Shown here one piece after another: positions 1 through 64,000 of a DNA stretch of 64,000 nucleotides. The DNA is taken from positions 6,019 through 70,018 of the forward strand of contig JBAZVG010000001.1 in NCBI GenBank assembly GCA_041661005.1. The letters run 5' to 3'. The notes under the pieces are model-generated. The model was not told the origin of the DNA. It searched no databases and was given only the letters and a program-made list of their open reading frames with translations. The position numbers were made by a program, and so were the translations under genes. Numbering within the stretch: position 1 is the stretch's first letter; every line of letters starts with the position of its first letter. This DNA is from Minisyncoccota bacterium. Its GTDB lineage: Bacteria > Patescibacteriota > Minisyncoccia > Phycocordibacterales > UBA9973.

Positions 1-152
1 TTTGCAGAGCGTTTTTCCACAAACTCATCAGAAATATAAATGCTTTCTCGCTTGGCAAGTTCTCGCAATTCGGCGAGCTGTGATTCAATAGAAAGGATTT
101 GTTTATCCTCAACATCTGTACTTTTGCGAGCATATAAAAAGTATTTAAGCAT
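1..152 (-). CDS. Serine recombinase (resolvase/integrase family), N-terminal fragment; the gene continues beyond the window start
   Basis: Minus-strand translation from the ATG at 152..150 gives MLKYFLYARKSTDVEDKQILSIESQLAELRELAKRE. This matches the serine-recombinase N-terminal motif Y-x-R-x-S-T-D-x-Q...SLE-Q with the catalytic Ser in place. The reading frame runs off the window edge and is not in the ORF track because it is partial. Confidence 0.5.
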   Translation of the reverse strand, partial: MLKYFLYARKSTDVEDKQILSIESQLAELRELAKRESIYISDEFVEKRSA

Positions 153-210
153 AGTTCTATTATACCATAACCCATAGTGTATAGCGCAAGAGCGAGTTAT
201 ACTGTTATCA

Positions 211-417
211 ATGAACGATGAAGCAAAAAGACTCGGTCAAAACTTAAAACGAATTAGAACTAAAAAAGGCATATCCCAAGGAGATATAGTAAAAACACTA
301 GATATGCCAAAAAGTTTTGTAAGTAGCATTGAAAACGGAAAAACAAATCCGACACTTTCAACGATTGCTAAAATAGCAAAAGCAATCGGGGTTTCGGTTG
401 GAGAATTGATGAAATAA
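211..417 (+). CDS. XRE/Cro-C1 family helix-turn-helix transcriptional regulator
   Basis: 68 aa. The stretch LKRIRTKKGISQGDIVKTLDMPKSFVSSIENGKTNPTLSTIAKIAKAIGVSVGEL is a typical HTH_3 pattern. It is divergent from the recombinase gene. Confidence 0.7.
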   Translation: MNDEAKRLGQNLKRIRTKKGISQGDIVKTLDMPKSFVSSIENGKTNPTLSTIAKIAKAIGVSVGELMK

Positions 418-424
418 TAACTAT

Positions 425-781
425 ATGAAAAGAAGTAACATCTTTTATTTAATATTTGTTTTGACTATTTTAGCAATTAGATTGGAGGTTTTTCTTTTTC
501 CTTCAAATAAAATAATAGTTGATGGCATAAGAATCAATCATTTTTGGATTGGAGTAATTTTGATTTTACTTGTCTTGTTTTTATCAAAAAATTATAATAT
601 AATAAAAATGGTTCTCCTCCCGATAGGCCTCGGAATAGTAGCGGATGAATTATTTTTTATGATTTTTAGCAATAGAACACTTGCCGATTATTGGTCAATT
701 TATTCTATAATCGGGGTTATAACAACGACAGTAATAATTTTTGTGATAAGGGAAAAGCTGGCAAGTAAAATTTATAAGTAA
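425..781 (+). CDS. Hypothetical integral membrane protein
   Basis: 118 aa with 3-4 hydrophobic helices. No recognisable motif. Confidence 0.4.
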   Translation: MKRSNIFYLIFVLTILAIRLEVFLFPSNKIIVDGIRINHFWIGVILILLVLFLSKNYNIIKMVLLPIGLGIVADELFFMIFSNRTLADYWSIYSIIGVITTTVIIFVIREKLASKIYK

Positions 782-799
782 TAATTTAATTAAAAAGAT

Positions 800-1237
800 A
801 TGAAAAAGAATTATTTCAAAATAGTACTGAGTGCGGTAATAATATCTGTAATCGGTGTTTATGTCATCGATTATTTTTCTCACTTGTTATTTTCAAATCC
901 AATGGAGACATTACCGTATTTCGTAGTGAAATTTATTCTATATTTTGTTTTTTCAATACTGTTCCTTTCTTTTATTGATGTAAGTAGAAAGGAATTTATA
1001 AAAGTAGTTGTTGGAGGAATTGTTGTTGCGTCGATATTTGGCATATATTATAATATTCTTCCGTCAGTATTTGATTTTTATCCCGCTGGAATTGCCTTAA
1101 ATGGTCTAACATTTTTAGGAATGGGACTTTTTGGAACTGGACTTGCTTTCGGAACTGTCCACACTCTTGCATTTGTCGGAGGATATTATTCAAGTAAATT
1201 CACGCTTAAGAGCTTTAATAATACCGATGTGCTATAA
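800..1237 (+). CDS. Hypothetical integral membrane protein
   Basis: 145 aa, multi-TM and Gly-rich C-terminus. No motif. Confidence 0.4.
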   Translation: MKKNYFKIVLSAVIISVIGVYVIDYFSHLLFSNPMETLPYFVVKFILYFVFSILFLSFIDVSRKEFIKVVVGGIVVASIFGIYYNILPSVFDFYPAGIALNGLTFLGMGLFGTGLAFGTVHTLAFVGGYYSSKFTLKSFNNTDVL

Positions 1238-1245
1238 TAACTAAC

Positions 1246-1701
1246 ATGAATAAAACTATCATAATTATTGCAGTAGTCGTCGTTGTCGGAATCGGAGCTT
1301 ATTATTTTGCCGTCAATAATGGTTCTAATGGGATTCCAGCGTATACTCCTCCAGTATCAAATAATAATCAAATACCTACGCCTACACCACCGGCACCAAC
1401 TTCAGTCACGACTCCAACCCCTACACCAACGACTCCCACTCCCACTCCAGTTACTAAAAACGTAACGATTCAAGGTTTTGCTTTTAACCAATCTTCCCTA
1501 ACTATCAAAAAAGGGGATACGGTTGTCTGGACCAATAAGGACTCCGCCCCGCATACCGTTACCGGCAATGCCGGAGGTCCTAAGAGTGGCACATTAAATC
1601 AAAATCAAACTTACAGCTTTACTTTCAATAGCGTTGGCACTTTCTCTTATAGATGTGCCCTTCATCCTTCTATGACAGGATCGGTGACGGTTACAGAATA
1701 A
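1246..1701 (+). CDS. Membrane-anchored cupredoxin (plastocyanin/azurin-like blue copper protein)
   Basis: N-terminal TM helix, then a Pro/Thr-rich linker (PTPTPPAPTSVTTPTPTPTTPTPTP), then a C-terminal domain with type-1 copper ligands: His in SAPHTV and C-x2-H-x3-M in YRCALHPSMTG. Confidence 0.65.
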   Translation: MNKTIIIIAVVVVVGIGAYYFAVNNGSNGIPAYTPPVSNNNQIPTPTPPAPTSVTTPTPTPTTPTPTPVTKNVTIQGFAFNQSSLTIKKGDTVVWTNKDSAPHTVTGNAGGPKSGTLNQNQTYSFTFNSVGTFSYRCALHPSMTGSVTVTE

Positions 1702-1705
1702 AATT

Positions 1706-2101
1706 GTGATTATTTGGCTAAAAAGAATCGGGTTAATTTTACTGATAATTTTTCTCGGGACAATAATTGACTACTTTGTCCACCAACTAAGCGATAATTT
1801 TACTGAGCAGTTTTCGTATTTTACCCACAAGATTGCTTTCGGTACATTGTGGGCGTTTGTCGCGTATTTAGTTTTCAGAAAATTTATCAAAACGCCTTTC
1901 TGGTTAGCATTTATAATGTCGGGAATGACATCGGTATTGCTTCAGTTTTTCTATTTTATCAATGAGCACGAACTGACATGGGTGACGGTATTTTTTCTGT
2001 TTGTGCATTTCTTAGTTTTCTTACTTCCCGGATATTATATTTGTAAGAAATATACGAATTTGTTTATAAATGAAAAAGAAAGTAAATCGCTTTTCTCCTA
2101 A
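1706..2101 (+). CDS. Hypothetical integral membrane protein
   Basis: 131 aa, 4 predicted TM helices. Confidence 0.4.
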   Translation: MIIWLKRIGLILLIIFLGTIIDYFVHQLSDNFTEQFSYFTHKIAFGTLWAFVAYLVFRKFIKTPFWLAFIMSGMTSVLLQFFYFINEHELTWVTVFFLFVHFLVFLLPGYYICKKYTNLFINEKESKSLFS

Positions 2102-2593
2102 AAAATTTGGCTATAGTAGATGAATCAGTAGGGAGTTTGACGATTTATTTAATCGGCAAAATTTTAACACGCGCACGGGTGGGTGGGGCAAGTGTTGTAT
2201 TTCATGTAGCCGACCTCCCCTCCAAAAAACTCTCCCTCCAAAAAATCTTTGGCTCGAACCTCTCCCTCCACGGACGCGTAGCGTCCGGAAACCCTTTCCC
2301 ACATTACGCAGAGCTTCGCTCTGCGCGCGAAAATTTTGGCGAAAAGTCCTTGAGTTTAATTACTGAGTGCTTATTAAACTCCGCTAGAACCTACTTTACC
2401 AAAAATTCAGGAGAAATGCCAAATCTAAAAGCGGACTCGGTTTTGCGAAAGCATTTTTTGGGGAAGCAGATTTCGCAAAACCTCGGCTAATATTTTTTTT
2501 GAATTCGGCGGGGTTAGATTCTATCCGCAGGAAGGGTTTGGGAGGGAATGCGGGTGAGTGTGTTTTGTTCTTAAAATTTGCTAAAATAACAAT

Positions 2594-3100
2594 ATGTCAA
2601 AAGAAATTCTCAATAGAATACTTGTTGTAGGAGATGCTGGCAGGGGAAAATCTACGTTGGCATCAAAAATTTCTGAAAAATTAGGGATACCGCATCATTC
2701 AACTGATGATTTTTATTATGAAGTAAAATTTTCTAAAGTTCGTGATAGGCCAGAAAGTATTACCAAAATTAAAGAAATTTTTGGAAAGAAAAAGTGGATC
2801 GTTGAAGGCACAAACAATCATCTAATTGAGCTCGGTCTTCACTCCGCTGATATAATTATTCATCTTAAATATAAAAGCATGCTTGCTCAGTGGGTGGTTC
2901 TCATTAAAAGATATTTCAAGAGAGAAAACGAGACTTTGGGGAAATTGTTTAGTCTTATGAAACATGTTTTTTATAAAAAATATAAATTAGGAGATAGAAA
3001 ATTGAAGCTAACCCATTCTGAACTTATTGAACCACACAAGCAAAAAGTAATTACGCTGTCTTCTTTTAAAGAAATTGATGGGTTTTTAAAATCTTTATAA
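2594..3100 (+). CDS. P-loop NTPase / small-molecule kinase-like protein (adenylate-kinase/AAA_17-like)
   Basis: Walker A motif VVGDAGRGKSTLA at the N-terminus; 168 aa. Confidence 0.5.
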   Translation: MSKEILNRILVVGDAGRGKSTLASKISEKLGIPHHSTDDFYYEVKFSKVRDRPESITKIKEIFGKKKWIVEGTNNHLIELGLHSADIIIHLKYKSMLAQWVVLIKRYFKRENETLGKLFSLMKHVFYKKYKLGDRKLKLTHSELIEPHKQKVITLSSFKEIDGFLKSL

Positions 3101-3114
3101 ATAATTTTATACAA

Positions 3115-3981
3115 ATGGAAAAGAGGAAATTATTAAGCAAAATTAGCCAAGAATTTCCAAACTTAAAGTGGAAAAACGCAGAACATAATACTGAAGGCTG
3201 GGATCATTATGTCATTATTTTAGATAATAAATATGTTTTTCGTTTTCCTAGAACCAAACAATATTTAAAAGTATTAAAAAATGAGGTATTCTTGCTCGAG
3301 TATTTGAAGAATAAAGTAAAAATTCCCATTCCGCAATATGCATATATTGCGAAAGATAAAAGTTTTGCCGGGTATTCTTTGATTCCGGGGACACAATTAA
3401 GGAAAAAAGTATTTGAATCGGTGTCTGAAAAAACAAAACATGCACTTGCCAAACAAATTGCGGATTTTCTTTCTTCTTTGCACAAAATACCAAACGAAGC
3501 TGTAAAAAAATATGGTGTGAAAATAGTTAATACTCAAAAACAATATAAAGAATTAATAATCAATACAAATAAATATATTTTTCCGAGAGTCTCAAAAAAA
3601 AGATCAGCTTTTGATAAATAACTACTTGAAAGAATTCAAAAATTATTTAAAATTTTCCAAAAAAGTTCTTACGCATAATGATCTTTATTCCAAACATATA
3701 CTTTTGGGAGAAAGTAAAAAAATATTTCTGGAATTATAGATTTTTCTGATAGAAAGATAGATGACCCAGCGAGAGATTTTACTGAAATGTGGGATTATGG
3801 AGAAAAATTTACCTTGGAAGTGTATAAAAATTACCAAGGTCCCAAAGATAAAGATTTTTTAAAGAGATCAATGATGTATTATAAAAGAATCCCTCTTTGG
3901 ACGATGATTTCTCCGTTTCAAGGCGGACGCGGGAAGTTTAAAAAGGGATATAAAATGTTTAAGGAATTGTTTTATGGATGA
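3115..3981 (+). pseudogene. Aminoglycoside/macrolide phosphotransferase (APH/Mph) family gene, disrupted by an in-frame stop and at least two frameshifts
   Basis: The N-terminal part (3115..3621, GWDHYVIILDNKYVFRFPR) matches the APH N-lobe. The same frame reads FDK-TAA-LLERIQKLF. The catalytic-loop motif HNDLYSKHIL (the HGDxxxxN equivalent) and IDFSD (the DFG-like Asp) lie in two other frames around 3660..3780. The last piece is ORF 3787..3981. The frame changes fall at A-homopolymers. Confidence 0.6.
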
Positions 3982-4435
3982 ATTTTTAGCTAAAATTTTA
4001 GAAACGCTAGGAGAGTTAAATGTAAAACCAGTAATTTATGGTTCGTTTGGTGTGGCTGTTTATCTTGGCAATTTTAAGAATTTTGAAGACATTGATGTTT
4101 TAATAGAAGATGAGTTTGTTAGTAATAGATGGAAAGAATTTAGAAAATTACTTGAGTCTAAGGGTTTTAATTTAATTAATGAAAAAGAACATGAGTTTGA
4201 ATTTAATGGTAAAAAAGTTGGATTTGCTTCAAAAAATATATTAATAAGAGATAAAATAATTAATGATTATTCAGAACTTGTTCAGTATAAAAATACAAAT
4301 GCTTTAACTTTAATGCCAGAAGGTTTTTTAAAAGCATATAAATTTAGCGTGAAAGATGGTTATAGAATTAATACAAGAGGGAAGAAAGATCAGGATATTA
4401 TTGAGAAGTTGGAAATTTATATAAAAAAGTTATAA
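3974..4435 (+). CDS. Pol-beta-like nucleotidyltransferase (small antibiotic NTase-like, cf. Lnu/ANT-type)
   Basis: 153 aa. GSFGVAVYLGN...DIDVLIEDEF fits the GS-x(n)-D-x-D nucleotidyltransferase signature. Size and pattern resemble small lincosamide/aminoglycoside NTases. Confidence 0.45.
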   Translation: MDEFLAKILETLGELNVKPVIYGSFGVAVYLGNFKNFEDIDVLIEDEFVSNRWKEFRKLLESKGFNLINEKEHEFEFNGKKVGFASKNILIRDKIINDYSELVQYKNTNALTLMPEGFLKAYKFSVKDGYRINTRGKKDQDIIEKLEIYIKKL

Positions 4436-4444
4436 TATCATTAT

Positions 4445-4831
4445 ATGAAAGCTTATTTAGTAATTAAATTTAAAGAAGATAATTCTAATCGAAAGACTAT
4501 CGAAGACATTTCAGCTGTTCTTGAAAAGATAGGCATGGAAACTACTGTCATGACTCGTGACTATGAAAAATGGGGAGAGGTAAGATTTACTCCCTTGGAA
4601 CTTATGCAAAAGACTTTTCAAATTATAGATTCATCTGACCTGCTTATTGTTGAATTTTCAGAAAAAGGTGTGGGGATAGGCATAGAAGCTGGTTATGCGT
4701 ATGCAAAAAATAAACCCATTTATGTTATATTAAAAGAAGGTTCAGATGTTTCAAACACACTTAGAGGTATAGCTAAAGATGTTATTTTTTATAATAATCC
4801 AGAAGAACTTATAGATAAGCTAAAAATTTAA
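4445..4831 (+). CDS. Nucleoside 2-deoxyribosyltransferase-like (NDT/Rcl/DNPH1 family) protein
   Basis: 128 aa. SDLLIVEFSEKGVGIGIEAGYAYAKNKPIYVI matches the conserved D...G(T)..E.GYA.A.(G)KP core of PF05014. Confidence 0.55.
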   Translation: MKAYLVIKFKEDNSNRKTIEDISAVLEKIGMETTVMTRDYEKWGEVRFTPLELMQKTFQIIDSSDLLIVEFSEKGVGIGIEAGYAYAKNKPIYVILKEGSDVSNTLRGIAKDVIFYNNPEELIDKLKI

Positions 4832-4839
4832 TAAATAAC

Positions 4840-6438
4840 ATGAAAAATTCCCCTTTAATTTACGGACTCCAAAGACCCAACGATAAACCTGATTTGATTT
4901 TAGTTAATTCACCAATAAGAGATTATACAGATGAAGAGAGACAGGAAACAGAACAATTACCAGCAATAGGCTTAGGATACATTGCAACTGTGTGTGAAAA
5001 AGCAGGTTTCAATGTTGGTTTGCTGGATGTAGAGGTTAATGGTTTGTCACCAGAAAAAGCAGCTGAAATAATTAATGAATCAAACCCTAGATGGGTTGGT
5101 GTTAATATGCTCACGCCAACTTTTCCTTTAGCTAAAAGAATTATTGCAAATATAAATAAGGGTATTCAAATTGAAGTTGGTGCTGCACATTCAAAAGCAT
5201 TATCAGAAAAAATATTAAGAGATTCAGAAATAGGTCACAAAATTGATTTAATCGTGCTTGAAGACGGTGAATTAATATCAAAAGGACTTCTTGAGGGAAA
5301 GAATCCCAGCGAAATGGGTGGGGTTGCTTATATAGACAAGTCTTCTGGTCAATATATTGAACACAGAGGAGACCCAGAAGGAAAATGGATTCCTAAAGAT
5401 TTAGATGCCTTACCATACTTGAATAGAAAATTTTTTAAAAATGGAATAATCAAATCGGAAGGAAGATTGGAAGCAAATATTGTAGGATCTCGAGGATGTC
5501 CTTTTTCTTGTCCATTTTGTGCTGGTGCAAAAGAAATGTTGATATTTGGGATTCGACAACGATCCATAGAAAATATTGTACAGGAAATAAAAAATCTAAA
5601 AGAACAAGGAGTAACGGCGATTAGATTTATTGATGATTTATTTTTATCAAGTCCAGCTCGCATAAAGCAATTTTTTAAACTAATGACTGAAGCAGGATTA
5701 AATGAACACGTTGTATGGGATGCAACAGGTAGAGCTAATATATTATCAAAACTAGACAAAGAAACATTAGAATTGATGGCGCGTAGTGGTGCTAGAGAAA
5801 TATCAATAGGCGTAGAGTCGGGATCACAAAGAATGCTCGATCTTATGAATAAAGGAATTAAACCAGAAATGGTAAGAAGCGCTATAGTAAATTTGGCATC
5901 TGTAGGAATACGCACAAAAACATATTTTATGTTGGGTATTCCTTCTGAAACGGAAGAAGAAGCGAAAGAGTCCGTAGCATTTATGCACGAATTACGTAAT
6001 CTTGCCAGAAAGACTGTTGCTGAGAATCCATTAACTCCAACAGGTAAACAGAATGAGGCTCAAAGTAGAGGAAGTATGTTTATTTTTCGACCATATCCAG
6101 GAACCCCTTTTAGTGAGCAGTTACAGGGTAAAAAAGAGTGGCCAGAAGGAACATGGAAAAATTCAGAACAACCATTATTTACAGAAGAAGAGATACTTGA
6201 GAGTTTTCATCCAACAACAATAAAACCTGGATTAGAAGTAAGACAAAAACATAGTTTCAGTACAACATTGCAATTGGGACCCTTGGAACCATCAAAAATA
6301 CAAGAAATGGTAGATGGTGCCATGCTCGCACAAAAGGAAGATATGGTTATACACGGGGAGTATTTGCCAGGCATAAAAGAAATAAAAGCTGAAAATAATG
6401 GAATAAATAAAACAGGAATGCCGTGGCGTATTGCTTAA
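4840..6438 (+). CDS. Cobalamin-binding-domain radical SAM enzyme (class B radical SAM)
   Basis: 532 aa. The N-terminal ~130 aa form a B12-binding-like Rossmann segment (LILVNSP...IGLGYIA...VGVNMLT). The CX3CX2C cluster is GSRGCPFSCPFCAG, and a TIM-barrel radical SAM core follows. Confidence 0.75.
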   Translation: MKNSPLIYGLQRPNDKPDLILVNSPIRDYTDEERQETEQLPAIGLGYIATVCEKAGFNVGLLDVEVNGLSPEKAAEIINESNPRWVGVNMLTPTFPLAKRIIANINKGIQIEVGAAHSKALSEKILRDSEIGHKIDLIVLEDGELISKGLLEGKNPSEMGGVAYIDKSSGQYIEHRGDPEGKWIPKDLDALPYLNRKFFKNGIIKSEGRLEANIVGSRGCPFSCPFCAGAKEMLIFGIRQRSIENIVQEIKNLKEQGVTAIRFIDDLFLSSPARIKQFFKLMTEAGLNEHVVWDATGRANILSKLDKETLELMARSGAREISIGVESGSQRMLDLMNKGIKPEMVRSAIVNLASVGIRTKTYFMLGIPSETEEEAKESVAFMHELRNLARKTVAENPLTPTGKQNEAQSRGSMFIFRPYPGTPFSEQLQGKKEWPEGTWKNSEQPLFTEEEILESFHPTTIKPGLEVRQKHSFSTTLQLGPLEPSKIQEMVDGAMLAQKEDMVIHGEYLPGIKEIKAENNGINKTGMPWRIA

Positions 6439-6466
6439 AATAATTTAATACATTTATATTAAAAAT

Positions 6467-7210
6467 ATGATTGAAGAAAAAGAGATAAAAATAAAAGTTG
6501 ATAAAAATATATTTGATGAGGCTAAAAAATATATTAAAGAACATACAAAACTGACAAAAACAAAATTTCAAATTGACGAATATTTTGATACAGAATTGTT
6601 TATGTTTACAAATTTAAATAGAGGAATTAGAGTTCGATATAATGATAAAATTCCTGAATCAGTAGAGTTTAAATCTTTATTTTGGAATAAATATGGTAAT
6701 CCTAATAATCCTTGGTATATTGAAGAGATAGGATTAAAAATACCGCTAGATACTGAAAGTAAAATAACTTTTCGTGCGATCTTAAAAAGATTTAATTTAT
6801 CATTAAATATACCTGAAGATATTGATGTTGACTATCAGTTATTCAAAGATTTATTAAACAAAATTGGATTATCTCCAAGAATTATTGTAACTAAAGAAAG
6901 AGAGGAATATGAAAATGATGAATCTACGTTTGTTTTTGATTATATAAAAGAACTTGGTTATTTTATTGAAATAGAAACAAAAGGTATTGATCCAATGGAT
7001 ATATTAAAAACAATACCTGTAATTAGTGATTATAGTGTTGTTCGAAATGGGTATAATGATATGGTTGGTGAAAATATTCCAAATTTAATATCAAATGATA
7101 TAAGGCAACAACTCTTTCGTTTAAATCATTCATGGAATATTCTAGAAACAGAAGTAGATATCGTAAATCAATTATTAAAAGAATATAAAGAAGTATGTCA
7201 AACCCAATAG
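6467..7210 (+). CDS. CYTH-domain protein (triphosphate tunnel metalloenzyme / class IV adenylyl cyclase-like)
   Basis: N-terminal EKEIKIKV (EiE-K motif), IRVRYND (R-x-R motif), C-terminal GYFIEIETKG (ExE motif). Its 3' end overlaps cmk by 16 nt. Confidence 0.55.
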   Translation: MIEEKEIKIKVDKNIFDEAKKYIKEHTKLTKTKFQIDEYFDTELFMFTNLNRGIRVRYNDKIPESVEFKSLFWNKYGNPNNPWYIEEIGLKIPLDTESKITFRAILKRFNLSLNIPEDIDVDYQLFKDLLNKIGLSPRIIVTKEREEYENDESTFVFDYIKELGYFIEIETKGIDPMDILKTIPVISDYSVVRNGYNDMVGENIPNLISNDIRQQLFRLNHSWNILETEVDIVNQLLKEYKEVCQTQ

Positions 7211-7905
7211 TGATTGCTATTGATGGACCAGCTTCTTCAGGAAAATCAACAATGGGGTTTTTGCTTGCTAAAGATCTTGGCTATCAATTTGTAGATTCTG
7301 GATTAATCTATCGTGTGGGTTGTGCATATATTTTAGAAAAAGGTATTGATATACTTAATATTTCAATGCTCGAAGAAGTTTTTCAAAACATGGATATTCA
7401 TTTTTATAACGAAGGATTAAAACAAAGAATTACTGCATTTGAGAATGATTATACAAATATTATTAATACCCCAGAAATAACAAAAATAGTTCCAGTTGTG
7501 GGAGCTAATCATACAGTACGGGAAAAAGTGCAAAAAATACAAAGAACTCTTGGTGCAGATAGAAATACTGTGATGGTTGGTCGAGATATTGGTAGCACAA
7601 TATTTCCCAACACACCACATAAATTTTTTATTACAGCATCTGCAGAAATACGAGCGCAAAGAAGATATAAACAATTGATTGATGGTGGAACAGTAGTAAC
7701 ATACGAAACTGTTTTTGAGGATATAAAACAACGGGATTTAAAAGATACAACAAGGGAAAGTTCCCCAATGATAATTCCAGAATCTGCAATAGTTATTGAT
7801 ACTTCTACACTTAGTATGGCTGAAACCGTTAATATGATTAAGATTACTTTTTTAAAAAATATTGAACCCAATAAGGAGCTACATTCTCAATTAAAGCTTA
7901 GATGA
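7195..7905 (+). CDS. cmk: Cytidylate kinase
   Basis: IAIDGPASSGKSTMGFLLAKDLGYQFVDSGLIYR is the canonical Cmk N-terminus with P-loop. Confidence 0.85.
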   Translation: MSNPIVIAIDGPASSGKSTMGFLLAKDLGYQFVDSGLIYRVGCAYILEKGIDILNISMLEEVFQNMDIHFYNEGLKQRITAFENDYTNIINTPEITKIVPVVGANHTVREKVQKIQRTLGADRNTVMVGRDIGSTIFPNTPHKFFITASAEIRAQRRYKQLIDGGTVVTYETVFEDIKQRDLKDTTRESSPMIIPESAIVIDTSTLSMAETVNMIKITFLKNIEPNKELHSQLKLR

Positions 7906-7935
7906 TTTATTAAAACTATATGATATTATGAAAAT

Positions 7936-8913
7936 ATGAATTATACAGATAGAGTATATGGAAGTTGCGAAATCACAGAACCTGTAATTTTGGAGTTAAT
8001 AAACTCTCCAACACTACAAAGATTAAAGGAAATTGATCAAGCGGGATATTTTGAACCACATTTCCCCAATACCAGACATTCACGTTTTGAACACTCTGTT
8101 GGAGTATATTTGCTTCTAAAAAAGTACGGTGCTCCTTTAGAAGAGCAGATTGCCGGTCTTATTCACGACGTGTCGCATTCCGCTTTTTCACATTGTATTG
8201 ATTATGTTTTAGATGGAGGATCAGGAAAGGAACACAACTATCAGGATGATATTTTTGATAATTTTGTAAAGAAATCGGAAATCCCTGCAATTCTAAAAAA
8301 ATATAATTTTGACCAAGATTATATTCTTAATGATAAAAATTTTCCACTTAAAGAAAAAGATTTACCCGATCTGTGCGCGGATAGGATAGATTATTCTTTG
8401 AGAACTGCTCTTGTTTTTGGGGTAGAAAAAGACGTGGAATATTTCCTTGATAATCTCACAGCGGAAGATAAAAACTGGGTTTATAAAAATTTTGAAAGCG
8501 CTAAAAAACATGCAGAACTTTTTAATAAATTAAACAATTATTGCTGGGCTGGGCTTCCTTCTGCTGTTATGTTTCGTACTGTCGGAGATTATCTTAAATA
8601 TGCTCTCTCTAAAAATTATATTTCCGAAAAAGATTTATATACAACCGATAAAATTGTTCTTGAAAAAATAGAACCTTGCATTAAGAATGATTCGCAACTA
8701 AACTTGTTATTTGAAAGAATGAATAATAAAATGGGTTTTAAAAATGATCCAAACGATTATGATGAGAAGGTATTTTGTAAATCACGAGTTATTGATCCAC
8801 TCTGTTTACATAACGGAGAAATAAAGAGAGTTTCTGAAATAGATTCAGGTTGGGCTGATGTAATTAAGTTAGAATCAAAACCAAAGGAATATTTTTTAAA
8901 GTTTGATAAATAA
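7936..8913 (+). CDS. HD-domain metal-dependent phosphohydrolase
   Basis: H...HD signature: RFEHSVGVYLL ... LIHDVSHSAFSH. Confidence 0.7.
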   Translation: MNYTDRVYGSCEITEPVILELINSPTLQRLKEIDQAGYFEPHFPNTRHSRFEHSVGVYLLLKKYGAPLEEQIAGLIHDVSHSAFSHCIDYVLDGGSGKEHNYQDDIFDNFVKKSEIPAILKKYNFDQDYILNDKNFPLKEKDLPDLCADRIDYSLRTALVFGVEKDVEYFLDNLTAEDKNWVYKNFESAKKHAELFNKLNNYCWAGLPSAVMFRTVGDYLKYALSKNYISEKDLYTTDKIVLEKIEPCIKNDSQLNLLFERMNNKMGFKNDPNDYDEKVFCKSRVIDPLCLHNGEIKRVSEIDSGWADVIKLESKPKEYFLKFDK

Positions 8914-8918
8914 TTTTT

Positions 8919-9605
8919 ATGCCCGACGACCAAAATTTAACCCAAAACCCAATTTCTGAAGAAAACTCTATTCCAGCAAGCCCTCAAGAGCCTATGGCGG
9001 ATACACCTGTTTCTACACCAGATCCTACCCCTGCCGAAATGCCCCTAGAAGCCCCAGAAACCTCTATAAACGCAGATATACCCATTTCCCTCAATAATGA
9101 TAATCCCCAAAATGAGCCTATTTCGACCCCTAACCCTGAAGAAGTGAAACCCGAAGAATTGCCAGCCGAAGGCGGAAAAATCGAGGGAATAACTCCTGTT
9201 TTATCTGAACCTTTGCAAACCCCTGAACCCCGAACGGCTCAAATACCAGTAAATGAGCCCTTCGGGAATACTCAGGACAAGCCGTTGGAATCTGTGCCAG
9301 TTTCAACCCCGCAACCACAATCAGTTTCCGATCCGATTTTTGCTGAACCGCAACAAAATAAAATTTCTCTCGCCCGCGAGCTTCTTGTAAAAGCTAGAAA
9401 CATGATTCAGTTTCGAAAAAGAAAAAAGCTGGATCGTGTGATGTCTTTGTTTCTCCAACGCTCTAAAATTACAAACGACGAAGTCGAAAAGTTTTTGCAC
9501 GTGTCTGATGCAACTGCAACTCGATATCTCTCACAACTAGAAAAGGAAGGAAAAATTAAACAGAGCGGAAAAACTGGAAAAGCGGTTTCGTATTCCAGAA
9601 TTTAA
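8919..9605 (+). CDS. Pro/Glu-rich low-complexity protein with C-terminal winged-helix-like DNA-binding segment
   Basis: The N-terminal 150 aa are P/E/T-rich. The C-terminus is KITNDEVEKFLHVSDATATRYLSQLEKEGKIKQSGKTGKAVSY. Confidence 0.4.
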   Translation: MPDDQNLTQNPISEENSIPASPQEPMADTPVSTPDPTPAEMPLEAPETSINADIPISLNNDNPQNEPISTPNPEEVKPEELPAEGGKIEGITPVLSEPLQTPEPRTAQIPVNEPFGNTQDKPLESVPVSTPQPQSVSDPIFAEPQQNKISLARELLVKARNMIQFRKRKKLDRVMSLFLQRSKITNDEVEKFLHVSDATATRYLSQLEKEGKIKQSGKTGKAVSYSRI

Positions 9606-10404
9606 TCTGAATTTTTTTTGGGGAGTGATTCTCGCGTGCACGCACGGGTGGGTAGGCTCGCGCGTACTCGCGCGAGCTGGGGCAAGCACGAGTATTTCGC
9701 CTCGGGCATTTCCGCTAGGGTGTCCATGACTAAAGGACGAGTGCCTGACCCGAATTGAAATCCAGAAATCGAAAGCGAAAGCGACACACTAAACACAATA
9801 TTGAAAAACGTAGAGTGGGGATGGCGAGGGCAGACTCCGCCAGCAGGCGGAGAGCCCGACCCGGGGAGAGGAAACTTCCTCTCCCCAAGAAGCGCGGGAA
9901 ACCGAACGGCTCATTTCCTGGTATTTGAGCCGTTCCGGTTTTCCCGCTCATAGGCATCTAGGCACTCGTAGCCCTAGCGGAAATGCCCGAGGCGGATGCC
10001 GAGGGTGCACTCTCAAAACTCTCAATAACCACCAAAATAGAAAAATGGTATAATGCCCGAGACAATGTTTTGAATTTTGAATTTGAATTTCTCCTGCGGG
10101 CAGAATTCGGAATCTCGCCAAAAGACACAGCCGAGGAAAATGGAAATCTAAATCCCCAAAATATTTGTTTCCATTTTCCGAGTCCGTTTGAATTAGCACA
10201 TTAGTAGAGCGTGGTAGAAATATTGAAGAAAAGAAAAAAGTGGAGCGTAAACCTTGGTTCGCTTGGAAACTTTTACAAATTTCTGCTAAAGTAGGTTCTA
10301 GCGGTATCGTAAAGGTACTCCCTCGGTCGTAGATCTACGGGCGAGACCAGCCGATGTAGCTCAGCTTGCCCCGCCTGAGCTAGGCGGGGTGAAGTAGAGC
10401 ATAG

Positions 10405-10477
10405 GCCGATGTAGCTCAGTTGGTAGAGCATCGCTTTCGTAAAGCGAGGGTCGACAGTTCAATCCTGTCCATCGGCT
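10405..10477 (+). tRNA. tRNA-Thr (anticodon CGT)
   Basis: Manual cloverleaf: acceptor gccgatg/catcggc, D-arm gctc/gagc, anticodon stem tcgct/agcga, loop ttCGTaa, T-arm gacag/ctgtc. No encoded CCA. Confidence 0.85.
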
Positions 10478-10493
10478 CCGCAATAAAAATATC

Positions 10494-11411
10494 ATGGACA
10501 AAGAAAAAGATAAAAATGAAATAGAAAATGAGATAGAAAGACTTGAGGTGCAAATGCTTGCGCCGGATTTTTGGAGTGATAAAGCTAAAGCTCAGAATAT
10601 TTTGAAAGAAATTTCCGATTTGAAAAATAAAAAAGAAGGCTTAGGAAAATACGATAAAGGTAACGCAATTATCACTATAATTTCCGGTGCGGGTGGGGAT
10701 GATGCCGAAGATTTTTCGAGCATGCTTCTCTCAATGTATATGAAGTATGTGAATAAAAAGGGATGGGATATTTCTTTTATTCATGAACACAAGAATGATC
10801 ATAATGGATACAGGAATGTATCTTTTGAAATAAAGGGGAAAAACCCGCCTAGACTCGGCGAGGCTGGTGTTTATGAAACGCTAAAGAACGAGGGAGGGGT
10901 GCATCGTCTTGTGCGGATTTCGCCTTTTAACGCGAAAAAATTAAGACATACTTCTTTTTCCTTGGTTGAAGTTTTACCTAAGTTTTCTAAACTTGAAGAA
11001 CATGATATCGTGATACCCGATGCTGATTTGAAAATTGAATTTGCGCGTTCTTCGGGTCCAGGGGGACAAAATGTTAACAAGAGGGAAACAGCTGTTCGTA
11101 TAGTTCATATCCCTACGGGAATTTCTGTTCACGCATCCGGAGAACGTAGCCAAGAGCAAAATCGTGAACAAGCTATGGCAATTCTCCGAGCGAAAATTTT
11201 CAAAAAGGCCCAAGAAGAAAAAAAATCAGTGGAAGAAAGTATGAAAATAAATAAAGGTACAGAGATAGAATGGGGAAATCAGATTCGCTCATATGTGTTG
11301 CATCCGTATAAAATGGTCAAAGATCATAGGACTGAAGCTGAAACTTCAAATATTGACGCTGTTTTAGATGGAGGACTTGATATTTTCATTGAGGCAGAAA
11401 AGAATTTGTGA
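10494..11411 (+). CDS. prfB: Peptide chain release factor 2
   Basis: SPF tripeptide (RISPFNAKK) and GGQ motif (SGPGGQNVNKRETAVRIVHIPTGI). It starts 17 nt after tRNA-Thr, and no upstream +1 frameshift segment is present. Confidence 0.85.
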   Translation: MDKEKDKNEIENEIERLEVQMLAPDFWSDKAKAQNILKEISDLKNKKEGLGKYDKGNAIITIISGAGGDDAEDFSSMLLSMYMKYVNKKGWDISFIHEHKNDHNGYRNVSFEIKGKNPPRLGEAGVYETLKNEGGVHRLVRISPFNAKKLRHTSFSLVEVLPKFSKLEEHDIVIPDADLKIEFARSSGPGGQNVNKRETAVRIVHIPTGISVHASGERSQEQNREQAMAILRAKIFKKAQEEKKSVEESMKINKGTEIEWGNQIRSYVLHPYKMVKDHRTEAETSNIDAVLDGGLDIFIEAEKNL

Positions 11412-11573
11412 TAGAATGTAATGGAAGCGAAAGTAATTTTTAAAATGCAATCTATCTAGCAAAGCTTTGCTAGCGAACTACTCGTCAATCAAGAAAATAA
11501 TAAATAGAGTACTATTTTTATTTTCTAATTTCCTGTGCAAGGCATTTTAAAAACTCTTTCGTTTCCATTTAAC

Positions 11574-12242
11574 ATGATTTATTTCAACAATGTTTCAAAA
11601 GCTTATAGAGATGGGTTAGCATTAGACGATGTTACTTTTACAATCGTCGCTGGAGAGTTTGTCTCTATTGTCGGACATTCAGGCGCTGGCAAGACGACTC
11701 TCACTAAAATGATTTTAGCAGATGAAAATCCTTCAGGTGGGACAGTTTTTTTTGAATCCATCAATGTGCATAAATTAAAAAGCAAAGACTTGACCAAGCT
11801 CCGTAGGCGCATCGGAGTGGTATTTCAAGATTTCAAATTATTGCCAAATAAAACCGCTTACGAAAATATCGCTTTTGCGATGGAAGCAGTCGGCAAGACT
11901 GACGAGGAAATAGCCTCTGATGTTCCACATGTTTTAGAATTAGTTGATTTAAGCCATCGTCTTTTTCACTTTCCAAATCAAATGTCTGGAGGCGAACAGC
12001 AGAGGCTCGCTATCGCTCGCGCTATTATCAATCAGCCCGAGCTTATCATCGCCGATGAGCCGACGGGGAATTTGGATCCGATAAATACGCATGAAATAGT
12101 GCAAATTTTAAAAAAAATAAATGATTTGGGCACTACGGTGATCTTAGCCACCCACAATCGCGGAGTGATCGATTCGATCGGCAAGAGAGTTATTACAATG
12201 GAAAATGGCAAAGTTATTCGAGATACGAAGAATGGGAAATGA
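11574..12242 (+). CDS. ftsE: Cell-division ABC ATPase FtsE
   Basis: Walker A GHSGAGKTTL, ABC signature LSGGEQQRLAIARAI, Walker B LIIADEPTGNLD; followed by ftsX. The ORF track opens at 11535; Met at 11574 (MIYFNNVSKAY) is chosen as the start. Confidence 0.8.
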   Translation: MIYFNNVSKAYRDGLALDDVTFTIVAGEFVSIVGHSGAGKTTLTKMILADENPSGGTVFFESINVHKLKSKDLTKLRRRIGVVFQDFKLLPNKTAYENIAFAMEAVGKTDEEIASDVPHVLELVDLSHRLFHFPNQMSGGEQQRLAIARAIINQPELIIADEPTGNLDPINTHEIVQILKKINDLGTTVILATHNRGVIDSIGKRVITMENGKVIRDTKNGK

Positions 12243-12252
12243 ATGATATAAT

Positions 12253-12339
12253 AGACGTGGAATGACTTTTTATCAGGTCCTCGGTTCTCTGGGGCCCCGC
12301 GCCCCAGCCAGACCGTTCTAAAAAGTCATTCCACGTCTA
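12253..12339. repeat. Palindromic element: 19-bp perfect inverted repeats (tagacgtggaatgactttt / aaaagtcattccacgtcta) flanking a 48-nt GC-rich core; fills the ftsE-ftsX spacer
   Basis: Read directly. The core tcaggtcctcggttctctggggccccgcgccccagccagaccgttc is ~90% identical to the core at 51798..51843. Confidence 0.6.
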
Positions 12340-12349
12340 TTAAAATAAC

Positions 12350-13267
12350 ATGACAGAATTAAAAAGAATTATCAAAGCTGGATTTATAAACTTTACCCGA
12401 GGTGGGTTGGTCTCTTTTGCAGCCGTTTTAGTGGTTACGATTACTCTTTCTGTTGTCACTTCCATTATTTTGTTGCAGGCGGTGCTGTATTCTTCACTCA
12501 GCACCATAAAAGACAAAGTGGATGTCGCGATTTATTTTACTGTAGATGCGCCCGAAAACAGGATTATGCTCTTGAAAGAATCTCTCTTGAAACTGCCAGA
12601 AGTGGCAAGCGTTTCCTATACCAGTAGTGAAGAAGCGTTAAGGCTTTTCCGCGCTCGCCATGAAAACGATTACCCGACAATCGCTGCTCTCGACGAGATA
12701 GGTAGCAATCCGCTTGGCGCTTATTTGAATGTCAAAGCGCGGGAGATTTCTCAATATGAAAGTATCGCGAATTTCATGAAAGGGGACAATGCTTTGGTTT
12801 TAGGCTCAGCCAATATCATAGATAAAGTAAATTATTATAAAAATAAGTTAGTGATAGACCGACTGAACTCCATAATATCTGGCGCGCAGAAGCTCGGATT
12901 CCTTGTTACGTTGATTTTAGTAATTATTTCTATTATTATCACTTTCAACACAATCCGGCTGACTATTTTTATCGCTAAAGAAGAAATCGGTGTCATGCGT
13001 CTTGTGGGAGCTTCTAAAATGCGCGTTCAGGGGCCTTTCATGATTGAAGGAGCAATTTATGGCGTTATCGCTACCATCATAACACTAGTCATCTTTTTGC
13101 CGATTACTGCATGGCTCGGGCGCAATATGACGAATTTTTTAGGGTTTGATGTTTACAACTACTACATTTCAAATTTCTTTCAAATTTTTGCAATTATTTT
13201 ATTATCAGGTATACTCTTTGGAGTGATTTCAAGTTTCTTGGCGGTCAGAAGATATTTGGATAAGTAA
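12350..13267 (+). CDS. ftsX: Cell-division permease-like protein FtsX
   Basis: 305 aa with one N-terminal TM, a large extracytoplasmic loop and three C-terminal TMs. Immediately downstream of ftsE. Confidence 0.75.
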   Translation: MTELKRIIKAGFINFTRGGLVSFAAVLVVTITLSVVTSIILLQAVLYSSLSTIKDKVDVAIYFTVDAPENRIMLLKESLLKLPEVASVSYTSSEEALRLFRARHENDYPTIAALDEIGSNPLGAYLNVKAREISQYESIANFMKGDNALVLGSANIIDKVNYYKNKLVIDRLNSIISGAQKLGFLVTLILVIISIIITFNTIRLTIFIAKEEIGVMRLVGASKMRVQGPFMIEGAIYGVIATIITLVIFLPITAWLGRNMTNFLGFDVYNYYISNFFQIFAIILLSGILFGVISSFLAVRRYLDK

Positions 13268-13285
13268 GGTATTACACAATAAAAC

Positions 13286-14932
13286 ATGTCAAAAAAACAA
13301 ACAAAATATATTTTTGTGGCGGGGGGAGTTATGTCTAGTGTCGGCAAAGGCGTTGCGGCCGGTTCTATAGGCAGAATTCTTCAAGCTCGAGGTCTAAAAG
13401 TTACTGCTCTCAAAATCGATCCTTATGTAAACGTTGATGCTGGCACGATGAATCCCACCGAACACGGTGAGGTTTTTGTTTTGGATGACGGGATGGAGTG
13501 TGATCAAGATATGGGTAATTATGAGAGATTTATGGGAGCCAATCTTGACCGAGACAATTACATGACAACGGGTAGTATATATCTTGAAGTTATTCAAAAA
13601 GAAAGAAATCTGGAATATGGTGGAAGATGCGTCCATGTGGTGCCGGATATACCTCTTGAGGTTATTTCGAGAATTCAAAAGGCGGCAAAGAAAGCAAGCT
13701 CGGATGTAGTGATTATCGAAATTGGGGGAACTATCGGTGACTATCAAAATGTTCTTTTTCTCGAGGCGGTGCGAATGCTTAAATTTACAAATCCAAAAGA
13801 CGTCTTACTCGCTCTCGTTACTTATGTACCGACTATTGGTGGAGGAGGTAATGAACTAAAAACGAAGCCTACCCAACACGCTGTGCGTTATTTGAATAGT
13901 TGCGGATTGCATCCGGATTTAGTTCTGGCTCGAGCGCCTGTTTTGATCGACGATAAGCGCAAAGAAAAATTGGAATTTATGTGTGGTTTAGAAAAGGGAA
14001 GCATTATGTCCGCTCCGGATGTGAAAAATATTTATGAAATTCCTATAAATTTTGAAGATGAAGGTTTGACTGATTGGCTTCTTAAAAAACTCAATCTCAA
14101 ACCAAAACAACACGATTTGAAAGAGTGGAGAGCGATGGTTTCCAAAATTAAAAATGCCACCAAACCAGTCCGTGTCGGTGTTGTCGGCAAGTATTTCAGT
14201 ACCGGAGAATTTGTATTGGAAGATTCATATATCTCGGTTTTAGAAGCTATTAAACACGCAGCTGGATCTTTAAACACCAAACCGGAAATAGAATGGATTG
14301 ATGCAGAACAGTTTGAAAAGAATCCGAAATCCTTAAAAGAATTAGACCAATTCAATGGCATAATCGTGCCTGGTGGTTTCGGTAGTCGGGGGATAGAAGG
14401 TAAAATTTCAGTAATTAAATACTGTCGCGAAAACAAGATTCCTTATTTTGGCCTGTGCTACGGAATGCAACTCGCAGTGACTGAATTTGCGCGACATGTG
14501 GTAGGCATGACAGATGCAAACACGACAGAAATAAATCCTGAGACTTCTCATCCAGTTGTCGATATCATGCCGGAGCAAAAAAAGAACCTGAAAGAAAAAA
14601 ATTTTGGCGCGACGATGCGTTTGGGCGCTTATCCCGCAAATCTTAAAAAGGGGAGTATCGCTTTCAATGCATATAATGTTTCTGAAATTTCTGAACGTCA
14701 TCGTCACCGCTACGAAGTAAATCCGGAATACATAGAACAAATACAAAAAGCTGGTTTGGTTTTTTCTGGAACTTCACCAGATGGAAGACTGATGGAAATT
14801 GCCGAGCTTCCTAAAAAAGATCATCCATTTTTCTTGGGCACTCAATTTCATCCGGAGTTAAAATCCAGACCGCTAAATCCGCATCCTCTTTTTGTGGCTT
14901 TCATGAAGGCTTGCGTTGCAAAGAAAAAATAA
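13286..14932 (+). CDS. pyrG: CTP synthase
   Basis: N-terminus KYIFVAGGVMSSVGKGVAAGSIGRIL. C-terminal glutamine amidotransferase domain with GLCYGMQL and the HRHRYEVN region. Confidence 0.9.
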   Translation: MSKKQTKYIFVAGGVMSSVGKGVAAGSIGRILQARGLKVTALKIDPYVNVDAGTMNPTEHGEVFVLDDGMECDQDMGNYERFMGANLDRDNYMTTGSIYLEVIQKERNLEYGGRCVHVVPDIPLEVISRIQKAAKKASSDVVIIEIGGTIGDYQNVLFLEAVRMLKFTNPKDVLLALVTYVPTIGGGGNELKTKPTQHAVRYLNSCGLHPDLVLARAPVLIDDKRKEKLEFMCGLEKGSIMSAPDVKNIYEIPINFEDEGLTDWLLKKLNLKPKQHDLKEWRAMVSKIKNATKPVRVGVVGKYFSTGEFVLEDSYISVLEAIKHAAGSLNTKPEIEWIDAEQFEKNPKSLKELDQFNGIIVPGGFGSRGIEGKISVIKYCRENKIPYFGLCYGMQLAVTEFARHVVGMTDANTTEINPETSHPVVDIMPEQKKNLKEKNFGATMRLGAYPANLKKGSIAFNAYNVSEISERHRHRYEVNPEYIEQIQKAGLVFSGTSPDGRLMEIAELPKKDHPFFLGTQFHPELKSRPLNPHPLFVAFMKACVAKKK

Positions 14933-14934
14933 GC

Positions 14935-15720
14935 TTAGAGTTTTAAATCTAATAGCCACTTCAGAAAAAGTTTCACTTCGTTCTGATTTTTCATGTACCA
15001 TTTTGCGGTACTGGTATTAGATTTTCCTACTCTGATAGTGATTCCCTTTGAAAGGGCATAGAATGCATCCTCATCTGTTTTACTGTCACCAATATAGATT
15101 GGCTTAAATTTGATTTTGTTTTTTTTGTTTAAGTATTTTAAGGCCAGTCTAGCTATGTCACCTTTCGTCCAATTTAAGCTAGGGACTATATCAATAGTTT
15201 CCTTATCGTGAAAAATTTTAATCACTGGTCTTTTTCTAACGTTTTTTAAAAATTTTTTTAACCATTTTTTAAAAAATTTCTTATCTTTAACTGGCATTAA
15301 ATGATAATGAAAAGTTACCGAGTATTTTTTTTCTTCTATTATCAACGATGGGTAAGTGTCTTTTATTTTTTTTAGAGTTTCATGAAATTGTTCGAGTTGA
15401 TCTGTTATAAGTTTTGGTAATATTTTATTTTTTAATTTCCCATCAAAATTCCACTCTAAACCATGACTAGCGCCATAGATGAAATTATTAACACCAACTT
15501 TTTTTATTATTACATTAAATGAACGTCCAGTGATGATAACAACCGGAAATACTTTGTTAATTTTTTTTAAAATACTTCGAGTCTCTTTTGTAATATAGGC
15601 ATTTTCAGGTTTTTTCACGATGGGAGATATGGTGCCATCAAAATCAAGCAAAAGAGCAATGTTTTTGTAATTTTTAATTACACCTTCTATTTCATGTAAT
15701 CTGGAGAATATGTACTTCAT
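14935..15720 (-). CDS. otsB: Trehalose-6-phosphate phosphatase (HAD family)
   Basis: LLLDFDGTISPIV (DxDGT motif I), ITGRS, GDSKTDEDAF (motif III). Directly downstream of otsA. Confidence 0.75.
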   Translation of the reverse strand: MKYIFSRLHEIEGVIKNYKNIALLLDFDGTISPIVKKPENAYITKETRSILKKINKVFPVVIITGRSFNVIIKKVGVNNFIYGASHGLEWNFDGKLKNKILPKLITDQLEQFHETLKKIKDTYPSLIIEEKKYSVTFHYHLMPVKDKKFFKKWLKKFLKNVRKRPVIKIFHDKETIDIVPSLNWTKGDIARLALKYLNKKNKIKFKPIYIGDSKTDEDAFYALSKGITIRVGKSNTSTAKWYMKNQNEVKLFLKWLLDLKL

Positions 15721-15725
15721 TAGTT

Positions 15726-17963
15726 TTAAAGTTCAACTATAGCTTTGAGAAGTTCCGCTGCCCAGCGATAAATATTGTAGTTTTTTACGCTACTTCTCAT
15801 AGTTTTCATTCTTCTGGTTTGTTCTACGGGTGCCATAATAATTCCTTTATATATAGCATCACCAATTTCTTTTGTACTATAAGGATTAATAATTAAAGCA
15901 CCTTTAAGGTCATAAGAAGCACCGGTAAATTGACTTAAAATGAGTACCCCCAGCTCATCGTTTCTTTCTGCTACGTATTCTTTAGAAACTAGATTCATAC
16001 CGTCATGTAAAGAAGTAACAACACAAACGTTTGCTAATTTATAAAGTGAGTTGATATCTGGGTGACTGTATTGAATCATTTCAAGAACAATGGGTTGCCA
16101 TTCCTTTGTTCCGAATTTTTTATTGATTCGTTCTGCTTCTCGAGAAACGAGTTCTTTATATTCAAGATACTTTTCAATTTCAGAACGACAAGGTGATGCA
16201 ATTTGTAGAAAAGTAAAATGTTCACGATACTCCGGATGATTTTCAAGAAAATACTCAATACCTTTAAACCGTTCAGGAATTCCTTTAGCATAATCAAGTC
16301 TATCCACTCCGAGTCCTATAAATTTTGTTTTAATTTTTAGATTACTTAGTATTTTTTTACCTGGTAAAGTGGCGTTCTCAGAATCTTGTTCTTTGGTAAA
16401 ATCAACTCCAGTAGGGAATGATCTGATATATGAGGTGTGTTCGTCTTGAGTAATAGCGAATTTGTCAAAATCTATAAGTGACTCGACATTCTTTCCGACT
16501 GTGTCAATAAAATTATTTCCGAACTGTTGTGTATGAAAACCTATAACATCAGCACCAAGCATCCCTGTAAGAATTTCTTTTCTTTGTGGACAAATACTAA
16601 AAGCTTCTGCACTTGGCCATGGAGTATGCCAAAATATACCAATTCGTGCATCTGGACGACTTTTTTTGATCATTTGTGGCAAAAGGGTAAAATGATATTC
16701 GTTAACGATTATGATTGGTCTTTGAACATTTTTTATTTCAGAAAGCAGTATTTTCGCAAATTTTCCATTAACTTTTTTATACTCAATCCAATCTTCTTCC
16801 TTAAATATTGGTCTAGTGTGAGTGTTTAAACAAAGTGGGTATAGTCCCTCTGCTGAATAACTTTTATTGTATCCCTGTTCTTCTTTGTCGGTAAGCCAAA
16901 CTCTTTTTAAAGTATATTTTGGATTATCGGGAGGAACTTTAATAGTGTCATTTTCGTCTACTGTTTCTTTGTCGGCATCACCACTGCCGTGAGCAATCCA
17001 CATTCCTCCACAAGCTTCCATCAGTGGTTCAAGAGCCGTTAGAACTCCACCTGCTTGAGAGAAGTAATAGATACCATCTTTTCCTTTTTTGTGTGTATAT
17101 GGTTCTCCCTTGAAGACTAGAAAAACTTTCTGGTCTTTCAAATACGCTTTTACAAATTCTTTTAATCGTTCCGCTGTCCATGGAGTATCAAGTTTTTCTA
17201 AGCGCATTCGCGCTTCTTCGCTGGCTGACGATCGCGCTTGGAGCAGACTATTTGTCATGTGGGTGATCTCTTTCGCTAAAGGTTTGAAGAAGGAATATTT
17301 CGCTGTATCTTTAAAGATTTCATTTTTTCCACCCATGCGGATTTTTTTGATGGAGTCGACTAGACGAACGACTTGGCGGAAAACAAAGAATCTGAGGATT
17401 ATAAAAATAGTGATTGAGAATATTATTATTTGAACTATCAATCTTATTAGATTTCCTCTCCAAATTTCACCAATGGTTGTATTTATATATCCCGCATTTT
17501 GCACGATCATCAAGGCTCCCAAAATACTGCCCTCATCATTGTGCAATGGATCGACAAATACGTATCGCGATTCTCCGTCCGCGTCAAAAAAATCACTCTT
17601 TGGTGTGTTGCTGTCCATGGCGTCAGAAATTGATTTTGTATTTTCAATTATTGTTTTTGGCAATCCTGAAGAAGTTGCCAGGAGCGTCCCCTTGTTGTCA
17701 TAAAGGGCGATTCCTGCCAATCGTTCACGGTTAGCGAACTTGTTAACGATTTTTTGCAGAGATGTTTGGAGAGTTGCTTCTCCAGAATTGACATACGAAG
17801 GTTCCACCGATTCTTTTAGACTATCAGCTAAAAGTGAAGCTCGTTGTTCCAGGTTGATAGTCAACGTTGCGCGCTCTTCATTGACTTGTTTGAGGTTAAG
17901 AAAAAATGAAACTACAGCCACGGTCACCACCACACTACCGATGATAGCGAAAATATATCTCAT
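15726..17963 (-). CDS. otsA: Trehalose-6-phosphate synthase (GT20) with ~250-aa N-terminal membrane/extracytoplasmic extension
   Basis: The C-terminal 480 aa have the GT20 hallmarks IVNEYHFTLLP, FWHTPWPS, GADVIGFHT. The N-terminus has two TM helices bracketing a ~160-aa predicted outside segment. Confidence 0.8.
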   Translation of the reverse strand: MRYIFAIIGSVVVTVAVVSFFLNLKQVNEERATLTINLEQRASLLADSLKESVEPSYVNSGEATLQTSLQKIVNKFANRERLAGIALYDNKGTLLATSSGLPKTIIENTKSISDAMDSNTPKSDFFDADGESRYVFVDPLHNDEGSILGALMIVQNAGYINTTIGEIWRGNLIRLIVQIIIFSITIFIILRFFVFRQVVRLVDSIKKIRMGGKNEIFKDTAKYSFFKPLAKEITHMTNSLLQARSSASEEARMRLEKLDTPWTAERLKEFVKAYLKDQKVFLVFKGEPYTHKKGKDGIYYFSQAGGVLTALEPLMEACGGMWIAHGSGDADKETVDENDTIKVPPDNPKYTLKRVWLTDKEEQGYNKSYSAEGLYPLCLNTHTRPIFKEEDWIEYKKVNGKFAKILLSEIKNVQRPIIIVNEYHFTLLPQMIKKSRPDARIGIFWHTPWPSAEAFSICPQRKEILTGMLGADVIGFHTQQFGNNFIDTVGKNVESLIDFDKFAITQDEHTSYIRSFPTGVDFTKEQDSENATLPGKKILSNLKIKTKFIGLGVDRLDYAKGIPERFKGIEYFLENHPEYREHFTFLQIASPCRSEIEKYLEYKELVSREAERINKKFGTKEWQPIVLEMIQYSHPDINSLYKLANVCVVTSLHDGMNLVSKEYVAERNDELGVLILSQFTGASYDLKGALIINPYSTKEIGDAIYKGIIMAPVEQTRRMKTMRSSVKNYNIYRWAAELLKAIVEL

Positions 17964-18083
17964 TTGAGTATTTTAATACAAGTTCACTGATAAATCAAGG
18001 GGGAAGATTAAAGAAGCAAGAAATATTCGCAATATTTAGAAAGAAAATAAAAATACAAAATAATACATAAAAATGCTATTATT

Positions 18084-18539
18084 ATGGCTATGGCTCATTA
18101 TGCAGAAAACAGGAAAGCGCATTTTAATTATGAGATCTTGGAAAAATACGAAGCCGGTATTGAACTTTTGGGTTCCGAGGTGAAGTCTGTGCGAGGGGGA
18201 CAAATGTCTCTAGAGGGAGCTTTTGTCATCATCCGCGGGGGCGAGTCATTTTTAATCAATGCCAATGTCCCGCCTTATCAAGCTAAAAATGCGCCAAAGG
18301 ATTACGACGCGCTTCGCAATCGAAAACTTTTGCTTACAAAAAAAGAAATTGTCGAACTTGCAGGAAGTGAGAAGAATAAAAGTTTGACAATTGTGCCAAT
18401 TTCAGTGTATAATAAAGGTAGGAAAATCAAAATAGAAATCGCTTTAGTTAAAGGCAAGAAGAAATTTGATAAACGAGAGACACTCAAGAAACGCGATACT
18501 GATCGCGAGCTTAGACGCGAGATGAGGGGAAAAGAATAA
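18084..18539 (+). CDS. smpB: SsrA-binding protein
   Basis: AENRKAHFNYEILEKYEAGIELLGSEVKSVR is the conserved SmpB N-terminus. Confidence 0.9.
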   Translation: MAMAHYAENRKAHFNYEILEKYEAGIELLGSEVKSVRGGQMSLEGAFVIIRGGESFLINANVPPYQAKNAPKDYDALRNRKLLLTKKEIVELAGSEKNKSLTIVPISVYNKGRKIKIEIALVKGKKKFDKRETLKKRDTDRELRREMRGKE

Positions 18540-18676
18540 AGAACATTGACAAAAAAATATTAAAACATCAACTTTTTCCGGTACGGATTTTTTGAAGCTT
18601 AAAAAATCCTGAAGTTTTCGCGCCGTCGCGCTCAAAACCCCTCCAAAAGTTATGTTTTAATATTTTCATAAAACAT

Positions 18677-19077
18677 GGGGATGCAAGGCATAGACAGTTG
18701 GACTTTTGTCATTGATGCATACTGAGAATGGACGTAATCTCGTAAAAATTCGTCCAATAGCTTAATTGCAAAATTAGCTTCCAAAGTGAAAGCGGCAGTC
18801 TCTCCATACTTCGGTATGAATGACTTTGCTTTCGCTTCAGTTTCCGCTTCGGCGTAACTGATGTCTCTCTTATAGACTTCCGATATATAAGGGCAGGCAC
18901 AATATTATCGGGATAGGAGAAAGACTGTTCTGACTTTCTTTCGAAACAAAGGAACTCGATTAAAAAATATTTGGCTCGTTTAAGAATTTTTTAATTTAAA
19001 CAAAAAAGCGCGCTATGTATGTAGACTTCTTTACAAAAACCTTCTGCACGGGGATTCGATTTCCCCCATCTCCACCA
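18677..19077 (+). ncRNA. ssrA: tmRNA (ssrA), one-piece, CCA encoded
   Basis: 5' ggggatg pairs with 3' catctcc, including a G3:U70 wobble (the Ala identity element). T-arm gggga-ttcgatt-tcccc, then A-CCA. An internal ORF ...NDFAFASVSASA-TAA is a plausible tag. Located 137 nt downstream of smpB. Confidence 0.75.
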
Positions 19078-19134
19078 AAATTTTACTATCTAAACTGATT
19101 TCTCTTTTTAGATTTTTTATGTTAATCTATACGC

Positions 19135-21057
19135 ATGGATTTTAATTTTTTGAACAAAAAAGGCACGCAAAATAAAGGCAAAAAGCCGAAAAGAGAAGTT
19201 AATTTTGGGGGAAGTATTGCCGGAACAATATTTATCTTTATGCTCATCACGGCAGTATATTTGATAGTTTCTGATAGTGGAAAGGTTATTCCAGAGATTT
19301 CGATTTCAGATTTAGCAAAAAGCGTATCGGTGGGGGAGGTGAAAAAGATCTTAGTTGAAGGAGACAAGCTGACGATTACTTATAAAAATGATGAAATTAA
19401 AAAATCCAAAAAAGAAATCAGCTCTGCTCTCTCACAGACGCTTTTCAATTACGGCGTAACAAGTGAGGCGCTCGGAAAAACAGAAATTGAAATAAAAGAT
19501 GAAGGCGGATTTATGTTTTTATTTTTAAATGCTCTTCCATTCCTATTGCCGATTGTTTTTATTTTACTTTTTTTCTGGTATTTATCGCGACAGGTCAAAG
19601 GCGCCGGCATGCAAGCGCTTTCCTTCGGCCAATCCAAAGCGCGCATCACTGATCCGAATGACAAGAACAATAGAGTGACTTTCAAAGATGTGGCTGGATG
19701 CAAGGAGGCAAAAGAAGAATTAAAAGAAATTGTTGATTTTCTAAAAAGCCCAAAGAAATTTTTAGATATTGGCGCGAGGATTCCAAAAGGTGTGATTTTG
19801 ACAGGAGCTCCGGGCACAGGAAAGACATTGCTTGCAAGAGCAGTAGCAGGGGAAGCCGGCGTGCCATTCTTTCATCTGTCTGGAAGTGAATTCGTGGAAA
19901 TGTTTGTGGGTGTCGGCGCTTCTCGAGTGCGGGATCTTTTCAAAATGGCCAAAAAAGCCGCTCCAGCGATAATCTTTGTGGATGAAATAGATGCCATTGG
20001 GCGCACGCGCGGAGGAGGCTTTGGTGGTGGTAATGATGAGCGTGAGCAAACGTTAAATCAAATATTGGTTGAGATGGACGGTTTTGAACCGAACGATAAA
20101 GTTATAGTAATGGCTGCGACCAACAGGCCGGATGTTCTAGACCCGGCGCTTATCCGCCCCGGCCGTTTTGATAGAAAAGTATTACTGGATTTGCCTGATC
20201 GCGCTGATCGTGAAGAAATATTAAAAATTCATGCGGTTAAAAAACCTCTTGCAGAGGATATCAATTTAAAATTGATCGCTGAACGAACTCCGGGATTCTC
20301 GGGCGCTGATTTGTATTCACTGATGAATGAAGGTGCGATCTTGGCAGCTCGAGAGAATCGAAAAAAAGTTTTTCAATTTGATTTGATTCGAGCTATTGAA
20401 AAAGTAATGCTTGGTCCCGAACGTAAAAGTCATTTGCTTTCCAAAAAAGAAAAAGAAATTACTGCCTATCATGAGGCTGGTCACGCCCTTGTGGCTTCGG
20501 TGTTGCCTTATGCAGATCCTGTGCACAAAGTTTCAATCATTGCGCGAGGAAATGCGGGAGGGTATACCTTAAAGTTGCCACTTGAAGAGCGACGTTTACA
20601 ATCTAAAAAAGAATTTATTGATGACATTGCAATGTCACTCGGAGGATATGTGGCAGAACAAATAATATTCGGAGACATAACTACCGGTCCTTCTAGCGAT
20701 TTACAAGTAGCGACGAATTTAGCGCGAGCAATGGTTACGCGATGGGGAATGTCTGATGTAATCGGTCCAGTAGCGCTCGTCGGTGGAGGGGGTAGAGTTC
20801 AATACAATGAAACTCCAGAAAAAGAATATTCTGAAAATGTTTCTGCCAAAGTCGATGCTGAGGTTTCTAGAATAATCAGTGATGGGATAAAATCTGCCGA
20901 AAAAGTATTGATTGAGCACCGGAAAGCTTTTGATGCTATCGCGCAGAAGCTCATTGAAGTTGAAACTTTAGAACAGAAAGAATATGAAAATATACTAACC
21001 CTGCACGGTATAATGTTGAAGAAGAAAGAGATCATAACTCCATCCGAGATTTCTTAG
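19135..21057 (+). CDS. ftsH: ATP-dependent zinc metalloprotease FtsH
   Basis: Two N-terminal TMs. AAA module [23 protein letters not shown] with Walker [10 protein letters not shown]. Zn site HEAGHAL. Confidence 0.9.
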
Positions 21058-21142
21058 GTTGTTATTATGTGCTATAATAAAGACATTATTAGTTTAATCA
21101 GCCGCCTGTGCGACAAAAGCTCTGGCGAGCCAAAGAAAAAAT

Positions 21143-21328
21143 ATGGCAGATTTAAAAGCTTTGTGTATGAAGTGTAGAAATGCGGAGAATAAGCCGACAA
21201 TGCAGGTGATGAAGAATGTAAAAGTGGAAGAAAAGAACGGCAGATATTCCGCAAAAGGACAATGCAGTGTTTGTGAGGGCAATCAATTCAAATTTATGTC
21301 CAAAGCAGACGCTGAGGCAATGAAATAA
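21143..21328 (+). CDS. Small zinc-ribbon-like protein
   Basis: 61 aa with CMKC...CSVC (two CxxC pairs). Preceded by a conserved ~35-nt leader also found at 21508..21557. Confidence 0.4.
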   Translation: MADLKALCMKCRNAENKPTMQVMKNVKVEEKNGRYSAKGQCSVCEGNQFKFMSKADAEAMK

Positions 21329-21557
21329 TTAGTAATTTAAAAAAATTATGAAGTTTTTGTTTTGGATTCTTGTAATATATCTTGTAGTAATCGTTTTTCT
21401 TGCGCTTACCCTTGATCACAAATTGTTTTTAGGGAATATGGGGATCTGGGCGTTTCTGTTTTTGTATTGGGTTTCTAATGTTGCAGGTTCGCACTAAACA
21501 TTATTAATTAATTTAAGCCGCCTATGCTAAAGCTATGGCGAGCCAAGCAATAAATTT

Positions 21558-21614
21558 ATGGCAAAAGGAGACGGACATAGAAAAGAGAAGAAGAAACCAA
21601 AGAAAAATAAGTAG
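21558..21614 (+). CDS. Tiny basic peptide ORF (MAKGDGHRKEKKKPKKNK)
   Basis: 18 codons read directly. Shares the upstream leader motif with 21143, and is followed by the hairpin plus T-run at 21637..21666. Speculative. Confidence 0.2.
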   Translation: MAKGDGHRKEKKKPKKNK

Positions 21615-21636
21615 CAAAATAAGTATAAAAAAGCCC

Positions 21637-21666
21637 CTATTTTTGGGGCTTTTTTATACTTGACTT
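21637..21666 (+). terminator. Rho-independent terminator-like hairpin
   Basis: aaaagcccc-tattttt-ggggctttttt, immediately upstream of the 16S leader. Confidence 0.45.
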
Positions 21667-22039
21667 ATATATTCCCTTAGCATATACTTGCTTCAGCGTC
21701 TTTCCTTTGTTGGAATGACGTTTTAATTTCCGCCAGGGGCGGATAAATAACTCTCTTTGACAATAGAATGAATTATTGAGAACAGGTGCAAGTCTGTTCT
21801 GTTTTTTTGAGTAAGCCCCGACGTAAAGTCGGGGTCCCGACCCTGAAATTTAATTTAGGCGTCGGGATAGAAATAATTTTTAGAGCAAAAGATTGAACTC
21901 TAACAAGTAACAAAAATAATACTGAGGAGCGCAAGCGACGGATGTACTGTTTTTTGTTTTGTTTCGTTCCTAAATCAAAATGCTTTGCATTTTGATCGGA
22001 CGATCCGCCTTTGGCGGATTTAGTCTGTAACTTTTATTT

Positions 22040-23590
<1,551 letters not shown>

Positions 23591-23874
23591 TTGAAAACTG
23601 TCCCAATTTTTATTTATAAAAATTGAGGATCCCGCCATAGGCGGGATCCTGGTCTCGCCCCGCGAGACTGGACTAATTGAGTCGGTATTGTGTCGCTCAA
23701 TTGACGACACAATAGTCTAAGTATGTTGTGGACTTAAAGAAACATATTGACAGAGAGGAAAGACTCTTAAGTTAAAAAGAACGAAACAAAACAAAGAACA
23801 GTTCACCCCGCCATGGCGGGGCAAGCAAACAAAAATACCTCGCGCAAGCGGGGTATTTTTGTTATAATTTTATT

Positions 23875-24846
23875 GTGCAAGAGACAAAATCTAAATCTAA
23901 AAAAGATAGTGCCAAAAAGAGAGTTGGAATATTACGTGGTGGAGTGGGGGCACATTATACAACGTCTCTCAAGCGTGGCGGAGATATTATTTCCCATATT
24001 TTTGAAAATTTAGGAGATAAATATAAAGTAGTTGATATTTTGATTGATAAAGATCACATTTGGCATCTCGGTGGACTACCTATAAGTCCTAGCGATCTAG
24101 CTCATAGAGTAGACGTGGTATGGAATACAACGCTTCCTAGTTACTCAAATATTTTAGAAAGTTTATCTATTCCAAATATTGGAGTCAGTGCTTTCTCTCA
24201 CACTTTGGAAAACAGCAAAGAAATGCTTCGTGAACATATGAAAAAAAAGGGAATTTCCATGCCTCGGTCTGTTGTTTTACCTCTTTATCAAAAAGATTTT
24301 GACGGATCGCGTGAGAGATATGCAATCAAAAAAGCGAAAGAAGTTTTTGAAAAGTTTGGATCACCTTGGATTATCAAATCCGCCTGGGCTGACGCCAGTC
24401 GAGACCGGTCTTTTACCCCCGACGCAAACATGGCTGTACATTTAGCTCATACATTTAATGAGTTGGTGGCGGGGATAGAAGACGGTGTGAACCATGAAAA
24501 AAGTATTTTAGTTGAAGAATTTATTGCGGGTAAAGTTGCTTCTGTCCATTCTGTCGCGAATTTTCGTGGAGAAAATGTTTATACTTTTCCTTTGAACAAT
24601 TTTTTCACCAATTTTTCTCAGAATGAAAAGGAAAAAATAAATGCTCTTGCAAAAGATTTACATACGCATATAGGCGCTGAACATTATTTAAAATTAGATT
24701 TTATTTTGACTCCCAGGGGTAAAGTTTATCTCTTGGAATTTGAATCTACACCCAATTTGAAATTACATTCGCATTTTTCGCAAGCCTGCAACTCCGTTGG
24801 CGCAAAAATGCACGAAGTGGTAGAACATATAATAGAACAAGTTTAA
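23875..24846 (+). CDS. ddl: D-alanine--D-alanine ligase-like ATP-grasp enzyme
   Basis: N-terminal VGILRGG...S, ATP-grasp core ILVEEFIAGKVASVH, and C-terminal HYLKLDFILTPRGKVYLLEFESTPNL (Ddl-like E-x-N-T-x-P). Starts with GTG in the ORF track. Confidence 0.6.
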   Translation: MQETKSKSKKDSAKKRVGILRGGVGAHYTTSLKRGGDIISHIFENLGDKYKVVDILIDKDHIWHLGGLPISPSDLAHRVDVVWNTTLPSYSNILESLSIPNIGVSAFSHTLENSKEMLREHMKKKGISMPRSVVLPLYQKDFDGSRERYAIKKAKEVFEKFGSPWIIKSAWADASRDRSFTPDANMAVHLAHTFNELVAGIEDGVNHEKSILVEEFIAGKVASVHSVANFRGENVYTFPLNNFFTNFSQNEKEKINALAKDLHTHIGAEHYLKLDFILTPRGKVYLLEFESTPNLKLHSHFSQACNSVGAKMHEVVEHIIEQV

Positions 24847-24916
24847 CATGGGCATGTGGCGCCCGCCTGCTTTCGCCTAAGCGAAGCGATGGCGGGCGGG
24901 TATTGGTATAGAATTT

Positions 24917-25003
24917 GCCGAAGTGGCGTAATTGGTAAACGCGCTGCGTTCAGGACGCAGTGAGGGCAACCTCGTAAGGGTTCAACTCCCTTCTTCGGCA
25001 CCA
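24917..25003 (+). tRNA. tRNA-Leu (anticodon CAG), type II, CCA encoded
   Basis: Acceptor gccgaag/cttcggc, anticodon stem ctgcg/cgcag, loop ttCAGga, long variable arm, T-arm aaggg-ttcaact-ccctt, then A-CCA. Confidence 0.85.
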
Positions 25004-25052
25004 CGGGCCGTAGCCCCGCACCAAAGCAAAGCTTGGTACGGGGTAAATATAC

Positions 25053-25125
25053 CGGGGTATAGTGTAACGGCTAACATACATGATTCGGGTTCATGTGATT
25101 CTGGGTTCGAATCCCAGTACCCCGA
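25053..25125 (+). tRNA. tRNA-Pro (anticodon CGG)
   Basis: Acceptor cggggta/taccccg, D-arm gtgt/acat, anticodon stem catga/tcatg, loop ttCGGgt, T-arm ctggg-ttcgaat-cccag. Confidence 0.85.
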
Positions 25126-25227
25126 CAATCGAGTTCGACCTGTCCCGTACGAAGCCAAAGGCTTTCGTTCGGGATTCTCGACGGCCCGACATTGCTTTGT
25201 CATTTTTTGGGGTTTATAATATGAGAT

Positions 25228-25554
25228 ATGAAGAAAGTGGTAAAGGATAAATTTAAAAACGAAGAAATGAAGCATTATTTAGATGCTTCTGCTGAGATAT
25301 ACAATGAAAACCTAAAGGGAATAAGGGAAGGTTCGATTATTACGAACAGAAAACTAGATGGCATCACAGAAACTTTAGCTAAGCATACAAAAAAATTAGA
25401 TTCACATTCAGAAATGATGGGAACCTTAATGGAAGATATGACAGTAGTCAAAGAAGATCTGTCTGTAATAAAAAGCGATTTAAAAAGAAAAGTTGATTAT
25501 GATGATTTCTTATCTTTAGTGAAAAGAGTTCAAAAGATAGAGGCAAAGTTATGA
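25228..25554 (+). CDS. Hypothetical coiled-coil protein
   Basis: 108 aa, charged and heptad-like. Confidence 0.35.
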   Translation: MKKVVKDKFKNEEMKHYLDASAEIYNENLKGIREGSIITNRKLDGITETLAKHTKKLDSHSEMMGTLMEDMTVVKEDLSVIKSDLKRKVDYDDFLSLVKRVQKIEAKL

Positions 25555-25583
25555 ATTATAAATAAACTAATTTTTTTATTAAA

Positions 25584-26033
25584 ATGAAAAGAACACTATT
25601 TGTCTCACTGACTGTAATTATCATTTTAGGATTAGGTTTAATAATATTTTTTCATTATAACAAACCTGATCTTATAATTGAGAATATAGTAACTAAACCA
25701 CCTGGAATATTAGATGTATCTATTAAAAATATAGGGAGGCAAGATGTAGTTGGAAGAGTCTATCTTTGTCTGATTGATACTGGTAGTTACAAAAACAAAG
25801 GGAAAAATCTACAGGACACGCCATGTGATCATGCAGAATTAGTAAACATGGATCTCAAAGGTCAACCAGGAGATGTATTGCCGATAAAGAAGGACGAAAC
25901 ACTAAGTTTTTCAGTTTATGGATATAGTTACTTTGGTCCCATATATGCTTATATAGATAAATCAAGTGAGGTGTCTAGCACTAATTTAGTATTAGAATCT
26001 AATGAAGGCAATAATTTATTTATTTTAAAATAA
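25584..26033 (+). CDS. Secreted CARDB-like domain protein
   Basis: Signal/TM anchor, then IENIVTKPPGILDVSIKNIGRQDV ... LVLESNEGNN (E-x-N-E-x-NN is a CARDB hallmark). Confidence 0.45.
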   Translation: MKRTLFVSLTVIIILGLGLIIFFHYNKPDLIIENIVTKPPGILDVSIKNIGRQDVVGRVYLCLIDTGSYKNKGKNLQDTPCDHAELVNMDLKGQPGDVLPIKKDETLSFSVYGYSYFGPIYAYIDKSSEVSSTNLVLESNEGNNLFILK

Positions 26034-26133
26034 CAAGTAACCAAATTGTTTTTATCTGTAGCGGGTGGTCGCACTCACATAGGCACATATGTTGGAGTTT
26101 CGCCATCACCCGCTTCAAATGAAAATAATTGAA

Positions 26134-26172
26134 AACCCTTCACCAAAATTTTGGTGAAGGGTTTTGTTTTTC
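26134..26172 (+). terminator. Rho-independent terminator
   Basis: aacccttcaccaaaa-ttttggtgaagggtt followed by ttgtttttc. Confidence 0.55.
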
Positions 26173-26420
26173 GTACATTATAAAAATTTTAGAGTCCGAA
26201 TATTTTTCTGCTGAAAAATTTCTCAAGACTCGCGCCGTCGCGCTCCGTAGCCTCTAAAATCTTTACAATGTACTCAAACTTGAATTTGACTTATCCACAG
26301 TTTTGTTTAAAAAAGTATTGTTTTACATTTTAATAAGGAACATAATTAAAGTGTTTTCGCAATAGAAATTTAAGGTCGTCTTTTATTGCAAACTATTTAG
26401 AAAATTAATTTATAAATACT

Positions 26421-26510
26421 ATGGCAAAAAAAAGAAAGAAAGCAGTAAAGAAGGGAAAGAAGCGAACAGCAAAAAAAGGAAAGAGAAAAGCTACAAAGAG
26501 ACGAAGATAG
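26421..26510 (+). CDS. Very basic 29-aa protein (MAKKRKKAVKKGKKRTAKKGKRKATKRRR)
   Basis: Read directly. A terminator hairpin cccgc-tac-ggcggg plus T-run follows at 26527..26556. Absent from the ORF track because it is under 60 aa. Confidence 0.4.
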   Translation: MAKKRKKAVKKGKKRTAKKGKRKATKRRR

Positions 26511-26605
26511 TTTCAGTTTAAAAAGATCCCGCTACGGCGGGGTTTTTTTGTTTCTTACCCCGCACTGAGCTTCGCTCTAGTCTTGGGTTGTGCTAATATA
26601 TAAAA

Positions 26606-29200
26606 ATGTCTTTATTTAGTAAAATATTTGGCAATGAGAGTTCAAAATTCATTGCAGATACAAAGAAAACATTAGCTGAAATCAACGTTTTAGAAGCGGA
26701 TATTTCGAGATTGGCGGACGAGGATTTTCCAAAGAAAACCCAAGAATTTAAGGATAGATTGGTAAAAGGAGAGACTTTAGATGACATATTGCCAGAGGCT
26801 TTTGCGCTCGTGCGAGAGGCGGCCAAAAGGAATTTGGGCGAGAGACATTATGACGTCCAATTGATCGGAGGACTTGCTCTTCATAATGGGAAAATTGCCG
26901 AGATGAGAACTGGTGAAGGAAAAACTTTAGTAGCAGTATTGCCGGCATATTTGAATGCGCTCACGGGCGAGGGTGTGCATATCGTCACGGTGAACGATTA
27001 TCTTTCTCGTATTGGTGCAGTCCTGATGGGGCAAGTTTATAATTTTTTAGGTTTAAGTGTTGGTGTAATCAATTCAAATAACGTTTCATATTTATATGAT
27101 GAGGAACATATTGGAAAGAAGGCTAAATCCAGCGAAGCTGGATCGCCCGACAATTCAGAAGAATTGTTTAGGGAAGATAAAGAGCGAGACACCATTGGAG
27201 AATTTAAAGTTGTTTATGATTTTCTGAAACCATGTTCAAGAAAAGATGCATATAAGGCGGATGTGACTTACGGCACAAATCATGAATACGGTTTCGATTA
27301 TCTGCGTGATAATCTAGCGACATCTGTAGAAAATTTAGTACAACGTGGACACAATTATGCAATCGTAGATGAAGTGGACTCTATTTTAATAGATGAAGCG
27401 CGTACTCCACTCATTATATCAAGCGCTTCGGGAGACTCTGGAGATTTTTATATTAAATTTTATCAAATTGCTAAACAGTTGAAGAGAGACACTGATTACG
27501 AAGTGGATGAAAAATTAAAAGCCATCACTTTAACCGATTCAGGTATAACTAAAGCTGAGCAACTTCTCGGAGTACAGAATATTTATACTGAAAAGGGTAT
27601 CAAATATGTCCATCACTTGGAAACAGCCGTGAAAGCGCAAGCTATTTTTGAAAAAGATAAAGACTATGTGGTAAAAGACGGAGAAGTTGTGATCGTAGAT
27701 CCTTTTACCGGCAGACTCCAGCCTGGCAGACGTTGGAGCGAGGGAATTCATCAAGCGATAGAAGCTAAAGAAGGCGTGAAAATAGAAAAAGAAACTCGTT
27801 CATCTGGCTCTATTACTTTTCAGAATTACTTCAGATTTTATAAAAAACTGTCTGGTATGACAGGCACAGCGGTTACCTCAGCAGAAGAATTTTTAAAAGT
27901 TTATGGCTTGGATGTTATTGTGATCCCGACCAATCGTCCCATTGTCCGCATAGATCATAACGATTTAATTTTCCAAACAGAAAAAGGCAAGTTTCAAGCG
28001 ATTGCGAAAAAAGTCAAAGAACTCAACATGAAAGGCGAGCCTGTGCTGATCGGAACTATTTCTATCGAAAAGAATGAGCTCCTGTCCGCGTATCTCAAAC
28101 AAGAAGGCGTGCCTCATGTGATTTTGAATGCAAAGAATCATGAAAAGGAAGGCGAGATAATCGCACAGGCTGGCAAACGCGGGGCGGTGACGATAGCTAC
28201 GAATATGGCTGGACGTGGAATTGATATCAAGCTCGGAGGTAATCCGATAATCAAACCAGAATATGAATTTGTAAAAAGCGTTGGCGGGCTTTTTGTTTTA
28301 GGTACTGAAAGACATGAGGCGAGAAGAATAGACAATCAGCTTCGGGGTCGCTCCGGCCGTCAGGGAGATCCGGGCGAGACGCAATTTTATGTTTCGCTCG
28401 AAGATGATTTAATGCGTGTGTTCGGTTCGGAAAAAATAAAAACAATGATGGGACGTTTTGGTATATCAGAAGATCAGCCGATTGAAAATCGTTTTATTGG
28501 GAAGACTCTTGAAGGAGCACAGGCGAAAATAGAAGGTTTTCATTTTGATGCGCGCAAAAATACTTTGGAATATGACGACGTGATGAATCATCAGCGTAAA
28601 ATTATTTACGAGAGACGTCAAAAGATGCTGAGGGCGGATCAGAATGGAATAGAAGAATTATTACAAAAGATTTCTGCAGGAAAAGAAGGTTTTGATAAAG
28701 TAATCGAAGAGAAAAGAAAAAAATTGGGCGACAAGGCGTTTTTGGAAGTTGTTCGCCGCATTGCTTTGTATACCACAGATGGTCTTTGGATGGAGCATTT
28801 AGAGGCGATGGATTATCTGCGGTCTTCCGTAAATTTGCGGGCTTATGGTCAAAGGGAACCTATCGTAGAATACAAAAAGGATGGACTCTTTATGTTTAAA
28901 GAGATGGAAAAAACATTTGAAGAACAAGCCTTTTCTTTAATTGGATCTATAAATACTGACACTGCAAATGTTCAAGCAGAAAAAAATGAACCACAACAAA
29001 CTTTAGTAGCAAGCCACACTGAACCCAGTGAACTTGGAGGAAAGAGAGATACATCGGCGCAAATTAGTGAAATGATAAATGTCGGACGCAATGATCCTTG
29101 TCCATGCGGGGCAATCAATCCAACAACTGGTGAAGTTTTTAAATACAAAAAATGCGGTCTCATAAATGCTCCACAGCATCGCAAGGCGTTGGTTAATTAA
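26606..29200 (+). CDS. secA: Preprotein translocase ATPase SecA
   Basis: 864 aa. DEAD-like motor (MRTGEGKTLVAVLPAYLNAL, IVDEVDSILIDEARTPLIIS) and C-terminal zinc finger CPCG...C. Confidence 0.92.
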   Translation: MSLFSKIFGNESSKFIADTKKTLAEINVLEADISRLADEDFPKKTQEFKDRLVKGETLDDILPEAFALVREAAKRNLGERHYDVQLIGGLALHNGKIAEMRTGEGKTLVAVLPAYLNALTGEGVHIVTVNDYLSRIGAVLMGQVYNFLGLSVGVINSNNVSYLYDEEHIGKKAKSSEAGSPDNSEELFREDKERDTIGEFKVVYDFLKPCSRKDAYKADVTYGTNHEYGFDYLRDNLATSVENLVQRGHNYAIVDEVDSILIDEARTPLIISSASGDSGDFYIKFYQIAKQLKRDTDYEVDEKLKAITLTDSGITKAEQLLGVQNIYTEKGIKYVHHLETAVKAQAIFEKDKDYVVKDGEVVIVDPFTGRLQPGRRWSEGIHQAIEAKEGVKIEKETRSSGSITFQNYFRFYKKLSGMTGTAVTSAEEFLKVYGLDVIVIPTNRPIVRIDHNDLIFQTEKGKFQAIAKKVKELNMKGEPVLIGTISIEKNELLSAYLKQEGVPHVILNAKNHEKEGEIIAQAGKRGAVTIATNMAGRGIDIKLGGNPIIKPEYEFVKSVGGLFVLGTERHEARRIDNQLRGRSGRQGDPGETQFYVSLEDDLMRVFGSEKIKTMMGRFGISEDQPIENRFIGKTLEGAQAKIEGFHFDARKNTLEYDDVMNHQRKIIYERRQKMLRADQNGIEELLQKISAGKEGFDKVIEEKRKKLGDKAFLEVVRRIALYTTDGLWMEHLEAMDYLRSSVNLRAYGQREPIVEYKKDGLFMFKEMEKTFEEQAFSLIGSINTDTANVQAEKNEPQQTLVASHTEPSELGGKRDTSAQISEMINVGRNDPCPCGAINPTTGEVFKYKKCGLINAPQHRKALVN

Positions 29201-29215
29201 AAATAAAAATTTTGT

Positions 29216-29548
29216 ATGATTACATATGAAGATTTTCAAAAAGTAGATATACGAGCGGGGGAAATATTAAAAGCAGAGGATTTCCCGGAGGCAAGAAAAC
29301 CGATGTATAAACTCGTGATAGATTTTGGCGCAGAAATTGGAATAAAAATGTCGGCTGGACAAATTACAAAAAATTACAAAAAAGAAGAGTTAGTTGGTAA
29401 AACTATTATCGGAGTAGTAAATTTTCCTCCGAAACATATCGGACCATTTATTTCTGAAGTGCTTACCTTGGGTTTGGTAGATGAAGAAGATGGGGTGGTT
29501 TTACTTTGCCCCACCAAAAAAGTGCCAAAAGGCGCGAGGATGATGTAG
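29216..29548 (+). CDS. csaA: tRNA-binding (EMAP/Trbp111-fold) protein, CsaA-like
   Basis: 110 aa. FQKVDIRAGEILKAE...KLVIDFG...GVVNFPPKHIGP matches the CsaA/MetG C-terminal-domain fold. Immediately downstream of secA. Confidence 0.7.
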   Translation: MITYEDFQKVDIRAGEILKAEDFPEARKPMYKLVIDFGAEIGIKMSAGQITKNYKKEELVGKTIIGVVNFPPKHIGPFISEVLTLGLVDEEDGVVLLCPTKKVPKGARMM

Positions 29549-29552
29549 TAAT

Positions 29553-30848
29553 ATGCGGGACAATAAAATGAAGAATCTACTTAGAAAATTAAAAATTAAA
29601 AGGCGAATTATTGCGCTCTTGGCGACCTTGCATTTCTTTGGTAATCCGTCGGCGAAATTAAAAATTGTGGGAGTGACGGGCACAAGTGGTAAAACAACGA
29701 CAGCTACGCTTTTGTATAGAATAGCCATAGATCTTGGTTATAAGGCTGGACTTATTAGCACAGTAGAGAATATTATAAATGGGAAAATCGTTGCGACATC
29801 GGACAACAGACCGATTCCTGGCACTACACCTGATCCGATAACTTTATATAAATTATTGAACAAGATGATGGATGAGGGCTGTGAATATGTTTTTATGGAA
29901 GTTTCTTCGCATTCACTCGACCAGAGACGAGTCGCAGGGATAAATTTTACCGGAGGAATTTTCACAAACTTGACTCAAGACCATTTTGATTATCATAAGA
30001 ATTTTGAGAATTATTTTGAGGCTAAAAAGAAATTTTTCAAGATGCTTCCCTCGCGAGCTTTTGCTTTGACGAATGCTGATGATAAGTATGGTGTGAAAAT
30101 GTTGGAGGGGATCAAGGCGAATCAGTTTTCTTATGGGTTCACTAAAGATTTTGATGAAGTGCATTTTCACGGCCAGATTCAGAAAGTAGATTTTAATGGT
30201 TTAGATTTACTTTTTAATAAAATCGAAATAAAGTCAAAGCTTGTCGGCAGATTTAATGCTTACAATTTACTAGCTGTGTGGAGTGCTTGCTCGCTTCTTG
30301 GTTTTGATATGGATAAGGTAAATAAAATAATAGAAAACATAGAGCCCCCACGGGGACGTTTTGAACATTTTACATCTGCAAATGGAGTTCTGGTTATAGT
30401 GGACTATGCTCACAAGCCAGATGCATTAGATAAAGTATTTGTGCCCATAAAAGATGTAATAGAAAAAAATAAAGCGATGGGCAAGCCGGGTAAAATAATC
30501 TCCGTTTTTGGATGCGGGGGAGACAGAGATCCATCAAAACGTCCAATCATGGGGAAAATTGGCGCGGAGAATTCTGACATAGCCATTTTCACTTCGGACA
30601 ATTCTAGAAGTGAAGATCCAAATAAAATAATTGAAGAAATGAAAACTGATTTATCTCCCGAAATGTTGGAAAAAGTAAAATCAATTACAGATAGACGTGA
30701 AGCGATAATTGAAGCAGTGAAATTAGCTAAAAATGGAGACGTCATTCTCTGTGCCGGCAAAGGCCATGAAGATTACCAGGAAATCAAAGGCGAGAAGCAT
30801 CATTTTGACGATATGGAGGAACTGAAAAAGGCATATGAAAGACTTTAA
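29553..30848 (+). CDS. murE: UDP-MurNAc-L-Ala-D-Glu--diamino acid ligase (MurE-type Mur ligase)
   Basis: GVTGTSGKTTTA P-loop. The DNSRSEDP motif aligns to MurE DNPR(S)E(D)P. Confidence 0.7.
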   Translation: MRDNKMKNLLRKLKIKRRIIALLATLHFFGNPSAKLKIVGVTGTSGKTTTATLLYRIAIDLGYKAGLISTVENIINGKIVATSDNRPIPGTTPDPITLYKLLNKMMDEGCEYVFMEVSSHSLDQRRVAGINFTGGIFTNLTQDHFDYHKNFENYFEAKKKFFKMLPSRAFALTNADDKYGVKMLEGIKANQFSYGFTKDFDEVHFHGQIQKVDFNGLDLLFNKIEIKSKLVGRFNAYNLLAVWSACSLLGFDMDKVNKIIENIEPPRGRFEHFTSANGVLVIVDYAHKPDALDKVFVPIKDVIEKNKAMGKPGKIISVFGCGGDRDPSKRPIMGKIGAENSDIAIFTSDNSRSEDPNKIIEEMKTDLSPEMLEKVKSITDRREAIIEAVKLAKNGDVILCAGKGHEDYQEIKGEKHHFDDMEELKKAYERL

Positions 30849-32211
30849 GCAATTTTTTAAAGATAAAAAGGTGACGGTGATGGGCCTTGGGCTTCTAGGC
30901 AAGCGCTTGGGCGACATTGCTTTTCTGGTTGAATGCGGAGCGAAGGTTTTGGTAACGGATTTAAAAACTGCAGAAGAACTGGCGCCGTCAATAAAAAAGC
31001 TCCGAAAATATAACCTGCCTCGACTAGGCAAGGCGGGAAATATACAATATGTGTTGGGCGGACATCGATTGGAAGATTTTGAAGATAAAGATTTTATTTT
31101 AAAGGGGCAGGGGGTGGCGCTTGACTCCCCGTATATTTTGCACGCCAGAAGCAGAGGCATACCGATAGAGATGGATGAGTCTTTATTTGCGAAACTTGCT
31201 CCGAAAGTAAAGATAATTGGAATTACTGGAACTCGCGGTAAAAGCACCACGACTATTCTCATTTATGAAATTCTATCTGCCTTCGCTAAAGCTTCGGCAA
31301 GACAAAGAAAGTTTGGGAATGTATATCTTGGTGGAAATATTAGAGGCACAGCTGCTTTACCACTTTTGAAAAAAGTAAAAGATGGTGATTTTGTTGTCTT
31401 TGAGCTTTCTTCATGGCAATTGCAGGGTTTTGGTGAAGCTCTTATTTCTCCACACATCTCTGTATTTACTAATTTCATGTCTGATCACATGAACTATTAT
31501 GGTTCGACTACGCTCACCACAGGCAAAGCAATGGAAAGATATTTTGCCGATAAAGCTTACATTTATAAATTTCAAAATGAAAACGATTTTCTTATTTTAG
31601 GTCCCAATATGAAAGATAAGATCGAGGACGCTAAAAGCAGAACCATCAATGCTGATATCAGCACCATCCCTGTGAATTGGAAAATAAAATTACCAGGGAA
31701 ACACAATTTAGAAAATATCGCCTGCGCTTTGGAAGTTGCAAAGTTATTAGAGATTCCAGAAAAGATTGTAAAAAAAGTGATAGAGAATTTCAAAGCCATA
31801 GAGGGCAGACTCGAATTGGTTAAAGACATAAGAGGGATAAAAATTTATAACGATACTAATTCCACAACTCCAGAGGCCACTATTACTGCTCTTTATTCTT
31901 TTGGCACGAAAGTAATCCTCATCATGGGTGGCATGGACAAAGGCTTGGGGGTTAGTGATTTGAATGAAGTTTTGCCGGATAAAACTAAAAATATCTTTCT
32001 AATTCCCGGTTCCGGAAGCGATAAAATAAATAATCCAAAAATAAAAATAGAAAAAGTGGCAAGTCTAGAAGAGGCAATCTCTAGCGCCATGAAAATAGCG
32101 AAAAGAGGAGATGTGATACTTTTCAGCCCAAGTTTTGCGTCTTTCAATATGTTTAAAAACGAATATGACAGAGGGGAGAAATTTATGCAGATAGTGAAGA
32201 ATCTGAAATGA
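30835..32211 (+). CDS. murD: UDP-N-acetylmuramoylalanine--D-glutamate ligase
   Basis: N-terminal VTVMGLGLLGKRLGDIAFLVECGAKVLVTD (MurD Rossmann), GITGTRGKSTT, and GGNIRG (MurD GGNIG). Confidence 0.75.
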   Translation: MKDFKQFFKDKKVTVMGLGLLGKRLGDIAFLVECGAKVLVTDLKTAEELAPSIKKLRKYNLPRLGKAGNIQYVLGGHRLEDFEDKDFILKGQGVALDSPYILHARSRGIPIEMDESLFAKLAPKVKIIGITGTRGKSTTTILIYEILSAFAKASARQRKFGNVYLGGNIRGTAALPLLKKVKDGDFVVFELSSWQLQGFGEALISPHISVFTNFMSDHMNYYGSTTLTTGKAMERYFADKAYIYKFQNENDFLILGPNMKDKIEDAKSRTINADISTIPVNWKIKLPGKHNLENIACALEVAKLLEIPEKIVKKVIENFKAIEGRLELVKDIRGIKIYNDTNSTTPEATITALYSFGTKVILIMGGMDKGLGVSDLNEVLPDKTKNIFLIPGSGSDKINNPKIKIEKVASLEEAISSAMKIAKRGDVILFSPSFASFNMFKNEYDRGEKFMQIVKNLK

Positions 32212-33031
32212 TTTCTACTTCATGTTTGCCAAACCATTTTTTGACCAATTTAGTCACATTTTGAGTTTTGTCTGTAACTAAAATTTTAACGCTTTTATTT
32301 TTGGATAGTTTTTCGGTAATTTCTAGGTGACGAGTGAGATATTCTTTAAACTTTCTGGGAATTACCTCATCTTGAGAAATAATTTTCACGTTTTTCGGTA
32401 TTAATTTTTTAATTTCTTTTTTCAATATAGGGTAATGTGTGCATCCCAAGACCAAGCTATCTAGGTTTTTCTTTAGTAGTGGTTTTAAATACTTTAAAAG
32501 AAACGGCGTCGAAAGTTTGTTTTCTCCTTCTTCAATGATAGACACCAAGACGGGAGCAGGATTTTGAAAAACTTTTATTTTTTTATTCAGTTTTTTTATT
32601 TCTATCGGGAATGTGTTTGAAGCTACAGTTCCAAGAGTTGCCAGCACGCCGACTCTTTGATATAGAGATGCTGTTTCAGCAGCTGGAATTAAGACGCCGA
32701 GGACTTTTCTGTCTGGATAATTTTTTGGCCTGCCTCGCCTAATGCGATTCAAGGCGGGCAAATATTTTTGTTGGATTTCGCGTAATGCTCTGGCGCTAGC
32801 TGTGTTGCAGGCGATGATGACAATGGCGCAATTTTCTTTACGAAAAAGGTGATCTACAGCCCGTTTTGTAAATTCATACACTGCGTCATGCGATTTGTTG
32901 CCGTAAGGCACCCTTTTTGTGTCTCCAAAATAAACATAGTCGTATTCTGGCATCATTTTATGTATTGCTTTGGCGACAATAAGCCCACCTAGCCCTGAAT
33001 CGAAAATTCCAATTTTCATCTTTTGCGTCAT
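32183..33031 (-). CDS. murI: Glutamate racemase
   Basis: IGIFDSGLGGLIV, PYGNKS, IIACNTAS, LGCTHYP. Confidence 0.85.
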   Translation of the reverse strand: MTQKMKIGIFDSGLGGLIVAKAIHKMMPEYDYVYFGDTKRVPYGNKSHDAVYEFTKRAVDHLFRKENCAIVIIACNTASARALREIQQKYLPALNRIRRGRPKNYPDRKVLGVLIPAAETASLYQRVGVLATLGTVASNTFPIEIKKLNKKIKVFQNPAPVLVSIIEEGENKLSTPFLLKYLKPLLKKNLDSLVLGCTHYPILKKEIKKLIPKNVKIISQDEVIPRKFKEYLTRHLEITEKLSKNKSVKILVTDKTQNVTKLVKKWFGKHEVEIISDSSLSA

Positions 33032-33084
33032 TTTTGCATTCTAACATATTAGAGATTTATGGTATATTAAACTTTAATTAACCC

Positions 33085-34365
33085 ATGCAATTAGATTTAT
33101 CCCTCGGTCGTAGCCGTACGGGCGAGGCAAAAATTAAAAAAGTATTCTTTATTGGTATTGGCGGTATCGGTATTTCGGCTTTAGCCAAGATGGCTATTTC
33201 ACGTGGAATATATGTGTCCGGGGTAAATGACGAAGAAAGTCCGAAAACTCTTGACTCACTCCATGAAGTAGGTGCAGAGATTATTTTTCAAAAAGATTTG
33301 AAAAAATTACCGGAAGCTGATCTATATATTTACAGCGATGCTTGGATATATCGAGGGCCTGAAATATTACAAAGCGCAAAAAATACAGGTAAACCCGTTT
33401 TGTCTTATTTTGAAGCGCTTGGACAATTTGCAAAAGAATACAAAGTCATAGCTATCGCCGGCACTCATGGCAAGACGACGACTACCAGCATGGTCGCAGA
33501 AGTTATGGTGGAGGCTGGTCTTGACCCCACAGTAATAGTCGGAAGTTTTGTTAAAAAGTTTGATTCTAATTTCCGAAAAGGGAATGGTGAATATCTAGTG
33601 GTGGAAGCGGATGAATACAACAGGCATTTCTTAAACTTTAATCCATTCATCGGGGTTGTCACAAACATTGAAGCTGATCATTTGGATTGTTATAAAGATT
33701 TGGTAGACATAAAAGGAGCTTTTGATAAATTTCTTTCTCAATGTGAAAATAAGATTGTGGATTACGGTAAATATTTAGAAAAAGTTCCGAAGCTTTCTGT
33801 GCCCGGGTCGCATAATAGAATGAACGCTGCTGCGGCGTTGGCGGTTGCAGACATTTTAAAGATTCATGAGGATGTTGCCAAAAAAGCATTATCAGAATTT
33901 GGTGGCACTTGGCGTAGACTTGAGAAAAAAGGGGAGACAAAAGATGGTGTGATTGTTTACGATGACTATGCCCATCATCCGACAGAGATAAAAGCCAGTC
34001 TCCAGGCATTACGAGAGCTTTATCCTGAACATGGCGAAAGGCAGAAGAAAATAACAGTTGTGTTTCAACCTCATTTATATAGTCGAACCAAAGCTTTGTT
34101 CGATGATTTTGCTAAAAGTTTCGGGCAAGCAGACAAAATATTGCTTTTACCCATTTATTTTGCCCGAGAAGACAAAGATGAAAGTATCTCAAGCGAAAAA
34201 CTTTCTGAAGCTATCAAAAAGGAAGGGGGTGATGCGCGAGCTTTTGCTGACTTTAAATCAGCTGAAAAAGCTGTCTCTGCTTTGGGTTTGGGATCCGATG
34301 ATGTGTTTGTAACCATGGGGGCGGGGGAAGCTTATAAAGTGGCTGAAAAAGTATTCGGAATGTAG
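33085..34365 (+). CDS. murC: UDP-N-acetylmuramate--L-alanine ligase
   Basis: FFIGIGGIGISALA, IAIAGTHGKTTTTSM, GSHNRMNAAAALAVA. Confidence 0.85.
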   Translation: MQLDLSLGRSRTGEAKIKKVFFIGIGGIGISALAKMAISRGIYVSGVNDEESPKTLDSLHEVGAEIIFQKDLKKLPEADLYIYSDAWIYRGPEILQSAKNTGKPVLSYFEALGQFAKEYKVIAIAGTHGKTTTTSMVAEVMVEAGLDPTVIVGSFVKKFDSNFRKGNGEYLVVEADEYNRHFLNFNPFIGVVTNIEADHLDCYKDLVDIKGAFDKFLSQCENKIVDYGKYLEKVPKLSVPGSHNRMNAAAALAVADILKIHEDVAKKALSEFGGTWRRLEKKGETKDGVIVYDDYAHHPTEIKASLQALRELYPEHGERQKKITVVFQPHLYSRTKALFDDFAKSFGQADKILLLPIYFAREDKDESISSEKLSEAIKKEGGDARAFADFKSAEKAVSALGLGSDDVFVTMGAGEAYKVAEKVFGM

Positions 34366-34713
34366 CAAAATTTAGGAAAATTCTTTCTTGATATAGTTTT
34401 ATCTAGACACGACATAATTTTCTGCTGAAAATTTGCTATGCTCGGCTCGACAGCCTGCGCAATGTCTATCTAAAACTACACCTGCAACAAATTTTCCTAA
34501 ATTTTACTATTTTTAACCTTATTTGTCAATATGCCTATGTCAAAATATCCTTATTTTATAAGGTTTTTTCTGTTTGACATACTGTGAAAGTATTGTATAA
34601 CTATTGACATTTAAACCGGATTATGCTATCATTAAAGTGTATCCTTATTATATAGGCCAGATGACTTATCTGCCTTATTAAATAAGGGTTTTTTAGTTTT
34701 TAGCCCAAATTAT

Positions 34714-35331
34714 ATGAAAAATAAAACATTAATAAGATTCGTAGAATCATTTATTCTTTTGCCAGTTATGACAATGTCTGGAGCGTCTGTGGGGCCCATC
34801 TCACAAGCAGTTATTGACGTTGTTAATACTCCATCGTCTTTATTGTCACAAAAACAAAGCATTGAGGCTTCTGATCTTTTAGCTCTTAACCAAGCTATTG
34901 ATCAAAAGAATAAGGCAGACGCTATCGATACATATTTCGAAGCGCGCAGTATGCCACTTAAAGGTACAGGCATGAAGATGGTTCTGGAGGCAGAAAAAAA
35001 TGAACTTGACTGGCGCTTATTGCCGGCGATAGCTATCCGAGAATCAACTGGAGGTAAATTTGCTTGTAAAAAAGTAACGTATAATTCCTTTGGATGGGGT
35101 TCTTGTAAGATTGGCTTCGATTCAAATGAAAAAGCGATTGAAATAGTGGCTCGCAATTTGGGTGGTAACAATCCGAATACTGATCATCATTATGCCGGAA
35201 AGACTACGAAACAGATATTACAGAAATATAATCCTCCTTCCGTTGTACCTCGTTATGCAGAACAAGTGATGTCTATAATGGATGACATTGGCAAGATAGA
35301 TGAAATAGTAATCCCTAACGCAACTACATAA
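34714..35331 (+). CDS. Secreted hypothetical protein (possible cell-wall hydrolase-like)
   Basis: Signal peptide; AIAIRESTGGKF segment. Weak evidence. Confidence 0.3.
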   Translation: MKNKTLIRFVESFILLPVMTMSGASVGPISQAVIDVVNTPSSLLSQKQSIEASDLLALNQAIDQKNKADAIDTYFEARSMPLKGTGMKMVLEAEKNELDWRLLPAIAIRESTGGKFACKKVTYNSFGWGSCKIGFDSNEKAIEIVARNLGGNNPNTDHHYAGKTTKQILQKYNPPSVVPRYAEQVMSIMDDIGKIDEIVIPNATT

Positions 35332-35333
35332 CA

Positions 35334-35368
35334 AAAAATCCTCCGACTCGGGTCGGAGGATTTTTTGT
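35334..35368. terminator. Bidirectional rho-independent terminator between convergent genes
   Basis: aaaaaatcctccgac-tcgg-gtcggaggatttttt, a perfect 11-bp stem with A/T runs on both sides. Confidence 0.6.
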
Positions 35369-35387
35369 TGCTTCTTTTTTATTTTCT

Positions 35388-36482
35388 TTATTCTAGATAA
35401 ACCAGAGTCATTTTTTGATCTTTTGGTTCAAAGAGGGTGATTTGGAAATTGTAATTTTTACCGAGTTCTAATTTTTCGCGCAGTTTACTTTCTGATGCAA
35501 AAGTGGAATTATGCACCAGTCCAGCAACGCCTTCTTTGATGGAGACGAGCGCGCCATGCTTGTTGTATTTTATAACTACTCCTTTGATAATATCTCCCTT
35601 TTTTAATTTGCCTTCAAATTCTTTCCAAGGATTTTCCTTGAGGGCTTTTATAGAAAGAGATATTTTACTGTCTTTGATTTCTATCACTCGTGCGCGGATT
35701 TTTTCTCCCACTTTAAACATTGAGCGGGGATTTTCTACGAGCCCCCAATCGAGTTCAGATATATGAACTAGGCCTTCTAATCCATCTTCAAGCTTTACGA
35801 ATACTCCAAAATCAACTAATCCTGCTACGGTGCAGTCCAAGTCCTCTCCAACATGATATTTGCTCAAGATTTCTTTTTTCTCTTCAGGATTATTGTCTTT
35901 TTCGGAGAATATCAGTTTTCCTTCTTTCGGTAGTGTTGAAATAATCATCACAGAGATCTGTTGTCCAACCAATTTTTTCAGCTCTTTCAATATTTTATCT
36001 TTATCAGAATCAAGCACGCGAGGATAATGGTCAGCTTTGAGTTGGGATGCGGGCAAGAATCCTTGTATGCCCTGCCATTCCAAGATTAACCCTCCCTTGT
36101 TTGCATCTTTTATTTCTAAACTCATCACTGTCTTTTCTTTTATCGCCTTTTCGGCTTCGTTCCATGTGAGTGCTTGCTTGGCTTCTTTTAAAGAAAGTTC
36201 TATATAGCCATCATTATTTTCCATATCGACAACCTTTGCTTTGATGATATCGCCGATACTTATTTTTTTGATTATATCTTTTGCGTTGATAAATTCTCGG
36301 CCATAAATGATACCCGTCCCGTATGGCGCGAGGTCAACATATACGGATGATTTTTCTACGCCGATGACTGCTCCTTCTACCAGAGAATCAACTTCTGGTT
36401 TATTTACACTACGAGAGACGATAGAACTCAGAACTGGATTTGCGTCTACTATTACTGTTTCTTCTTTGATTGCTTTAACCAT
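35388..36482 (-). CDS. rpsA: Ribosomal protein S1-like (four S1 domains)
   Basis: Repeated S1 OB-fold signatures: GDIIKAKVVDMENNDGYIELSLKEA, GKLIFSEKD, GDIIKGVVIKYNKHGALVSI. Confidence 0.7.
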   Translation of the reverse strand: MVKAIKEETVIVDANPVLSSIVSRSVNKPEVDSLVEGAVIGVEKSSVYVDLAPYGTGIIYGREFINAKDIIKKISIGDIIKAKVVDMENNDGYIELSLKEAKQALTWNEAEKAIKEKTVMSLEIKDANKGGLILEWQGIQGFLPASQLKADHYPRVLDSDKDKILKELKKLVGQQISVMIISTLPKEGKLIFSEKDNNPEEKKEILSKYHVGEDLDCTVAGLVDFGVFVKLEDGLEGLVHISELDWGLVENPRSMFKVGEKIRARVIEIKDSKISLSIKALKENPWKEFEGKLKKGDIIKGVVIKYNKHGALVSIKEGVAGLVHNSTFASESKLREKLELGKNYNFQITLFEPKDQKMTLVYLE

Positions 36483-36681
36483 AAAATTTGTGTCTAAAAT
36501 TAAAAATCCGCCTAAAGCGGATATAAGGCTTAGGTTCTAATTCGGCTGATGCCTTACTAGGGTTACCCTAAAATCCATGCTTTTAATGTATTAATTTCAT
36601 ATTACTATAAATCTTTTAAAATGCAAGACCTCATCAGGTTTTTATTTTCTTTTTTCATCAAAATATGTTAGAATAGAGCTA

Positions 36682-37341
36682 ATGATAATCACATATTTCG
36701 GCAAACAATTTTTTAAGATCCAACAAGGGGAGATAGTTTTATCTTTTAATCCTGTCAGTAAAAGCTCAAAGACAGGTATAAATGCTCATTTTGGCGCTGA
36801 TATTGCCCTTGTCACTACCAACCATCCTGATTACAATGGGCTTGAACAGCTTTCCCATGGGGAGCGAGTGCCTTTTGCGATCACCGGCCCGGGGGATTAT
36901 GAGGTTAAGAAAATTTTTATCAAAGGAGTGCTGTCTGATGCGCTTATCGCCGACCCGCGCTCCGCCAAAGGCTCTGGCGAGGCGAGCAAAAAATATATCA
37001 ATACAATTTATATATTGTCGGTAGATAATATCAATATCGTATTTCTTGGCGCGTTGTCAAATTCTGAAATCTCAAAGGAGGCGCACGAAGCGATAAATAG
37101 TCCGGACATTCTTTTTGTTCCAGTCGGAGGCAAGGGGCTCTTAGATGCTAAGTCGGCTGCAAAATTAGCATCTACTTTCGAGCCCAAGATGATCATACCG
37201 ATGGATTACGATGATGCATCTCTGAAAGCATTTCTGAAAGAAACAGGAGAAGAAAAAGCCGAAGTAGTCGAAAAGTTGACGCTTAAACTGAAAGATTTAG
37301 AAAATAAAGAAGGGGAAGTGGTTGTTTTAAAAGCTATATGA
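36682..37341 (+). CDS. MBL-fold metal-dependent hydrolase (UPF0173-like)
   Basis: MIITYFGKQFFKIQQGEIVLSFNP...ALVTTNHPDY pattern. Confidence 0.55.
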   Translation: MIITYFGKQFFKIQQGEIVLSFNPVSKSSKTGINAHFGADIALVTTNHPDYNGLEQLSHGERVPFAITGPGDYEVKKIFIKGVLSDALIADPRSAKGSGEASKKYINTIYILSVDNINIVFLGALSNSEISKEAHEAINSPDILFVPVGGKGLLDAKSAAKLASTFEPKMIIPMDYDDASLKAFLKETGEEKAEVVEKLTLKLKDLENKEGEVVVLKAI

Positions 37342-37383
37342 CCCATTCAATGGAATTCAGGGTCATGGTGATACAATAGAACC

Positions 37384-37632
37384 ATGAAAAGAATTATTCA
37401 TCACATCAGACGCCAGCCCGAGAAAGTTCGAATACATATTTTACATGTATCGACTGTTGTCTGCGCTATCATCTTGTTGTTTCTTTGGGTTTATTCTCTA
37501 GGAACGAGCTTGGCCAGTCCTGACACTCAGGTCAAAGTGAGCAATGACTTGAAACCATTTTCTGCGCTTAGAGACAATCTGATTGGCGGATATAAAAGTA
37601 TTTCAGAGTCCGATAAAGCTATAACGGAATAA
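37384..37632 (+). CDS. Small membrane protein
   Basis: 82 aa, one TM. Confidence 0.3.
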   Translation: MKRIIHHIRRQPEKVRIHILHVSTVVCAIILLFLWVYSLGTSLASPDTQVKVSNDLKPFSALRDNLIGGYKSISESDKAITE

Positions 37633-37641
37633 TTTTTTTTC

Positions 37642-40113
37642 ATGAAAAAATCTTTAGAGACAAAAGAAGACGCAGGCGGTGTAGACAAAATTCTTCCAGT
37701 TGATGTCGTGACTGAAATGAAAGAGTCGTATTTGGCATACGCGATGTCTGTCATCACATCTCGCGCCTTGCCTGACGTCAGGGACGGATTGAAGCCGGTG
37801 CATCGCAGAATTTTGTTCGCCATGCATGAGATGGGACTCACCTCTTCCGCGCGTTTTAGGAAATCAGCCGCAGTTGTCGGAGATGTGCTTGGTAAATACC
37901 ATCCGCATGGAGATGTCGCAGTTTATGATTCGATGGTGGGCATGGCGCAAGAATTTTCTTATCGTTATCCGTTTATTTTGGGGCAGGGGAACTTCGGTTC
38001 CATTGATGGAGACAATGCCGCCGCTATGCGTTACACCGAGGCAAAAATGTCTAAAATATCGGGAGAACTTCTGAGAGATTTAGAAAAAGAAACAGTTGAT
38101 TTTCGCCCCAATTACGATCAGACCCGCAAAGAGCCGATAGTCTTTCCTTCTTCTGTGCCGGCGTTACTTTTGAACGGCACCTTGGGCATCGCTGTCGGTA
38201 TGGCTACGAATATCCCTCCACATAATTTGGCTGAAGTTTTGGATGCTACTAATCTTTTAATTGAAAATGAAGATGCTACGACAGAGGATTTGATGCAGTT
38301 TATAAAAGGTCCAGATTTTCCCACTGGGGGAATAATCTATGGATACAAAGACATGCTCCACGCTTACTCAGGAGGACGAGGTGGTGTCGTGACGAGAGGT
38401 GAAGCGGAAATAGTCGAACAAAAAGATGGTAATTTCTCCATTATCATAACTTCGATTCCTTTTCGAGTAAATAAATCAAATTTGATAATGGCGATAGCGG
38501 AGCTGGTGCAGGAAAAAAAGTTGGAAGGTATAAAAGGGCTTCGCGATGAATCAACCAAAGACATCAGGGTTGTGATCGATCTGAAAAGCAGCGCGCATCC
38601 TGAAAAAGTTTTAAATTATATTTACAAAAATACCCAGCTTGAATCAAATTTTAATTTCAATATTGTGGCGTTGGTGGATGGAGTTCCTCAGACCTTGTCA
38701 CTTAAATCAATTCTCGAGCAGTTTGTTTTACACAGAAAGGAGATTGTAAAAAGAAGAAGCGCTTACGATCTAAAAAGGGCCGAAGAGCGCGAGCATATCT
38801 TGCTTGGTCTCAAAAAAGCGTTGGACAAGATAGATCGTGTGATAACCGTGATCCGTGGATCCAAAAATTCTCAAATCGCAAAATTTAATTTAATGAAAGA
38901 ATTCAAGTTTTCTGATTTGCAGGCGACGGCAATTCTCGAAATGAAGCTGTCAAAATTGGCCGGGTTAGAGAGGCAAGCAGTAGAGGACGAACTCAAAGAA
39001 AAACAGAAATTTATTGCAGAGATGAAAGATCTCTTGGCAAGTCCAAAGAAAATTCTAAAGACAATTGCTACGGAATTAAAAGAAATTCGCGAGAAGTATG
39101 CCGACGAGAGAAGGACAAAGATAGTGAAGGGTGGAGTCAAAGAAATTTCTGACGAAGATTTAGTGCCAGAAAAAGAAACAATGCTTGTTTTGACGGCTGG
39201 CGGATATGTAAAATGCACTGATCCTTCTGAATATCACGCGCAAAAGCGGGGTGGAGTCGGAGTGGTTGACCTTGAAACCAAAGAAGAAGATTTTGTGACG
39301 ATGCTCGTATCCGGTTCTACTCACAGCAATCTACTTTTCTTTACAAATCTCGGCAAAGTTTATCAAATGAAAATGTATGATATTCCCGAAGGTCGCAGGG
39401 CGACTCGCGGTAAATCGATTATGAACTTTTTAGCGCTAGGAGGAGAGGAAAAAGTAACTTCGATTCTTGCAATGCCGAAAGATTTAACTAAAACTTCTTC
39501 TTCACTTATGCTGGTTACCAAGAATGGCACAGCAAAAAAAATGTCTTCAGAAAGTTTCAAAGATGTGCGCCGAAGTGGAATTATTGCCATTCGTTTAGAT
39601 AAAGATGATCAGCTTGTTTCTGCTCTTTCTATAGAAAAAGGAGATGAGGTTATGATCGCGACAGCTGAAGGTCAATCAATCAGATTTAAAGAATCTGATA
39701 TCAGAGAGATGGGTAGGACGGCAGGAGGTGTGCGTGGAATAAAACTAAGCAAAAATGATGCAGTTATTGGTGTGGATGTTATAAAAAATAATCAACAAAA
39801 AGAAAAAAGATCTGGGGCATTTTTGACCATGAGCGCAAATGGGTTTGGAAAGAAGACCGATCTGAAAGAATATAAAGTTCAAAAACGCGGCGGTTCCGGT
39901 GTGAAAACCGCGAAAGTTACTACAAAAACAGGCAAGCTCATTGTTGCGAAAGTTTTGACTGGCGAGGAAGAAGAATTGATTGCCATGTCCAAAAAAGGTC
40001 AGGTCATCCGAACAGCTTTAAAAGATATTTCATCCCTTGGCAGACAAACACAAGGTGTGACAATTATGCGTCTCCGCGCCGGCGATGGCATTGCATCGCT
40101 TGCGTGTATCTGA
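37642..40113 (+). CDS. gyrA: DNA gyrase subunit A
   Basis: [28 protein letters not shown] with the active-site Tyr region, and C-terminal beta-pinwheel repeats. No gyrB lies adjacent. Confidence 0.9.
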
Positions 40114-40227
40114 TTCTCCTCTTGAGGAGTACTCCGACCTAGGTCGGAGGGAGGTGGATGAATTCTCCACCCCGTCTCGCAAGCGAGCCACCCCTCAAGA
40201 GGGGAATAAATATGGTATAATTAACTC

Positions 40228-40752
40228 ATGTTCACCGATCCAATAAAAAATCTAAAAGCTTTAGGATTGCGAGAAGATAATATTGTTGCTGATCTTGGCG
40301 CAGGGACAGGATTCTATTCTGTTGCCGCAGGTCATATAGTCCCCAAGGGAAAAGTTTATGCTGTTGAAATCGATAAGGACTTTTTGGCGACAATAAAGGA
40401 AAAAGTAAAAGAGGCTCGTCTCAACAACGTCGAGATTCTCTGGGGAGATATATCTAAAAATGGCGGGACTAATATAGGAAACAAGATTGTGGATGCGGTG
40501 ATTGCTTCCAACGTTCTTTTTCAAGTGGAAGATAAACACAGATTTATTGAAGAGATAAAAAGAATATTAAAACCGAGGGGTAGGGTGTTGTTGATTGATT
40601 GGGTGGAGTCTCCGATTGTGAATGCCAAGACTGTTGTTCCCAAAAACAAAGCTCGCGAGATGTTTGAAAAAAAAGGTTTTATCTGGCAACAGGATATTAA
40701 CACAGGGGCGTATCATTATGGTATGATATTTGGGTTGGGCTCTAAAGATTAG
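40228..40752 (+). CDS. Class I SAM-dependent methyltransferase
   Basis: VADLGAGTGFYS (motif I). Confidence 0.65.
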   Translation: MFTDPIKNLKALGLREDNIVADLGAGTGFYSVAAGHIVPKGKVYAVEIDKDFLATIKEKVKEARLNNVEILWGDISKNGGTNIGNKIVDAVIASNVLFQVEDKHRFIEEIKRILKPRGRVLLIDWVESPIVNAKTVVPKNKAREMFEKKGFIWQQDINTGAYHYGMIFGLGSKD

Positions 40753-40766
40753 GTTTTGGTCAAAAC

Positions 40767-42059
40767 ATGAAAAATTTTCAGATTGTAACTATAATCGTAT
40801 TCATTGCTCTAGCTGTTTTTGGCGTTTTGGTTTTTTCCGGCGCGATCCCGATTGGGGACGACAATACTCCCGGAGGATTGGGTACTGTAGTTTTATGGGG
40901 AACGATAAATGGAACTACATTGGCGCCGCTCTTGGAAGAGTTTAATAATGTTAATCCGACTTTTACAGTAAAATATGAACAAAAGGGGATTAATAATTTT
41001 GATCAGGAGCTGCTTGAAGCGCTGGCTAGCGGTGTGGGACCGGACATGTTTTTCTTGCCCGATGATCTCGCGTTTCATTATGCCAATAAAATTTTCCCTA
41101 TCCCATACGAGAGTTATCCTCTAGTCTCTTTTAAGAACAATTTTGCAAGCGCAGGCGAAGTATTTTTGACTTCACGCGGTATTTTAGCTTTTCCATTGTC
41201 TATTGATCCACTGATGATGTATTACAATCGTAGCCAGCTGGATGCTAATGGAATTATTCGCCCGCCAGTTTTATGGGATGATCTGGTTGATATGGTGCCG
41301 AAACTTACCAAGAAAGATGATTCAAATAAAATATCCAAAAGCGCGGTTGCGTTGGGGCATTTTTCAAATGTTACCCATGCCAAAGACATTTTGTCCGCTC
41401 TTTTTATGCAGACGGGGAATAGCATTGTCACGGAGCAAAATGGGGTTTTCAATACAAACCTTGATACGCCCAATCCAAAATACAACCTCGCATCGATCTT
41501 AAAATTTTACACTGGTTTTGCCGACCCAAACAACAGAGATCTATATTCCTGGAATAAATCATTTCCTAATTCCAGTGATTCATTTTCCAGAGAAGATTTG
41601 ACGTTTTATTTCGGATTTGCGAGCGAACTTGTGCCCTTGATAAATAAAAATCCCAATCAAGATTTGGCTGTCGCGCCTATTCCGCAAATCAAAAATTCGA
41701 ATTTCAAATTGACCACGGCGCAAGTGATGGGGATAGCACTACTATCATCATCTAAGAATTTTAATACAGCTTTTACAGCAGCGAGCCTCATGGCTACAGG
41801 AGATTTTGCTTCCAAGTTTGCTGTCGCTTTAGGGGTGGCGCCAGCCCGTCGCGACCTGCTCAAGGTGAAGCCAACAGACGCTTATTCCCCAATTTTTTAT
41901 GATTCAGCTCTCTATGCAAAAAGCTGGCTTGACCCTAGAGAAAAGGATACAGACAACATCTTCCGTAACATGATCGATGGAGTGCTATCGAACAACATGA
42001 CTGTCCAAAGCGCGATATCTGATGCCAGCGCGAAAATTAATTTATTATTGCAGAGATAA
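40767..42059 (+). CDS. Extracellular solute-binding protein (ABC transporter, family 1-like)
   Basis: N-terminal TM/lipobox-like anchor; 430 aa with SBP_bac_1-like composition. No cognate permease lies adjacent. Confidence 0.55.
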   Translation: MKNFQIVTIIVFIALAVFGVLVFSGAIPIGDDNTPGGLGTVVLWGTINGTTLAPLLEEFNNVNPTFTVKYEQKGINNFDQELLEALASGVGPDMFFLPDDLAFHYANKIFPIPYESYPLVSFKNNFASAGEVFLTSRGILAFPLSIDPLMMYYNRSQLDANGIIRPPVLWDDLVDMVPKLTKKDDSNKISKSAVALGHFSNVTHAKDILSALFMQTGNSIVTEQNGVFNTNLDTPNPKYNLASILKFYTGFADPNNRDLYSWNKSFPNSSDSFSREDLTFYFGFASELVPLINKNPNQDLAVAPIPQIKNSNFKLTTAQVMGIALLSSSKNFNTAFTAASLMATGDFASKFAVALGVAPARRDLLKVKPTDAYSPIFYDSALYAKSWLDPREKDTDNIFRNMIDGVLSNNMTVQSAISDASAKINLLLQR

Positions 42060-42099
42060 TCAGGTTCTAGTTTCTAGGGGCTAGGTTTTTAGTAAACAA

Positions 42100-42915
42100 A
42101 TGCAAATTCAAGAAATAAAAAAAAACGCTATTCACTCCCGCAAACCAATTTTGTTATTTTGGCTATCTATCATTGTTGCAGTCGGACTTTTGAGTCCTAT
42201 AACAGAAATAAATGCGCAGGCGTCGAGGAAGGCACCGTGTTTTATCCCCAATGGGGACGGGACAGGCGGTAGAGTTTTAACGATGAATCGACAGGAATGC
42301 GAATCGTTTTTTGGAACATTTGATGCCACTTCGGCTCCAGCACGGGAGATAAGGGGTGAAAATCCTAGCGATATTGACTGCATTCTCTATGACGCGGATG
42401 GGGTATCAAATCCTAGAATTGTAAGGATGACTCGAATTGTATGTGAATCCTATCATGGAACACCTAGTGCAGCGAATCTTGGCACGGGTCAACCTGCCAC
42501 TGGTACTAATGTTAATTCGGCTCCAGTTGTCGCTCCCACTCAGTCTGTTACTGTATTTTCTTTTGCAGAGATAGACACGGATAAACCAGATGTTGAGGGA
42601 GGCTTGGTGCCCTGTGGTCATCCGGATGCTCAAGGTAATATAACTAACCCCTGTAGTTTCAAGGATGCTCTAACTCTCATAAACACCATAATAAAGTTTA
42701 TTCTTTTTGATTTAGCGATTCCGATTGCCGCCGTGATGTTCGCTTATGCGGGTTTTAAACTGGTAACTTCCGGAGGTAGCTCTGAGGCTAGGGGGCAGGC
42801 GAAAAATATTTTCTCCAACGCAGTTTTTGGGCTGGTGATTGCCGCTGGCGCTTGGCTCATTATCAGGACGATATTATCAGTTTTGGGTTATCAAGGGGCT
42901 TGGATTGGATTTTAA
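42100..42915 (+). CDS. Secreted protein, paralog 1 of a five-member tandem family with a C-terminal two-TM pilin-like module
   Basis: Signal peptide, Cys-containing N-domain, C-terminal IPIAAVMFAYAGFKLVTSGGSSEARGQAKNIFSNAVFGLVIAAGAW. Nucleotides 42130..42500 are near-identical to 42975..43345. Confidence 0.45.
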   Translation: MQIQEIKKNAIHSRKPILLFWLSIIVAVGLLSPITEINAQASRKAPCFIPNGDGTGGRVLTMNRQECESFFGTFDATSAPAREIRGENPSDIDCILYDADGVSNPRIVRMTRIVCESYHGTPSAANLGTGQPATGTNVNSAPVVAPTQSVTVFSFAEIDTDKPDVEGGLVPCGHPDAQGNITNPCSFKDALTLINTIIKFILFDLAIPIAAVMFAYAGFKLVTSGGSSEARGQAKNIFSNAVFGLVIAAGAWLIIRTILSVLGYQGAWIGF

Positions 42916-42951
42916 TGTGGTGTATAATACCGTTGTGAATTTTTTAATTTT

Positions 42952-43686
42952 ATGAGGAGAAATTTTAACAAACCAATTTTGTTATTTTGGCTATCTATCA
43001 TTGTTGCAGTCGGACTTTTGAGTCCTATAACAGAAATAAATGCGCAGGCGTCGAGGAAGGCACCGTGTTTTATCCCCAATGGGGACGGGACAGGCGGTAG
43101 AGTTTTAACGATGAATCGACAGGAATGCGAATCGTTTTTTGGAACATTTGATGCCACTTCGGCTCCAGCACGGGAGATAAGGGGTGAAAATCCTAGCGAT
43201 ATTGACTGCATTCTCTATGACGCGGATGGGGTATCAAATCCCAGAATTGTAAGGATGACTCGAATTGTATGTGAATCCTATCATGGAACACCTAGTGCAG
43301 CGAATCTTGGCACGGGTCAACCTGCCACCAGTACTAATATTAATTCGTCTCCAGTTGTCGCTCCCACTCAGTCTGTTACTTATGATTCATCTCCATGTAT
43401 TGGCAAGATCTGCAACCCTCTGGGTACTAAAGGGGTAGCCAGTATCCCAGCTTTCATTCAAAAACTTTTAGAAGGCGTCTTGCAGATTGGCATACCCATC
43501 GTGGCGCTCGCTATCATTTATTGTGGTTTCCTGTTTGTGGCGGCTCGGGGTAATTCGGAAAAATTAGGCAAAGCCAAAGATGCCCTGCTCTATACCCTGA
43601 TCGGCGCGGCGATACTTTTGGGGTCGTGGGCTATTGCGCAGATGATATCCGCTACTGTCACTGGACTTGGGGCTGGAGTAGTATAA
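42952..43686 (+). CDS. Paralog 2 (recent tandem duplicate of paralog 1 over the first ~125 codons)
   Basis: Identical N-domain. C-terminal GIPIVALAIIYCGFLFVAARGNSEKLGKAKDALLYTLIGAAILLGSWAI. Confidence 0.45.
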   Translation: MRRNFNKPILLFWLSIIVAVGLLSPITEINAQASRKAPCFIPNGDGTGGRVLTMNRQECESFFGTFDATSAPAREIRGENPSDIDCILYDADGVSNPRIVRMTRIVCESYHGTPSAANLGTGQPATSTNINSSPVVAPTQSVTYDSSPCIGKICNPLGTKGVASIPAFIQKLLEGVLQIGIPIVALAIIYCGFLFVAARGNSEKLGKAKDALLYTLIGAAILLGSWAIAQMISATVTGLGAGVV

Positions 43687-43709
43687 TTTTTATTATAGAT
43701 TAAAATAAT

Positions 43710-44159
43710 ATGAAAAAAATCTTACCATATCTTCTGATGCTGACTATCCTTGTGGGACTTCTTAGTCCAGTAACGGTGACGCGTGGAGCTGATGTTTTTG
43801 ATCCTACTAATAGATCTAATACAGTTAATGTGTCAGAATCGTCAACTTCGTCCACTTTTGTGACTTGTAGGTTGGATAATAAACCAAAACTTCAGCATCT
43901 TTTAAATTACGCCACTTGCATCATAAATACGTCGGTGATTCCTTTGATTTTTGCTTTGGCGATTGTGATGTTTGTCTGGGGAGTGGTGCAGTTTGTGATA
44001 AATAGCGACGACGAAGCAAAAAAGACTAAAGGCAAGATGTTTATGATTTGGGGCATCGTCGCTTTGACGGTGATGGTTTCGGTTTGGGGCTTGGTGGCGA
44101 TACTGGGAAATACTTTCGGCGTTAATACCGGCATTATTCCACAGGTCAAGTCCCCATAG
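43710..44159 (+). CDS. Paralog 3 of pilin-like family
   Basis: IPLIFALAIVMFVWGVVQFVINSDDEAKKTKGKMFMIWGIVALTVMVSVWGLVAILGNTFGVN. Confidence 0.45.
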   Translation: MKKILPYLLMLTILVGLLSPVTVTRGADVFDPTNRSNTVNVSESSTSSTFVTCRLDNKPKLQHLLNYATCIINTSVIPLIFALAIVMFVWGVVQFVINSDDEAKKTKGKMFMIWGIVALTVMVSVWGLVAILGNTFGVNTGIIPQVKSP

Positions 44160-44162
44160 TTG

Positions 44163-44228
44163 CCCCGTAGTGAATTTTGGCGAGGCGCAAAGCGCAAGTT
44201 ATAAACATCGCCAAAATCTACTACGGGG
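44163..44228. repeat. REP-like long hairpin repeat, copy 1
   Basis: ccccgtagtgaattttggcga ... tcgccaaaatctactacgggg: a 21-bp stem with one G-U and one A-C mismatch that are conserved in all copies. Confidence 0.6.
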
Positions 44229-44256
44229 TTGCTTTGTTTTATTTATGTTTGTGGTA

Positions 44257-44334
44257 CCCCGTAGTGAATTTTGGCAACATGTTTTAGATTGGTTAGTTTT
44301 AAACAAACTAACCTTGCCAAAATCTACTACGGGG
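44257..44334. repeat. REP-like long hairpin repeat, copy 2 (different loop)
   Basis: ccccgtagtgaattttggcaa ... ttgccaaaatctactacgggg. Confidence 0.6.
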
Positions 44335-44386
44335 TGGTATTATTAAGGAATATTATTAATATTATTATTTAGAGTCGTAAAAAATT

Positions 44387-44794
44387 ATGAAAAAGAAATT
44401 AGTTGTTTTGTCAGGTTTTGTTTTAGGTTTGGCTCCGGTTGTAGCGTTGGCGCAAATTAATCTTGGTGGTGGTCCTACCGGAAGTTGCGTTCTTGGTAAT
44501 GGAGGTACAATTTTTGGTATATTTTGCCGAGTTGGGCAGATTCTTAATTCCATTGTGCCCATATTGATTGCCCTAGGAATTGTTTACTTTGTTTGGGGAG
44601 TCATTTCTTATGTAATCGGTGGCGACGAAGAAGCAAAGAAGAAAGGAAGAGACAAAATAATCTATGGCATTATTGGTTTAGCTGTTATTGTTGCGGTCTG
44701 GGGGCTTGTGGGAATTTTAACTAGAACCTTTGGTGTTAATAATACATTTCAAGGAAATATTCCAACTATTCCTGTTCCCAATCAAGTTAATTAG
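44387..44794 (+). CDS. Paralog 4 of pilin-like family
   Basis: VPILIALGIVYFVWGVISYVIGGDEEAKKKGRDKIIYGIIGLAVIVAVWGLVGILTRTFGVNN. Confidence 0.45.
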   Translation: MKKKLVVLSGFVLGLAPVVALAQINLGGGPTGSCVLGNGGTIFGIFCRVGQILNSIVPILIALGIVYFVWGVISYVIGGDEEAKKKGRDKIIYGIIGLAVIVAVWGLVGILTRTFGVNNTFQGNIPTIPVPNQVN

Positions 44795-44810
44795 TATCAT
44801 TTCTAATGAT

Positions 44811-45140
44811 ATGGATATATTCTCCACCAATGTGGCTTATGCGGATGGGCGTTTTGACAAGTTTTTGACGAATGTCAACACAGAAATCATCAATCCACTC
44901 ATACTGTTCCTTTTTGCTCTCGCGATGGTGTTTTTCCTCTACGGCGTGTTTGAGTTTATTGCAAATGGCGCCAATGATGAGAAAAAGACAACTGGGAAAA
45001 GTCACATGATTTGGGGTGTTGTCGGGCTTACCATTATGATGGGGGTTTGGGCGATTCTTAATATTATTTTGAGTACGTTTGATATTCCAAAAAGTCAGAT
45101 AAACCCAGAACAGGGAACTGTGACTTTGCCACCAAAATAG
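44811..45140 (+). CDS. Paralog 5 of pilin-like family (no obvious signal peptide)
   Basis: NPLILFLFALAMVFFLYGVFEFIANGANDEKKTTGKSHMIWGVVGLTIMMGVWAIL. Start chosen at Met 44811 downstream of the paralog 4 stop. Confidence 0.4.
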   Translation: MDIFSTNVAYADGRFDKFLTNVNTEIINPLILFLFALAMVFFLYGVFEFIANGANDEKKTTGKSHMIWGVVGLTIMMGVWAILNIILSTFDIPKSQINPEQGTVTLPPK

Positions 45141-45211
45141 TAGAAAGATTCTATAGAAACAAAAAGGCGATTCAGAACGAATCGCCTTTTTGTTTTGTTA
45201 CTAGATTAACT

Positions 45212-45973
45212 TTAGTCGTGTTTCAACGGAGCTGTGTGATATTTTTCACCCATGCCATAAACTTTCCTAACCAAGATGACTATCACGAGAATCAGTATCG
45301 CAAAGAATATCCATTGAACCAAACCAGAAGGGTGTACACCGTTTGATCCAAAAATAGCGTTGGATGCGAGATTGTTGAAATTTTCTGTTTCACTTCCAGA
45401 TGGAATCGTGTCAACAAAATTCGTACCGGTGTCGTTTGCTTTGTTGTTATTTGACGTGGTTTTAGAAGAGGCAACGGAGTTACTTACTTTTATGGTGAAA
45501 AAAACTGCATTGGAATGTCCTCCTCCCGGAGCGCTGTTAAAAACGGTGATGAAGAATCCGCCATTGTTCAGGTATTTATAAGTGTCCTCTCCGGTTATTT
45601 GGATCAAGAGACGAGAGCTATCGATAAAAGTAGTTGGTCGGTTTGAGCCGTTTATTCTGACAACGGAATTTGAGACAAAACCTTTTCCAGTTATGGTTAT
45701 GGTTTTTGTGCCTATGCCGATATTACTAGAGCTTGGATTCACAGAAACAATAATCGGTGTCGGGTTATAGGATGGTGCATTATCTGTTTCTGCCGATTTT
45801 CTCAAGTCTATATAGCCATTATAATAGTTGGGGTAAGGTGCTTCAGAACTTACTTTTATGGGCATAACAGCAAGTCCAAAAATTGAAACAAGAAACAAAG
45901 CAGGAAATACATAACTTATTGAGTTTTTATTTATATTTTTCATACTATTATAGTATAGCATATTCAGGTTCAA
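45212..45973 (-). CDS. Cell-surface protein with IPT/TIG-like Ig-fold domain and C-terminal TM anchor
   Basis: PIIVSVNPSSSNIGIGTKTITITGKGFVSNSVVRINGSN is IPT/TIG-like. Signal peptide and a C-terminal hydrophobic anchor. Confidence 0.45.
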   Translation of the reverse strand: MNLNMLYYNSMKNINKNSISYVFPALFLVSIFGLAVMPIKVSSEAPYPNYYNGYIDLRKSAETDNAPSYNPTPIIVSVNPSSSNIGIGTKTITITGKGFVSNSVVRINGSNRPTTFIDSSRLLIQITGEDTYKYLNNGGFFITVFNSAPGGGHSNAVFFTIKVSNSVASSKTTSNNNKANDTGTNFVDTIPSGSETENFNNLASNAIFGSNGVHPSGLVQWIFFAILILVIVILVRKVYGMGEKYHTAPLKHD

Positions 45974-46049
45974 AAGTCAATAGCACATGACCCGCATTTA
46001 ACCTGTTAGTAGACAGATCGAGAGAGTTAATTTTACACTCAATCAGATC

Positions 46050-46436
46050 TTAGTAAGGATATGAATAGGAATAGCTTGGGTATGAATAGTTTCCATAATA
46101 ACCGTAGTCATAACTTTCGTAAGGCATGTAAATGTAGTTATTTCCATAGTAATATGAAGGGGCGGAATAAGTAGAATAATAAGAGCTACCACAGCTATAA
46201 CCACATCCATAATCGTAGTTATTATAATCATAGCCGTAATTACTGCCTATGTAATAGGATGAGGGTTGAGAGTAAGAATAATAAGATGATCCGTTGCAAG
46301 CAAATCCGCAATTATAACCATTGTAATAACCATTAGAAATATATTTATTGTTGTAATAACTATTATTGTGCTTGGCATAAACAGGAACAGCCACAAAAGA
46401 CACTATTATTATGACTATACTAAGAAATTTTTTCAT
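46050..46436 (-). CDS. Secreted Tyr/Gly/Ser/Asn-rich low-complexity protein (~35% Tyr)
   Basis: Signal peptide, then YYNNKYISNGYYNGYNCGFACNGSSYYSYSQPSSYYIGSNYGYDYNNYDYGCGYSCGSSYY... Confidence 0.4.
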   Translation of the reverse strand: MKKFLSIVIIIVSFVAVPVYAKHNNSYYNNKYISNGYYNGYNCGFACNGSSYYSYSQPSSYYIGSNYGYDYNNYDYGCGYSCGSSYYSTYSAPSYYYGNNYIYMPYESYDYGYYGNYSYPSYSYSYPY

Positions 46437-46527
46437 ATGAATATGCTAACATTTTTAAATTTAAAAGTCAATGGCCCCGTGCAACAAGTTGCGCCGGGGC
46501 CATAGAGATGATTTGAGCTGCTTGGTT

Positions 46528-47355
46528 TTACCAAGCCCCTACCACTCTGGTAGGGTTAGGGTCGCATATGTACCCATTGTAGGGTTGCCCGAAGACAACC
46601 CTACCGCCCCAATGTGGGTACACCACTACGGGTGGCGGTGGCGGTGTCGTCCAGTATACCACTGGAGGCGGGCAGGCTGGTGGTGGCATGACTACCACAG
46701 GTTGCGGGGGGCAGACCATCGTTGGTTGTGCGGTCTGTGTGACCGCGACGCTGTTCGTCGCCGTCGCCGAAGCTTGCGCGCTGCCGGCCACGTTGTTGAT
46801 GATGATCGGTGCCGGCGCTGGCAGGTACACCACCGTGTTGGTAATCCAGTTGGTGACTACGGTCGTCGGGGGTGAAGGGGGTGTCGTCGGCAGAGGGGTT
46901 GTAGATGGGAAGAGGTTTTTCAACCTTTCAAAATACGACACCCTTCCGGCTTCATGACCGTTTCTCTGTCCCTGGAGGTAAAGGAACCTGCCCATCGCTG
47001 GGCTAAGGCCTTGAAAGTGGGTCTCCAGGACATTCGTCCCGGACATTCTCACCTCCACGGCTTCGAGTTCCTCCCCCTTGGGGAGAATCTTGACTATTTC
47101 CGGTTCCGCTGGTTTGGTGTCGGCAGCCCTGGAGGAGGATACGCAGGATGTGAGCCCCCATACTAGCAGGCCCAACAATCCCAGTGTTCCAACTGCCAAA
47201 CCGATTTTGGTCTTTCCACCGAGACTGTTGAAGGTGGTGGGGGTAGGAGGGGTATCGTTCATAGTTTGTTTCGTTGTTTGTTTGTTGTTTCCTGCAAGTT
47301 TGTCCTGCAAGACAGCAACCGAGAAAAGTTTATTTTCTAAGCTATTGTCTTGCAA
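46528..47355 (-). CDS. Pro/Thr/Val-rich membrane-anchored protein encoded in a locally GC-rich (~60%) segment
   Basis: One N-terminal TM (IGLAVGTLGLLGLLVWGL), then a PPxP-rich region (PPPACPPPVVYWTTPPPPPVVVYP). GC content is strikingly above the surrounding ~38%. Confidence 0.4.
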   Translation of the reverse strand: MQDNSLENKLFSVAVLQDKLAGNNKQTTKQTMNDTPPTPTTFNSLGGKTKIGLAVGTLGLLGLLVWGLTSCVSSSRAADTKPAEPEIVKILPKGEELEAVEVRMSGTNVLETHFQGLSPAMGRFLYLQGQRNGHEAGRVSYFERLKNLFPSTTPLPTTPPSPPTTVVTNWITNTVVYLPAPAPIIINNVAGSAQASATATNSVAVTQTAQPTMVCPPQPVVVMPPPACPPPVVYWTTPPPPPVVVYPHWGGRVVFGQPYNGYICDPNPTRVVGAW

Positions 47356-47474
47356 GAAAACATGGGCAAGAAAAACATTATGTAAAAGAACAGCTACTAC
47401 TCTATACTTTGGTAGTATAGCATATTAGAGTCCTATTGTCAAGCGTAGATTTATCTTGAAAATATCTATATTTT

Positions 47475-47714
47475 GTGGGCGAGGGGAGACTTGGTCAGGC
47501 ATAATTTTCTGCTGAAAATTTGCACGACCCTGCCTCTTCCGACCTAAAGTCGGAGTCCGGCTTTCTCGTCCTAAAATACTTCGTATTTTACCTCGTGGGC
47601 GAGGGGAGACTTGGTCAGGCATAATTTTCTGCTGAAAATTTGCACGACCCTGCCTCTTCCGACCTAAAGTCGGAGTCCGGCTTTCTCGTCCTAAAATACT
47701 TCGTATTTTACCTC
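47475..47714. repeat. Two perfect 120-bp tandem direct repeats, each beginning with the last 19 nt of tRNA-Leu(TAG) (gtgggcgaggggagacttg on this strand); the intact tRNA follows at 47716
   Basis: Read directly. Period is exactly 120 (47475, 47595, then the tRNA copy at 47715). Each unit also carries the aattttctgctgaaaattt motif and a ccgacctaaagtcggag hairpin. Confidence 0.75.
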
Positions 47715-47715
47715 G

Positions 47716-47797
47716 TGGGCGAGGGGAGACTTGAACTCCCACGGCTTGCGCCACCAGTTCCTAAGACTGGCGTGTTTACCAATTACACCACTCGCCC
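47716..47797 (-). tRNA. tRNA-Leu (anticodon TAG), type II
   Basis: Minus strand: acceptor gggcgag/ctcgccc, anticodon stem ccagt/actgg, loop ctTAGga, long variable arm, T-arm gggag-ttcaagt-ctccc. Confidence 0.85.
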
Positions 47798-47831
47798 AAA
47801 ACTTATTTGACTAGGTCTTGCCTAGTCACTG

Positions 47832-47904
47832 TGCGTCCAGAAGGGATCGAACCTTCGACCTTATCCTTAAGAGGGATCTGCTCTACCAGCTGAGCTATGG
47901 ACGC
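47832..47904 (-). tRNA. tRNA-Lys (anticodon CTT)
   Basis: Minus strand: acceptor gcgtcca/tggacgc perfect, D-arm gctc/gagc, anticodon loop ctCTTaa (a 27:43 G-A mismatch is tolerated), T-arm gaagg-ttcgatc-ccttc. Confidence 0.75.
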
Positions 47905-47943
47905 AAATTATTTATTTTCTAACTAAAAATTTTTATTTAAAAT

Positions 47944-48025
47944 AAAAATTTTGTGCCCGGAGTGGGAGTCGAACCCACATCCCTTACGAGACACCATTTT
48001 AAGTGGTGCGCGTATACCAATTCCG
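47944..48025 (-). tRNA. tRNA-Leu (anticodon TAA), type II
   Basis: Minus strand: acceptor gcccgga/tccgggc, anticodon stem cacca/tggtg, loop ctTAAaa, long variable arm, T-arm gtggg-ttcgact-cccac. Confidence 0.85.
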
Positions 48026-48046
48026 CCATCCGGGCAATCTACAAAA

Positions 48047-48562
48047 TTAACTTTTTATGAAAAGATTATTTCTATCCTTCATCTTATTATGCTGTTTTGT
48101 ATTTCTTCCTCGATGTGTTGTTTGTAGACTGTGACAATTTGGACACAGAATTCTTAAGTTTTCTAATCTGTTGTCATGCCTATCTCCATTGATGTGATCT
48201 AACTCCAGGGGTACTCTACCATCAATCGACATTTTAGCCCAACTACACTCTTCACATTTAGGTTCCTTTAGTTTAACTAAAAAAAGTCTTTTTTTCAACT
48301 TAAAGCTTTGATAGGTACTATTTTTCACTAAAATATCTTTTAAAGCTATGACTGGTATAAATGGCCTTTTTAATCCTTTATTCCAGAGCATTCCTGTAAA
48401 ATGTTTTGTAGATATTTTATATTCTCTTATATATTTTTTTACTTGATCATAATTTCCACCTGCGGGCACTAATCCTAAAATTTTTATTACGTTTCTGTAA
48501 CTTTTAGAATCTTTAACTGCATTTTTTAATTGCTCTTCCGACCAACTTCTTTTTTTAGGCAT
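48047..48562 (-). CDS. HNH homing-type endonuclease (free-standing)
   Basis: ELDHINGDRHDNRLENLRILCPNCH (HNH motif with Zn-binding Cys pairs CEEC...CPNC). It lies between tRNA-Leu(TAA) and tRNA-Cys. Confidence 0.75.
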   Translation of the reverse strand: MPKKRSWSEEQLKNAVKDSKSYRNVIKILGLVPAGGNYDQVKKYIREYKISTKHFTGMLWNKGLKRPFIPVIALKDILVKNSTYQSFKLKKRLFLVKLKEPKCEECSWAKMSIDGRVPLELDHINGDRHDNRLENLRILCPNCHSLQTTHRGRNTKQHNKMKDRNNLFIKS

Positions 48563-48634
48563 AAATTAAAAGGGCACACCGATAGTGTATCATACAATCG
48601 CTTGTATACCTAATAAAATTAGAAGTAATTAAAC

Positions 48635-48709
48635 TGGAGGCCTGGGGCGGAATTGAACCGCCGTATATTCCTTTTGCAGAGGAATGCCTTACCACTTGGC
48701 TACCAGGCC
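48635..48709 (-). tRNA. tRNA-Cys (anticodon GCA), CCA encoded, discriminator U73
   Basis: Minus strand: acceptor ggcctgg/ccaggcc, anticodon stem ttcct/aggaa, loop ctGCAaa, T-arm ggcgg-ttcaatt-ccgcc, then T-CCA. Confidence 0.85.
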
Positions 48710-48729
48710 ATCGATACTTAATTAACTTC

Positions 48730-48775
48730 TTAAAGCCTCTGCGCAGAGGAATGCCTTGCTGTCTTGGCTACCAGG
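48730..48775 (-). other. Degenerate partial copy of the tRNA-Cys 5' half (pseudo-tRNA fragment) just upstream of the intact gene
   Basis: ctgcgcagaggaatgccttgctgtcttggctaccaggcc, compared with the gene's cttttgcagaggaatgccttaccacttggctaccaggcc. Confidence 0.5.
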
Positions 48776-48810
48776 CCGTTTTTAAACTATAACCTATAAC
48801 CTAGAAGCTA

Positions 48811-49134
48811 TCAACTGTTCCGTAGCAGTTCGTCAATTTTTTGTCTGTGTTTTTCTCCGAGGTCGATGGCGATGTCGACGAATGGAATATTTTTTGTGGT
48901 CATTCTTTTCTTGAAAAATTCCCGCAATTCCGGCCTTTTGCGTTTAGCAAATTCCAATGCTGTTTTCTCTTTATCAGTAGGGAACACGGTGATGAATACG
49001 GTTGCGCGTTTCAAATCTGGGGAACAAGTCGCAGAGGTTACCGTAACGAGCGAAGTTCTGTTATTCTCTCGACCCAAAAACTCTGCTGTGAGTTCTTTTA
49101 AATGGTTTGCAACTTTTTCGTTTCTTTCACTCAT
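48811..49134 (-). CDS. rbfA: Ribosome-binding factor A
   Basis: 107 aa. VANHLKELTAEFL...TVTSATCSPDLKRATVFITV matches the RbfA KH-like core. Downstream of infB in the same orientation. Confidence 0.8.
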   Translation of the reverse strand: MSERNEKVANHLKELTAEFLGRENNRTSLVTVTSATCSPDLKRATVFITVFPTDKEKTALEFAKRKRPELREFFKKRMTTKNIPFVDIAIDLGEKHRQKIDELLRNS

Positions 49135-49173
49135 AAAAATTTCAGAAAAGGAACTTTTTGAAAGATTTTCATA

Positions 49174-50694
49174 CTATTTTTGCGCTATGGAAAATAATTC
49201 TACAATGTCGCCTTGCGCAATTTCTATTTTTGATTCGATCATCATGCCGAATTCAAGTCCCTCTTCTACTGTGCTGGTTTTTACTTTATTCTTTTCCAGA
49301 TTTATAATTTTACCTCGCCCGATTTCAAATTCTCGGCGCATGATTTTGACTGTTCCATTCAAGAGCATGCATCCTTCGATCACTTTTCCGCCGACTATCT
49401 GGCGTTCTTTAGTCCGACTGAAGGCTCTGATGATTTTGGCTCGGCCTGTCGTTTCTACTGTTTCGATTCTTGGTCTTCTCTCTTCCATTTGTTCTTCGAG
49501 CCATTCTGTCATTTTGTAAATAATATCAAAAAAGGAAATAGTTATGCCTCTTTTTTGGGCGATCTCGAGGGCGCTTTTGTCGGCTTTTACGTTGAACCCT
49601 ATGACTATGCTATCGCCGCTAGTCGAGATATTCTTGATGTCGGATTCAGAGATCGGACCCACACCCTTTGCTATGATTTTAAATTCTGCGTTATCCATTC
49701 CGCTTTTGCTTTTTATTTTTGCTATTTCTTTTTCAATGGCTTCCAAAGAGCCGGACACATCCGCTTTGAGCAGTATCGGAATCATTTTTTTATTATGGTT
49801 TTGTTCGGAGTTTTCTATTCTGCAGTTTTGCAATTCACATGCCGAGTCTTTGCAATTTTCTGAATATTCGATTGCATCTTGCTTGTCGTCAAAAGCTATA
49901 AAACATCCCCCCACTTTTGGAATTTTATTAAAACCGCAAAGTTTTATCGGCGAGGAAAAAGATGCGCTGTTTATCGTTGTTCCTTTAAAATCTTGTATTG
50001 AGCGGGTGGAACAAACACTGTCTCCTACGGCAACCGTCATTCCTTTTTTTATTGTGCCATTTTTTATAATGAGTGTTGCCATGATGCCTCGTTTGCAGTT
50101 GAGGTTGGCTTCGATCACAAAACCCGAAGCGTTTTCTTCGGTGTTGCCGGTAAAATTTTCCATTTCGGCTAAAATCAAAATTAAAGATAACAGGCTGTCT
50201 ATCCCAACGCCAGTTTTAGCGGATATCTCCGCGTATGGAATTTTACCTCCGTAATTTTCCAAATAGATTTCATTTTCCGCCAATTCCTGTTTTGTTTTTT
50301 CAATGTTGGCGCCTGGTTTGTCTATTTTATTTATCGCAACTATCGAGGGGAGCTTCATCTCGGTAATTGTTTTCCATGCTTCGATCGTCTGTGGTTTTAC
50401 GCCGTCTTCAGCTGAAACGACCAAAATGGCAATGTCGGCGATGAGGGCTCCGCGTTCTCGCATTTTTGAAAAAGCCTCGTGTCCGGGCGTGTCCAAAAAG
50501 GTGATTTTTCTTTCTTTTCCTTCATCATCTTTATGTAGAACCTCATAAGCCGAAATATTTTGAGTAATTCCTCCGGCTTCATCGAGAGTGGTGTTTGTTT
50601 TTCTGATGTAATCAAGAAGGGTTGATTTTCCATGATCTATGTGTCCCATAACCACCACCACTGGTGGTCTTGTTGTATTTTTATTTTCTTGCAT
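49174..50694 (-). CDS. infB: Translation initiation factor IF-2 (short form lacking the long N-terminal region)
   Basis: G-domain VVVVMGHIDHGKSTLLD, DTPGHEAF, NKIDK, and the C-terminal beta-barrel domains. Confidence 0.9.
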   Translation of the reverse strand: MQENKNTTRPPVVVVMGHIDHGKSTLLDYIRKTNTTLDEAGGITQNISAYEVLHKDDEGKERKITFLDTPGHEAFSKMRERGALIADIAILVVSAEDGVKPQTIEAWKTITEMKLPSIVAINKIDKPGANIEKTKQELAENEIYLENYGGKIPYAEISAKTGVGIDSLLSLILILAEMENFTGNTEENASGFVIEANLNCKRGIMATLIIKNGTIKKGMTVAVGDSVCSTRSIQDFKGTTINSASFSSPIKLCGFNKIPKVGGCFIAFDDKQDAIEYSENCKDSACELQNCRIENSEQNHNKKMIPILLKADVSGSLEAIEKEIAKIKSKSGMDNAEFKIIAKGVGPISESDIKNISTSGDSIVIGFNVKADKSALEIAQKRGITISFFDIIYKMTEWLEEQMEERRPRIETVETTGRAKIIRAFSRTKERQIVGGKVIEGCMLLNGTVKIMRREFEIGRGKIINLEKNKVKTSTVEEGLEFGMMIESKIEIAQGDIVELFSIAQK

Positions 50695-50699
50695 ATTTT

Positions 50700-51158
50700 T
50701 TATTTTATTCTTGCTTTGTTCAAAGATTCTTGTTCTTCGATTGAAAGCTCATATTCTGATTTGTTGTTTTTTATAGGTTTAGCAAATACGCTCATTCGAT
50801 CACGAGAATACAAACTTGAAAGCACCACGCCATCGCCCTCTTCGTTTAACATCCCAATCGCAAAACTTTGATTGCTACCCTGGTCAGGAAAAGGATTGAA
50901 GCGGATGGTTTCAAGTCCGCGGATACTTTTTTTTATTTTCGCATTCATTACGGAAATGTTATTCTGCATGTCGGTCTGGGTTTTTTTTAAACTGATAATG
51001 TCATTTTCTATACTAAAGATAGTGTCTTCTAAATCTTTCGCTTTTTTACCTAGAAAGAATCTCTTTAGGCGCTTTTCTGTGACAAAAACCCAAACAGCTC
51101 CAATCAGCATGACAATGCCGGTAAAAACAAAAAAAGCGATTTCAAGCTTTGTATCCAT
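50700..51158 (-). CDS. Hypothetical membrane-anchored protein
   Basis: 152 aa, N-terminal TM plus coiled-coil. Confidence 0.35.
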   Translation of the reverse strand: MDTKLEIAFFVFTGIVMLIGAVWVFVTEKRLKRFFLGKKAKDLEDTIFSIENDIISLKKTQTDMQNNISVMNAKIKKSIRGLETIRFNPFPDQGSNQSFAIGMLNEEGDGVVLSSLYSRDRMSVFAKPIKNNKSEYELSIEEQESLNKARIK

Positions 51159-51183
51159 GTATAGATAATATATACCCGGTAGT

Positions 51184-51260
51184 GAGCTTTAGCAAGGCAC
51201 AAAGAAAGCATGCTCGCAGAGCGAGCGATTGCTAAAGTCTACTAACCGGGTATACTATTT
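51184..51260. repeat. REP-like long hairpin repeat, copy 3 (ends 3 nt before the cysteine desulfurase start codon)
   Basis: cccggtagtgagctttagcaaggcacaaag ... gctaaagtctactaaccggg. Confidence 0.6.
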
Positions 51261-51262
51261 CA

Positions 51263-52552
51263 ATGCCCAAATCAAATAAAGGCTCGACAGAAAAAACAAG
51301 AAAAATATATTTAGATTATGCGTCCAGTGTGGAATCCAATCCAAGTTCTATACACATGGAAGGGGTGCAAGCCAGAGTCAGGCTTCAAAATGCGCGTAGA
51401 GAAGTTGCAGGTGTGCTTGGCGCAAAATCGGAAGAAATAATCTTTACCAGTGGAGGCACTGAGAGCAACAATCTTGCAATTCAAGGTATGGTTTTGTCTT
51501 TGCAGGGAAAAATGTTGCCCCATATTATAACAACAAACATCGAACACCCGTCTGTTCTTGAAACCTTTAAACTTCTTGAAAAAAGAAAACTTGCGCAAAT
51601 TTCCATAGTGCCCGTAGAAGCGAACGGCATTGTGGATCCAAAAAAAATAAAAAAAGAAATTAAAAAAAATACGGTTCTTGTGTCTGTGATGTATGCCAAT
51701 AATGAAATTGGCACTATCCAGCCCATAAGAGAAATTGCAAAAGAGATCAGACATTTTAGAAAGCAAAAGGAAAAGAAGAAAGGTTTTCTCAGGTCCTCGG
51801 TTCCCTGGGTCCCTCCCCCAGCCAGACCATTCCAAAACCTTTCTTCTTTTCCTTTTTTTCATACCGACGCAGTGCAAGCAGGAAACTATCTAGATTTGAA
51901 TGTAGAGAGATTGGGAGTGGATTTGCTCTCGCTTTCTGGTTCGAAAATTTTTGGTGGGGGTAAAGTTGGAGTGCTTTATAAAAAAAAATCTGTGCCTCTT
52001 GCAAATATATTTGGCGGGGGAAATCAAGAAATGGGATTACGTCCGGGCACGGAAAATTTGCCGGAGATTTTAAAATTTTCCAAGGCGCTTCAATTTACAC
52101 AGAAAGTAAAAGAAAAAGAGGCAAAGAGATTAACTAAACTTCGGGATTATTTTATCGCTTCGCTTCATCAAATTTTTTCCTCCTGCGTCCTTCTCGGATT
52201 ACCGAGTGGGACCCTCGGAAATAAAAAATTCGATGAAGCTTCACTCTTTGTAAATGGTGATTTAAAAGATAGATTGCCGAATAATATAAATATTACTATT
52301 CCAAATATTCCAAGCGATCTTTTGGTCATTGAGCTTTCAGCAAAAGGAATAATGTGTTCATCAAAAAGCGCTTGTGAATCCGGCGATGGCAAAGCGTCAT
52401 ATGTTATTAAAGCAATAAATAAAAATATTTCAGAAGAGGACGGCTCTTTGCGGTTTTCATTAGGAAGAGATACCACAAAAGCAGATATTGATTATACTGT
52501 TAAAGCTTTATCACAAATTTTGACTAAATTAGAAAAGTGGTACACCCGGTAG
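51263..52552 (+). CDS. Cysteine desulfurase (class V aminotransferase, NifS/IscS-like) carrying an in-frame ~30-aa insertion derived from a palindromic repeat
   Basis: SGGTESNNLAIQG, HTDAVQAG, SLSGSKIFGG (the PLP-Lys region), and catalytic-loop Cys in SSKSACESG. The segment RKQKEKKKGFLRSSVPWVPPPARPFQNLSSFPF precedes the conserved FHTDAVQ motif, where no insert is expected. Confidence 0.75.
   Translation: MPKSNKGSTEKTRKIYLDYASSVESNPSSIHMEGVQARVRLQNARREVAGVLGAKSEEIIFTSGGTESNNLAIQGMVLSLQGKMLPHIITTNIEHPSVLETFKLLEKRKLAQISIVPVEANGIVDPKKIKKEIKKNTVLVSVMYANNEIGTIQPIREIAKEIRHFRKQKEKKKGFLRSSVPWVPPPARPFQNLSSFPFFHTDAVQAGNYLDLNVERLGVDLLSLSGSKIFGGGKVGVLYKKKSVPLANIFGGGNQEMGLRPGTENLPEILKFSKALQFTQKVKEKEAKRLTKLRDYFIASLHQIFSSCVLLGLPSGTLGNKKFDEASLFVNGDLKDRLPNNINITIPNIPSDLLVIELSAKGIMCSSKSACESGDGKASYVIKAINKNISEEDGSLRFSLGRDTTKADIDYTVKALSQILTKLEKWYTR
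51765..51855. repeat. Palindromic element inside the cysteine desulfurase CDS: 22-bp inverted repeats (aaaaggaaaagaagaaaggtttt / aaaacctttcttcttttcctttt) flanking a 45-nt core homologous to the 12271..12318 core
   Basis: Read directly. Core tcaggtcctcggttccctgggtccctccccagccagaccattc. The flanking IRs are unrelated to those of the 12253 copy. Confidence 0.6.
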
Positions 52553-52616
52553 TGAATTTTGGTAAGGCACAAAGTGCAGCTCGCAAAACGAGCATTGCCA
52601 AAATCTACTAACCGGG
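52545..52616. repeat. REP-like long hairpin repeat, copy 4 (its first arm provides the desulfurase TAG stop codon)
   Basis: cccggtagtgaattttggtaaggcacaaagtgcagctcgcaaaacgagcattgccaaaatctactaaccggg. Confidence 0.6.
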
Positions 52617-52628
52617 TATAATTGAGGG

Positions 52629-53462
52629 ATGGATATCAAGGATTTAAACAAACCACAACTACTGCTTTTGGCTGTGTTGCTTTCTTTTATCACTTCTATT
52701 GCCACAGGCATAACGACGGTGACTTTGATGCAACAAGCACCGGCGTCTTTCACCGTGCCCGTCAATCGTGTCGTCAGACAAACAATAGAAAAAATTCAAC
52801 AAGTGGAAGGCAAAACCACAGTGCAAACTGTCATTGTGAAAGAAGAAGATCTAGTGGTGGATGCTATCGCTAAAAATAAATCAGCCACCTTTGCTGTTAG
52901 TAAAGAATCCCCCGACTTAAATGGGCAGAATGTTGAAGTCTCCATTGGGCGAGGATTCGCGGTTTCCACGGATGGCATAGTTGCAGTTGATAGCGGTTTT
53001 GCAAAAGAGGCTGGGGTTTATTTTTTGAAAAATGATAGCGGGAAGTTCAAAGCTGATTTCTTGCTGGTGGACAAATCCGGTTTTTCACTTCTGAAGATAG
53101 GAGCTCCGCTTGATGAAAAAAGTAAGCCAGTTTTTACCGTGCCAGTTTTTGGTGATTTAAACAAAATGAAAATAGGTCAAAAGATTTTAGTTTTAGGCGA
53201 TACTATATCTTCTTTTATTTTTGAAGGGGATAAGAATATAAAAATTATTAATGTTACAAAATCAAATGCTGGCGCCATCGTGCTGGATCTCGATGGAAAT
53301 GTTTTAGGCATAGCTTTATCTCTCGAAGCTACGTCTTTTGCACCTATTGATGCCATAAAAGATGTCCTGAATGCAAAATTCTCCGAAAATATCAAAACGA
53401 CCATGTCAGCAGCTCCAATACTTGCGCCTTCTACTTCTCCTTCTGTGTCTTCTACGCAGTAA
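52629..53462 (+). CDS. Membrane-anchored trypsin-fold (HtrA-like) protein apparently lacking the catalytic His and Ser
   Basis: GRGFAVSTDGIVAVDSGFA has no His where HtrA has TNNHVV. DKSGFSLLKI retains the Asp. KSNAGAIVLDLDGNVLGIALS has Ala where HtrA has the Ser of GNSGG. Confidence 0.4.
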   Translation: MDIKDLNKPQLLLLAVLLSFITSIATGITTVTLMQQAPASFTVPVNRVVRQTIEKIQQVEGKTTVQTVIVKEEDLVVDAIAKNKSATFAVSKESPDLNGQNVEVSIGRGFAVSTDGIVAVDSGFAKEAGVYFLKNDSGKFKADFLLVDKSGFSLLKIGAPLDEKSKPVFTVPVFGDLNKMKIGQKILVLGDTISSFIFEGDKNIKIINVTKSNAGAIVLDLDGNVLGIALSLEATSFAPIDAIKDVLNAKFSENIKTTMSAAPILAPSTSPSVSSTQ

Positions 53463-53519
53463 GAAAGACCACATACACCAGCTTGACAGCTAGTGTATAA
53501 TCTAAAATATATATATAAT

Positions 53520-56273
53520 ATGCCACCATTAAATAAATTTACAACTAAATCAAGGGATGCGATTAAAAAAGCCCACGAGCTTGCCATCGAACGCGGGGTG
53601 AATCATGTTTCATCAGTGCATTTATTGGCTGCATTGCTTCTCCAAGAAGAGAGCATGGTGAATTCAATTTTGGACAAATTGGAAATCGATACAATGCTCT
53701 TGACTGATTCTATTTTAGAATTGATTGAACTACCTGAAAGTCACAATACTCTCTCTCCCTCTTATCAGATTTATCTCAATCCTGATTTGGCGCAAGTCAT
53801 AGATCAATCAGCTAAATTGGCAGAATCAATGAAAGATGATTTTGTTTCGACTGAACATCTTTTTGTTGCAATATTGGAAGTTGCGAGCGAAGCGCGGGAA
53901 GCTTTGGCACGATTTCGAATCCACAAAGATCCTGTCATGAAAGTTCTGGAAGAATTGCGCAGTCAAAATATCACCGATATCACAGAACCAAAGAAGTTTA
54001 AATTACTTTTGAAATATACTAGAAATTTAACCAAATTAGCAAAAGAAGACAAACTGGATCCGGTTATCGGCAGGGATAATGAAATAACGCGTATCATGCA
54101 GATACTTTCGCGTCGGACAAAGAATAATCCTATTTTGATCGGTGAGGCTGGCACCGGAAAGACGGCTGTAGTGGAAGGTTTGGCGCAAATGATAGTCAAA
54201 AATAATGTTCCGGAATCGTTGAAGGACAAAGAGCTCGTTTCTCTCGATCTTGGACTTCTTGTTGCCGGCACAAAGTATCGCGGAGAATTTGAGGAAAGGC
54301 TAAAGGGTATCATGAAAGAAATCGAACGATCGGATGGAAAAGTGATTCTCTTTATTGATGAAATTCACACTATCGTCGGCGCTGGAGGCGCGGAGGGAAC
54401 GATGGATGCCTCGAATATGTTAAAGCCGGCGCTTTCACGTGGAGAGTTGCGCGCTATTGGCGCGACGACGTTGCGAGAATATCAAAAGCATATTGAAAAA
54501 GATCCAGCTCTAGCTCGGCGTTTTCAGCCTGTATATATTGATGAGCCTAGTGTTGAAGATGCCATAGCCATCCTTCGGGGCTTGAAGGAAAAGTATGAGC
54601 TCTTTCATGGTGTTCGTATTACTGATGATGCCATAATCTCTGCGGTGAATCTTTCTGCCCGCTATATCACAAATAGATTTTTGCCCGACAAGGCGGTGGA
54701 TTTGATAGATGAGGCATCATCTTCTCTTAAAATAATGCTGGAAAACAAGCCACCAGTTTTAGAAGATGCTCATAGAAAAATAATGCGTCTGGAAATAGAA
54801 AAGGAGGCTCTCAAAAAAGAGATTGCTGTTTTAAGCGCAGAGAAAGACAGGGAAGAAAAAGAAAAGGCGAAAGAAAAAAATAATGAGATAAAAAATAGGC
54901 TCAAGGAAGTGGACAAGGAGATAGGTAATTTGCATGAGAAAACAAAGGAGCTCGAACTAAAGTGGCAAAATGAGAAAACAATTGTTGTTGAAGTTCGCGC
55001 CATAAAAAAAGATTTAGAGAGTCTGCGATTGGAGGCGGAAGGCGCTGAGATGAAATCGGATCTTTCTCGCGCGGCTGAAATACGTTATGGAAAGATTCCT
55101 GAATTGAAAAAGGATCTAGAGGCAAAGCTTTTACGATTAAAGAAGTTGCAAAAATCGCGCCGAATTTTAAAGGAAGAAATTACAGCGGAAGATATTGCCG
55201 AGGTGGTGGCTCGATGGACGGGAATACCGCTTACAAAGATGCTTGAAGAGGAACGTGAAAAGTTGGAAAAGATGGAATCGGAATTGAGGAAAAGAGTGGT
55301 GGGGCAAGATGAGGCTATAAAGCGTGTGTCGGATGTTATACGGCGTTCTCGCGCCGGCATAGGAGACCCTAATAGACCTATCGGTTCTTTTATTTTTTTG
55401 GGTCCTACTGGGGTGGGCAAGACAGAGCTCACCAAAGCCCTAGGGCAATTTATGTTTAACGACGATCGAGCGATTATTCGTGTGGATATGTCTGAATACA
55501 TGGAAAGACACTCGGTTTCCAAACTCATCGGCTCTCCTCCGGGATATGTGGGTTATGATGAAGCAGGGCAATTGACGGAATCAGTGCGTCATCGTCCGTA
55601 TGCGGTGATACTCTTTGACGAAATTGAGAAAGCGCATCCGGAAGTTTTTAATATGCTTCTGTCGGTTATTGATGAGGGAAGATTGACTGACGGCAAAGGC
55701 AGAGTGGTGAACTTTAAAAATACCATTATAGTTCTTACTTCTAATATCGGTTCACAATTCGTGGAGAAAATGGAATCAATCGGATTCTCCAATAATTCTA
55801 AAAAACAAGATTATAGCAATATGAAAGAAAAAGTTCTGGAAGCGCTGAAAGACAATTTCCGTCCGGAATTTTTAAATCGTCTCGATGAGATTGTTGTTTT
55901 TGATGTCTTATCGGAATCAGCTATTGCTGAAATAGTTAGCTTGAGAATAAAAGTAGTTGTAGATAGACTAGCAACCAAGGGGATTAATTTCGAGATTTCT
56001 AATGAGGCATTGTCGCATCTAGCAAAAGAAGGTTATGATCCGCACTATGGAGCTCGTCCCTTAAACCGCTTGATTCAGAATAAAATCTTGAACCCTGTTG
56101 CCTCTTATATTATTTCAAACGGAGTAAAGAAAGGGGATACTGTGTTTGTCTCAACAAAGAACAACGAGCTGGTCATTGAAACTAAAAAAGGTAAAAATCA
56201 CCACCGCCTCTGGAGGAGTCCCGCAGAAAGCGGGAAAAGCACATTTCATGTGCGATCTAGGTCGTCGGTTTAA
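53520..56273 (+). CDS. clpB: Chaperone ClpB (AAA+ disaggregase)
   Basis: Clp_N repeats. NBD1 [16 protein letters not shown] long coiled-coil middle domain. NBD2 [14 protein letters not shown] with sensor ARPL. Start chosen at MPPLNKF. The C-terminal ~28 aa extend beyond typical ClpB. Confidence 0.85.
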
Positions 56274-56660
56274 AGGAAATGAAAAACAAAAAACCCGTCT
56301 TGCGACAAGTTTTTTTGTTGCGGGACGGGATGATTAAGGTTTTTTCCTCTGTCCTGACTTCAATTCCTTACCAAGGGCTTGAAGATCAAGCAGCAATTTA
56401 TGCAACGAGGAATCCAAAGTGCCGTTTTGGTGTCTGCGATATCGCCGGCGACCAAGATTTCTGCCTGCGATTTTGCAAAGGCCAATAGGGATGAGGTTGG
56501 TTTTCATATTGTGCTAGCTGATTTCTTTTGTTGATCAACATTGTAGTTGCAACAATCGTGTTTTCCACTAAAGTATCATCTAATCTTTATAAAATGTTAA
56601 AATGAATATGTAGTAGAGTAGTCAATTGCAACTTATTCTAGATAGTGTTATCATTAGATA

Positions 56661-57473
56661 ATGGTTAGACGTTGGACAAAAAAAGAAGAAGGCAAGTATC
56701 GATCAGAACTTTTTAAGATTTATGTTAAACAGAATAAAAGTTTGGGTGAGGTTTCAAAAATTTTAGATATATCGGAGCAAGCAGTTTTTCGAAGATTGGG
56801 GCGTTTGGGGATTAAAACACAACCGCATTTAAAAAAGAATTACTTAAAAAAGCGGATTGATGTACGAATTCCAGATAAATACTCTGAAGATCTGGCGGAA
56901 TTTTTTGGTATTATGCTTGGTGATGGGCATATAAGTCATTTTCAAGTTGTGGTTAGCTTGGGTAATAAAGAAGAAAAATATGCAGAATATGTCAAATCGC
57001 TTATCAAGAAAATATTTAAGACGAATGTAAAAATTTCCCTTCGAAGTAAGGGATACCGAGATGTTTATCTTGGTTCAGTGGCTATAACATCATGGCTCCT
57101 TAAGGAAGGGCTTGTTCACAATAAGGTCAAATCACAGGTCGATGTGCCAATGTGGATATTTAGTAAAAATAATTTTATAAAGCGTTTTTTAAGGGGATTT
57201 TTTGACACTGACGGATCGGTATACAAATTAAAATATGGTATTCAAGTGTCCTTTTGCAATCGGTCTTTACCGATACTTCTATCTTTACAAAAGATGCTTA
57301 AAAAGTTAGAATACAATCCGTCACGTTTAAGTTCGTATAATATGTATCTTACTAAAAGGGAAGATGTTAAAAGATTTTTTCAGGAGATCAAACCATCTAA
57401 TCCTAAACATGTAAGTAGATATTTAAACATTTCAAACAACATGCGTCGGTCGGATAGTGGCTATTCCAGGTGA
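56661..57473 (+). CDS. LAGLIDADG-family homing endonuclease (two motifs, single-chain) with N-terminal HTH; free-standing
   Basis: Motif 1 LAEFFGIMLGDGHIS, motif 2 FLRGFFDTDGSVY, N-terminal SLGEVSKILDISEQAVFRRLGRLGI. The last 31 nt of the ORF overlap the tRNA-Tyr 5' end. Confidence 0.75.
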   Translation: MVRRWTKKEEGKYRSELFKIYVKQNKSLGEVSKILDISEQAVFRRLGRLGIKTQPHLKKNYLKKRIDVRIPDKYSEDLAEFFGIMLGDGHISHFQVVVSLGNKEEKYAEYVKSLIKKIFKTNVKISLRSKGYRDVYLGSVAITSWLLKEGLVHNKVKSQVDVPMWIFSKNNFIKRFLRGFFDTDGSVYKLKYGIQVSFCNRSLPILLSLQKMLKKLEYNPSRLSSYNMYLTKREDVKRFFQEIKPSNPKHVSRYLNISNNMRRSDSGYSR

Positions 57474-57524
57474 CTGTAAATCACCCGCCTTCGGGCATCG
57501 TTGGTTCGAGTCCAACCCGGCGCA
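57443..57524 (+). tRNA. tRNA-Tyr (anticodon GTA), type II
   Basis: Acceptor gcgtcgg/ccggcgc (one U-G), D-arm gga/tcc, anticodon stem ggtga/tcacc, loop ctGTAaa, long variable arm cgccttcgggcatc, T-arm gttgg-ttcgagt-ccaac, discriminator A. Confidence 0.8.
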
Positions 57525-57585
57525 CAATAAAAATCCACCTTTTTACTTCATGAAGTTTTCATCTATACTGTAATAGTATAGATAT

Positions 57586-58128
57586 ATGTTAAAATTTGTT
57601 TTATCAATATTCATTATAACGTCTTTTGGATTTTACGTTTTTCAGCAGAACGTGATTGGTTCTGCTAATATTCCATCAGTGCCGGTGGTTGCTACTGGTC
57701 CTAACGGCGCAGACAACAGTACAAAAAAAACTACTAAGCCTACTACGGTCGTTAGAACCACTCCTGTTGTAAATAATCCTCCTTCTAAATCTATGATGAA
57801 TAATGGGGGGATGATGGGAGGCGGAGGAATGATGAATCAAGGCACTTTTAGAAATGGTGAATATGTAGGCTCTGTTGCTGATGCTTATTATGGATATGTG
57901 CAGGTGAAAGCGGTTATCACAAACGGCAAGCTTTCGGATGTTATTTTTCTGGATTATCCTCAAAGCAGATCAACTTCTGTTCGGATTAATTCATACGCCA
58001 TGCCTATTTTGAAACGAGAAGCCATCATCGCTCAAAGCGCGAATGTTGATGCTGTTTCAGGAGCGTCTGCTACCAGCCCGGCTTTTGTGAAATCTTTAAC
58101 ATCTGCTCTCAATCAGGCAAGAATATAA
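57586..58128 (+). CDS. Secreted/membrane-anchored FMN-binding domain protein (FMN_bind)
   Basis: N-terminal anchor, Gly/Met-rich linker. The C-terminal FMN_bind fold ends in NVDAVSGASATS (the flavinylation Ser/Thr site motif). Confidence 0.6.
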   Translation: MLKFVLSIFIITSFGFYVFQQNVIGSANIPSVPVVATGPNGADNSTKKTTKPTTVVRTTPVVNNPPSKSMMNNGGMMGGGGMMNQGTFRNGEYVGSVADAYYGYVQVKAVITNGKLSDVIFLDYPQSRSTSVRINSYAMPILKREAIIAQSANVDAVSGASATSPAFVKSLTSALNQARI

Positions 58129-58205
58129 AATATTACTTGTCCCGTACTAAATTTTAGATTACGGGACATAAAGATAGACATTATTAATAAAATTTTAGTA
58201 CTGGG

Positions 58206-58949
58206 ATGAAAAAACAAAGAACTATAATGGGAATGTTGGCAGTTGTAGAAATAGTTGATTTAAATGCGACTGATAGGATATTTGAAGAAGTTTTTGATTA
58301 TCTGGTTTCTGCGGACGAAAGATTCAGCACATATAAAAAAAATAGTGAAATAACTTTATTTAATGAAGGGAAAAAAATTGATAAAAAAAACTTGAGTACT
58401 GATATGAAAGAAGTTCTTGAGCTTTCGGAAGAGACAAAGAAAACCACGAATGGATTTTTTGACATTACGCGCAATGGAAAAATCGATCCATCTGGTCTTG
58501 TAAAGGGTTGGGCAATTCGTAACGCATCGCTTATCTTGCGAGATAGGGGGTTTGAAAACTTTTATGTAGAAATTGCCGGTGATATCGAGGTTGCGGGATT
58601 AAATAGCGAGGGGAAAAAGTGGGCTATCGGCGTCAGAAATCCATTTAATAAAACAGAGAATGTAAAGGTGGTGTATTTAAGCGAGAGTGGAATTGCCACT
58701 TCTGGCACATATGAAAGGGGAGGCCATATTTACAATCCTAAACAATCGGATGGAATGATCGGGGATGATGTTGTTAGCTTGACGGTGATAGGTCCGAATA
58801 TTTACGAAGCTGACAGATTTGCAACCGCGGCTTTCGCCATGGGTAAAGACGGAATATTGTTTATAGAAAAATTGCCTGGTTTTGAGGGATATATGATTGA
58901 TAAAGATGGTGTTGCAACATTAACAACTGGATTTGAAAAATATACATAG
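58206..58949 (+). CDS. apbE: ApbE-family FAD:protein FMN transferase (short form)
   Basis: GFFDITRNGKIDPSGLVKGWAI, GVRNP, SGIATSGTYERGGHIYNP match the ApbE core. Confidence 0.6.
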   Translation: MKKQRTIMGMLAVVEIVDLNATDRIFEEVFDYLVSADERFSTYKKNSEITLFNEGKKIDKKNLSTDMKEVLELSEETKKTTNGFFDITRNGKIDPSGLVKGWAIRNASLILRDRGFENFYVEIAGDIEVAGLNSEGKKWAIGVRNPFNKTENVKVVYLSESGIATSGTYERGGHIYNPKQSDGMIGDDVVSLTVIGPNIYEADRFATAAFAMGKDGILFIEKLPGFEGYMIDKDGVATLTTGFEKYT

Positions 58950-60480
58950 CATGAAACCTGTCATTAAGTTTATGGATGATTTCTTAAATAGGACAACGAT
59001 GTACAAAGTAGTTTTGTATTACTTGATTGTCCTTTGGATAGTAGCATTTGTATTCAGTTTTTTTAATTTATTGTCTTTTACGCCGATCTCAATGATGATT
59101 TCTTTGGCTATCTTGCTTAGTGCCTCTTACATTACCAATCGCGCTTTTGCCTATGTTTTTAGAGTTCCGGCCAATGCGGAATCTATTTATATTTCTGTTT
59201 TTATTCTTGCATTGATTATTACTCCCGCATTGACACTCGCTGAATATATTTTTCTTGGTTGGGTTGGGATTTTAGCCATGGCATCAAAATATATTTTTGC
59301 CATTAAACATAAACATGTTTTCAATCCGGCAGCATTAGCTGTTGCGGTCACCGCTTTTTTTCTTAACCAAGGCGCAAGTTGGTGGATTGGGACGATTTCA
59401 ATGATGCCGTTTGTATTTTTAGGTGGATTGATTATTGTCCGAAAAATTAAAAGAAAAGATCTCACTTTTAGTTTTTTCATCGTCGCTCTCTTCACTATCG
59501 TGATTTCTAGCTTATCAAGTGGTGGAGACGTTGTCAGCACTCTAAACAGAACGATATTTTATTCTCCAATTTTGTTTTTCACATTCTTTATGATCACCGA
59601 TCCGCTAACTGCACCATCTTCGCGATTTTTGCGTATTTTATATGGAATAGTTGTGGGATTTATGTTTGCTCCAGCAGTACACATAGGAGCATTTTATTTT
59701 ACTCCCGAAATCGCATTGTTGTCTGGAAATATATTTTCTTATCTGGTCAGCTCAAAGAAGAGATTGATGTTGAAACTTAAAAAGATTGTTCAACATACTT
59801 CCGATACCGTTTCGTTTATTTTTACCCCCGATTCTTCGTTTGTTTTCAAGCCGGGGCAATATTTGGAATGGACTTTAGGGCATCATGGAATGGATAGTCG
59901 TGGTAATAGGCGTTATTTTACGATTGCTTCCTCTCCCACAGAAAAAGAATTGCATCTGGGTGTTAAATTTTATCCAAATGGGAGCAGTTTCAAAAAGGCA
60001 TTGTCGGGCATGAATGACGACGACACTATTTTTGCTTCACAACTTTCGGGAGATTTCGTTTTGCCGAGAGACAAGAAAAAGAAACTGGTTTTTATCGCTG
60101 GTGGTATCGGCATTACTCCTTTCAGGAGTATGATCAAGTATTTGATTGATACGCAACAAAAGAGAGATATATTTTTGATTTATTCTAATAAAAAAGAAAC
60201 AGATATAGTCTATAAAAATATTTTTGATCAAGCTTCTTATGATTTTGGTTTGAAAACGATCTACACATTGACTGATATGGAAGATGAGCAAACAAATTGG
60301 AATGGAAGGAGAGGATTTATTGATGGAAAAATGATATTGGAAGAAATAAAAGATTGGCGCGAAAGAACTTTTTATATTTCTGGTCCTCCCTCGATGGTTT
60401 CCGACACCGAAAAAATAATTAAAAATTTGGGTCTCAGTGGCAAGCAAATAAAAACCGACTTTTTTCCGGGGTTTGCCTAA
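58933..60480 (+). CDS. Fusion protein: RnfD/NqrB-like polytopic membrane domain + C-terminal ferredoxin-NADP reductase-like FAD/NAD(P)-binding domain
   Basis: The N-terminal ~300 aa are multi-TM with HVFNPAA and FFMITDP (RnfD/NqrB-type motifs, including the flavinylated-Thr TDP-like site). The C-terminus has RRYFTIASSP (R-x-Y-S/T FAD-binding motif) and FIAGGIGITPF (NAD(P)-binding). Confidence 0.55.
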   Translation: MKNIHSMKPVIKFMDDFLNRTTMYKVVLYYLIVLWIVAFVFSFFNLLSFTPISMMISLAILLSASYITNRAFAYVFRVPANAESIYISVFILALIITPALTLAEYIFLGWVGILAMASKYIFAIKHKHVFNPAALAVAVTAFFLNQGASWWIGTISMMPFVFLGGLIIVRKIKRKDLTFSFFIVALFTIVISSLSSGGDVVSTLNRTIFYSPILFFTFFMITDPLTAPSSRFLRILYGIVVGFMFAPAVHIGAFYFTPEIALLSGNIFSYLVSSKKRLMLKLKKIVQHTSDTVSFIFTPDSSFVFKPGQYLEWTLGHHGMDSRGNRRYFTIASSPTEKELHLGVKFYPNGSSFKKALSGMNDDDTIFASQLSGDFVLPRDKKKKLVFIAGGIGITPFRSMIKYLIDTQQKRDIFLIYSNKKETDIVYKNIFDQASYDFGLKTIYTLTDMEDEQTNWNGRRGFIDGKMILEEIKDWRERTFYISGPPSMVSDTEKIIKNLGLSGKQIKTDFFPGFA

Positions 60481-60528
60481 GAATTCATTCTTCATGAAAT
60501 TTTCATCTTACAGTGATATCATGTAGGC

Positions 60529-61197
60529 ATGAAGATATTAGTTGTTGAGGATAATAAAAAGCTGGCAGAAAACCTAAAGCAGGGGCTTACCCAAGAAGGG
60601 TATGCTGTGGATGTGATTGAAGATGGGCTTGTGGCAGAACGTCGAATCTTAATTAATCGTGATGAATATGATCTTGTTATTCTCGATCGAATGCTTCCTG
60701 GAAAAGACGGGACTTCAGTATGTGCTTCTTGGCGTGAAAATGATGTCATCGTTCCAGTACTGATGCTGACTGCTCTCGATACTACGGATGATAAGGTCAT
60801 AGGTCTAGATGCAGGCGCGGATGATTATCTAACCAAACCTTTTGCTTTCAAAGAACTTTTAGCTCGTATCCATGCGTTGTTGCGACGTCCAAAACAAAGC
60901 ATACCCTCGGTGCTTATTTCTGGAGATATTAGTGTCAACACCACGAGCAGAATCGTAACTCTTAAAAATAAACCAATTTCTCTAACCCTGAAAGAGTTTA
61001 TGGTGTTAGAATATCTAATGCGCAATCAGAAGAAGGTGTTTACTAGAGATGAGCTTTATTCGCATGCTTGGGATTTTGCGGACTCATCTTTTAGTAATAC
61101 TGTCGATGTGCATATAAAAAATCTACGAAAGAAAATAAATGATAATGGAAAAATTATACAAACAATTCGTGGAGTTGGTTATAAGATGGAAGGTTAG
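60529..61197 (+). CDS. OmpR-family response regulator
   Basis: Receiver domain KILVVEDNKKLA...LVILDRMLPGKDG, then winged-helix output LTLKEFMVLEYLMRNQKKVFTRDELY...VDVHIKNLRKK. Confidence 0.85.
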   Translation: MKILVVEDNKKLAENLKQGLTQEGYAVDVIEDGLVAERRILINRDEYDLVILDRMLPGKDGTSVCASWRENDVIVPVLMLTALDTTDDKVIGLDAGADDYLTKPFAFKELLARIHALLRRPKQSIPSVLISGDISVNTTSRIVTLKNKPISLTLKEFMVLEYLMRNQKKVFTRDELYSHAWDFADSSFSNTVDVHIKNLRKKINDNGKIIQTIRGVGYKMEG

Positions 61198-62170
61198 TCG
61201 CAAGATTGATGAATTCTTTATTGCGCGACTTCGTCTTACTTTTTATTATTCCATCACGGCAATAATAATTTTAGGTGGTTCGAGTATTATACTTTATAAA
61301 ACAATTCTTTCGAATCTAACGGATTCTATTTCAGAGGATATATTTTTAGATCCGCGTATTTATCAAGCAGTCATAGATAGAGCGCAGGATATACTGCTCA
61401 ATCGTTTTTTAACGATAGACCTTATCATAATATTTTTTATTATAATATTGGGTTTCTTGCTTACTCACAAAACATTGGAACCGATTCGGTCTAATATGCA
61501 AAAACAAAAGAGGTTTATTGCGGATGCATCGCACGAGCTCCGCACTCCTATTGCCGTAGTTATCTCTGGTCTTGAGGTTAACCTTAATAATAAAAAGTTG
61601 GATTTGACTTTGGCCAAAAAAACACTTGAAAATACTTTGGATGAAATGAGAGAATTTTCAAAACTCAGCAATAGTCTACTTGATTTATCAAAATATGACA
61701 TGAGAGTGCAAATAGGGTATGAACCCATAGCCATGAGTATATTGGTAAAATCTATCGTAGAAAAAAATAAGAGTCTAGCGAAACAAAAAGATATAAATAT
61801 TGAAACAAAAATAGAATCATCGGCAATGGTTTTTGGCAACAAGATGGAGTTAGGCCGAGTATTTTTTAATATTTTAGATAATGCTATTAAATATACTCCG
61901 CCCAACGGAATTATATCTATCTTGGATAAAGTTTCTAACGGTAAATATATTGTAATCATAAGCGACAACGGCAATGGTATTTCGAAAGATACTTTGGATA
62001 AAATTTTTGATCCATTTTTTAGAGGAGATTTGTCTCGAAGTACGGATGGCGCGGGGCTCGGGCTCACTTTGGCAAAAAAAATCATTGAAAATCACAAGGG
62101 GACTATCTCCATCAAGAGTCAAGTAAACAAGGGCACTAGCGTGGCCATATCTTTACCTATCTCTTCATGA
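61139..62170 (+). CDS. Sensor histidine kinase (HisKA + HATPase_c)
   Basis: Two TMs, H-box FIADASHELRTPIA, N/G boxes NILDNAIKYTP, ISDNGNGIS, GLGLTLAKKI. The annotated start overlaps the RR gene by 59 nt; a later GTG/TTG start is possible. Confidence 0.8.
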   Translation: MIMEKLYKQFVELVIRWKVSRKIDEFFIARLRLTFYYSITAIIILGGSSIILYKTILSNLTDSISEDIFLDPRIYQAVIDRAQDILLNRFLTIDLIIIFFIIILGFLLTHKTLEPIRSNMQKQKRFIADASHELRTPIAVVISGLEVNLNNKKLDLTLAKKTLENTLDEMREFSKLSNSLLDLSKYDMRVQIGYEPIAMSILVKSIVEKNKSLAKQKDINIETKIESSAMVFGNKMELGRVFFNILDNAIKYTPPNGIISILDKVSNGKYIVIISDNGNGISKDTLDKIFDPFFRGDLSRSTDGAGLGLTLAKKIIENHKGTISIKSQVNKGTSVAISLPISS

Positions 62171-62272
62171 TAACTTCATTTTATAGATTTATAATATACA
62201 CATACATTATGGTCATTATGTATGGACATTATTAAATTAATAGTTATTATTTTTTAATTTTTAAAATTATAT

Positions 62273-62725
62273 ATGAAATATAAAAAACAAATTGCAACTG
62301 GTGCCTTGGCGTTGTCGCTCCTAGTTGGAGGCTCTTCTGTTTTTGCTTCCACACCGCAAGATTTAGGTATAAAAGATATACAATCTATCTATCAAAAACA
62401 CGACAAGAATAATAAAAAAATAAAGATTAGAAATAAGATAAAAAACAGTGTCGTGGGGGTCGTGGAATCGATAAATGGTGCTGGTTTTACGATAGATATA
62501 AAAAATATGAAGACGCGAACCATGTTTTCAGCTGATGTCAAAACAAATGTTTCGACTCTATACAACAAAAATGGAATTAATGCGAATTTTTCTGATCTAA
62601 CCATAGGGCAAAAGGTAATCGTTGTGGGGGAGTTAGACAAAACAACGAATATAATAAATGCCAAAATAGTAAAAATTGTTGACCAAAATATGGGTTTCCA
62701 TAGGAATAAAAACAAAATTCAATAA
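62273..62725 (+). CDS. Secreted hypothetical protein
   Basis: Signal peptide; 150 aa; no motif. Confidence 0.3.
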   Translation: MKYKKQIATGALALSLLVGGSSVFASTPQDLGIKDIQSIYQKHDKNNKKIKIRNKIKNSVVGVVESINGAGFTIDIKNMKTRTMFSADVKTNVSTLYNKNGINANFSDLTIGQKVIVVGELDKTTNIINAKIVKIVDQNMGFHRNKNKIQ

Positions 62726-62834
62726 AAACTTGTTGTTTTATAGAAAGTATGTTATTATAAAACAGCTTTCAAAAAAGCTCTGATCTTCTTTGGGGCTTTT
62801 TTGTTTAAACAAAAAAATTTAGTAAAATTTATTT

Positions 62835-64000
62835 ATGGAAATTAGGAATATTGCAATAATCGCCCATGTGGACCATGGTAAAACCACATTGACCGATGCT
62901 TTGATGAAGCAAAACGGCGGGCTTTTAGATGAAGGAGTATCGATGGATTCAAACGCTTTAGAGAAAGAGCGTGGTATTACTATTTATTCAAAAAATACTT
63001 CTATCTATTACAAGGATACCAAGATAAACATTGTGGATACTCCCGGCCATGCGGATTTCGGTTCGGAGGTGGAACGTGTTTTACGCGCGGTGGATTGCGT
63101 GCTTTTGCTTGTGGATGCCGTTGAAGGACCAATGCCTCAGACTAGATTCGTCTTAAAAAAATCTTTAGAGCTCGGGCTCAAGCCGATAGTGGTTATAAAT
63201 AAAATAGACAAGCCAGCTGCCGAACCGGACAGGGTGCATAATGAAATTCTGGAATTGTTTTTTGAATTGGGTGCGAGTGAAGAGCAGGCAAATTTTGAAA
63301 CAGTCTATGCGATCGGACGTGAAGGGAAGGCCTTCAAACATTTGAACGACAAATCTAGCGACCTTTCTCCCATTTTGGATGTAATTTTAGAAAAAGTTTT
63401 ACCCGCTTCTAGCGGGGCTACTAATGAAAAAATGTCTGCGCAAGTTTTTAACTTAGGTTATGACAATTTTTTGGGCAGAATGGCAGTGGCGCGAATATAT
63501 TCTGGGAAGATTTTTACTTCTAGCAATATTTTTGTAAAAGGAGAGCATGAGACACGCAAAGGTAAAATAACAAAACTTTTTTCTTTTGAGGGAATAACCA
63601 GAAAAGAAGTGGATTTTGCTACGACCGGCGATATTGTGCTTTTGGCCGGGATTCCAGACATATATATAGGTGAAACAATATGTGAAGATGAGTCTGTAGA
63701 ACAATTACCGCACATTGCCATCGATGAGCCCACTCTCTCTCTAAATTTTTTGGTGAATGATTCTCCGTTTGCGGGTAAGGAGGGAAAATTTGTCACCTCA
63801 AGGCAGATCAAAGAAAGATTGGAAAAAGAGCTTGAGATAAACGTTGGGTTAAAGGTTGATTTTTCTCCAGACCAGGGCGATAAATCAGGGCCGAGTTTTT
63901 TTAAAGTATACGGAAGAGGAGAGCTTCACGTAGCCATATTATTGGAAAATATGCGTCGAGAAGGATTTGAAATGCAGGTCTCTCAGCCGGAAGTTATTAT
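62835..64000 (+). CDS. typA: GTP-binding protein TypA/BipA (N-terminal ~388 aa; continues past window end)
   Basis: [26 protein letters not shown], then [28 protein letters not shown]. The BipA-type spacing is [13 protein letters not shown] rather than LepA MD-ERERGITI. Confidence 0.8.

Follow-up and report, generated by a model that had tools for sequence, protein, structure and literature searches.

Does the left end of a Patescibacteria contig belong to the resident chromosome, or has it been carried there? The question is raised by the first ~10 kb of the 64,000-nt stretch analysed here (the window), which an earlier note had read as an accessory or mobile block. Comparison with 89 related loci (given below as L numbers) bears this out: a large serine recombinase (LSR) is found at tRNA-Thr, the cargo is variable and the composition is foreign. 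We therefore take positions 1..10321, with a probability of about 0.75, to make up most of a Patescibacteria integrative genomic island of ~12 kb, moved by its LSR and situated beside tRNA-Thr. As regards composition, the GC content of the left block is 0.30-0.33 against ~0.39 in the rest of the window, GC3 is 0.12-0.26 in most of its genes versus 0.31-0.42 elsewhere, and its tetranucleotide distance gives z values of 3.3-4.5; by all three measures positions 1..10400 are foreign to the remainder, and the shift falls at the predicted island boundary. In L002, a low-GC element can likewise be read from the sequence as embedded in higher-GC host DNA.

The recombinase N-terminus and divergent XRE gene on which the mobile reading was founded are both present, with Pfam support. 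The first 50 codons of the LSR occupy 152..3 on the minus strand (starting MLKYFLYARKSTDVEDKQ...; Resolvase, E 1.2e-4), and the XRE-family HTH regulator lies at 211-417 on the plus strand (HTH_3, E 5e-15). Nucleotide identity of positions 1..152 is 87-93% to L001-L010 and up to 89% to L014; the full-length LSR of L002 has 537 aa, with Resolvase, Recombinase and Zn_ribbon_recom domains. A scan with the LSR identified 79 genome loci, at 84-92% amino acid identity, across Paceibacteria, Nomura-, Davies- and Zambryskibacteria, and an identical 68-aa XRE protein adjoins the LSR on at least 22 metagenome contigs with differing cargo. Because the window ends within the LSR gene, the rest of this gene, attL and a presumed tRNA-Thr(GGT) are placed upstream of it by analogy with relatives only.

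The relatives also identify the target. Of 35 loci in which tRNAs were sought, nearly all have the 3' end of the LSR overlapping an opposite-strand tRNA-Thr (GGT, CGT or TGT), and tRNA-Thr(CGT) is abutted by the LSR in L015, L018, L031, L055 and L060. Divergence points set the crossover core at GGAG/GAG. Where the position between the two Thr tRNAs is empty (L018, L031, L060 and L030), tRNA-Thr(GGT) and tRNA-Thr(CGT) are adjacent, separated by a gap of 5-39 nt. In L049 and L058, the LSR follows tRNA-Thr(GGT) and tRNA-Thr(CGT) comes ~10 kb later, i.e. a related island lies between both tRNAs; in L058, prfB and ftsE come after tRNA-Thr(CGT), matching the window. By this comparison, the window's island would lie between a tRNA-Thr(GGT) just upstream of the window and the tRNA-Thr(CGT) that starts at 10405.

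At the right-hand side, comparison of divergence points with relatives locates the attR crossover core CTCC (GGAG on the other strand) at 10318-10321 (plus strand), inside the second of two non-coding blocks and after the structured RNA described below. With a slash at the junction, the reverse complement of attR reads ...cgaccgagGGAG/tacctttacgataccgctagaacc, while in relatives attL reads ...gattgcGGAG/ccg(tRNA) and a second site (site 2) reads ...gattgcGGAG/taccttttaaac..gctagaacc. The host-side flank B' (10322-10404, plus strand) contains the palindrome CGTAGATCTACG in a spacer, together with a fragment from the 5' end of a tRNA-Thr (10350-10364 plus TAGAGCAT), which is interrupted by a G+C hairpin. 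The block had been said to stop just before a tRNA-Thr with a 15-nt duplication of its own 5' end upstream, and so it does: tRNA-Thr(CGT), a host gene just outside the island, occupies 10405-10479 (plus strand; ARAGORN and Rfam), and the 15 nt with which it begins are found again at 10350-10364 (55 nt between the two starts), where chance predicts no such copy.

The atypical cargo listed in the earlier note was recovered in full by ORF and Pfam checks, at or near the places given there; all of it is on the plus strand. Positions 425..2101 are variable cargo within the recombinase segment and comprise three small hydrophobic membrane-protein ORFs (425-781, 800-1237 and 1706-2101), for which a Pfam search returned no match, and a membrane-anchored cupredoxin (1246-1701; Copper-bind, 9.5e-10); at this position relatives have a 147-aa ORF (L001-L010) or an AAA_21 ATPase (L018). 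The cargo operon (2594..8913; GC3 0.12-0.25) encodes a P-loop kinase-like protein (2594-3100), an APH gene broken into three ORFs (3115-3621, 3611-3739 and 3787-3981), an NTase (3974-4435), a Nuc_deoxyrib_tr-like protein (4445-4831), a B12-binding radical SAM protein (4840-6438), CYTH (6467-7210), CMP kinase (7195-7905) and HD (7936-8913) proteins. It is followed by a wHTH protein (8919-9605) whose N-terminus is of low complexity and whose C-terminal part is a winged helix (HTH_24, E 2.8e-4, narrowly short of the Pfam cut-off). This protein is the usual 5' neighbour of the structured RNA, its C-terminal 78 aa occurring at 63-93% identity immediately before the RNA in ~35 of 120 metagenome contigs. 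The cargo of 2594..8913 was not found in related islands, which bear other genes; cargo varies from genome to genome, and across the family includes restriction-modification, ATPase, metal and redox genes, and nucleotide enzymes.

Such cargo does not suggest a prophage, phage satellite or integrated plasmid, though a serine integrase with an XRE repressor is a typical temperate-phage control module, and large ornate RNAs of the ROOL/GOLLD kind are typically phage-borne near tRNAs (PMC12286853). Capsid, terminase, tail, replication and transfer genes are however absent from the window, L018 and L001, blastn against phage and plasmid collections gave no match, and an 18-nt invariant motif of the RNA has only unrelated matches in 2.9 million viral contigs. 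We consider a phage or plasmid origin very improbable.

The two non-coding blocks had been noted to begin with a common motif unique in the window, and this motif proves to be longer than described: the pattern GGGAG-N(5-35)-CRCGMAYGGG-N(2-32)-GGGKCAAG has just two matches in the 64 kb (2131-2192 and 9621-9686), each of them on the plus strand, with no occurrence in 100 shuffled sequences and none expected, and BLAST of both blocks against the whole window gave no other match. In block 1, this RNA 5' module (2131-2192; GGGAG, a hairpin and the stem CRCGMAYGGG/GGGKCAAG) is followed by P* (2211-2367, plus strand; 77% identity to the LSR 3' end of L002), in which the final ~55 codons of the LSR gene and its 3' trailer are repeated in inverted form. 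P* encodes the peptide DLPSKKLSLQKIFGSNL...AELRSARENF and closes with CTGAG (2363-2367), a degenerate version of the att core (consensus GCGGAG). Next comes Q (2368-2575, plus strand), an inner copy of the right arm, aligned with the reverse-complemented attR arm and with L018 and L003 (alignment A4), which contains a 27-nt core repeat (2381-2407), a hairpin with the loop TTTTGGGGA and the terminus ...CCGCAGG-GGGTTTGGGAGGGAATGCGGG. The outer copy, Q* (10093-10317, minus strand; 90% identity to the arm in L001 and L003), is inverted relative to Q; the inverted repeats shared by the blocks pair 2381-2407 with 10278-10304 (27 nt, 93%) and 2453-2488 with 10129-10164 (36 nt, 72%). Block 1 is thus the 5' module fused to P*, att core and Q, an internal inverted attP-like site. 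The suggestion that the blocks are two ends or scars of one element stands in part: both carry inverted copies of the right arm and therefore bound the cargo segment, but block 1 is internal, the left end lying beyond the LSR and outside the window, and the shared motif, though real, belongs to a structured-RNA module and not to an att repeat.

The same layout recurs in relatives. In L018, L014 and L016, P (the LSR 3' end) and P* are 96-100% identical, with divergence beginning exactly after GGAG, and the Q/Q* pair shares 91-99% identity across 170-380 nt; inside any one element P and P* are almost the same, yet between elements they differ by 10-30%. P* with its core is retained in essentially every family member, down to ~60% LSR identity, and the 5' module lies upstream of the LSR-tail copy in essentially all of them. 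Both segments occur in both orientations, each in separate lineages: the cargo segment is inverted in L003, L028, L139 and L203 and runs as in the window at more than 20 other loci, and L030 and L023 have an inverted recombinase segment.

In the model suggested by these observations, the LSR recombines a site on the circular form of the element with a tRNA-Thr gene at its very 3' end, and crossover takes place within CTCC, i.e. the discriminator base and CC. A recombinase segment (LSR, XRE and a little cargo) is bounded by P and P* and a cargo segment by Q and Q*, and the order is therefore tRNA/P...P*/Q...Q*/host. The middle junction, P*-core-Q, is an inverted replica of the attP expected from excision, and recombination at or within the repeats would flip either segment and keep the copies alike. 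A conserved RNA module faces the core at each inner junction and is expanded at the cargo end to an ornate RNA of ~395 nt. We infer that the LSR performs the inversions; host homologous recombination could do so instead.

An alternative is an ordinary element with one attP, in which the inner junction and inverted repeats are an accident (an old inverted duplication or nested insertion) and changes of orientation are rare, functionless host recombination. RecA acts well on inverted repeats of 100-380 bp, such repeats can decay, as in the window's copy, the architecture varies (L023, L042 and L060), and orientation differences have so far been seen between genomes, not within one population. 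Against this, P* and its core are retained at LSR identities as low as ~60%, and the likeness of P* to its own LSR 3' end within elements, together with divergence between them, requires continuing exchange. Both orientations of each segment are moreover known, contigs preferentially break in the arm (29/120 stop inside the repeat, no more than 280 nt beyond the RNA), and flanks are rearranged around identical RNAs (L156 and L160). The accidental origin is accordingly a possibility that we take seriously but do not favour. As to the architecture itself, it is not uniform across the family: in L042 the site-2 core is followed by 15 nt of tRNA, and L023 consists of the LSR unit alone.

The recurrence of the layout also bears on whether the block is native chromosome next to a recombinase of another, upstream element, or a mis-assembly of the metagenome bin. 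The window does begin within the recombinase gene, and assemblers can be confused by repeats, but the order LSR, XRE, module and P*, Q, cargo, wHTH, RNA, Q*, host is identical in five independent assemblies (L018, L033, L014, L016 and L024), the arms link blocks 1 and 2 to the LSR 3' end in relatives, the window's 27-nt repeats are too short for assembler error, and composition changes at the predicted boundary. When tested, neither relatives sharing the window's gene set and order nor a lone resolvase of another element was found, and we regard both native origin and mis-assembly as scarcely credible.

The island copy in the window looks old, to judge by the divergence of Q from Q*, the degenerate core at site 2 and the broken APH gene. 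As its inverted repeats are weak and this core is degenerate, the copy may no longer flip or excise. Searches of sequence records with the window's proteins gave no entry or short contigs only, and a circular form or empty site of its own strain was not seen.

How does the island compare with known mobile elements? Like other LSR elements (phiC31/Bxb1-type integrases, SCCmec Ccr, Tn4451 TnpX and LSR-type islands), it has the Resolvase, Recombinase and Zn_ribbon domain set, a recombinase gene at the edge beside a short core (2-4 nt in such elements) without long direct repeats, site-specific insertion, and an XRE-type regulator adjoining the integrase. Unlike them, it targets the last bases of a tRNA gene, has a second, inverted attP-like junction and two pairs of 100-380-bp inverted repeats, and includes the last ~55 codons of the integrase in a repeat; no directionality factor was identified in the island. 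Tyrosine integrases typically target tRNA gene ends, whereas LSRs seldom do. With Islander-type islands and tycheposons, it shares the carriage of variable adaptive or defence cargo at a tRNA gene in a streamlined genome; LSR users are a minority (27/937) among tycheposons and related cryptic elements (Hackl et al., bioRxiv 10.1101/2020.12.28.424599). The island differs from both in its two-segment inverted-repeat layout, its structured RNA and its lack of replication genes; and because crossover is at the very 3' end, no tRNA half is restored and no tRNA fragment displaced in the usual way.

Segments bounded by inverted repeats, found in both orientations and with the recombinase encoded beside a repeat, recall the Hin/Gin/Cin switches and the FLP system of the yeast 2-micron plasmid, and a circular form of the island would, like 2-micron, be split into two unique segments by an inverted pair of recombination sites. 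The recombinase is however a large integrase-type serine enzyme, neither a small invertase nor a tyrosine recombinase; hix and gix sites, at 26 bp, are much shorter than the island's repeats; and the island is integrated, unlike the 2-micron plasmid, with orientation differences seen here between genomes. Two inverted att copies per element also recall the folded attP of CTX-phi and integron attC, recombination sites that form from inverted repeats in single-stranded DNA, and single-stranded pairing of P with P* and Q with Q* could, as a putative idea only, rebuild a duplex attP. Those systems, though, use tyrosine recombinases and short loops; in the island, loops of 2-8 kb would be needed, and the serine recombinase cuts both strands.

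The remaining part of block 2 encodes an RNA of ~395 nt (9620-10014, plus strand), identified from alignments A1 and A2, covariation, a strand test and nhmmer (E 8e-96). Its 5' module (9621-9686) is joined by a long-range helix of 23 bp, in which 9698-9720 pairs with 9972-9994, by internal hairpins, and by an invariant 3' motif, ...TAGCGGAAATGCCCGAGGCGGATGCCGAGG, ending at 10004. There are more than 130 homologues (at least 120 metagenome contigs and 13 genome loci), and none of the Rfam 15 covariance models matched the RNA, even with the threshold relaxed to E 10; this is a previously uncatalogued structured RNA. In an alignment of 54 sequences, 80 pairs are 89.7% paired; 36 pairs show double changes versus 21 +/- 2.2 after shuffling (0/500 shuffles as high), compensated cells number 243 against 100 in shuffles and 39-73 in slid controls, and the stem of the 5' module (helix 2) stays paired through double changes. 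G-U pairs exceed A-C mismatches (289 vs 148), the alifold energy is -164 on the forward and -152 on the reverse strand, and hairpins of variable length lie between invariant blocks.

Could these blocks nonetheless act as DNA alone, as recombinase arms, operators and gene remnants, with covariation from protein-binding palindromes or gene conversion and an RNA neither made nor needed? Att arms and the LSR-tail copy do make up much of block 1, as well as block 2 in its 3' part, hairpins of the P arm are DNA palindromes on both strands, and a scan around the RNA found promoter and terminator sites no commoner than chance and none convincing in flanking position; AGGGAG begins only 5-15 nt past the upstream stop codon. 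The body of the RNA is however single-copy in each element and outside the inverted repeats, and portions of it are 93-95% identical between elements with LSR identity of only 62-65%. Double changes, optional hairpins differing in length and sequence at fixed positions, and the asymmetry favouring one strand are not expected from protein-binding palindromes or gene conversion, making a DNA-only role unlikely.

The RNA is co-oriented with the wHTH gene and is probably co-transcribed after it. Small family members such as L060 and L077 are missing the long RNA and retain the 5' module alone, so the RNA is not needed for recombination itself. As for what the RNA does, transcripts crossing the att junctions might be sense/antisense partners that tune LSR expression by orientation or excision state, an idea that we prefer to others but offer tentatively and at less than even odds. 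Like GOLLD, ROOL, HEARO, OLE and raiA, the RNA is several hundred nucleotides long with many covarying helices, invariant single-stranded blocks and optional stems, and it has a GNRA-type hairpin (GCGAAAGC), as in large ornate RNAs. GOLLD and ROOL are, as here, borne on mobile elements near tRNA genes (PMC12286853), but in phages and not Patescibacteria islands, and the present RNA differs from ornate RNAs in lying directly beside a recombination arm, with its 5' module duplicated at the element's other junction. In the decayed copy of the window, the RNA retains all invariant positions.

The window opens inside the recombinase gene, of which codons 1-50 are present (152..3, minus strand); with only these 50 aa available, the match to Pfam Resolvase has an E-value of 1.2e-4 and scores 22.6 bits against a cut-off of 23.3. 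An XRE gene (211-417) is divergent from it, and the cargo that follows lies on the plus strand: three small hydrophobic ORFs, genes for a cupredoxin, a P-loop kinase-like protein, an APH (broken up into three ORFs) and a small nucleotidyltransferase, a run at 4445-8913 coding for Nuc_deoxyrib_tr-like (nucleoside 2-deoxyribosyltransferase-like), B12-binding radical SAM, CYTH, CMP kinase and HD (hydrolase) proteins, and last a gene for a protein with a C-terminal winged helix (wHTH, 8919-9605). Beyond these is tRNA-Thr(CGT) at 10405-10479, the first 15 nt of which recur at 10350-10364. Each feature for which the earlier note had singled out this left block (recombinase, XRE, cargo, tRNA-Thr and duplication) is therefore found in the window. 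Comparison of codon usage and tetranucleotides, as it proposed, and of GC content marks the block as foreign to the remainder, all three being shifted: GC is 0.30-0.33 versus ~0.39, GC3 0.12-0.26 in most genes versus 0.31-0.42, and the tetranucleotide distance has z-values of 3.3-4.5. The wHTH protein has generic winged-helix matches only, and PADLOC gave only weak matches (PDC-M51A, VakA) when the cargo was searched for known defence systems; the operon at 4445-8913 is suggestive of a nucleotide-modifying pathway.

A full-length relative of the large serine recombinase (LSR), in the related locus L002, is 537 aa as called and carries the Resolvase, Recombinase and zinc-ribbon domains by which LSRs are recognised (PF00239, PF07508 and, weakly, PF13408, Zn_ribbon_recom); over the part present in the window, the two genes are 87% identical at the nucleotide level. 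The same 68-aa XRE protein, without a single difference, is found on at least 22 metagenome contigs, every time beside a large serine recombinase, with cargo that varies from contig to contig: DsbD, a redoxin, CsoR and a YHS protein in L001, for example, and an AAA_21 ATPase with two DNA methylases in the L018 island. Scanning one genome per species for the LSR yielded 79 loci, Patescibacterial with few exceptions. From Paceibacteria to Nomura-, Davies- and Zambryskibacteria the proteins share 84-92% of their amino acids, and identity of this order between classes implies recent horizontal spread. In L002, a low-GC element is set in visibly higher-GC host DNA. As to a prophage or phage satellite, neither phage nor plasmid nor conjugation genes were seen in the window, L018 or L001, the structural, packaging and replication genes of such elements included, and viral, phage and plasmid collections returned no true match (blastn for phage and plasmid).

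In nearly all of 35 scanned loci, the 3' end of the LSR gene overlaps the 3' end of a tRNA-Thr gene (GGT, CGT or TGT) by a few bases on the opposite strand; more distant recombinases adjoin tRNA-Gly or tmRNA. Aligned in the sense of the LSR gene, the arm at its 3' end (P) and an inverted inner copy of that arm (P*) both run ...TTTGATTGCGGAG and then part, continuing past the gene as CCG... (acceptor and T arm of the tRNA, reverse-complemented) and past P* as T(A/C)CCTTTTAAAC..GCTAGAACCTAYTTTAGCAAAAAT. Read in reverse, the right end of the island is ...CGACCGAG-GGAG-TACCTTTACGATACCGCTAGAACC in the window and ...TTTAATTTAAT-GAG-TATCTTTTAAAATCAGCTAGAACC in L018, with L058 and L060 alike. The sequence common to the left end (attL, upstream of the window), the inner junction (site 2) and the right end (attR, 10318-10321 in the window, with 10322-10404 as host spacer) is GAG/GGAG alone, or CTCC on the tRNA strand, that is the discriminator base plus CC. 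Such a core fits serine-recombinase crossover with its 2-nt overlap, and insertion that is site-specific, with a very short core and no long direct repeats, is what is expected of an LSR element. In the alignment, TAGAAC stands at +18-23 in the inner right arm (Q) and TCGAAC at +14-19 in the tRNA arm; the offset resembles the known shift of the zinc-ribbon-domain motif between attP and attB half-sites. No candidate for a directionality factor (RDF) was identified.

Occupied and empty loci were compared at the tRNA-Thr genes. The GGT and CGT genes for tRNA-Thr are adjacent, 5-39 nt apart, in L018, L031, L060 and L030, where the island lies after the CGT gene or on its other side. L049 and L058 show tRNA-Thr(GGT), LSR, about 10 kb and tRNA-Thr(CGT), one after the other, and in L058 prfB and ftsE come next, exactly as in the window, from which we infer that the window's island was inserted at tRNA-Thr(GGT) just past the window's left edge. 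Presence/absence polymorphism, foreign composition and variable cargo together characterise a tRNA-associated island, the left junction of this one lying outside the window; relatives, when compared, do not show the same genes in the same order, an arrangement that would have spoken against a mobile block. The earlier reading of the left ~10 kb as an accessory or mobile block is thus borne out by the LSR and XRE genes, the foreign composition, the differing cargo and the occupied and empty tRNA loci. No record was found of the window's P-loop kinase and wHTH proteins, and its prfB and cupredoxin genes recur only on contigs of at most 1.5 kb. These observations show the island to be a serine-integrase element targeting the CTCC end of tRNA-Thr. 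We put the probability that it integrates and excises by standard LSR chemistry at roughly 0.9.

Several features of the tRNA sites are of separate interest. In L002 (1757-2065) the attachment-site tRNA-Thr(GGT) is split by an insert of ~230 nt in the anticodon loop, such that ARAGORN misses the gene; the insert has a weak Rfam group I intron match (17 bits, E 0.06), and a LAGLIDADG-like ORF is located just upstream (L002 1140-1727). Directly before the intact gene, the window has a piece of tRNA-Thr from its 5' side, consisting of acceptor strand and D arm (10350-10402). A G+C hairpin breaks up this fragment, and the loop of the hairpin (CTGAGCTA) complements TAGCTCAG of the D arm; crossover by the LSR at the 3' end is no explanation for the fragment. 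The LSR 3' ends of L011-L075 (e.g. L002:2047-2176) have an invariant GGCTCGAACC / GGATTGAACC in the coding tail, about 115 nt from the core, which resembles the T-loop sequence of the target arm and is followed by two GAA-triloop hairpins, one per strand.

The earlier note had also reported a motif common to two G+C-rich non-coding blocks, block 1 (2107-2593) and block 2 (9606-10350), and to nothing else in the window. The motif is real, but longer than described: the pattern GGGAG-N(5-35)-CRCGMAYGGG-N(2-32)-GGGKCAAG occurs in the 64 kb only at 2131-2192 and 9621-9686, and 100 shuffles contain no occurrence. Derivation of this motif (M) from decayed LSR codons (PTREW) was ruled out by side-by-side alignment, in which the LSR-like copy begins only at GACCTCCCCTCC and M belongs to a GGGAG-hairpin-stem module of its own. 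Block 1 comprises such a GGGAG module (2131-2192), then P* (2211-2367), which on the opposite strand to the LSR gene copies its last ~55 codons and 3' trailer and ends in a core, CTGAG, that is degenerate in the window, and then Q (2368-~2575), homologous by alignment to the right arm of the island (Q*) when that arm is reverse-complemented. P* of the window reads DLPSKKLSLQKIFGSNL..AELRSARENF and the L002 LSR DLPSKKISLQKIFGSNL..AELRSARQNF. The P*-core-Q junction of block 1 therefore mirrors the attP (Q*-core-P) to be expected from excision.

A P* copy is found in essentially all family members, down to about 60% LSR identity. It is 96-100% identical to the LSR 3' end of its own element, with 10-30% difference between elements, and in L018, L014 and L016 the two members of the Q/Q* pair also agree closely, at 91-99% over 170-380 nt. 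The P arm contains two hairpins held by compensatory changes, one of them within the WAELRSA codons, where synonymous changes preserve both peptide and stem. The P* copy is no random scar. The proposal that the two blocks are ends or scars of one element holds broadly, but block 1 is an internal attP-like junction. Two loci depart from the common structure here: the inner junction of L042 (~7900-8120) bears 15 nt of the tRNA 3' end past the core, and L023 (9424-11855) is atypical in having the recombinase unit alone between P*, at tRNA-Thr(TGT), and P, with neither XRE nor a Q arm seen.

The layout of the family can be written as tRNA|P-[LSR, XRE, small cargo]-P*|Q-[cargo, wHTH, RNA]-Q*|host, and both bracketed segments occur in either orientation. 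The cargo segment is oriented as in the window in L018, L033, L014, L016, L019, L024 and more than 20 metagenome contigs; L003, L028, L139 and L203 have it the other way round, with block 1 followed immediately by reverse-complemented block 2. The recombinase segment is inverted in L030 and L023, with P* rather than the gene adjoining the tRNA. Tandem islands with one tRNA between them are seen in L038/L250 and probably L210, and 29 of the 120 contigs with the RNA end within the repeated arm, no more than 280 nt past the RNA. Inversion of the window relative to L001 was considered and ruled out, its block 1 being collinear with that of L001; only loci of the L003 type are inverted. These arrangements show that exchange between repeat copies is continuing, through the LSR or host recombination. 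As a separate observation, L156 and L160 share an RNA core with 100% identity over 330 nt, as do L240 and L244, but in each pair the flanks are unlike: the first pair parts ~90 nt past the RNA at an inverted copy of GGGTTTGGGGAGGAATGCGCGC, and the flanks of the second are homologous and clearly diverged. Identical RNA with unlike flanks signals very recent rearrangement or exchange between elements.

In the window itself the arms are decayed. Between the blocks there remain inverted repeats of 27 nt at 93% (2381-2407 with 10278-10304) and a stretch at 72% (2453-2488 with 10129-10164), the core of site 2 is degenerate and APH is broken; the window's copy is probably old and perhaps fixed. Variants such as L023, L042, L060 and L156 show that the family has greater plasticity than the layout given above would suggest.

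An internal inverted attP-like junction, two segments framed by homogenised inverted repeats, and an RNA module facing each junction, one of them expanded into a large RNA, are thus shown. A built-in inverted attP and two homogenised repeat pairs are not usual in serine-integrase elements. We think it fairly probable that the internal junction still serves, or served until recently, as a site of recombination, and that recombination at the core or in the arms flips the segments; the circular form would then have two equivalent attP sites, which would account for the finding of either P or P* beside the tRNA. If the flipping is enzymatic, it would add inversion control to the serine-integrase class. 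The resemblance to Hin, Gin and Cin is confined to the outcome, inversion: those systems have an invertase of ~190 aa, inverted sites of ~26 bp and a Fis-dependent enhancer, whereas here the recombinase has about 500 aa with integrase domains and the repeats are 100-380 bp, so the island is no member of the Hin/Gin type.

Between the stop codon of the wHTH gene and the Q* arm, block 2 holds a structured RNA (9620-10014, plus strand). Its 3'-end pattern, TAGCGGAA-N3-8-CCGAGGCGGATGCCGAGG, is present in at least 120 metagenome contigs, with the wHTH gene directly upstream in about 35 of 120, and an nhmmer profile built on an alignment of 596 columns recovers the RNA at full length from 13 genome loci, from L003 and from the window (E 8e-96); in L060 it matches the 5' module alone. 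Members are 320-500 nt long and begin (A)GGGAG, invariant blocks alternating with hairpins that vary in length or sequence or are absent. For a 54-sequence alignment, the RNAalifold consensus has 80 pairs, with 89.7% of cells paired; 36 pairs have double changes, compared with 21 +/- 2.2 in shuffles, and compensated cells number 243, compared with 100 in shuffles and 39-73 with slid partners. None of 500 shuffles reaches the observed value on any of five measures, and the slid controls are 2-4 times lower. G-U pairs exceed A-C mismatches (289 versus 148) and the fold is better forward than in reverse (-164 versus -152 kcal/mol), which argues that the plus strand is the RNA strand, co-directional with the wHTH gene. 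Compensated helices beyond controls, together with a strand preference, are the marks by which a structured RNA would be predicted from an alignment. Landmarks in the window are the module stem, into which a hairpin is inserted (9632-9690), a helix of 23 bp that pairs 9698-9720 with 9972-9994, a GCGAAAGC hairpin, GGGGAGAGGAAACTTCCTCTCCCC (9863-9886) and, as an optional element, a palindromic hairpin (9902-9941). The last is a mini-hairpin of ~40 nt (GAACGGCTCA-loop-TGAGCCGTTC) in a variable RNA stem that is also found in frame in the low-complexity part of wHTH (9226-9265); this pair of locations recurs in L018, L019, L033 and L055, and the sequence resembles a very small mobile palindrome, comparable to RPE or MITE elements.

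Rfam 15 was searched with 2107-2593 and with 9606-10350, at the gathering cut-off and with E-values up to 10, and neither stretch matched a family; the large-RNA families checked without a match were GOLLD (RF01998), ROOL (RF03087), HEARO, OLE, raiA, group I and II introns, RNase P and tmRNA. Searching viral contigs with the 18-nt invariant RNA motif gave 47 matches, all discarded as one unrelated phage gene. Represented by more than 130 examples, strongly covarying and matched by no Rfam family, the ~400-nt RNA is a candidate new class, which would extend the short list of large bacterial RNAs without known function and offers a tractable context. A scan for promoters and terminators found sites no commoner than chance; an extended -10-like TGGTATAAT at about 10046 is kept among close relatives only, and we make no claim for it. 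L060 and similar small members keep the 5' module alone beside the arm, which argues that the long RNA is an accessory of the cargo end, not needed for recombination.

Two guesses can be made about the role of the RNA. Tentatively, transcripts from the GGGAG modules might run across the junctions and, once the element is excised or flipped, be complementary to each other or to the integrase message, thereby coupling integrase expression to the state of the element. Just as conjecturally, the large RNA could be a passenger with a role directed at the host or at competitors, as suspected for ROOL and GOLLD, RNAs likewise borne on mobile elements near tRNAs (PMC12286853). It seems unlikely, although conceivable, that the family forms a distinct class of serine-integrase element, in which two inverted attP copies would let the segments flip like the halves of the 2-micron circle and junction-crossing structured RNAs, a new ornate class of ~400 nt among them, would sense or set the state of the element (integrated, excised or flipped), for example as a sense-decoy/antisense pair on the integrase message, or in which inverted arms would let incoming single-stranded DNA fold into attP after natural transformation.

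By the features compared, then, the island belongs both with the integrative elements of large serine recombinases and with the tRNA-associated genomic islands; it is no prophage, and its RNA belongs to no Rfam family. Patescibacteria have tiny genomes and their gene exchange is poorly understood; surveys have counted hundreds of genomic islands among them, with the mechanism absent and the elements undissected (PMC12455944). Here the integrase, target and core are defined for one actual vehicle, met with in many lineages, which carries genes for defence, metals and nucleotide metabolism from class to class, its integrases being up to 92% identical. We found no description in the literature of the family, its tRNA-Thr target, the double inverted-repeat layout or the RNA. 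Genome engineering could also profit from a serine integrase that is compact and has a universally conserved tRNA end as its target.

Two further observations concern the window outside the island. The release factor 2 gene (10494-11411) starts 14 nt past tRNA-Thr and is short (305 aa), its PCRF domain being matched only from profile position 95; the L018 equivalent is equally short (304 aa). A second tetranucleotide outlier lies at 42500-47500 (z 3.2, GC 0.42).

Follow-up and report, generated by a model that had tools for sequence, protein, structure and literature searches.

A putative mobile radical SAM–CYTH cassette with nucleotide kinase and base-removing partners in candidate-phyla bacteria

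Introduction

The product expected of the radical SAM enzyme viperin is a modified nucleotide that remains phosphorylated, and the same would be expected of the cassette described here. In phage T4 (gp56, gp42 and gp1) and phage S-2L (MazZ, DatZ and PurZ), an NTP pyrophosphatase or HD hydrolase acts first, an NMP modifier second and an NMP kinase last. C-methylation is the usual reaction of the B12 radical SAM class. A term search of a 2026 review (PMC12931638) returned no B12 radical SAM enzyme acting on nucleotides other than OxsB, and the same review assigns OxsB extra N-terminal and helix-bundle domains.

A preliminary description of the 64-kb window (the whole stretch of DNA analysed here) had read five consecutive genes as one operon for a modified nucleoside or nucleotide, with the OxsB/OxsA pair and viperins as precedents. 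As detailed below, a nucleotide-centred cassette stands, but neither the five-gene unit nor an OxsA-like role for its HD protein does.

Results

Profile searches and ORF coordinates agreed with the five plus-strand ORFs, their spacing and their domains as first described (Table 1). The ORFs are separated by 8 nt (between the NDT-like and radical SAM genes), 28 nt and 30 nt, and CYTH and cmk overlap by 16 nt. Domain matches likewise agreed with the block reported upstream, consisting of a P-loop kinase, an NTase and a decayed APH gene.

Table 1. Positions of the genes and of the shared block within the window
Feature	Position	Strand	Details
P-loop kinase	2594-3100		upstream block
Truncated APH(2'')	3115-3621		upstream block; model positions 10-164 of 306
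Weak NTase match	3974-4435		upstream block
NDT-like gene	4445-4831	+	128 aa
Block common to window and L111	4803-7186	+	89.8% nt identity; blastn and boundary alignments
Radical SAM gene	4840-6438	+	532 aa
CYTH gene	6467-7210	+	247 aa
cmk	7195-7905	+	236 aa
HD gene	7936-8913	+	325 aa
Sixth same-strand ORF	8919-9605	+	5 nt after HD gene

The radical SAM protein exceeds the Pfam cut-offs for both Radical_SAM (3.6e-25) and B12-binding (1.1e-11), the latter corresponding to a B12-binding-type Rossmann domain in its N-terminal part, and it is predicted to use cobalamin. It carries the motif C220-x3-C224-x2-C227 (GSRGCPFSCPFCAG) as its single CX3CX2C cluster; with just four cysteines in the whole protein, an auxiliary Fe-S cluster is improbable. 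Every NCBIfam match to the protein falls far under its cut-off and its PDB neighbours share at most 23% identity with it; by these comparisons the enzyme lies outside every characterised family, the non-nucleotide families included. By fold it comes closest to AprD4, TsrM and MgmA, with OxsB the most distant of that group. AprD4, the nearest solved structure, acts on an aminoglycoside sugar and not on a nucleotide, an observation that counts against a modified nucleotide as the product. To our knowledge, cobalamin synthesis is not known in candidate-phyla bacteria, and this also counts against such a product.

Among the fold neighbours, the substrate is an aminoglycoside for AprD4, tryptophan for TsrM, a protein for MgmA, and ribosomal protein or tRNA for RimO and MiaB. 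This raises the alternative that the enzyme acts on a polymer or other non-nucleotide substrate (RNA, DNA in situ, a sugar or a lipid) while the surrounding nucleotide enzymes supply or recycle cofactors; the AlkA-like partner found in a sister clade (see below) could present DNA bases to it. We regard this as improbable, since it leaves unexplained the constant NMP kinases, the NTP pyrophosphatases and the non-homologous swaps between partners described below, and since neither an auxiliary cluster nor an RNA-binding domain is present in the protein.

The adjoining gene encodes a CYTH protein, or triphosphate-tunnel metalloenzyme (TTM) (Pfam CYTH, 9.3e-13), whose profile matches the TTM protein Saci_0718 in the PDB at 1.1e-11. 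Its ExExK motif and tunnel Arg, Lys and Glu residues are invariant across 8 homologues, and a C-terminal extension of ~70 aa carries invariant GYNDM and WN motifs. This CYTH subtype is rare, with 16 representative clusters among 1.84 billion at E<=1e-30, and its rarity is close to that of the radical SAM clade. In 11 of 11 distinct close relatives the CYTH gene lies directly 3' of the radical SAM gene; the two either overlap by a few nt or are separated by up to 35 nt. We take these two genes as the predicted core of the cassette. The gene order kept across relatives bears out the earlier view that the radical SAM gene is part of a conserved cassette centred on nucleotides, and its recurrence across phyla argues that the arrangement is beyond chance.

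The closest relative (locus L111, 94% amino acid identity) shares only a 2.4-kb block, comprising the radical SAM and CYTH genes plus ~37 nt upstream, and its pair sits between pilB and pilC, inside a type IV pilus operon. This block appears to be the unit that moved or recombined. Because the pair stands alone in L111, the kinase and glycosidase would be dispensable, at least in cis, and the five genes do not form one operon-level unit. At other radical SAM loci the neighbouring genes are GmrSD with an EcoRI-type methylase, AbiEii, or an MNT-HEPN pair, among others, and one locus lies near conjugation genes (TrwB-like and relaxase-like) with an integrase ~5 kb downstream. Taken together, radical SAM and CYTH appear to constitute a rare, horizontally mobile pair of candidate-phyla bacteria, with sister cassettes in actinomycetes and a Streptomyces phage.

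The cmk of the window scores 193.8 bits with the NCBIfam equivalog TIGR00017, above the cut-off of 135.55, and cmk directly follows CYTH, with 4-nt overlaps, in 6 of 11 close relatives belonging to different candidate-phyla lineages. The same slot holds a Gmk-like kinase in one relative (L015) and Tmk in 74 of the 87 loci of the sister clade, Cmk and Tmk each exceeding their NCBIfam equivalog cut-offs. At the level of architecture, then, the analogy with viperins and their kinases holds, with Cmk, a Gmk-like kinase or Tmk filling the slot by lineage. The caveat attached to it, that this is the sole cmk in view, also stands: we found no second cmk within the 64-kb window, and the gene may be both a recurrent accessory and the housekeeping copy of the cell.

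The NDT-like protein falls below the Pfam cut-off (26.4 against 28.8 bits); its family profile matches the CMP N-glycosidase BcmB (4jen, 1.5e-10) and DNPH1 (3.8e-5) in the PDB, and its E81 is invariant and aligned to the catalytic Glu. We classify it as a predicted short nucleotide N-glycosidase of the DNPH1/BcmB (NDT) superfamily, either an accessory or a neighbour of the cassette. At the glycosidase position, five close relatives have instead a longer DNPH1-like protein with a ribbon-helix-helix tail, which retains the catalytic Glu and shares 22-24% identity with the short type; we know of no such DNA-binding tail described for the DNPH1/BcmB-type family. The proposed co-occurrence of NDT-like and radical SAM genes holds in part: the short type flanks three distant members of the radical SAM family (L115, L117 and L118), but most members of its large candidate-phyla/DPANN family occur without a radical SAM gene, and one relative lacking that gene still has the NDT-like and P-loop kinase pair.

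The HD protein barely clears the Pfam HD cut-off (2.9e-5) and has 3287 homologues, the best 120 of 3287 being 71-79% identical and nearly all 325 aa long. Neither cmk nor a radical SAM gene lies beside the homologue in three sampled contexts, which are unrelated to each other, and the HD gene is absent from every one of the other radical SAM loci. The 50 Foldseek matches listed for the protein include 2hek, EF1143 (TMq 0.72-0.75) and SAMHD1 but not OxsA. The gene encodes a compact HD phosphohydrolase of the EF1143/SAMHD1 dNTP triphosphohydrolase type, is one of the core genes ubiquitous in the candidate phyla and probably lies outside the cassette. Given this fold and the lack of linkage to the pair in relatives, we rejected the HD protein as an OxsA counterpart in the pathway.

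Because the NDT-like and HD genes, and possibly cmk, are common candidate-phyla genes that also occur away from any radical SAM gene, the earlier impression that every member acts on nucleotides is partly an effect of a salvage-gene neighbourhood. The arrangement could even be coincidental, the pair having landed among housekeeping salvage genes (cmk, HD and NDT-like) of a reduced genome, where it may itself serve a salvage or cofactor pathway. Such coincidence seems quite unlikely to us. It accords with the wide distribution of HD and short NDT-like genes in unrelated contexts, the retention of the NDT-like and P-loop kinase genes where radical SAM is missing, the solitary pair in L111 and a single cmk that passes a housekeeping model, but not with a cmk that overlaps CYTH codons in six of 11 relatives across lineages, with other NMP kinases in the same slot, with short NDT-like genes beside three distant family members, or with a pair too rare and patchy for housekeeping.

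The sister clade, defined by a related radical SAM enzyme, comprises 87 distinct loci, mainly actinomycete. The first gene in 77 of these encodes an AlkA-type DNA glycosylase that retains the catalytic Asp, 62 combine an AlkA-like glycosylase, the radical SAM enzyme, a dTMP kinase and NUDIX or MazG, and a dCTP deaminase adjoins two distinct loci. Temperate Streptomyces phage SF3 has the four-gene set between its lysis genes and integrase, an interval that is a typical place of defence cargo without being proof of defence. The sister cassette also occurs on 10 IMG/VR prophage contigs and on at least 12 Streptomyces/Kitasatospora plasmid records.

Carriage by an isolated phage and by prophages, the presence of all three T4-type enzyme classes and the leading position of the AlkA-type glycosylase (77 of 87 sister loci) are consistent with DNA marking by T4/S-2L logic. 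A pyrophosphatase (NUDIX, MazG, CYTH or HD) would convert (d)NTP to (d)NMP, the radical SAM enzyme would modify it, the kinase would return it to the pool and so to the element's own DNA, and the glycosylase would attack DNA without, or with, the mark. However, the SF3 cassette lies outside the replication module, the pair is also chromosomal (once in a pilus operon without a kinase) and the candidate-phyla glycosidase is of the nucleotide-level DNPH1/BcmB type rather than a DNA glycosylase, and we consider DNA marking unlikely.

Discussion

From the gene content, conservation, mobility and intact catalytic motifs observed at these loci, we infer a substrate, a chemistry and a role: with a probability of roughly 0.5, the product of this compact mobile cassette is a modified pyrimidine nucleotide that serves in phage–host conflict. 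The repeated recruitment of nucleotide kinases, pyrophosphatases and base-removing enzymes suggests that the pair probably makes such a nucleotide. Non-homologous proteins fill the same slots, with CYTH, NUDIX or MazG as pyrophosphatase and a short DNPH1-like, ribbon-helix-helix-tailed DNPH1-like or AlkA-like protein as base remover. An apparent pyrimidine bias (Cmk and Tmk equivalogs, a CMP N-glycosidase as best match and dCTP deaminase neighbours) also supports the modified-nucleotide reading.

In the pathway we propose, the radical SAM enzyme would take hydrogen from a cytidine nucleotide and alter its sugar or base, either by C-methylation or by dehydrating the ribose diol in the manner of AprD4 or viperin. 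CYTH, with NUDIX, MazG or HD neighbours, would set how far substrate or product is phosphorylated (NTP to NMP or NDP), and the NMP kinase of each lineage (Cmk in the window, Tmk in actinomycetes, Gmk-like in one relative) would carry the modified NMP towards the triphosphate. The base remover, a DNPH1/BcmB-like protein in the window whose place is taken by an AlkA-like DNA glycosylase in actinomycetes, may clear the modified nucleotide or base from the host's own pool or DNA, or may convert incorporated product into lethal abasic sites. The role would be phage–host conflict by viperin-like logic, not housekeeping.

We found no published description of a radical SAM–CYTH cassette, and comparison with known systems gives partial likenesses. 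AprD4 shares 21% identity with the cassette enzyme, which scores 56.8 bits against a family cut-off of 500; AprD4 acts on an aminoglycoside, and the cassette has no AprD3-type reductase partner. The OxsB/OxsA pair resembles the cassette in joining a B12-binding-domain radical SAM enzyme to a phosphohydrolase, but among class I B12 radical SAM structures OxsB is the furthest from the cassette enzyme, its chain has 744 aa whereas the 532-aa protein is too short for the extra domains, and the cassette pairs its enzyme with CYTH instead of a small HD protein. An oxetanocin-like secreted nucleoside antibiotic, remodelled, dephosphorylated and released by radical SAM and CYTH (the latter in OxsA's place) with glycosidase and kinase serving self-resistance or salvage, is to our minds a poor prospect. 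It draws on the sister cassettes common on Streptomyces plasmids, on the place of BcmB, MilB and BlsM-type CMP glycosidases in nucleoside-antibiotic pathways, and on a minimal unit of radical SAM plus phosphohydrolase like that of OxsB/OxsA in the review cited above (PMC12931638).

Returning to a modified nucleotide made for conflict, the T4 and S-2L pathways offer the same enzyme scheme and are phage-borne; where they use a thymidylate-synthase or PurA homologue as modifier, the cassette uses a radical SAM protein, and in SF3 it occupies a prophage-cargo position outside the replication module. PADLOC candidate PDC-M51, for which we found no published description, is likewise a two-gene candidate defence system of a radical SAM protein and a kinase. 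PDC-M51A matches the radical SAM proteins of the window (4.6e-12) and of locus L001 (2.4e-10), weakly and over the radical SAM core only, and PDC-M51B, again weakly, matches the SF3 Tmk (2.4e-12); the SF3 radical SAM protein had no match to PDC-M51 at 1e-3, nor the window cmk to PDC-M51B. The 128-aa protein and the longer tailed proteins share the fold signature and catalytic Glu of DNPH1/Rcl, BcmB, MilB and BlsM, although one cassette type bears a DNA-binding ribbon-helix-helix tail. Finally, as in prokaryotic viperins (pVips) and vertebrate viperin-CMPK2, the radical SAM gene adjoins a pyrimidine NMP kinase of the Cmk or Tmk family, and with pVips the cassette also shares carriage on mobile elements.

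A conserved radical SAM–CYTH pair with recurrent partner genes

The window belongs to a metagenome-assembled Candidatus Paceibacterota genome; its DNA is low in GC and carries a stand-alone 16S rRNA gene and a tmRNA gene. The five plus-strand ORFs that the preliminary description read as a tight operon of nucleotide-directed enzymes are present, with gaps of 8, 28 and 30 nt and a 16-nt overlap between the CYTH and cmk genes, and Pfam and NCBIfam searches bore out the Radical_SAM and B12-binding domains, the CYTH domain, an equivalog-level (d)CMP kinase and the HD domain. A scan of window 2000-10600 for promoters and terminators was uninformative because sites were no commoner than in shuffled sequence.

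Homologous loci were gathered by exact-protein look-up, a GTDB genome scan (the best 80 of 385 relatives), IMG/VR and JGI metagenomes, and HMMs made from the cassette proteins served to score the ORFs of these loci. Removal of near-duplicates at 97% identity left 98 distinct loci, 11 from candidate phyla and 87, mostly from actinomycetes, that form a sister clade with a related radical SAM enzyme. In all 11 candidate-phyla loci a CYTH gene immediately follows the radical SAM gene, at distances ranging from an overlap of a few nucleotides to a gap of 35 nt. The CYTH gene is followed, with overlapping codons, by cmk in 6 of the 11 and cmk by a MutT-like NUDIX gene in 5, while a guanylate-kinase-like gene stands two genes after CYTH in one more (L015). 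A DNPH1-like gene is found upstream in six of the seven candidate-phyla loci whose contigs reach that far, and in five of these six it encodes a protein of some 190 aa that ends in a ribbon-helix-helix tail. Sister-clade loci carry an AlkA-type 3-methyladenine DNA glycosylase upstream (77/87), a dTMP kinase downstream (74/87) and a NUDIX or MazG gene (64/87); glycosylase, radical SAM, dTMP kinase and NUDIX/MazG genes occur together in 62. For the glycosylase, a profile search finds 2jhj at 5.9e-16, and the catalytic Asp is invariant. The proposed likeness to prokaryotic viperins (pVip) in lying next to a nucleotide kinase is thus upheld well beyond the window.

Base remover, radical SAM enzyme, NMP kinase and NTP hydrolase are therefore constant slots whose fillers are non-homologous between lineages, and this filling of the same slots by unrelated enzymes is the strongest argument that the products act jointly on nucleotides. 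It speaks against a rival explanation, that synteny with salvage genes is largely coincidental, to which the window itself lends something: part of its nucleotide-rich neighbourhood probably consists of ordinary candidate-phyla genes.

Coordinates of features in the window and in homologous loci
Locus	Position	Strand	Feature	Remarks
Window	2594-3100		P-loop kinase	
Window	3115-3621		Truncated aminoglycoside or macrolide phosphotransferase ORF, APH(2'')-like	Pfam/NCBIfam; aligns to positions 10-164 of 306-position model
Window	4445-4831	+	NDT-like	128 aa
Window	4840-6438	+	Radical SAM	
Window	6467-7210	+	CYTH	
Window	7195-7905	+	cmk	
Window	7936-8913	+	HD	
Window	8919-9605	+	228-aa ORF	5 nt after HD gene; sixth same-strand ORF
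Window	9620-10010	+	GC-rich intergenic stretch	No ORF above 83 aa
Window	10350-10364		15-nt copy of tRNA-Thr 5' end	GCCGATGTAGCTCAG
Window	10405-10419		5' end of tRNA-Thr	
Window	12260-12323; 40113-40209; 51771-51841		Short L111-like stretches	
L111 (closest relative)	5027-5116; 14304-14373		Intergenic DNA matching these stretches	
L111	5144-10625		Radical SAM and CYTH within type IV pilus operon	
L110 (Streptomyces phage SF3, NC_028952)	11175-14548		gp35-gp38	Sister cassette
L016	5465-7306		Second B12-binding radical SAM gene	613 aa
L102 (relative lacking radical SAM gene)	5990-6882		NDT-like and P-loop kinase	
L001	7284-7862		DNPH1/Rcl-like domain with ribbon-helix-helix tail	C-terminal tail
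L003	7352-7945		DNPH1/Rcl-like domain with ribbon-helix-helix tail	C-terminal tail
L005	7324-7896		DNPH1/Rcl-like domain with ribbon-helix-helix tail	C-terminal tail
L013	6311-6883		DNPH1/Rcl-like domain with ribbon-helix-helix tail	C-terminal tail

The radical SAM and CYTH enzymes

The window radical SAM protein matches PF04055 at 89.5 bits and PF02310 at 45.1 bits (cut-off 32.1). A CX3CX2C core combined with an N-terminal Rossmann B12-binding domain gives it a class B architecture, which need not imply cobalamin use. Its AF2 model (pLDDT 88) superposes on TsrM, MgmA, CysS and TokK and has AprD4 as top structural neighbour; AprD4 contains the same B12-binding domain and reportedly has no cobalamin requirement. 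Every NCBIfam match lies 5- to 10-fold under its cut-off, including the AprD4 diol-dehydratase family NF033070 (56.8 bits versus 500), and the whole protein has one Fe-S motif and four Cys. This makes the enzyme a distinct, unnamed lineage within the B12-binding-domain radical SAM group. About 28 close relatives share 48-86% identity, and a large family at 34-40% extends further out. The kinship with OxsB that the preliminary description had raised was not found, its extra N-terminal and helix-bundle domains included, and the protein is not of viperin type. A non-nucleotide substrate is a rival explanation, against which the partner genes speak.

The window CYTH protein (PF01928, 48.8 bits, cut-off 23.2) keeps every triphosphate-tunnel catalytic residue, including the ExExK motif at the N terminus and the charged residues of the tunnel; E3, E4, E6, K8, R55, R57, E67, K69, E86, E87, K143, R145, E168 and E170 are invariant. 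Profile comparison places it nearer to triphosphatase-type TTM enzymes than to CyaB cyclases. With 16 representative clusters at E<=1e-30 among 1.84 billion, this subtype is very rare, about as much so as the radical SAM clade. In a sister group of the cassette-type CYTH at 26-33% identity (P0382, P0393, P0401 and P0418), some proteins are fusions 470-483 aa long; Pfam has no match for their C-terminal ~250 aa, so that the fusions are uninformative as evidence.

Kinase, glycosidase and HD genes

Window cmk scores 193.8 bits against the TIGR00017 equivalog (cut-off 135.55) and the cassette cmk of homologue locus L001 213.9 bits, and the SF3 cassette kinase passes TIGR00041 (dTMP kinase). Window cmk may also be the housekeeping copy; pairwise comparison of the relatives' cmk, CYTH and radical SAM sequences did not discriminate on whether it is the only one in the genome.

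The NDT-like assignment stood in part. The single window sequence scores 26.4 bits against PF05014, under the gathering cut-off of 28.8, but its family profile (A8) matches the CMP N-glycosidase BcmB at 1.5e-10 and DNPH1 at 3.8e-5, with the invariant E81 aligned to the catalytic Glu; in the ribbon-helix-helix-tailed DNPH1-like type, E84 aligns to the Rcl Glu. We rejected the window gene as an orthologue of this longer type, to which it is 22-24% identical, as it belongs to a separate, widespread candidate-phyla/DPANN family (260 matches, the top 120 at 56-87% identity). The suggested co-occurrence of NDT-like and radical SAM genes is likewise mixed: the window gene's family usually occurs without a radical SAM gene, but a short gene of the window type adjoins the radical SAM gene in three distant family members (L115, L117 and L118; 31-37% identity, E 1e-20 to 1e-26), which partly restores the glycosidase link. 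The four fusions of a DNPH1/Rcl-like domain to a ribbon-helix-helix tail listed in the table keep the catalytic Glu, and their tails are DUF6290-like and of DNA-binding type. We know of no description of this domain combination; such proteins may sense nucleotides as regulators or act as glycosidases directed at DNA.

The HD gene had been likened to OxsA and counted as a member of the operon, a proposal that we abandon. Its product has 3287 homologues, the top 120 at 71-79% identity, nearly all exactly 325 aa long and from many candidate-phyla lineages. The homologue neighbourhoods examined were variable and unrelated, with neither cmk nor a radical SAM gene among them, and none of the other 97 radical SAM loci has the gene. 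The residues H53, H77-D78 and D149-x2-D152-Y153 are invariant, a dNTPase-type H...HD...D metal motif, and the model (pLDDT 80) matched 2hek and the EF1143 dNTP triphosphohydrolase (TMq 0.72-0.75) and then SAMHD1, with OxsA not among the 50 Foldseek matches listed. HD is an ordinary candidate-phyla gene, ubiquitous in unrelated contexts, and this limits the original five-gene claim.

Mobility of the cassette

L111 encodes a radical SAM protein 94% identical to that of the window, and the two sequences have only window positions 4803-7186 in common (89.8% nucleotide identity), which span the radical SAM and CYTH genes. Since only the pair is common to both, the pair is the unit that moves. In L111 it lies between pilB (T2SSE ATPase) and pilC (T2SSF), with an AbiEii toxin gene about 3 kb upstream; evidently the pair can exist without a linked kinase or glycosidase.

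The sister cassette is carried by SF3, an isolated temperate Streptomyces phage, in which gp35-gp38 encode an AlkA-like glycosylase (annotated as hypothetical), a B12 radical SAM protein, a thymidylate kinase and a MutT/NUDIX protein. Lysis genes lie on one side and the integrase on the other, a slot typical for prophage cargo genes. The same genes occur on 10 IMG/VR prophage contigs, one of which starts inside the cassette and lacks the glycosylase. Streptomyces/Kitasatospora plasmid records with the cassette number at least 12. An integrase gene is found 2-5 kb downstream in 14 loci, and 9 have endolysin genes upstream. Elsewhere, family members adjoin GmrSD with an EcoRI-type methylase, conjugation genes (TrwB-like and relaxase-like, with an integrase ~5 kb downstream), prophage-like genes or an MNT-HEPN pair. 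From this mobility and context we infer a role in conflict. A T4-like DNA-marking pathway is a rival explanation here: the enzyme classes of phage dNTP-pool hypermodification (NTP pyrophosphatase, NMP-modifying enzyme and NMP kinase) are present, whereas the SF3 copy lies at the cargo position and not among the replication genes.

As a separate observation, L016 has a second, different B12-binding radical SAM gene 3.8 kb downstream of its cassette, preceded by an MNT-HEPN toxin-antitoxin pair and a GAF histidine kinase.

Features flanking the window genes

Upstream, the APH gene is decayed, as had been proposed, and a 64-aa ORF after the fragment matches no family. The window P-loop kinase (168 aa), similar to DNA-topology-modulation/adenylate-kinase proteins, is 75% identical to the kinase adjacent to the NDT-like gene in L102, where nucleotide identity to the window is 76-81%. 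In the window the order of the two genes is reversed and 1.35 kb, with the APH fragment and an NTase, separates them; the block has been rearranged relative to L102.

Downstream of HD, the 228-aa ORF encodes a low-complexity N-terminal 160 aa rich in Pro, Glu, Thr and Gln and a C-terminal winged helix-turn-helix (weak HTH_24/MarR matches); L117 has a 368-aa winged-helix protein upstream of its radical SAM gene. GC reaches 49% over 9-10.5 kb versus 26-35% in the cassette region. The GC-rich stretch at 9620-10010 folds as RNA at -204 kcal/mol (z = -9.95 versus shuffles); a long helix (~9700-9722 paired to 9972-9994) closes the fold, which also has several perfect GC hairpins. The stretch matches no Rfam family and is a candidate unannotated structured RNA or mobile-element remnant. 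The exact 15-nt copy of the tRNA-Thr 5' end, which stands 55 nt ahead of the real tRNA with a GC hairpin after it, is expected 0.05 times by chance. It may have arisen by integration, as a scar, or by partial duplication of the tRNA, and it borders the accessory block. The three L111-like stretches (64-97 nt, 81-91% identical to L111 intergenic DNA), at least two of which lie just after gene ends, may represent a dispersed terminator-like or miniature repeat family common to these Paceibacterota genomes.

Interpretation and comparison with known systems

In our best reading the product of the mobile cassette is a modified pyrimidine nucleotide. The modification itself would fall to the radical SAM enzyme, CYTH, NUDIX or MazG together with the NMP kinase would set the phosphorylation state, and the glycosidase or glycosylase would either sanitise the producer or turn incorporated product into damage. 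That the base is a pyrimidine is suggested by Cmk and Tmk passing equivalog models, by a CMP glycosidase as the best glycosidase match and by the dCTP deaminase gene adjoining two distinct sister-clade loci. C-methylation, the usual reaction of the enzyme class, fits; so does a ribose diol dehydration like that of AprD4 or viperin, suggested by the nearest fold of the modelled structure. To the fullest form of this reading we assign a probability of roughly 0.3: a new radical SAM family in a self-contained cassette, spread through candidate-phyla bacteria and actinomycetes with their plasmids and temperate phages, would produce natural antiviral analogues of pyrimidine nucleotides that form a new class (e.g. 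C-methylated or deoxy/didehydro CTP/dTTP), with its own CYTH/NUDIX/MazG and NMP kinase and a dedicated glycosidase or DNA glycosylase protecting the producer or making lethal abasic sites. Although the window host is uncultured, the question is directly testable, because SF3 is a cultured temperate phage and many cultured actinomycetes also carry the cassette.

To our knowledge few radical SAM enzymes, viperins and OxsB, remodel free nucleotides; their products, ddhCTP and oxetanocin, are chain terminators of antiviral or pharmacological interest. Enzyme lineage and cassette architecture appear undescribed: full-text literature searches returned no description of the cassette or of an analogous system, and for SF3 a bare mention of the phage. 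Among the members that term searches brought up in a 2026 review covering B12 radical SAM enzymes (PMC12931638), OxsB is the sole one acting on nucleotides. PHROGs holds no family for the radical SAM or AlkA-like protein. PADLOC did not show membership of a known defence system and gave VakA/PDC-S07 matches for the generic kinase and NUDIX; its candidate PDC-M51, a radical SAM protein plus kinase, weakly and partially matches both cassette slots, PDC-M51A covering residues 214-384 alone of the window radical SAM protein (43.5 bits) and PDC-M51B the SF3 Tmk (45 bits) but not window cmk.

An oxetanocin-like secreted antibiotic is the remaining rival to a pyrimidine nucleotide made for conflict: the logic of the cassette resembles the OxsB/OxsA system. 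The radical SAM enzyme has no specific OxsB kinship, and the HD partner is neither OxsA-type nor coupled to the radical SAM gene. That logic equally resembles viperin-plus-kinase systems, in which pVip yields a chain-terminating ddhNTP and protects against phage; the NMP kinase adjacency is shared and the type of radical SAM protein differs. If confirmed, the cassette could be a phage-host conflict system of a new type. Its enzyme would join viperins and OxsB as an unrelated third lineage that has kinase, pyrophosphatase and glycosidase partners of its own, and would bring new nucleotide chemistry.

Follow-up and report, generated by a model that had tools for sequence, protein, structure and literature searches.

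A short GC-rich segment occurs twice in the 64,000-nucleotide stretch analyzed here (the window), once in the spacer between an ftsE-like and an ftsX-like gene and once within a cysteine desulfurase gene, and each time it is enclosed by perfect inverted repeats. The locus raises the question of how a conserved loop comes to stand on stems that are not conserved. The first-pass annotation had offered two models, a structured RNA with a co-varying stem and an element that generates palindromic duplications of its target. The two copies, A and B, and the genes around copy A are:

11535..12242, + strand: ftsE-like ABC ATPase gene, upstream of copy A (name from sequence reading)
12249..12342, + strand: copy A, whole hairpin element in the ftsE-ftsX spacer (inverted repeat, fold, covariance model)
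12249..12272, unstranded: copy A left arm, TAATAGACGTGGAATGACTTTTTA, site-specific (100% complementary to 12319-12342)
12273..12318, + strand: copy A GC-rich core, TCA-GGTCC...GACC-GTTC (conserved between copies)
12319..12342, unstranded: copy A right arm (complementarity to left arm)
12350..13267, + strand: ftsX-like permease gene, downstream of copy A (name from sequence reading)
51765..51856, + strand: copy B, whole hairpin element, in frame within the cysteine desulfurase ORF (inverted repeat, covariance model)
51765..51787, + strand: copy B left arm, Lys-rich coding (QKEKKKGF), probably native flank (orthologue comparison)
51788..51833, + strand: copy B core, translated LRSSVPWVPPPARPF (conserved between copies)
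51834..51856, + strand: copy B right arm, inverted duplicate of the left arm, translated QNLSSFPF (insertion size; missing in empty orthologues)

Copy A is a 24-bp and copy B a 23-bp perfect inverted repeat, each enclosing a 46-nt loop; the repeats had been recognized as perfect at first reading, with lengths of 19 and 22 bp that are too short. The loops are separated by 5 substitutions and an indel of 2 nt (~85-89% identity), so that the high likeness originally reported stands while the indel is not of 3 nt. The arms of the two copies have nothing in common, and those of copy A are unrelated to the arms of every other copy described below. The 21-nt and 17-nt halves of the core each occur exactly twice in the 64 kb with up to 3 mismatches, against 0.00 and 0.08 matches expected from shuffles, and the original claim of two related cores within unrelated inverted repeats is thus borne out. 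An unfiltered covariance model search of the window returned copies A (79 bits) and B (81 bits) only. Both fold as one long hairpin, copy A at -55.5 kcal/mol (z -10.6) and copy B at -42.7 kcal/mol (z -7.3), and the core has a G+C content of 72-78% compared with 32-42% in the genome. Copy A fills its spacer as annotated, with the stop codon of ftsE at 12242 on one side and the start of ftsX at 12350 on the other; a search for an empty counterpart among the fetched loci found no orthologous spacer.

A lack of further copies had been named as grounds for dismissing the element. A strict core pattern searched against 185,579 species representatives detected 77 further copies in 48 assemblies, all of them Patescibacteria MAGs of the Nomurabacteria/Paceibacterota and none elsewhere, which with the two from the window gives a set of 79. 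The consensus core is ~46 nt long, GC-rich and self-folding (nTCA-GGTCCTCGGTTCyCTGGG...CCCAGCCAGACC-ATTCn). The pattern fixed 22 core positions and favours well-preserved cores, so the apparent core conservation is partly a matter of ascertainment; it placed no constraint on the T-tract, the A-tract or the apical stem, all of which are conserved across 76 copies even so. Diverged extra copies were found at about one per 120 kb of flanking DNA, and a search of viral contigs for the core returned no copy.

The succession of insert, loop and reverse complement superficially resembles read-through of a hairpin adapter, and chance similarity or an artefact of assembly or adapters could be considered. 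This reading, to which we attach next to no probability, is refuted by the 0 matches expected by chance, by the occurrence in 48 independent assemblies from many studies, by the duplication of just ~20 nt before host sequence resumes, by inherited imperfections that orthologous copies share and by the preserved reading frame.

Complementary arms were present in every copy, with a median stem of 21 bp counted from 4 nt outside the core. Outside the core only a TTT/AAA tract is near-invariant, T(-8..-6)/A(+7..+9), while the remaining stem positions co-vary: the paired fraction of cells is 93.8% (shuffles, 82.5%), and both sides have changed in 152 cells (shuffles, 44). The arms evolve in concert. 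An arm mismatches its own partner by 0.20 and the corresponding partner in an orthologue of the copy by 0.31, and at the site in the CCA enzyme, where left arms have diverged by 46% between species, the right arm mismatches its own left arm by 0.16. Stem mismatches comprise 39 A.C and 13 G.T, with A.C on the GGTCC strand whatever the direction of the gene. This strand bias is not predicted by a selfish element whose arms are templated by the target. Every copy adjoins a T-tract/A-tract. Such adjacency is a weak specificity, as runs of 3-5 T's are meant and the genome is AT-rich.

Comparison of occupied and empty orthologous sites revealed where the arms come from. All of these pairs are between species, at 83-92% nucleotide identity, and insertion rather than precise loss is inferred from them by parsimony. 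Locus L083 (occupied) and locus L082 (empty) share the native AAGAAAACAAGrAArGTAAGTTTT, to which the occupied allele adds the 46-nt core and a 25-nt inverted copy, in total 72 nt. For another core family, L087 and its empty counterpart L086 share the native AAAGAAGCACTTCTGCC, and the occupied allele gains a 17-nt inverted copy and a 61-nt core, in total 78 nt. The T-tract/A-tract is native in both of these empty alleles. In UvrC (L048 compared with L032) the left arm encodes the conserved LIKENS and the right arm is new. In DNA polymerase I (Pol I), L008 has just one copy of the arm that encodes EKTLLSPIS in the L036 group, and the empty L055 likewise has one copy of a related stretch, EKNVLLNVSSP. 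In these pairs the empty allele already contains one of the two arms as host sequence, and the inverted copy of that arm is found in the occupied allele alone; this supports the earlier model of palindromic target duplication. The orientation of the core relative to the native arm varies. The right arm in PheS (L021) was also considered as a native flank and was dropped, the same arms being found in TsaD, IleRS and the CCA enzyme.

We consider it likely that these hairpins are small, non-autonomous selfish DNA of Nomurabacteria/Paceibacterota, members of the Candidate Phyla Radiation (CPR), similar to Rickettsia palindromic elements (RPEs) and with a stem made from the target. As the comparisons show, the core lies beside a T-tract/A-tract of host DNA, and the finished copy carries the native flank on one side and a new 17-25-nt inverted copy on the other; native flank and inverted copy together make each copy a perfect hairpin of ~90 nt with a site-specific stem. 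The inverted copy may be made by fold-back or template-switch DNA synthesis, in which the core hairpin would return a 3' end onto the flank from which it had just come and that flank would be copied. Later rounds of the same synthesis could keep the arms matched and account for their concerted evolution. Copies would survive in short intergenic spacers, or as in-frame, stop-free inserts in tolerant surface loops of proteins, where they would be translated as Gly/Pro/Ser-rich loops of ~23-30 residues.

Another possibility is that the whole ~90-nt hairpin is moved with its arms by a transposase acting in trans, in the manner of a classical MITE or RPE, with fast-evolving arms kept complementary by gene conversion. 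Identical imperfect arms in PheS, TsaD, IleRS and the CCA enzyme show that hairpins can move whole with their arms and that one subfamily does so; target-templated arms are thus not the sole mode. The concerted evolution of arms also fits movement of this kind, as do UvrA (L032), RecJ (L014) and an intergenic site, IG2, where both arms are extra relative to an empty orthologue. These three sites either received a complete hairpin or had a different linker before the insertion. The pattern there counts against the one-native-arm model, and the IG2 comparison is uninformative on arm origin because the empty spacers lack both arms. Against movement of the whole hairpin, one arm is host coding sequence conserved in the empty allele up to the core in four comparisons, and the arms at 34 of 37 sites have no detectable relatives. 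Between-site arm matches scoring at least 14 number 5 compared with 1 expected, nearly all from the one subfamily; the non-conserved flanks of the first-pass annotation hold for the 34 sites and not for the subfamily with common arms in four genes. The hairpin ends differ in all copies, the flank profile shows no family-wide terminal inverted repeats beyond TTT/AAA, and no consistent direct target-site duplication was found among 74 copies. Of these 74, 7 have direct repeats of at least 3 nt bordering the hairpin (~2 expected), and the 7 are related copies. Taken for the family in general, whole-hairpin movement appears rather unlikely. Net insertion length was tried as a general test between one-arm and two-arm insertion and was rejected, since the host linkers themselves differ too widely from species to species (gains of +12 to +34 aa).

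The desulfurase gene of the window, host of copy B, contains a second hairpin insert that had been overlooked when a single insert was reported:

51263..52552, + strand: cysteine desulfurase (Aminotran_5), 429 aa, with two hairpin inserts; host gene of copy B
52162..52239, + strand: second hairpin insert in the desulfurase gene, arms gcttcatcaaatttttt / aaaaaattcgatgaagc, with a different 44-nt GC-rich core (architecture)

The architecture of the second insert is that of copy B, with a T-tract/A-tract adjoining the loop, and at the protein level the same site is occupied by the family-1 core (that of copies A and B) in L049 and L069. Copy B keeps the frame open (...KGFLRSSVPWVPPPARPFQNLSSFPF FHTDAVQ), in agreement with its original placement in frame before FHTDAVQ. 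Alignment of orthologues, proposed earlier as a check, identified many without the insert (e.g. RHYKKQNKIHDIFFHTD in L069), and the segment is an insertion. Relative to these orthologues it adds 23 codons rather than the ~30 first given, or 69 nt, which equals the 46-nt loop and one 23-nt arm; the spacing from RH to HTD is 12 codons in empty alleles and 35 in the window. A Lys-rich stretch at the position of the left arm is kept in orthologues with and without inserts. The left arm of copy B, not the right, is probably the native flank, by analogy with the clean pair L083/L082, which shows such a pattern. On the structural side, also suggested for checking, residues 164-197 replace 6 residues of the solved desulfurase 9wep_A, and an AF2 model predicts both inserts as low-confidence coil, with a flanking helix (H155-173) and strand (E198-202). 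The cluster of this desulfurase in a collection of 15 billion proteins has a single member on a single contig, so an empty allele from the same species is not to be expected in that collection.

Other core families share the hairpin. Other genomes carry the core of a second family at the desulfurase hot spot, where it is translated ..HGYFSAEKFLVLAPSRS.., and the window has two intergenic copies of it:

26173..26273, + strand: intergenic hairpin with the second core family (..TATTTTTCTGCTGAAAAATTTCT..GCGCCGTCGCGC..) and its own arms
34394..34478, + strand: second intergenic copy of the second core family, with different arms

Several unrelated cores have one hairpin architecture. At the desulfurase hot spot, family 1 occurs in three + frames and in the - orientation, and at least three further cores bring the number of core families there to at least four, in both orientations overall. 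The hot spot also includes empty alleles, and some copies there have decayed or been deleted in part; L081 has a 13-bp palindrome without a core, possibly an arms-only remnant left as a footprint. At one site the core in L074 is inverted relative to that in L033 and L066. Copies are gained, decay and are deleted, at times with partial remnants.

The different cores at the same sites and the core-less palindrome of L081 would also suit a core that is mobile by itself and homes into the loops of pre-existing host palindromes, with arms that are never made by the element. In the same direction, two empty alleles are quasi-palindromic, L055 (CAAAAGACA-N12-GTTCTTTTG) and L082 (AAGGTA-N10-TACCTT). 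We regard homing of this kind as improbable: nothing corresponding to the second arm of 17-25 nt is present in L082 and L086, the clean empty alleles, perfect 20-bp palindromes would not be expected beforehand at ~25 coding sites, and the insertions exceed the core by about one arm.

More than half of the copies (45 of 79, 57%) lie within ORFs, at ~25 independent sites, as the RPE-like siting in protein genes proposed earlier would have it. Of these, 22 have one orientation and 23 the other, 4-5 reading frames are used, and every copy is in frame and free of stops. The hosts are housekeeping enzymes including PheS/T, IleRS, Pol I, UvrABCD, RecJ, TsaD, RNase R and SMC. The insert is presumably compatible with the function of the host protein, since the host genes are conserved. 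A search of a protein database for further carriers with concatenated element peptides yielded no candidates. Predicted element peptides joined to host sequence include GLAGVGDPENRGP, GPRFSGS(L/P).., QVLGSLGP.. and RSSV(L/P)WVP... Compact stable hairpins in essential genes could instead be intervening sequences absent from the protein, either cut out of the mRNA, with the hairpin guiding cleavage and ligation, or passed over by the ribosome, as happens with the byp elements of Magnusiomyces mitochondria and the insert in T4 gene 60; the hairpins may also resemble mobile GC-rich mitochondrial inserts. This is very improbable. An in-frame, stop-free insert at all ~25 independent sites, in whichever of the 4-5 frames, is a pattern expected only if the insert is translated, and an informal look noticed no pattern of take-off and landing codons.

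A functional structured RNA or cis-regulatory hairpin, acting in processing, stability or attenuation with a loop recognized by some factor and a stem co-varying under selection, is the other model that had been put forward. The strong, conserved fold and the arms that are still paired in old orthologous copies speak for it, and so does the orientation of intergenic copies, which are mostly co-directional with their neighbour genes (~11 sites compared with 2). The orientation bias is not predicted by the selfish target-templated model. Orientation of the element showed no link to the replication strand by GC skew; the skew follows the direction of the gene, not of the element. We nonetheless consider an RNA function decidedly unlikely. 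The two orientations are equally frequent inside genes, copies vary in presence and decay among close relatives, one arm is host flank, and several unrelated cores have the same architecture. Mismatches on the transcribed strand are mostly A.C and not G.U, which leaves selection on a transcript unsupported. Rfam 15 gave no match over the window at gathering thresholds; at permissive E-values the element matched nothing but hairpin models that scored far below their cut-offs, microRNA precursors for the most part, and the flanks gave unrelated chance matches.

No candidate for a mobilizing enzyme was found in the material covered, which comprises 64 kb of an 813-kb contig and 8-kb loci around the other copies. 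Two cores flanking an ORF were seen at no locus in this material, and neither a RAYT nor a TnpA was seen in the available 8% of the genome. A stem made from the target points to hairpin-primed or template-switch synthesis rather than to ordinary transposase chemistry. The insertion mode matches no family that we found described. Tentatively, and with less confidence than in its selfish nature, the element may represent an undescribed form of DNA mobility, in which a terminal-repeat-free core of ~46 nt beside a T-tract folds back and copies 17-25 nt of target DNA as its stem (an inverted target-site duplication), the palindrome is maintained by template switching and several cores take this route. 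If so, this could be a general trait of CPR bacteria with minimal repair or the work of one enzyme, and surface loops of essential proteins would be continuously remodelled.

To our knowledge, the RPEs of Rickettsia are essentially the sole textbook example in bacteria of selfish DNA inserted in frame in housekeeping genes; the present element would be a second, independent one, in the CPR. RPE-1 to RPE-10 (Ogata et al. 2000, 2002; PMC10969869) are short palindromic selfish repeats in the small AT-rich genome of a host-dependent bacterium, often in frame in unrelated housekeeping genes, translated, tolerated at protein surfaces and decaying, all of which is similar here. RPEs are ~100-150 bp long, conserved over their full length and with one conserved peptide per family, and are not known to duplicate their flank in inverted form. 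Here just the ~46-nt core and TTT/AAA are conserved, and the stem is made anew for each target, one subfamily excepted. The hosts are Patescibacteria MAGs and not Rickettsiales, and the likeness is one of description.

The GC clusters of yeast mitochondria are ~30-50 nt long, lie in either orientation and are reported to be flanked by short direct duplications such as TAG, not by 20-nt inverted copies. According to the literature (Hudspeth 1984; Butow 1985; Weiller 1989; PMC4464245), they are GC-rich palindromes scattered in a very AT-rich genome, mostly intergenic and also in frame in a protein gene (VAR1/rps3), where they alter protein size. They belong to an organelle of a eukaryotic host, and this likeness too is one of description. 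The mitochondrial 'coding palindromes' of Nematomorpha are perfect inverted repeats in translated genes, gained and lost between species, with arms kept identical by an active process for which template switching was proposed (PMC6649704). The same source discusses template switching as a well-established way in which quasi-palindromes become perfect ones. The nematomorph repeats are not built around a conserved mobile core, and each of their arms encodes conserved protein (PMC6649704). In our element the palindrome grows from a conserved core, and one of its arms is added sequence.

REP/REPIN sequences, mobilized by RAYT transposases, and palindrome elements derived from IS200/IS605 are small hairpin-forming repeats; REP/REPIN have conserved arms and a variable loop, and REPs are extragenic. 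Our element likewise shows no direct target duplication, and its T-tract/A-tract may correspond to the short motif beside which such repeats insert; by analogy it plausibly inserts through similar single-stranded DNA hairpin chemistry. In conservation it is the opposite of REP/REPIN, with a conserved loop, variable arms and the majority of copies intragenic. Bacterial MITEs such as Correia/CREE, ERIC, BOX and RUP are likewise non-autonomous hairpins of ~100 nt, and direct target-site duplications of MITEs are made by the cognate IS transposase. Such duplications and family-wide terminal inverted repeats were both tested for here and both are absent. MITEs can fuse in frame to ORFs (PMC10969869).

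These insertions would explain part of the length variation of CPR proteins: PheRS, IleRS, Pol I, UvrABC, RecJ, TsaD, SMC and others carry additional loops of 20-35 residues. Annotators and structure predictors should be aware that such Gly/Pro-rich loops may be scars of mobile elements. The core may also serve as a clade-specific marker of Nomurabacteria/Paceibacterota, and the desulfurase hot spot as a system for studying how a protein tolerates repeated insertion. A separate REP-type repeat with conserved arms (ACCCCGTAGTGAATTTTGGC) was also detected in the window, at 44163-44335 and 51175-51249.

Both hairpins claimed by the first-pass annotation are present in the window, and their contexts are as it stated. 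Copy A fills the spacer between an ftsE-like and an ftsX-like gene, and copy B is an in-frame insert in the ORF of a 429-aa cysteine desulfurase.

12249-12342: copy A, 94-nt hairpin, arms a 24-bp perfect repeat, loop 46 nt
51765-51856: copy B, 92-nt hairpin, arms a 23-bp perfect repeat, loop 46 nt

The loops, hereafter the core of family 1, are separated by five substitutions and an indel of 2 nt, and the arms are unrelated to each other. Each core half has exactly two matches in the window at <=3 mismatches, where shuffles lead one to expect 0.00 and 0.08; the likeness of the two cores is not due to chance. An unfiltered covariance model run on the window recovered copies A and B and no others. 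Both fold far more stably than shuffled sequence (z -10.6 for copy A and -7.3 for copy B), and the core has a G+C content of 67-78% in a window of 32-42%.

The core pattern GGTCCTCGGTTC-N5-35-CAGCCAGACC was scanned against one genome per species (185,579 species) and returned 79 loci. Real copies account for 77 of these and are spread over 48 assemblies, all of them MAGs assigned to Nomurabacteria, Paceibacterota or unclassified Patescibacteria, a few with evidently loose labels. The other two matches, in Streptomyces and a myxobacterium, are chance occurrences in GC-rich DNA. Four further diverged copies were found by the covariance model in 558 kb of fetched DNA, which suggests roughly 5-25 copies per genome. 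No copies were found in viral contigs, Rfam contains no such family, and a full-text literature search returned no account of this element in CPR bacteria. That the hairpins are artefacts is excluded by the independence of the 48 assemblies, by imperfections inherited among copies and by preservation of the reading frame.

When every copy is aligned by anchoring at the core, the conserved unit is (A)CTTTTT-n-TCA [GGTCC...GACC] ATTC-n-AAAAAG(T). Near-invariant flank positions are limited to three T's and three A's; all remaining stem positions vary and co-vary, with 93.8% of stem cells paired (82.5% in shuffles) and 152 altered on both sides (44 in shuffles). At 34 of the 37 sites the arms are specific to the site. 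If the count starts 4 nt outside the core, the median stem is 21 bp and the longest 30 bp; the complete hairpin has a median of 86 nt. No direct target-site duplication was found at the hairpin borders. On the GGTCC strand of family-1 stems (loci L001-L079 and the window), non-Watson-Crick positions are A.C 39 times and G.T 13 times, an excess independent of host gene direction and unrelated to local GC skew. The wobble-tolerant strand is the one reading GGTCTGGCTGGGG..

The origin of the arms is evident from four comparisons of orthologous sites with and without the hairpin (occupied and empty alleles), in which host sequence forms one arm and a new inverted copy of it the other. In L082 the empty allele reads ...AAGAAAACAAGGAAGGTAAGTTTT|TATCTACC..., while the occupied allele of L083, whose protein is 84.5% identical outside the insertion site, has the native flank followed by the 46-nt core and a 25-nt inverted flank copy (72 nt in total). 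In another core family, L086 and the occupied L087 both have native AAAGAAGCACTTCTGCC on the right, and L087 has gained 78 nt on the left, made up of an inverted copy (17 nt) and a core (61 nt). The left arm in UvrC encodes the conserved LIKENS, and the right arm is without counterpart in the empty orthologue. In DNA polymerase I, six orthologous copies have an arm that encodes EKTLLSPIS; L008 has this sequence once only, and the empty L055 has a related stretch, EKNVLLNVSSP, likewise once. Insertion into palindromes already present is contradicted by these clean empty alleles. The native arm can be on either side of the core, and one site has the core in opposite orientations in different species (L074 versus L033 and L066). 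Since the T-tract or A-tract beside the core is native in empty alleles, we take it to reflect a target preference or microhomology. Some exceptions limit a model in which the stem derives from the target. For UvrA, RecJ and one intergenic site, the empty orthologue has neither arm. One subfamily has the same imperfect arms (GCC..ACCTGATGCTT.TGCTCA / ATTCGCAAAAGCA.ACAGG.TCGGCTAA) in PheS, TsaD, IleRS and the CCA enzyme, so whole hairpins can move too.

Short intergenic spacers hold 34 of 79 copies. The other 45 are inside ORFs, at about 25 independent sites, and the hosts are housekeeping enzymes.

PheS, PheT, IleRS, GatA
DNA polymerase I, RecJ, UvrA, UvrB, UvrC, UvrD-type helicases
TsaD, MnmA, RsmA, CCA-adding enzyme
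RNase R, SMC, desulfurase

Four or five reading frames are used (GPRFSGS.., QVLGSLGP.., RSSVLWVP.., GLAGVGDPENRGP, WSGWGRDPENRGP), and the frame is open and kept in every intragenic copy, a pattern expected only if inserts are translated and out-of-frame insertions purged. Removal of the insert from the mRNA, or its bypass by ribosomes, is contradicted by this universal frame preservation. A functional RNA is unlikely: the two orientations are equally frequent inside genes (22 with the gene, 23 opposite), gain and loss of copies both occur, one of the arms comes from the host, and most mismatches on the transcribed strand are A.C, not G.U. Intergenic copies between co-directional genes (L005-L077 and window 12249-12342) have a strand bias that intragenic ones lack, the GGTCC strand coinciding with the gene strand at about 11 independent sites and lying opposite to it at 2. 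The CCA-adding-enzyme gene of L017 (6379-6542) has two inserts in tandem: the first combines a decayed core with the arms of the shared-arm subfamily, and the second has a variant apex and arms of its own. In four other genomes this site is occupied by a single family-1 copy. IleRS of the Paceibacterota L035 (2133-5753) and L068 (1-2289) has a His_Phos_1 (histidine-phosphatase) domain between its catalytic and anticodon-binding parts.

The desulfurase site is an insertion hot spot. Many of 120 orthologues are without any insert. The family-1 core is found in others, either in one of three + frames or in - orientation, at least three different cores occur in further ones, and some have decayed or shortened versions. 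Copy B exceeds empty orthologues by 69 nt, exactly the loop and one arm. Residues 164-197 align opposite 6 residues of a solved enzyme. An AlphaFold model (mean pLDDT 80) shows the insert as low-confidence coil flanked by a predicted helix (155-173) and strand (198-202), with confidence high to about residue 170. Copies are lost as well: in L085 what is left is one arm and the 3' part of a family-2 core. L081, 91.5% identical in desulfurase DNA to the occupied L080, has at the hot spot (about codons 165-180, gene 201-1448) a coreless 13-bp perfect palindrome, GGAAAACATAGCT-TTAAAG-AGCTATGTTTTCC, which may have been left by excision or may predate insertion. The window gene has a second hairpin insert (52162-52239) with 17-bp arms containing one mismatch, a T6/A6 tract beside the loop and a 44-nt GC-rich core unlike family 1; it adds about 20 residues (304-330), modelled as low-confidence coil, and L049 and L069 have a family-1 core at this protein site. 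Intergenic hairpins at 26173-26273 and 34394-34478 have a common core (..TTTTCTGCTGAAAA..GCTCG..) and their own arms, and this core, translated as HGYFSAEKFLVLAPSRS, is found at the hot spot in other genomes. A conserved loop with a site-specific stem is thus an architecture common to several unrelated cores.

Many copies are old and vertically inherited, as indicated by imperfections shared among orthologous copies (the Pol I and IG3 groups have a 1-nt bulge, the intergenic IG1 group a fixed mismatch). Arms are nonetheless closer to their own partners (mismatch 0.20) than to the partner arm of an orthologous copy (0.31). At the CCA-enzyme site, the left arms, which are under protein constraint, differ by 46% between species, and the right arm tracks its own left arm (mismatch 0.16). 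Either concerted evolution or repeated re-insertion would account for this likeness. The inverted copy is probably made by fold-back or template-switch DNA synthesis, in which the self-folding core would bring a 3' end back to the flank from which it came, and about 20 nt of that flank would then be copied; later on, this process would also correct arm mismatches. Template switching is the accepted way in which quasi-palindromes become perfect palindromes (PMC6649704).

Rickettsia RPEs behave similarly but are conserved over their whole length, unlike this element, and the GC clusters found in frame in VAR1 of yeast mitochondria are a looser likeness. Classical MITEs have shared terminal repeats and direct duplications, both absent here, and REP/REPIN elements have conserved arms and a variable loop, the reverse of what we find. 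Taking the stem from the target could be a new mode of mobility, a proposal that we consider possible but somewhat doubtful. The window also contains a REP/REPIN-like repeat of opposite layout, with imperfect conserved arms (ACCCCGTAGTGAATTTTGGC / GCCAAAATCTACTACGGGGT) and variable loops, in three copies that contain GTAG (44163-44228, 44256-44335 and 51175-51249, the last shortly before the start of the desulfurase gene). The 16S rRNA gene at 22033-23591 is complete and lies 3 kb downstream of a tmRNA gene (18677-19077); no 23S rRNA was found in the remaining 40 kb of the window, and the rRNA genes are therefore unlinked. A multi-stem region at 40113-40207, GC-rich (63%) and bounded by an imperfect inverted repeat of 18 bp, matches no Rfam family; its end is about 20 nt before the ATG at 40229, and it could be a leader or riboswitch-like structure.
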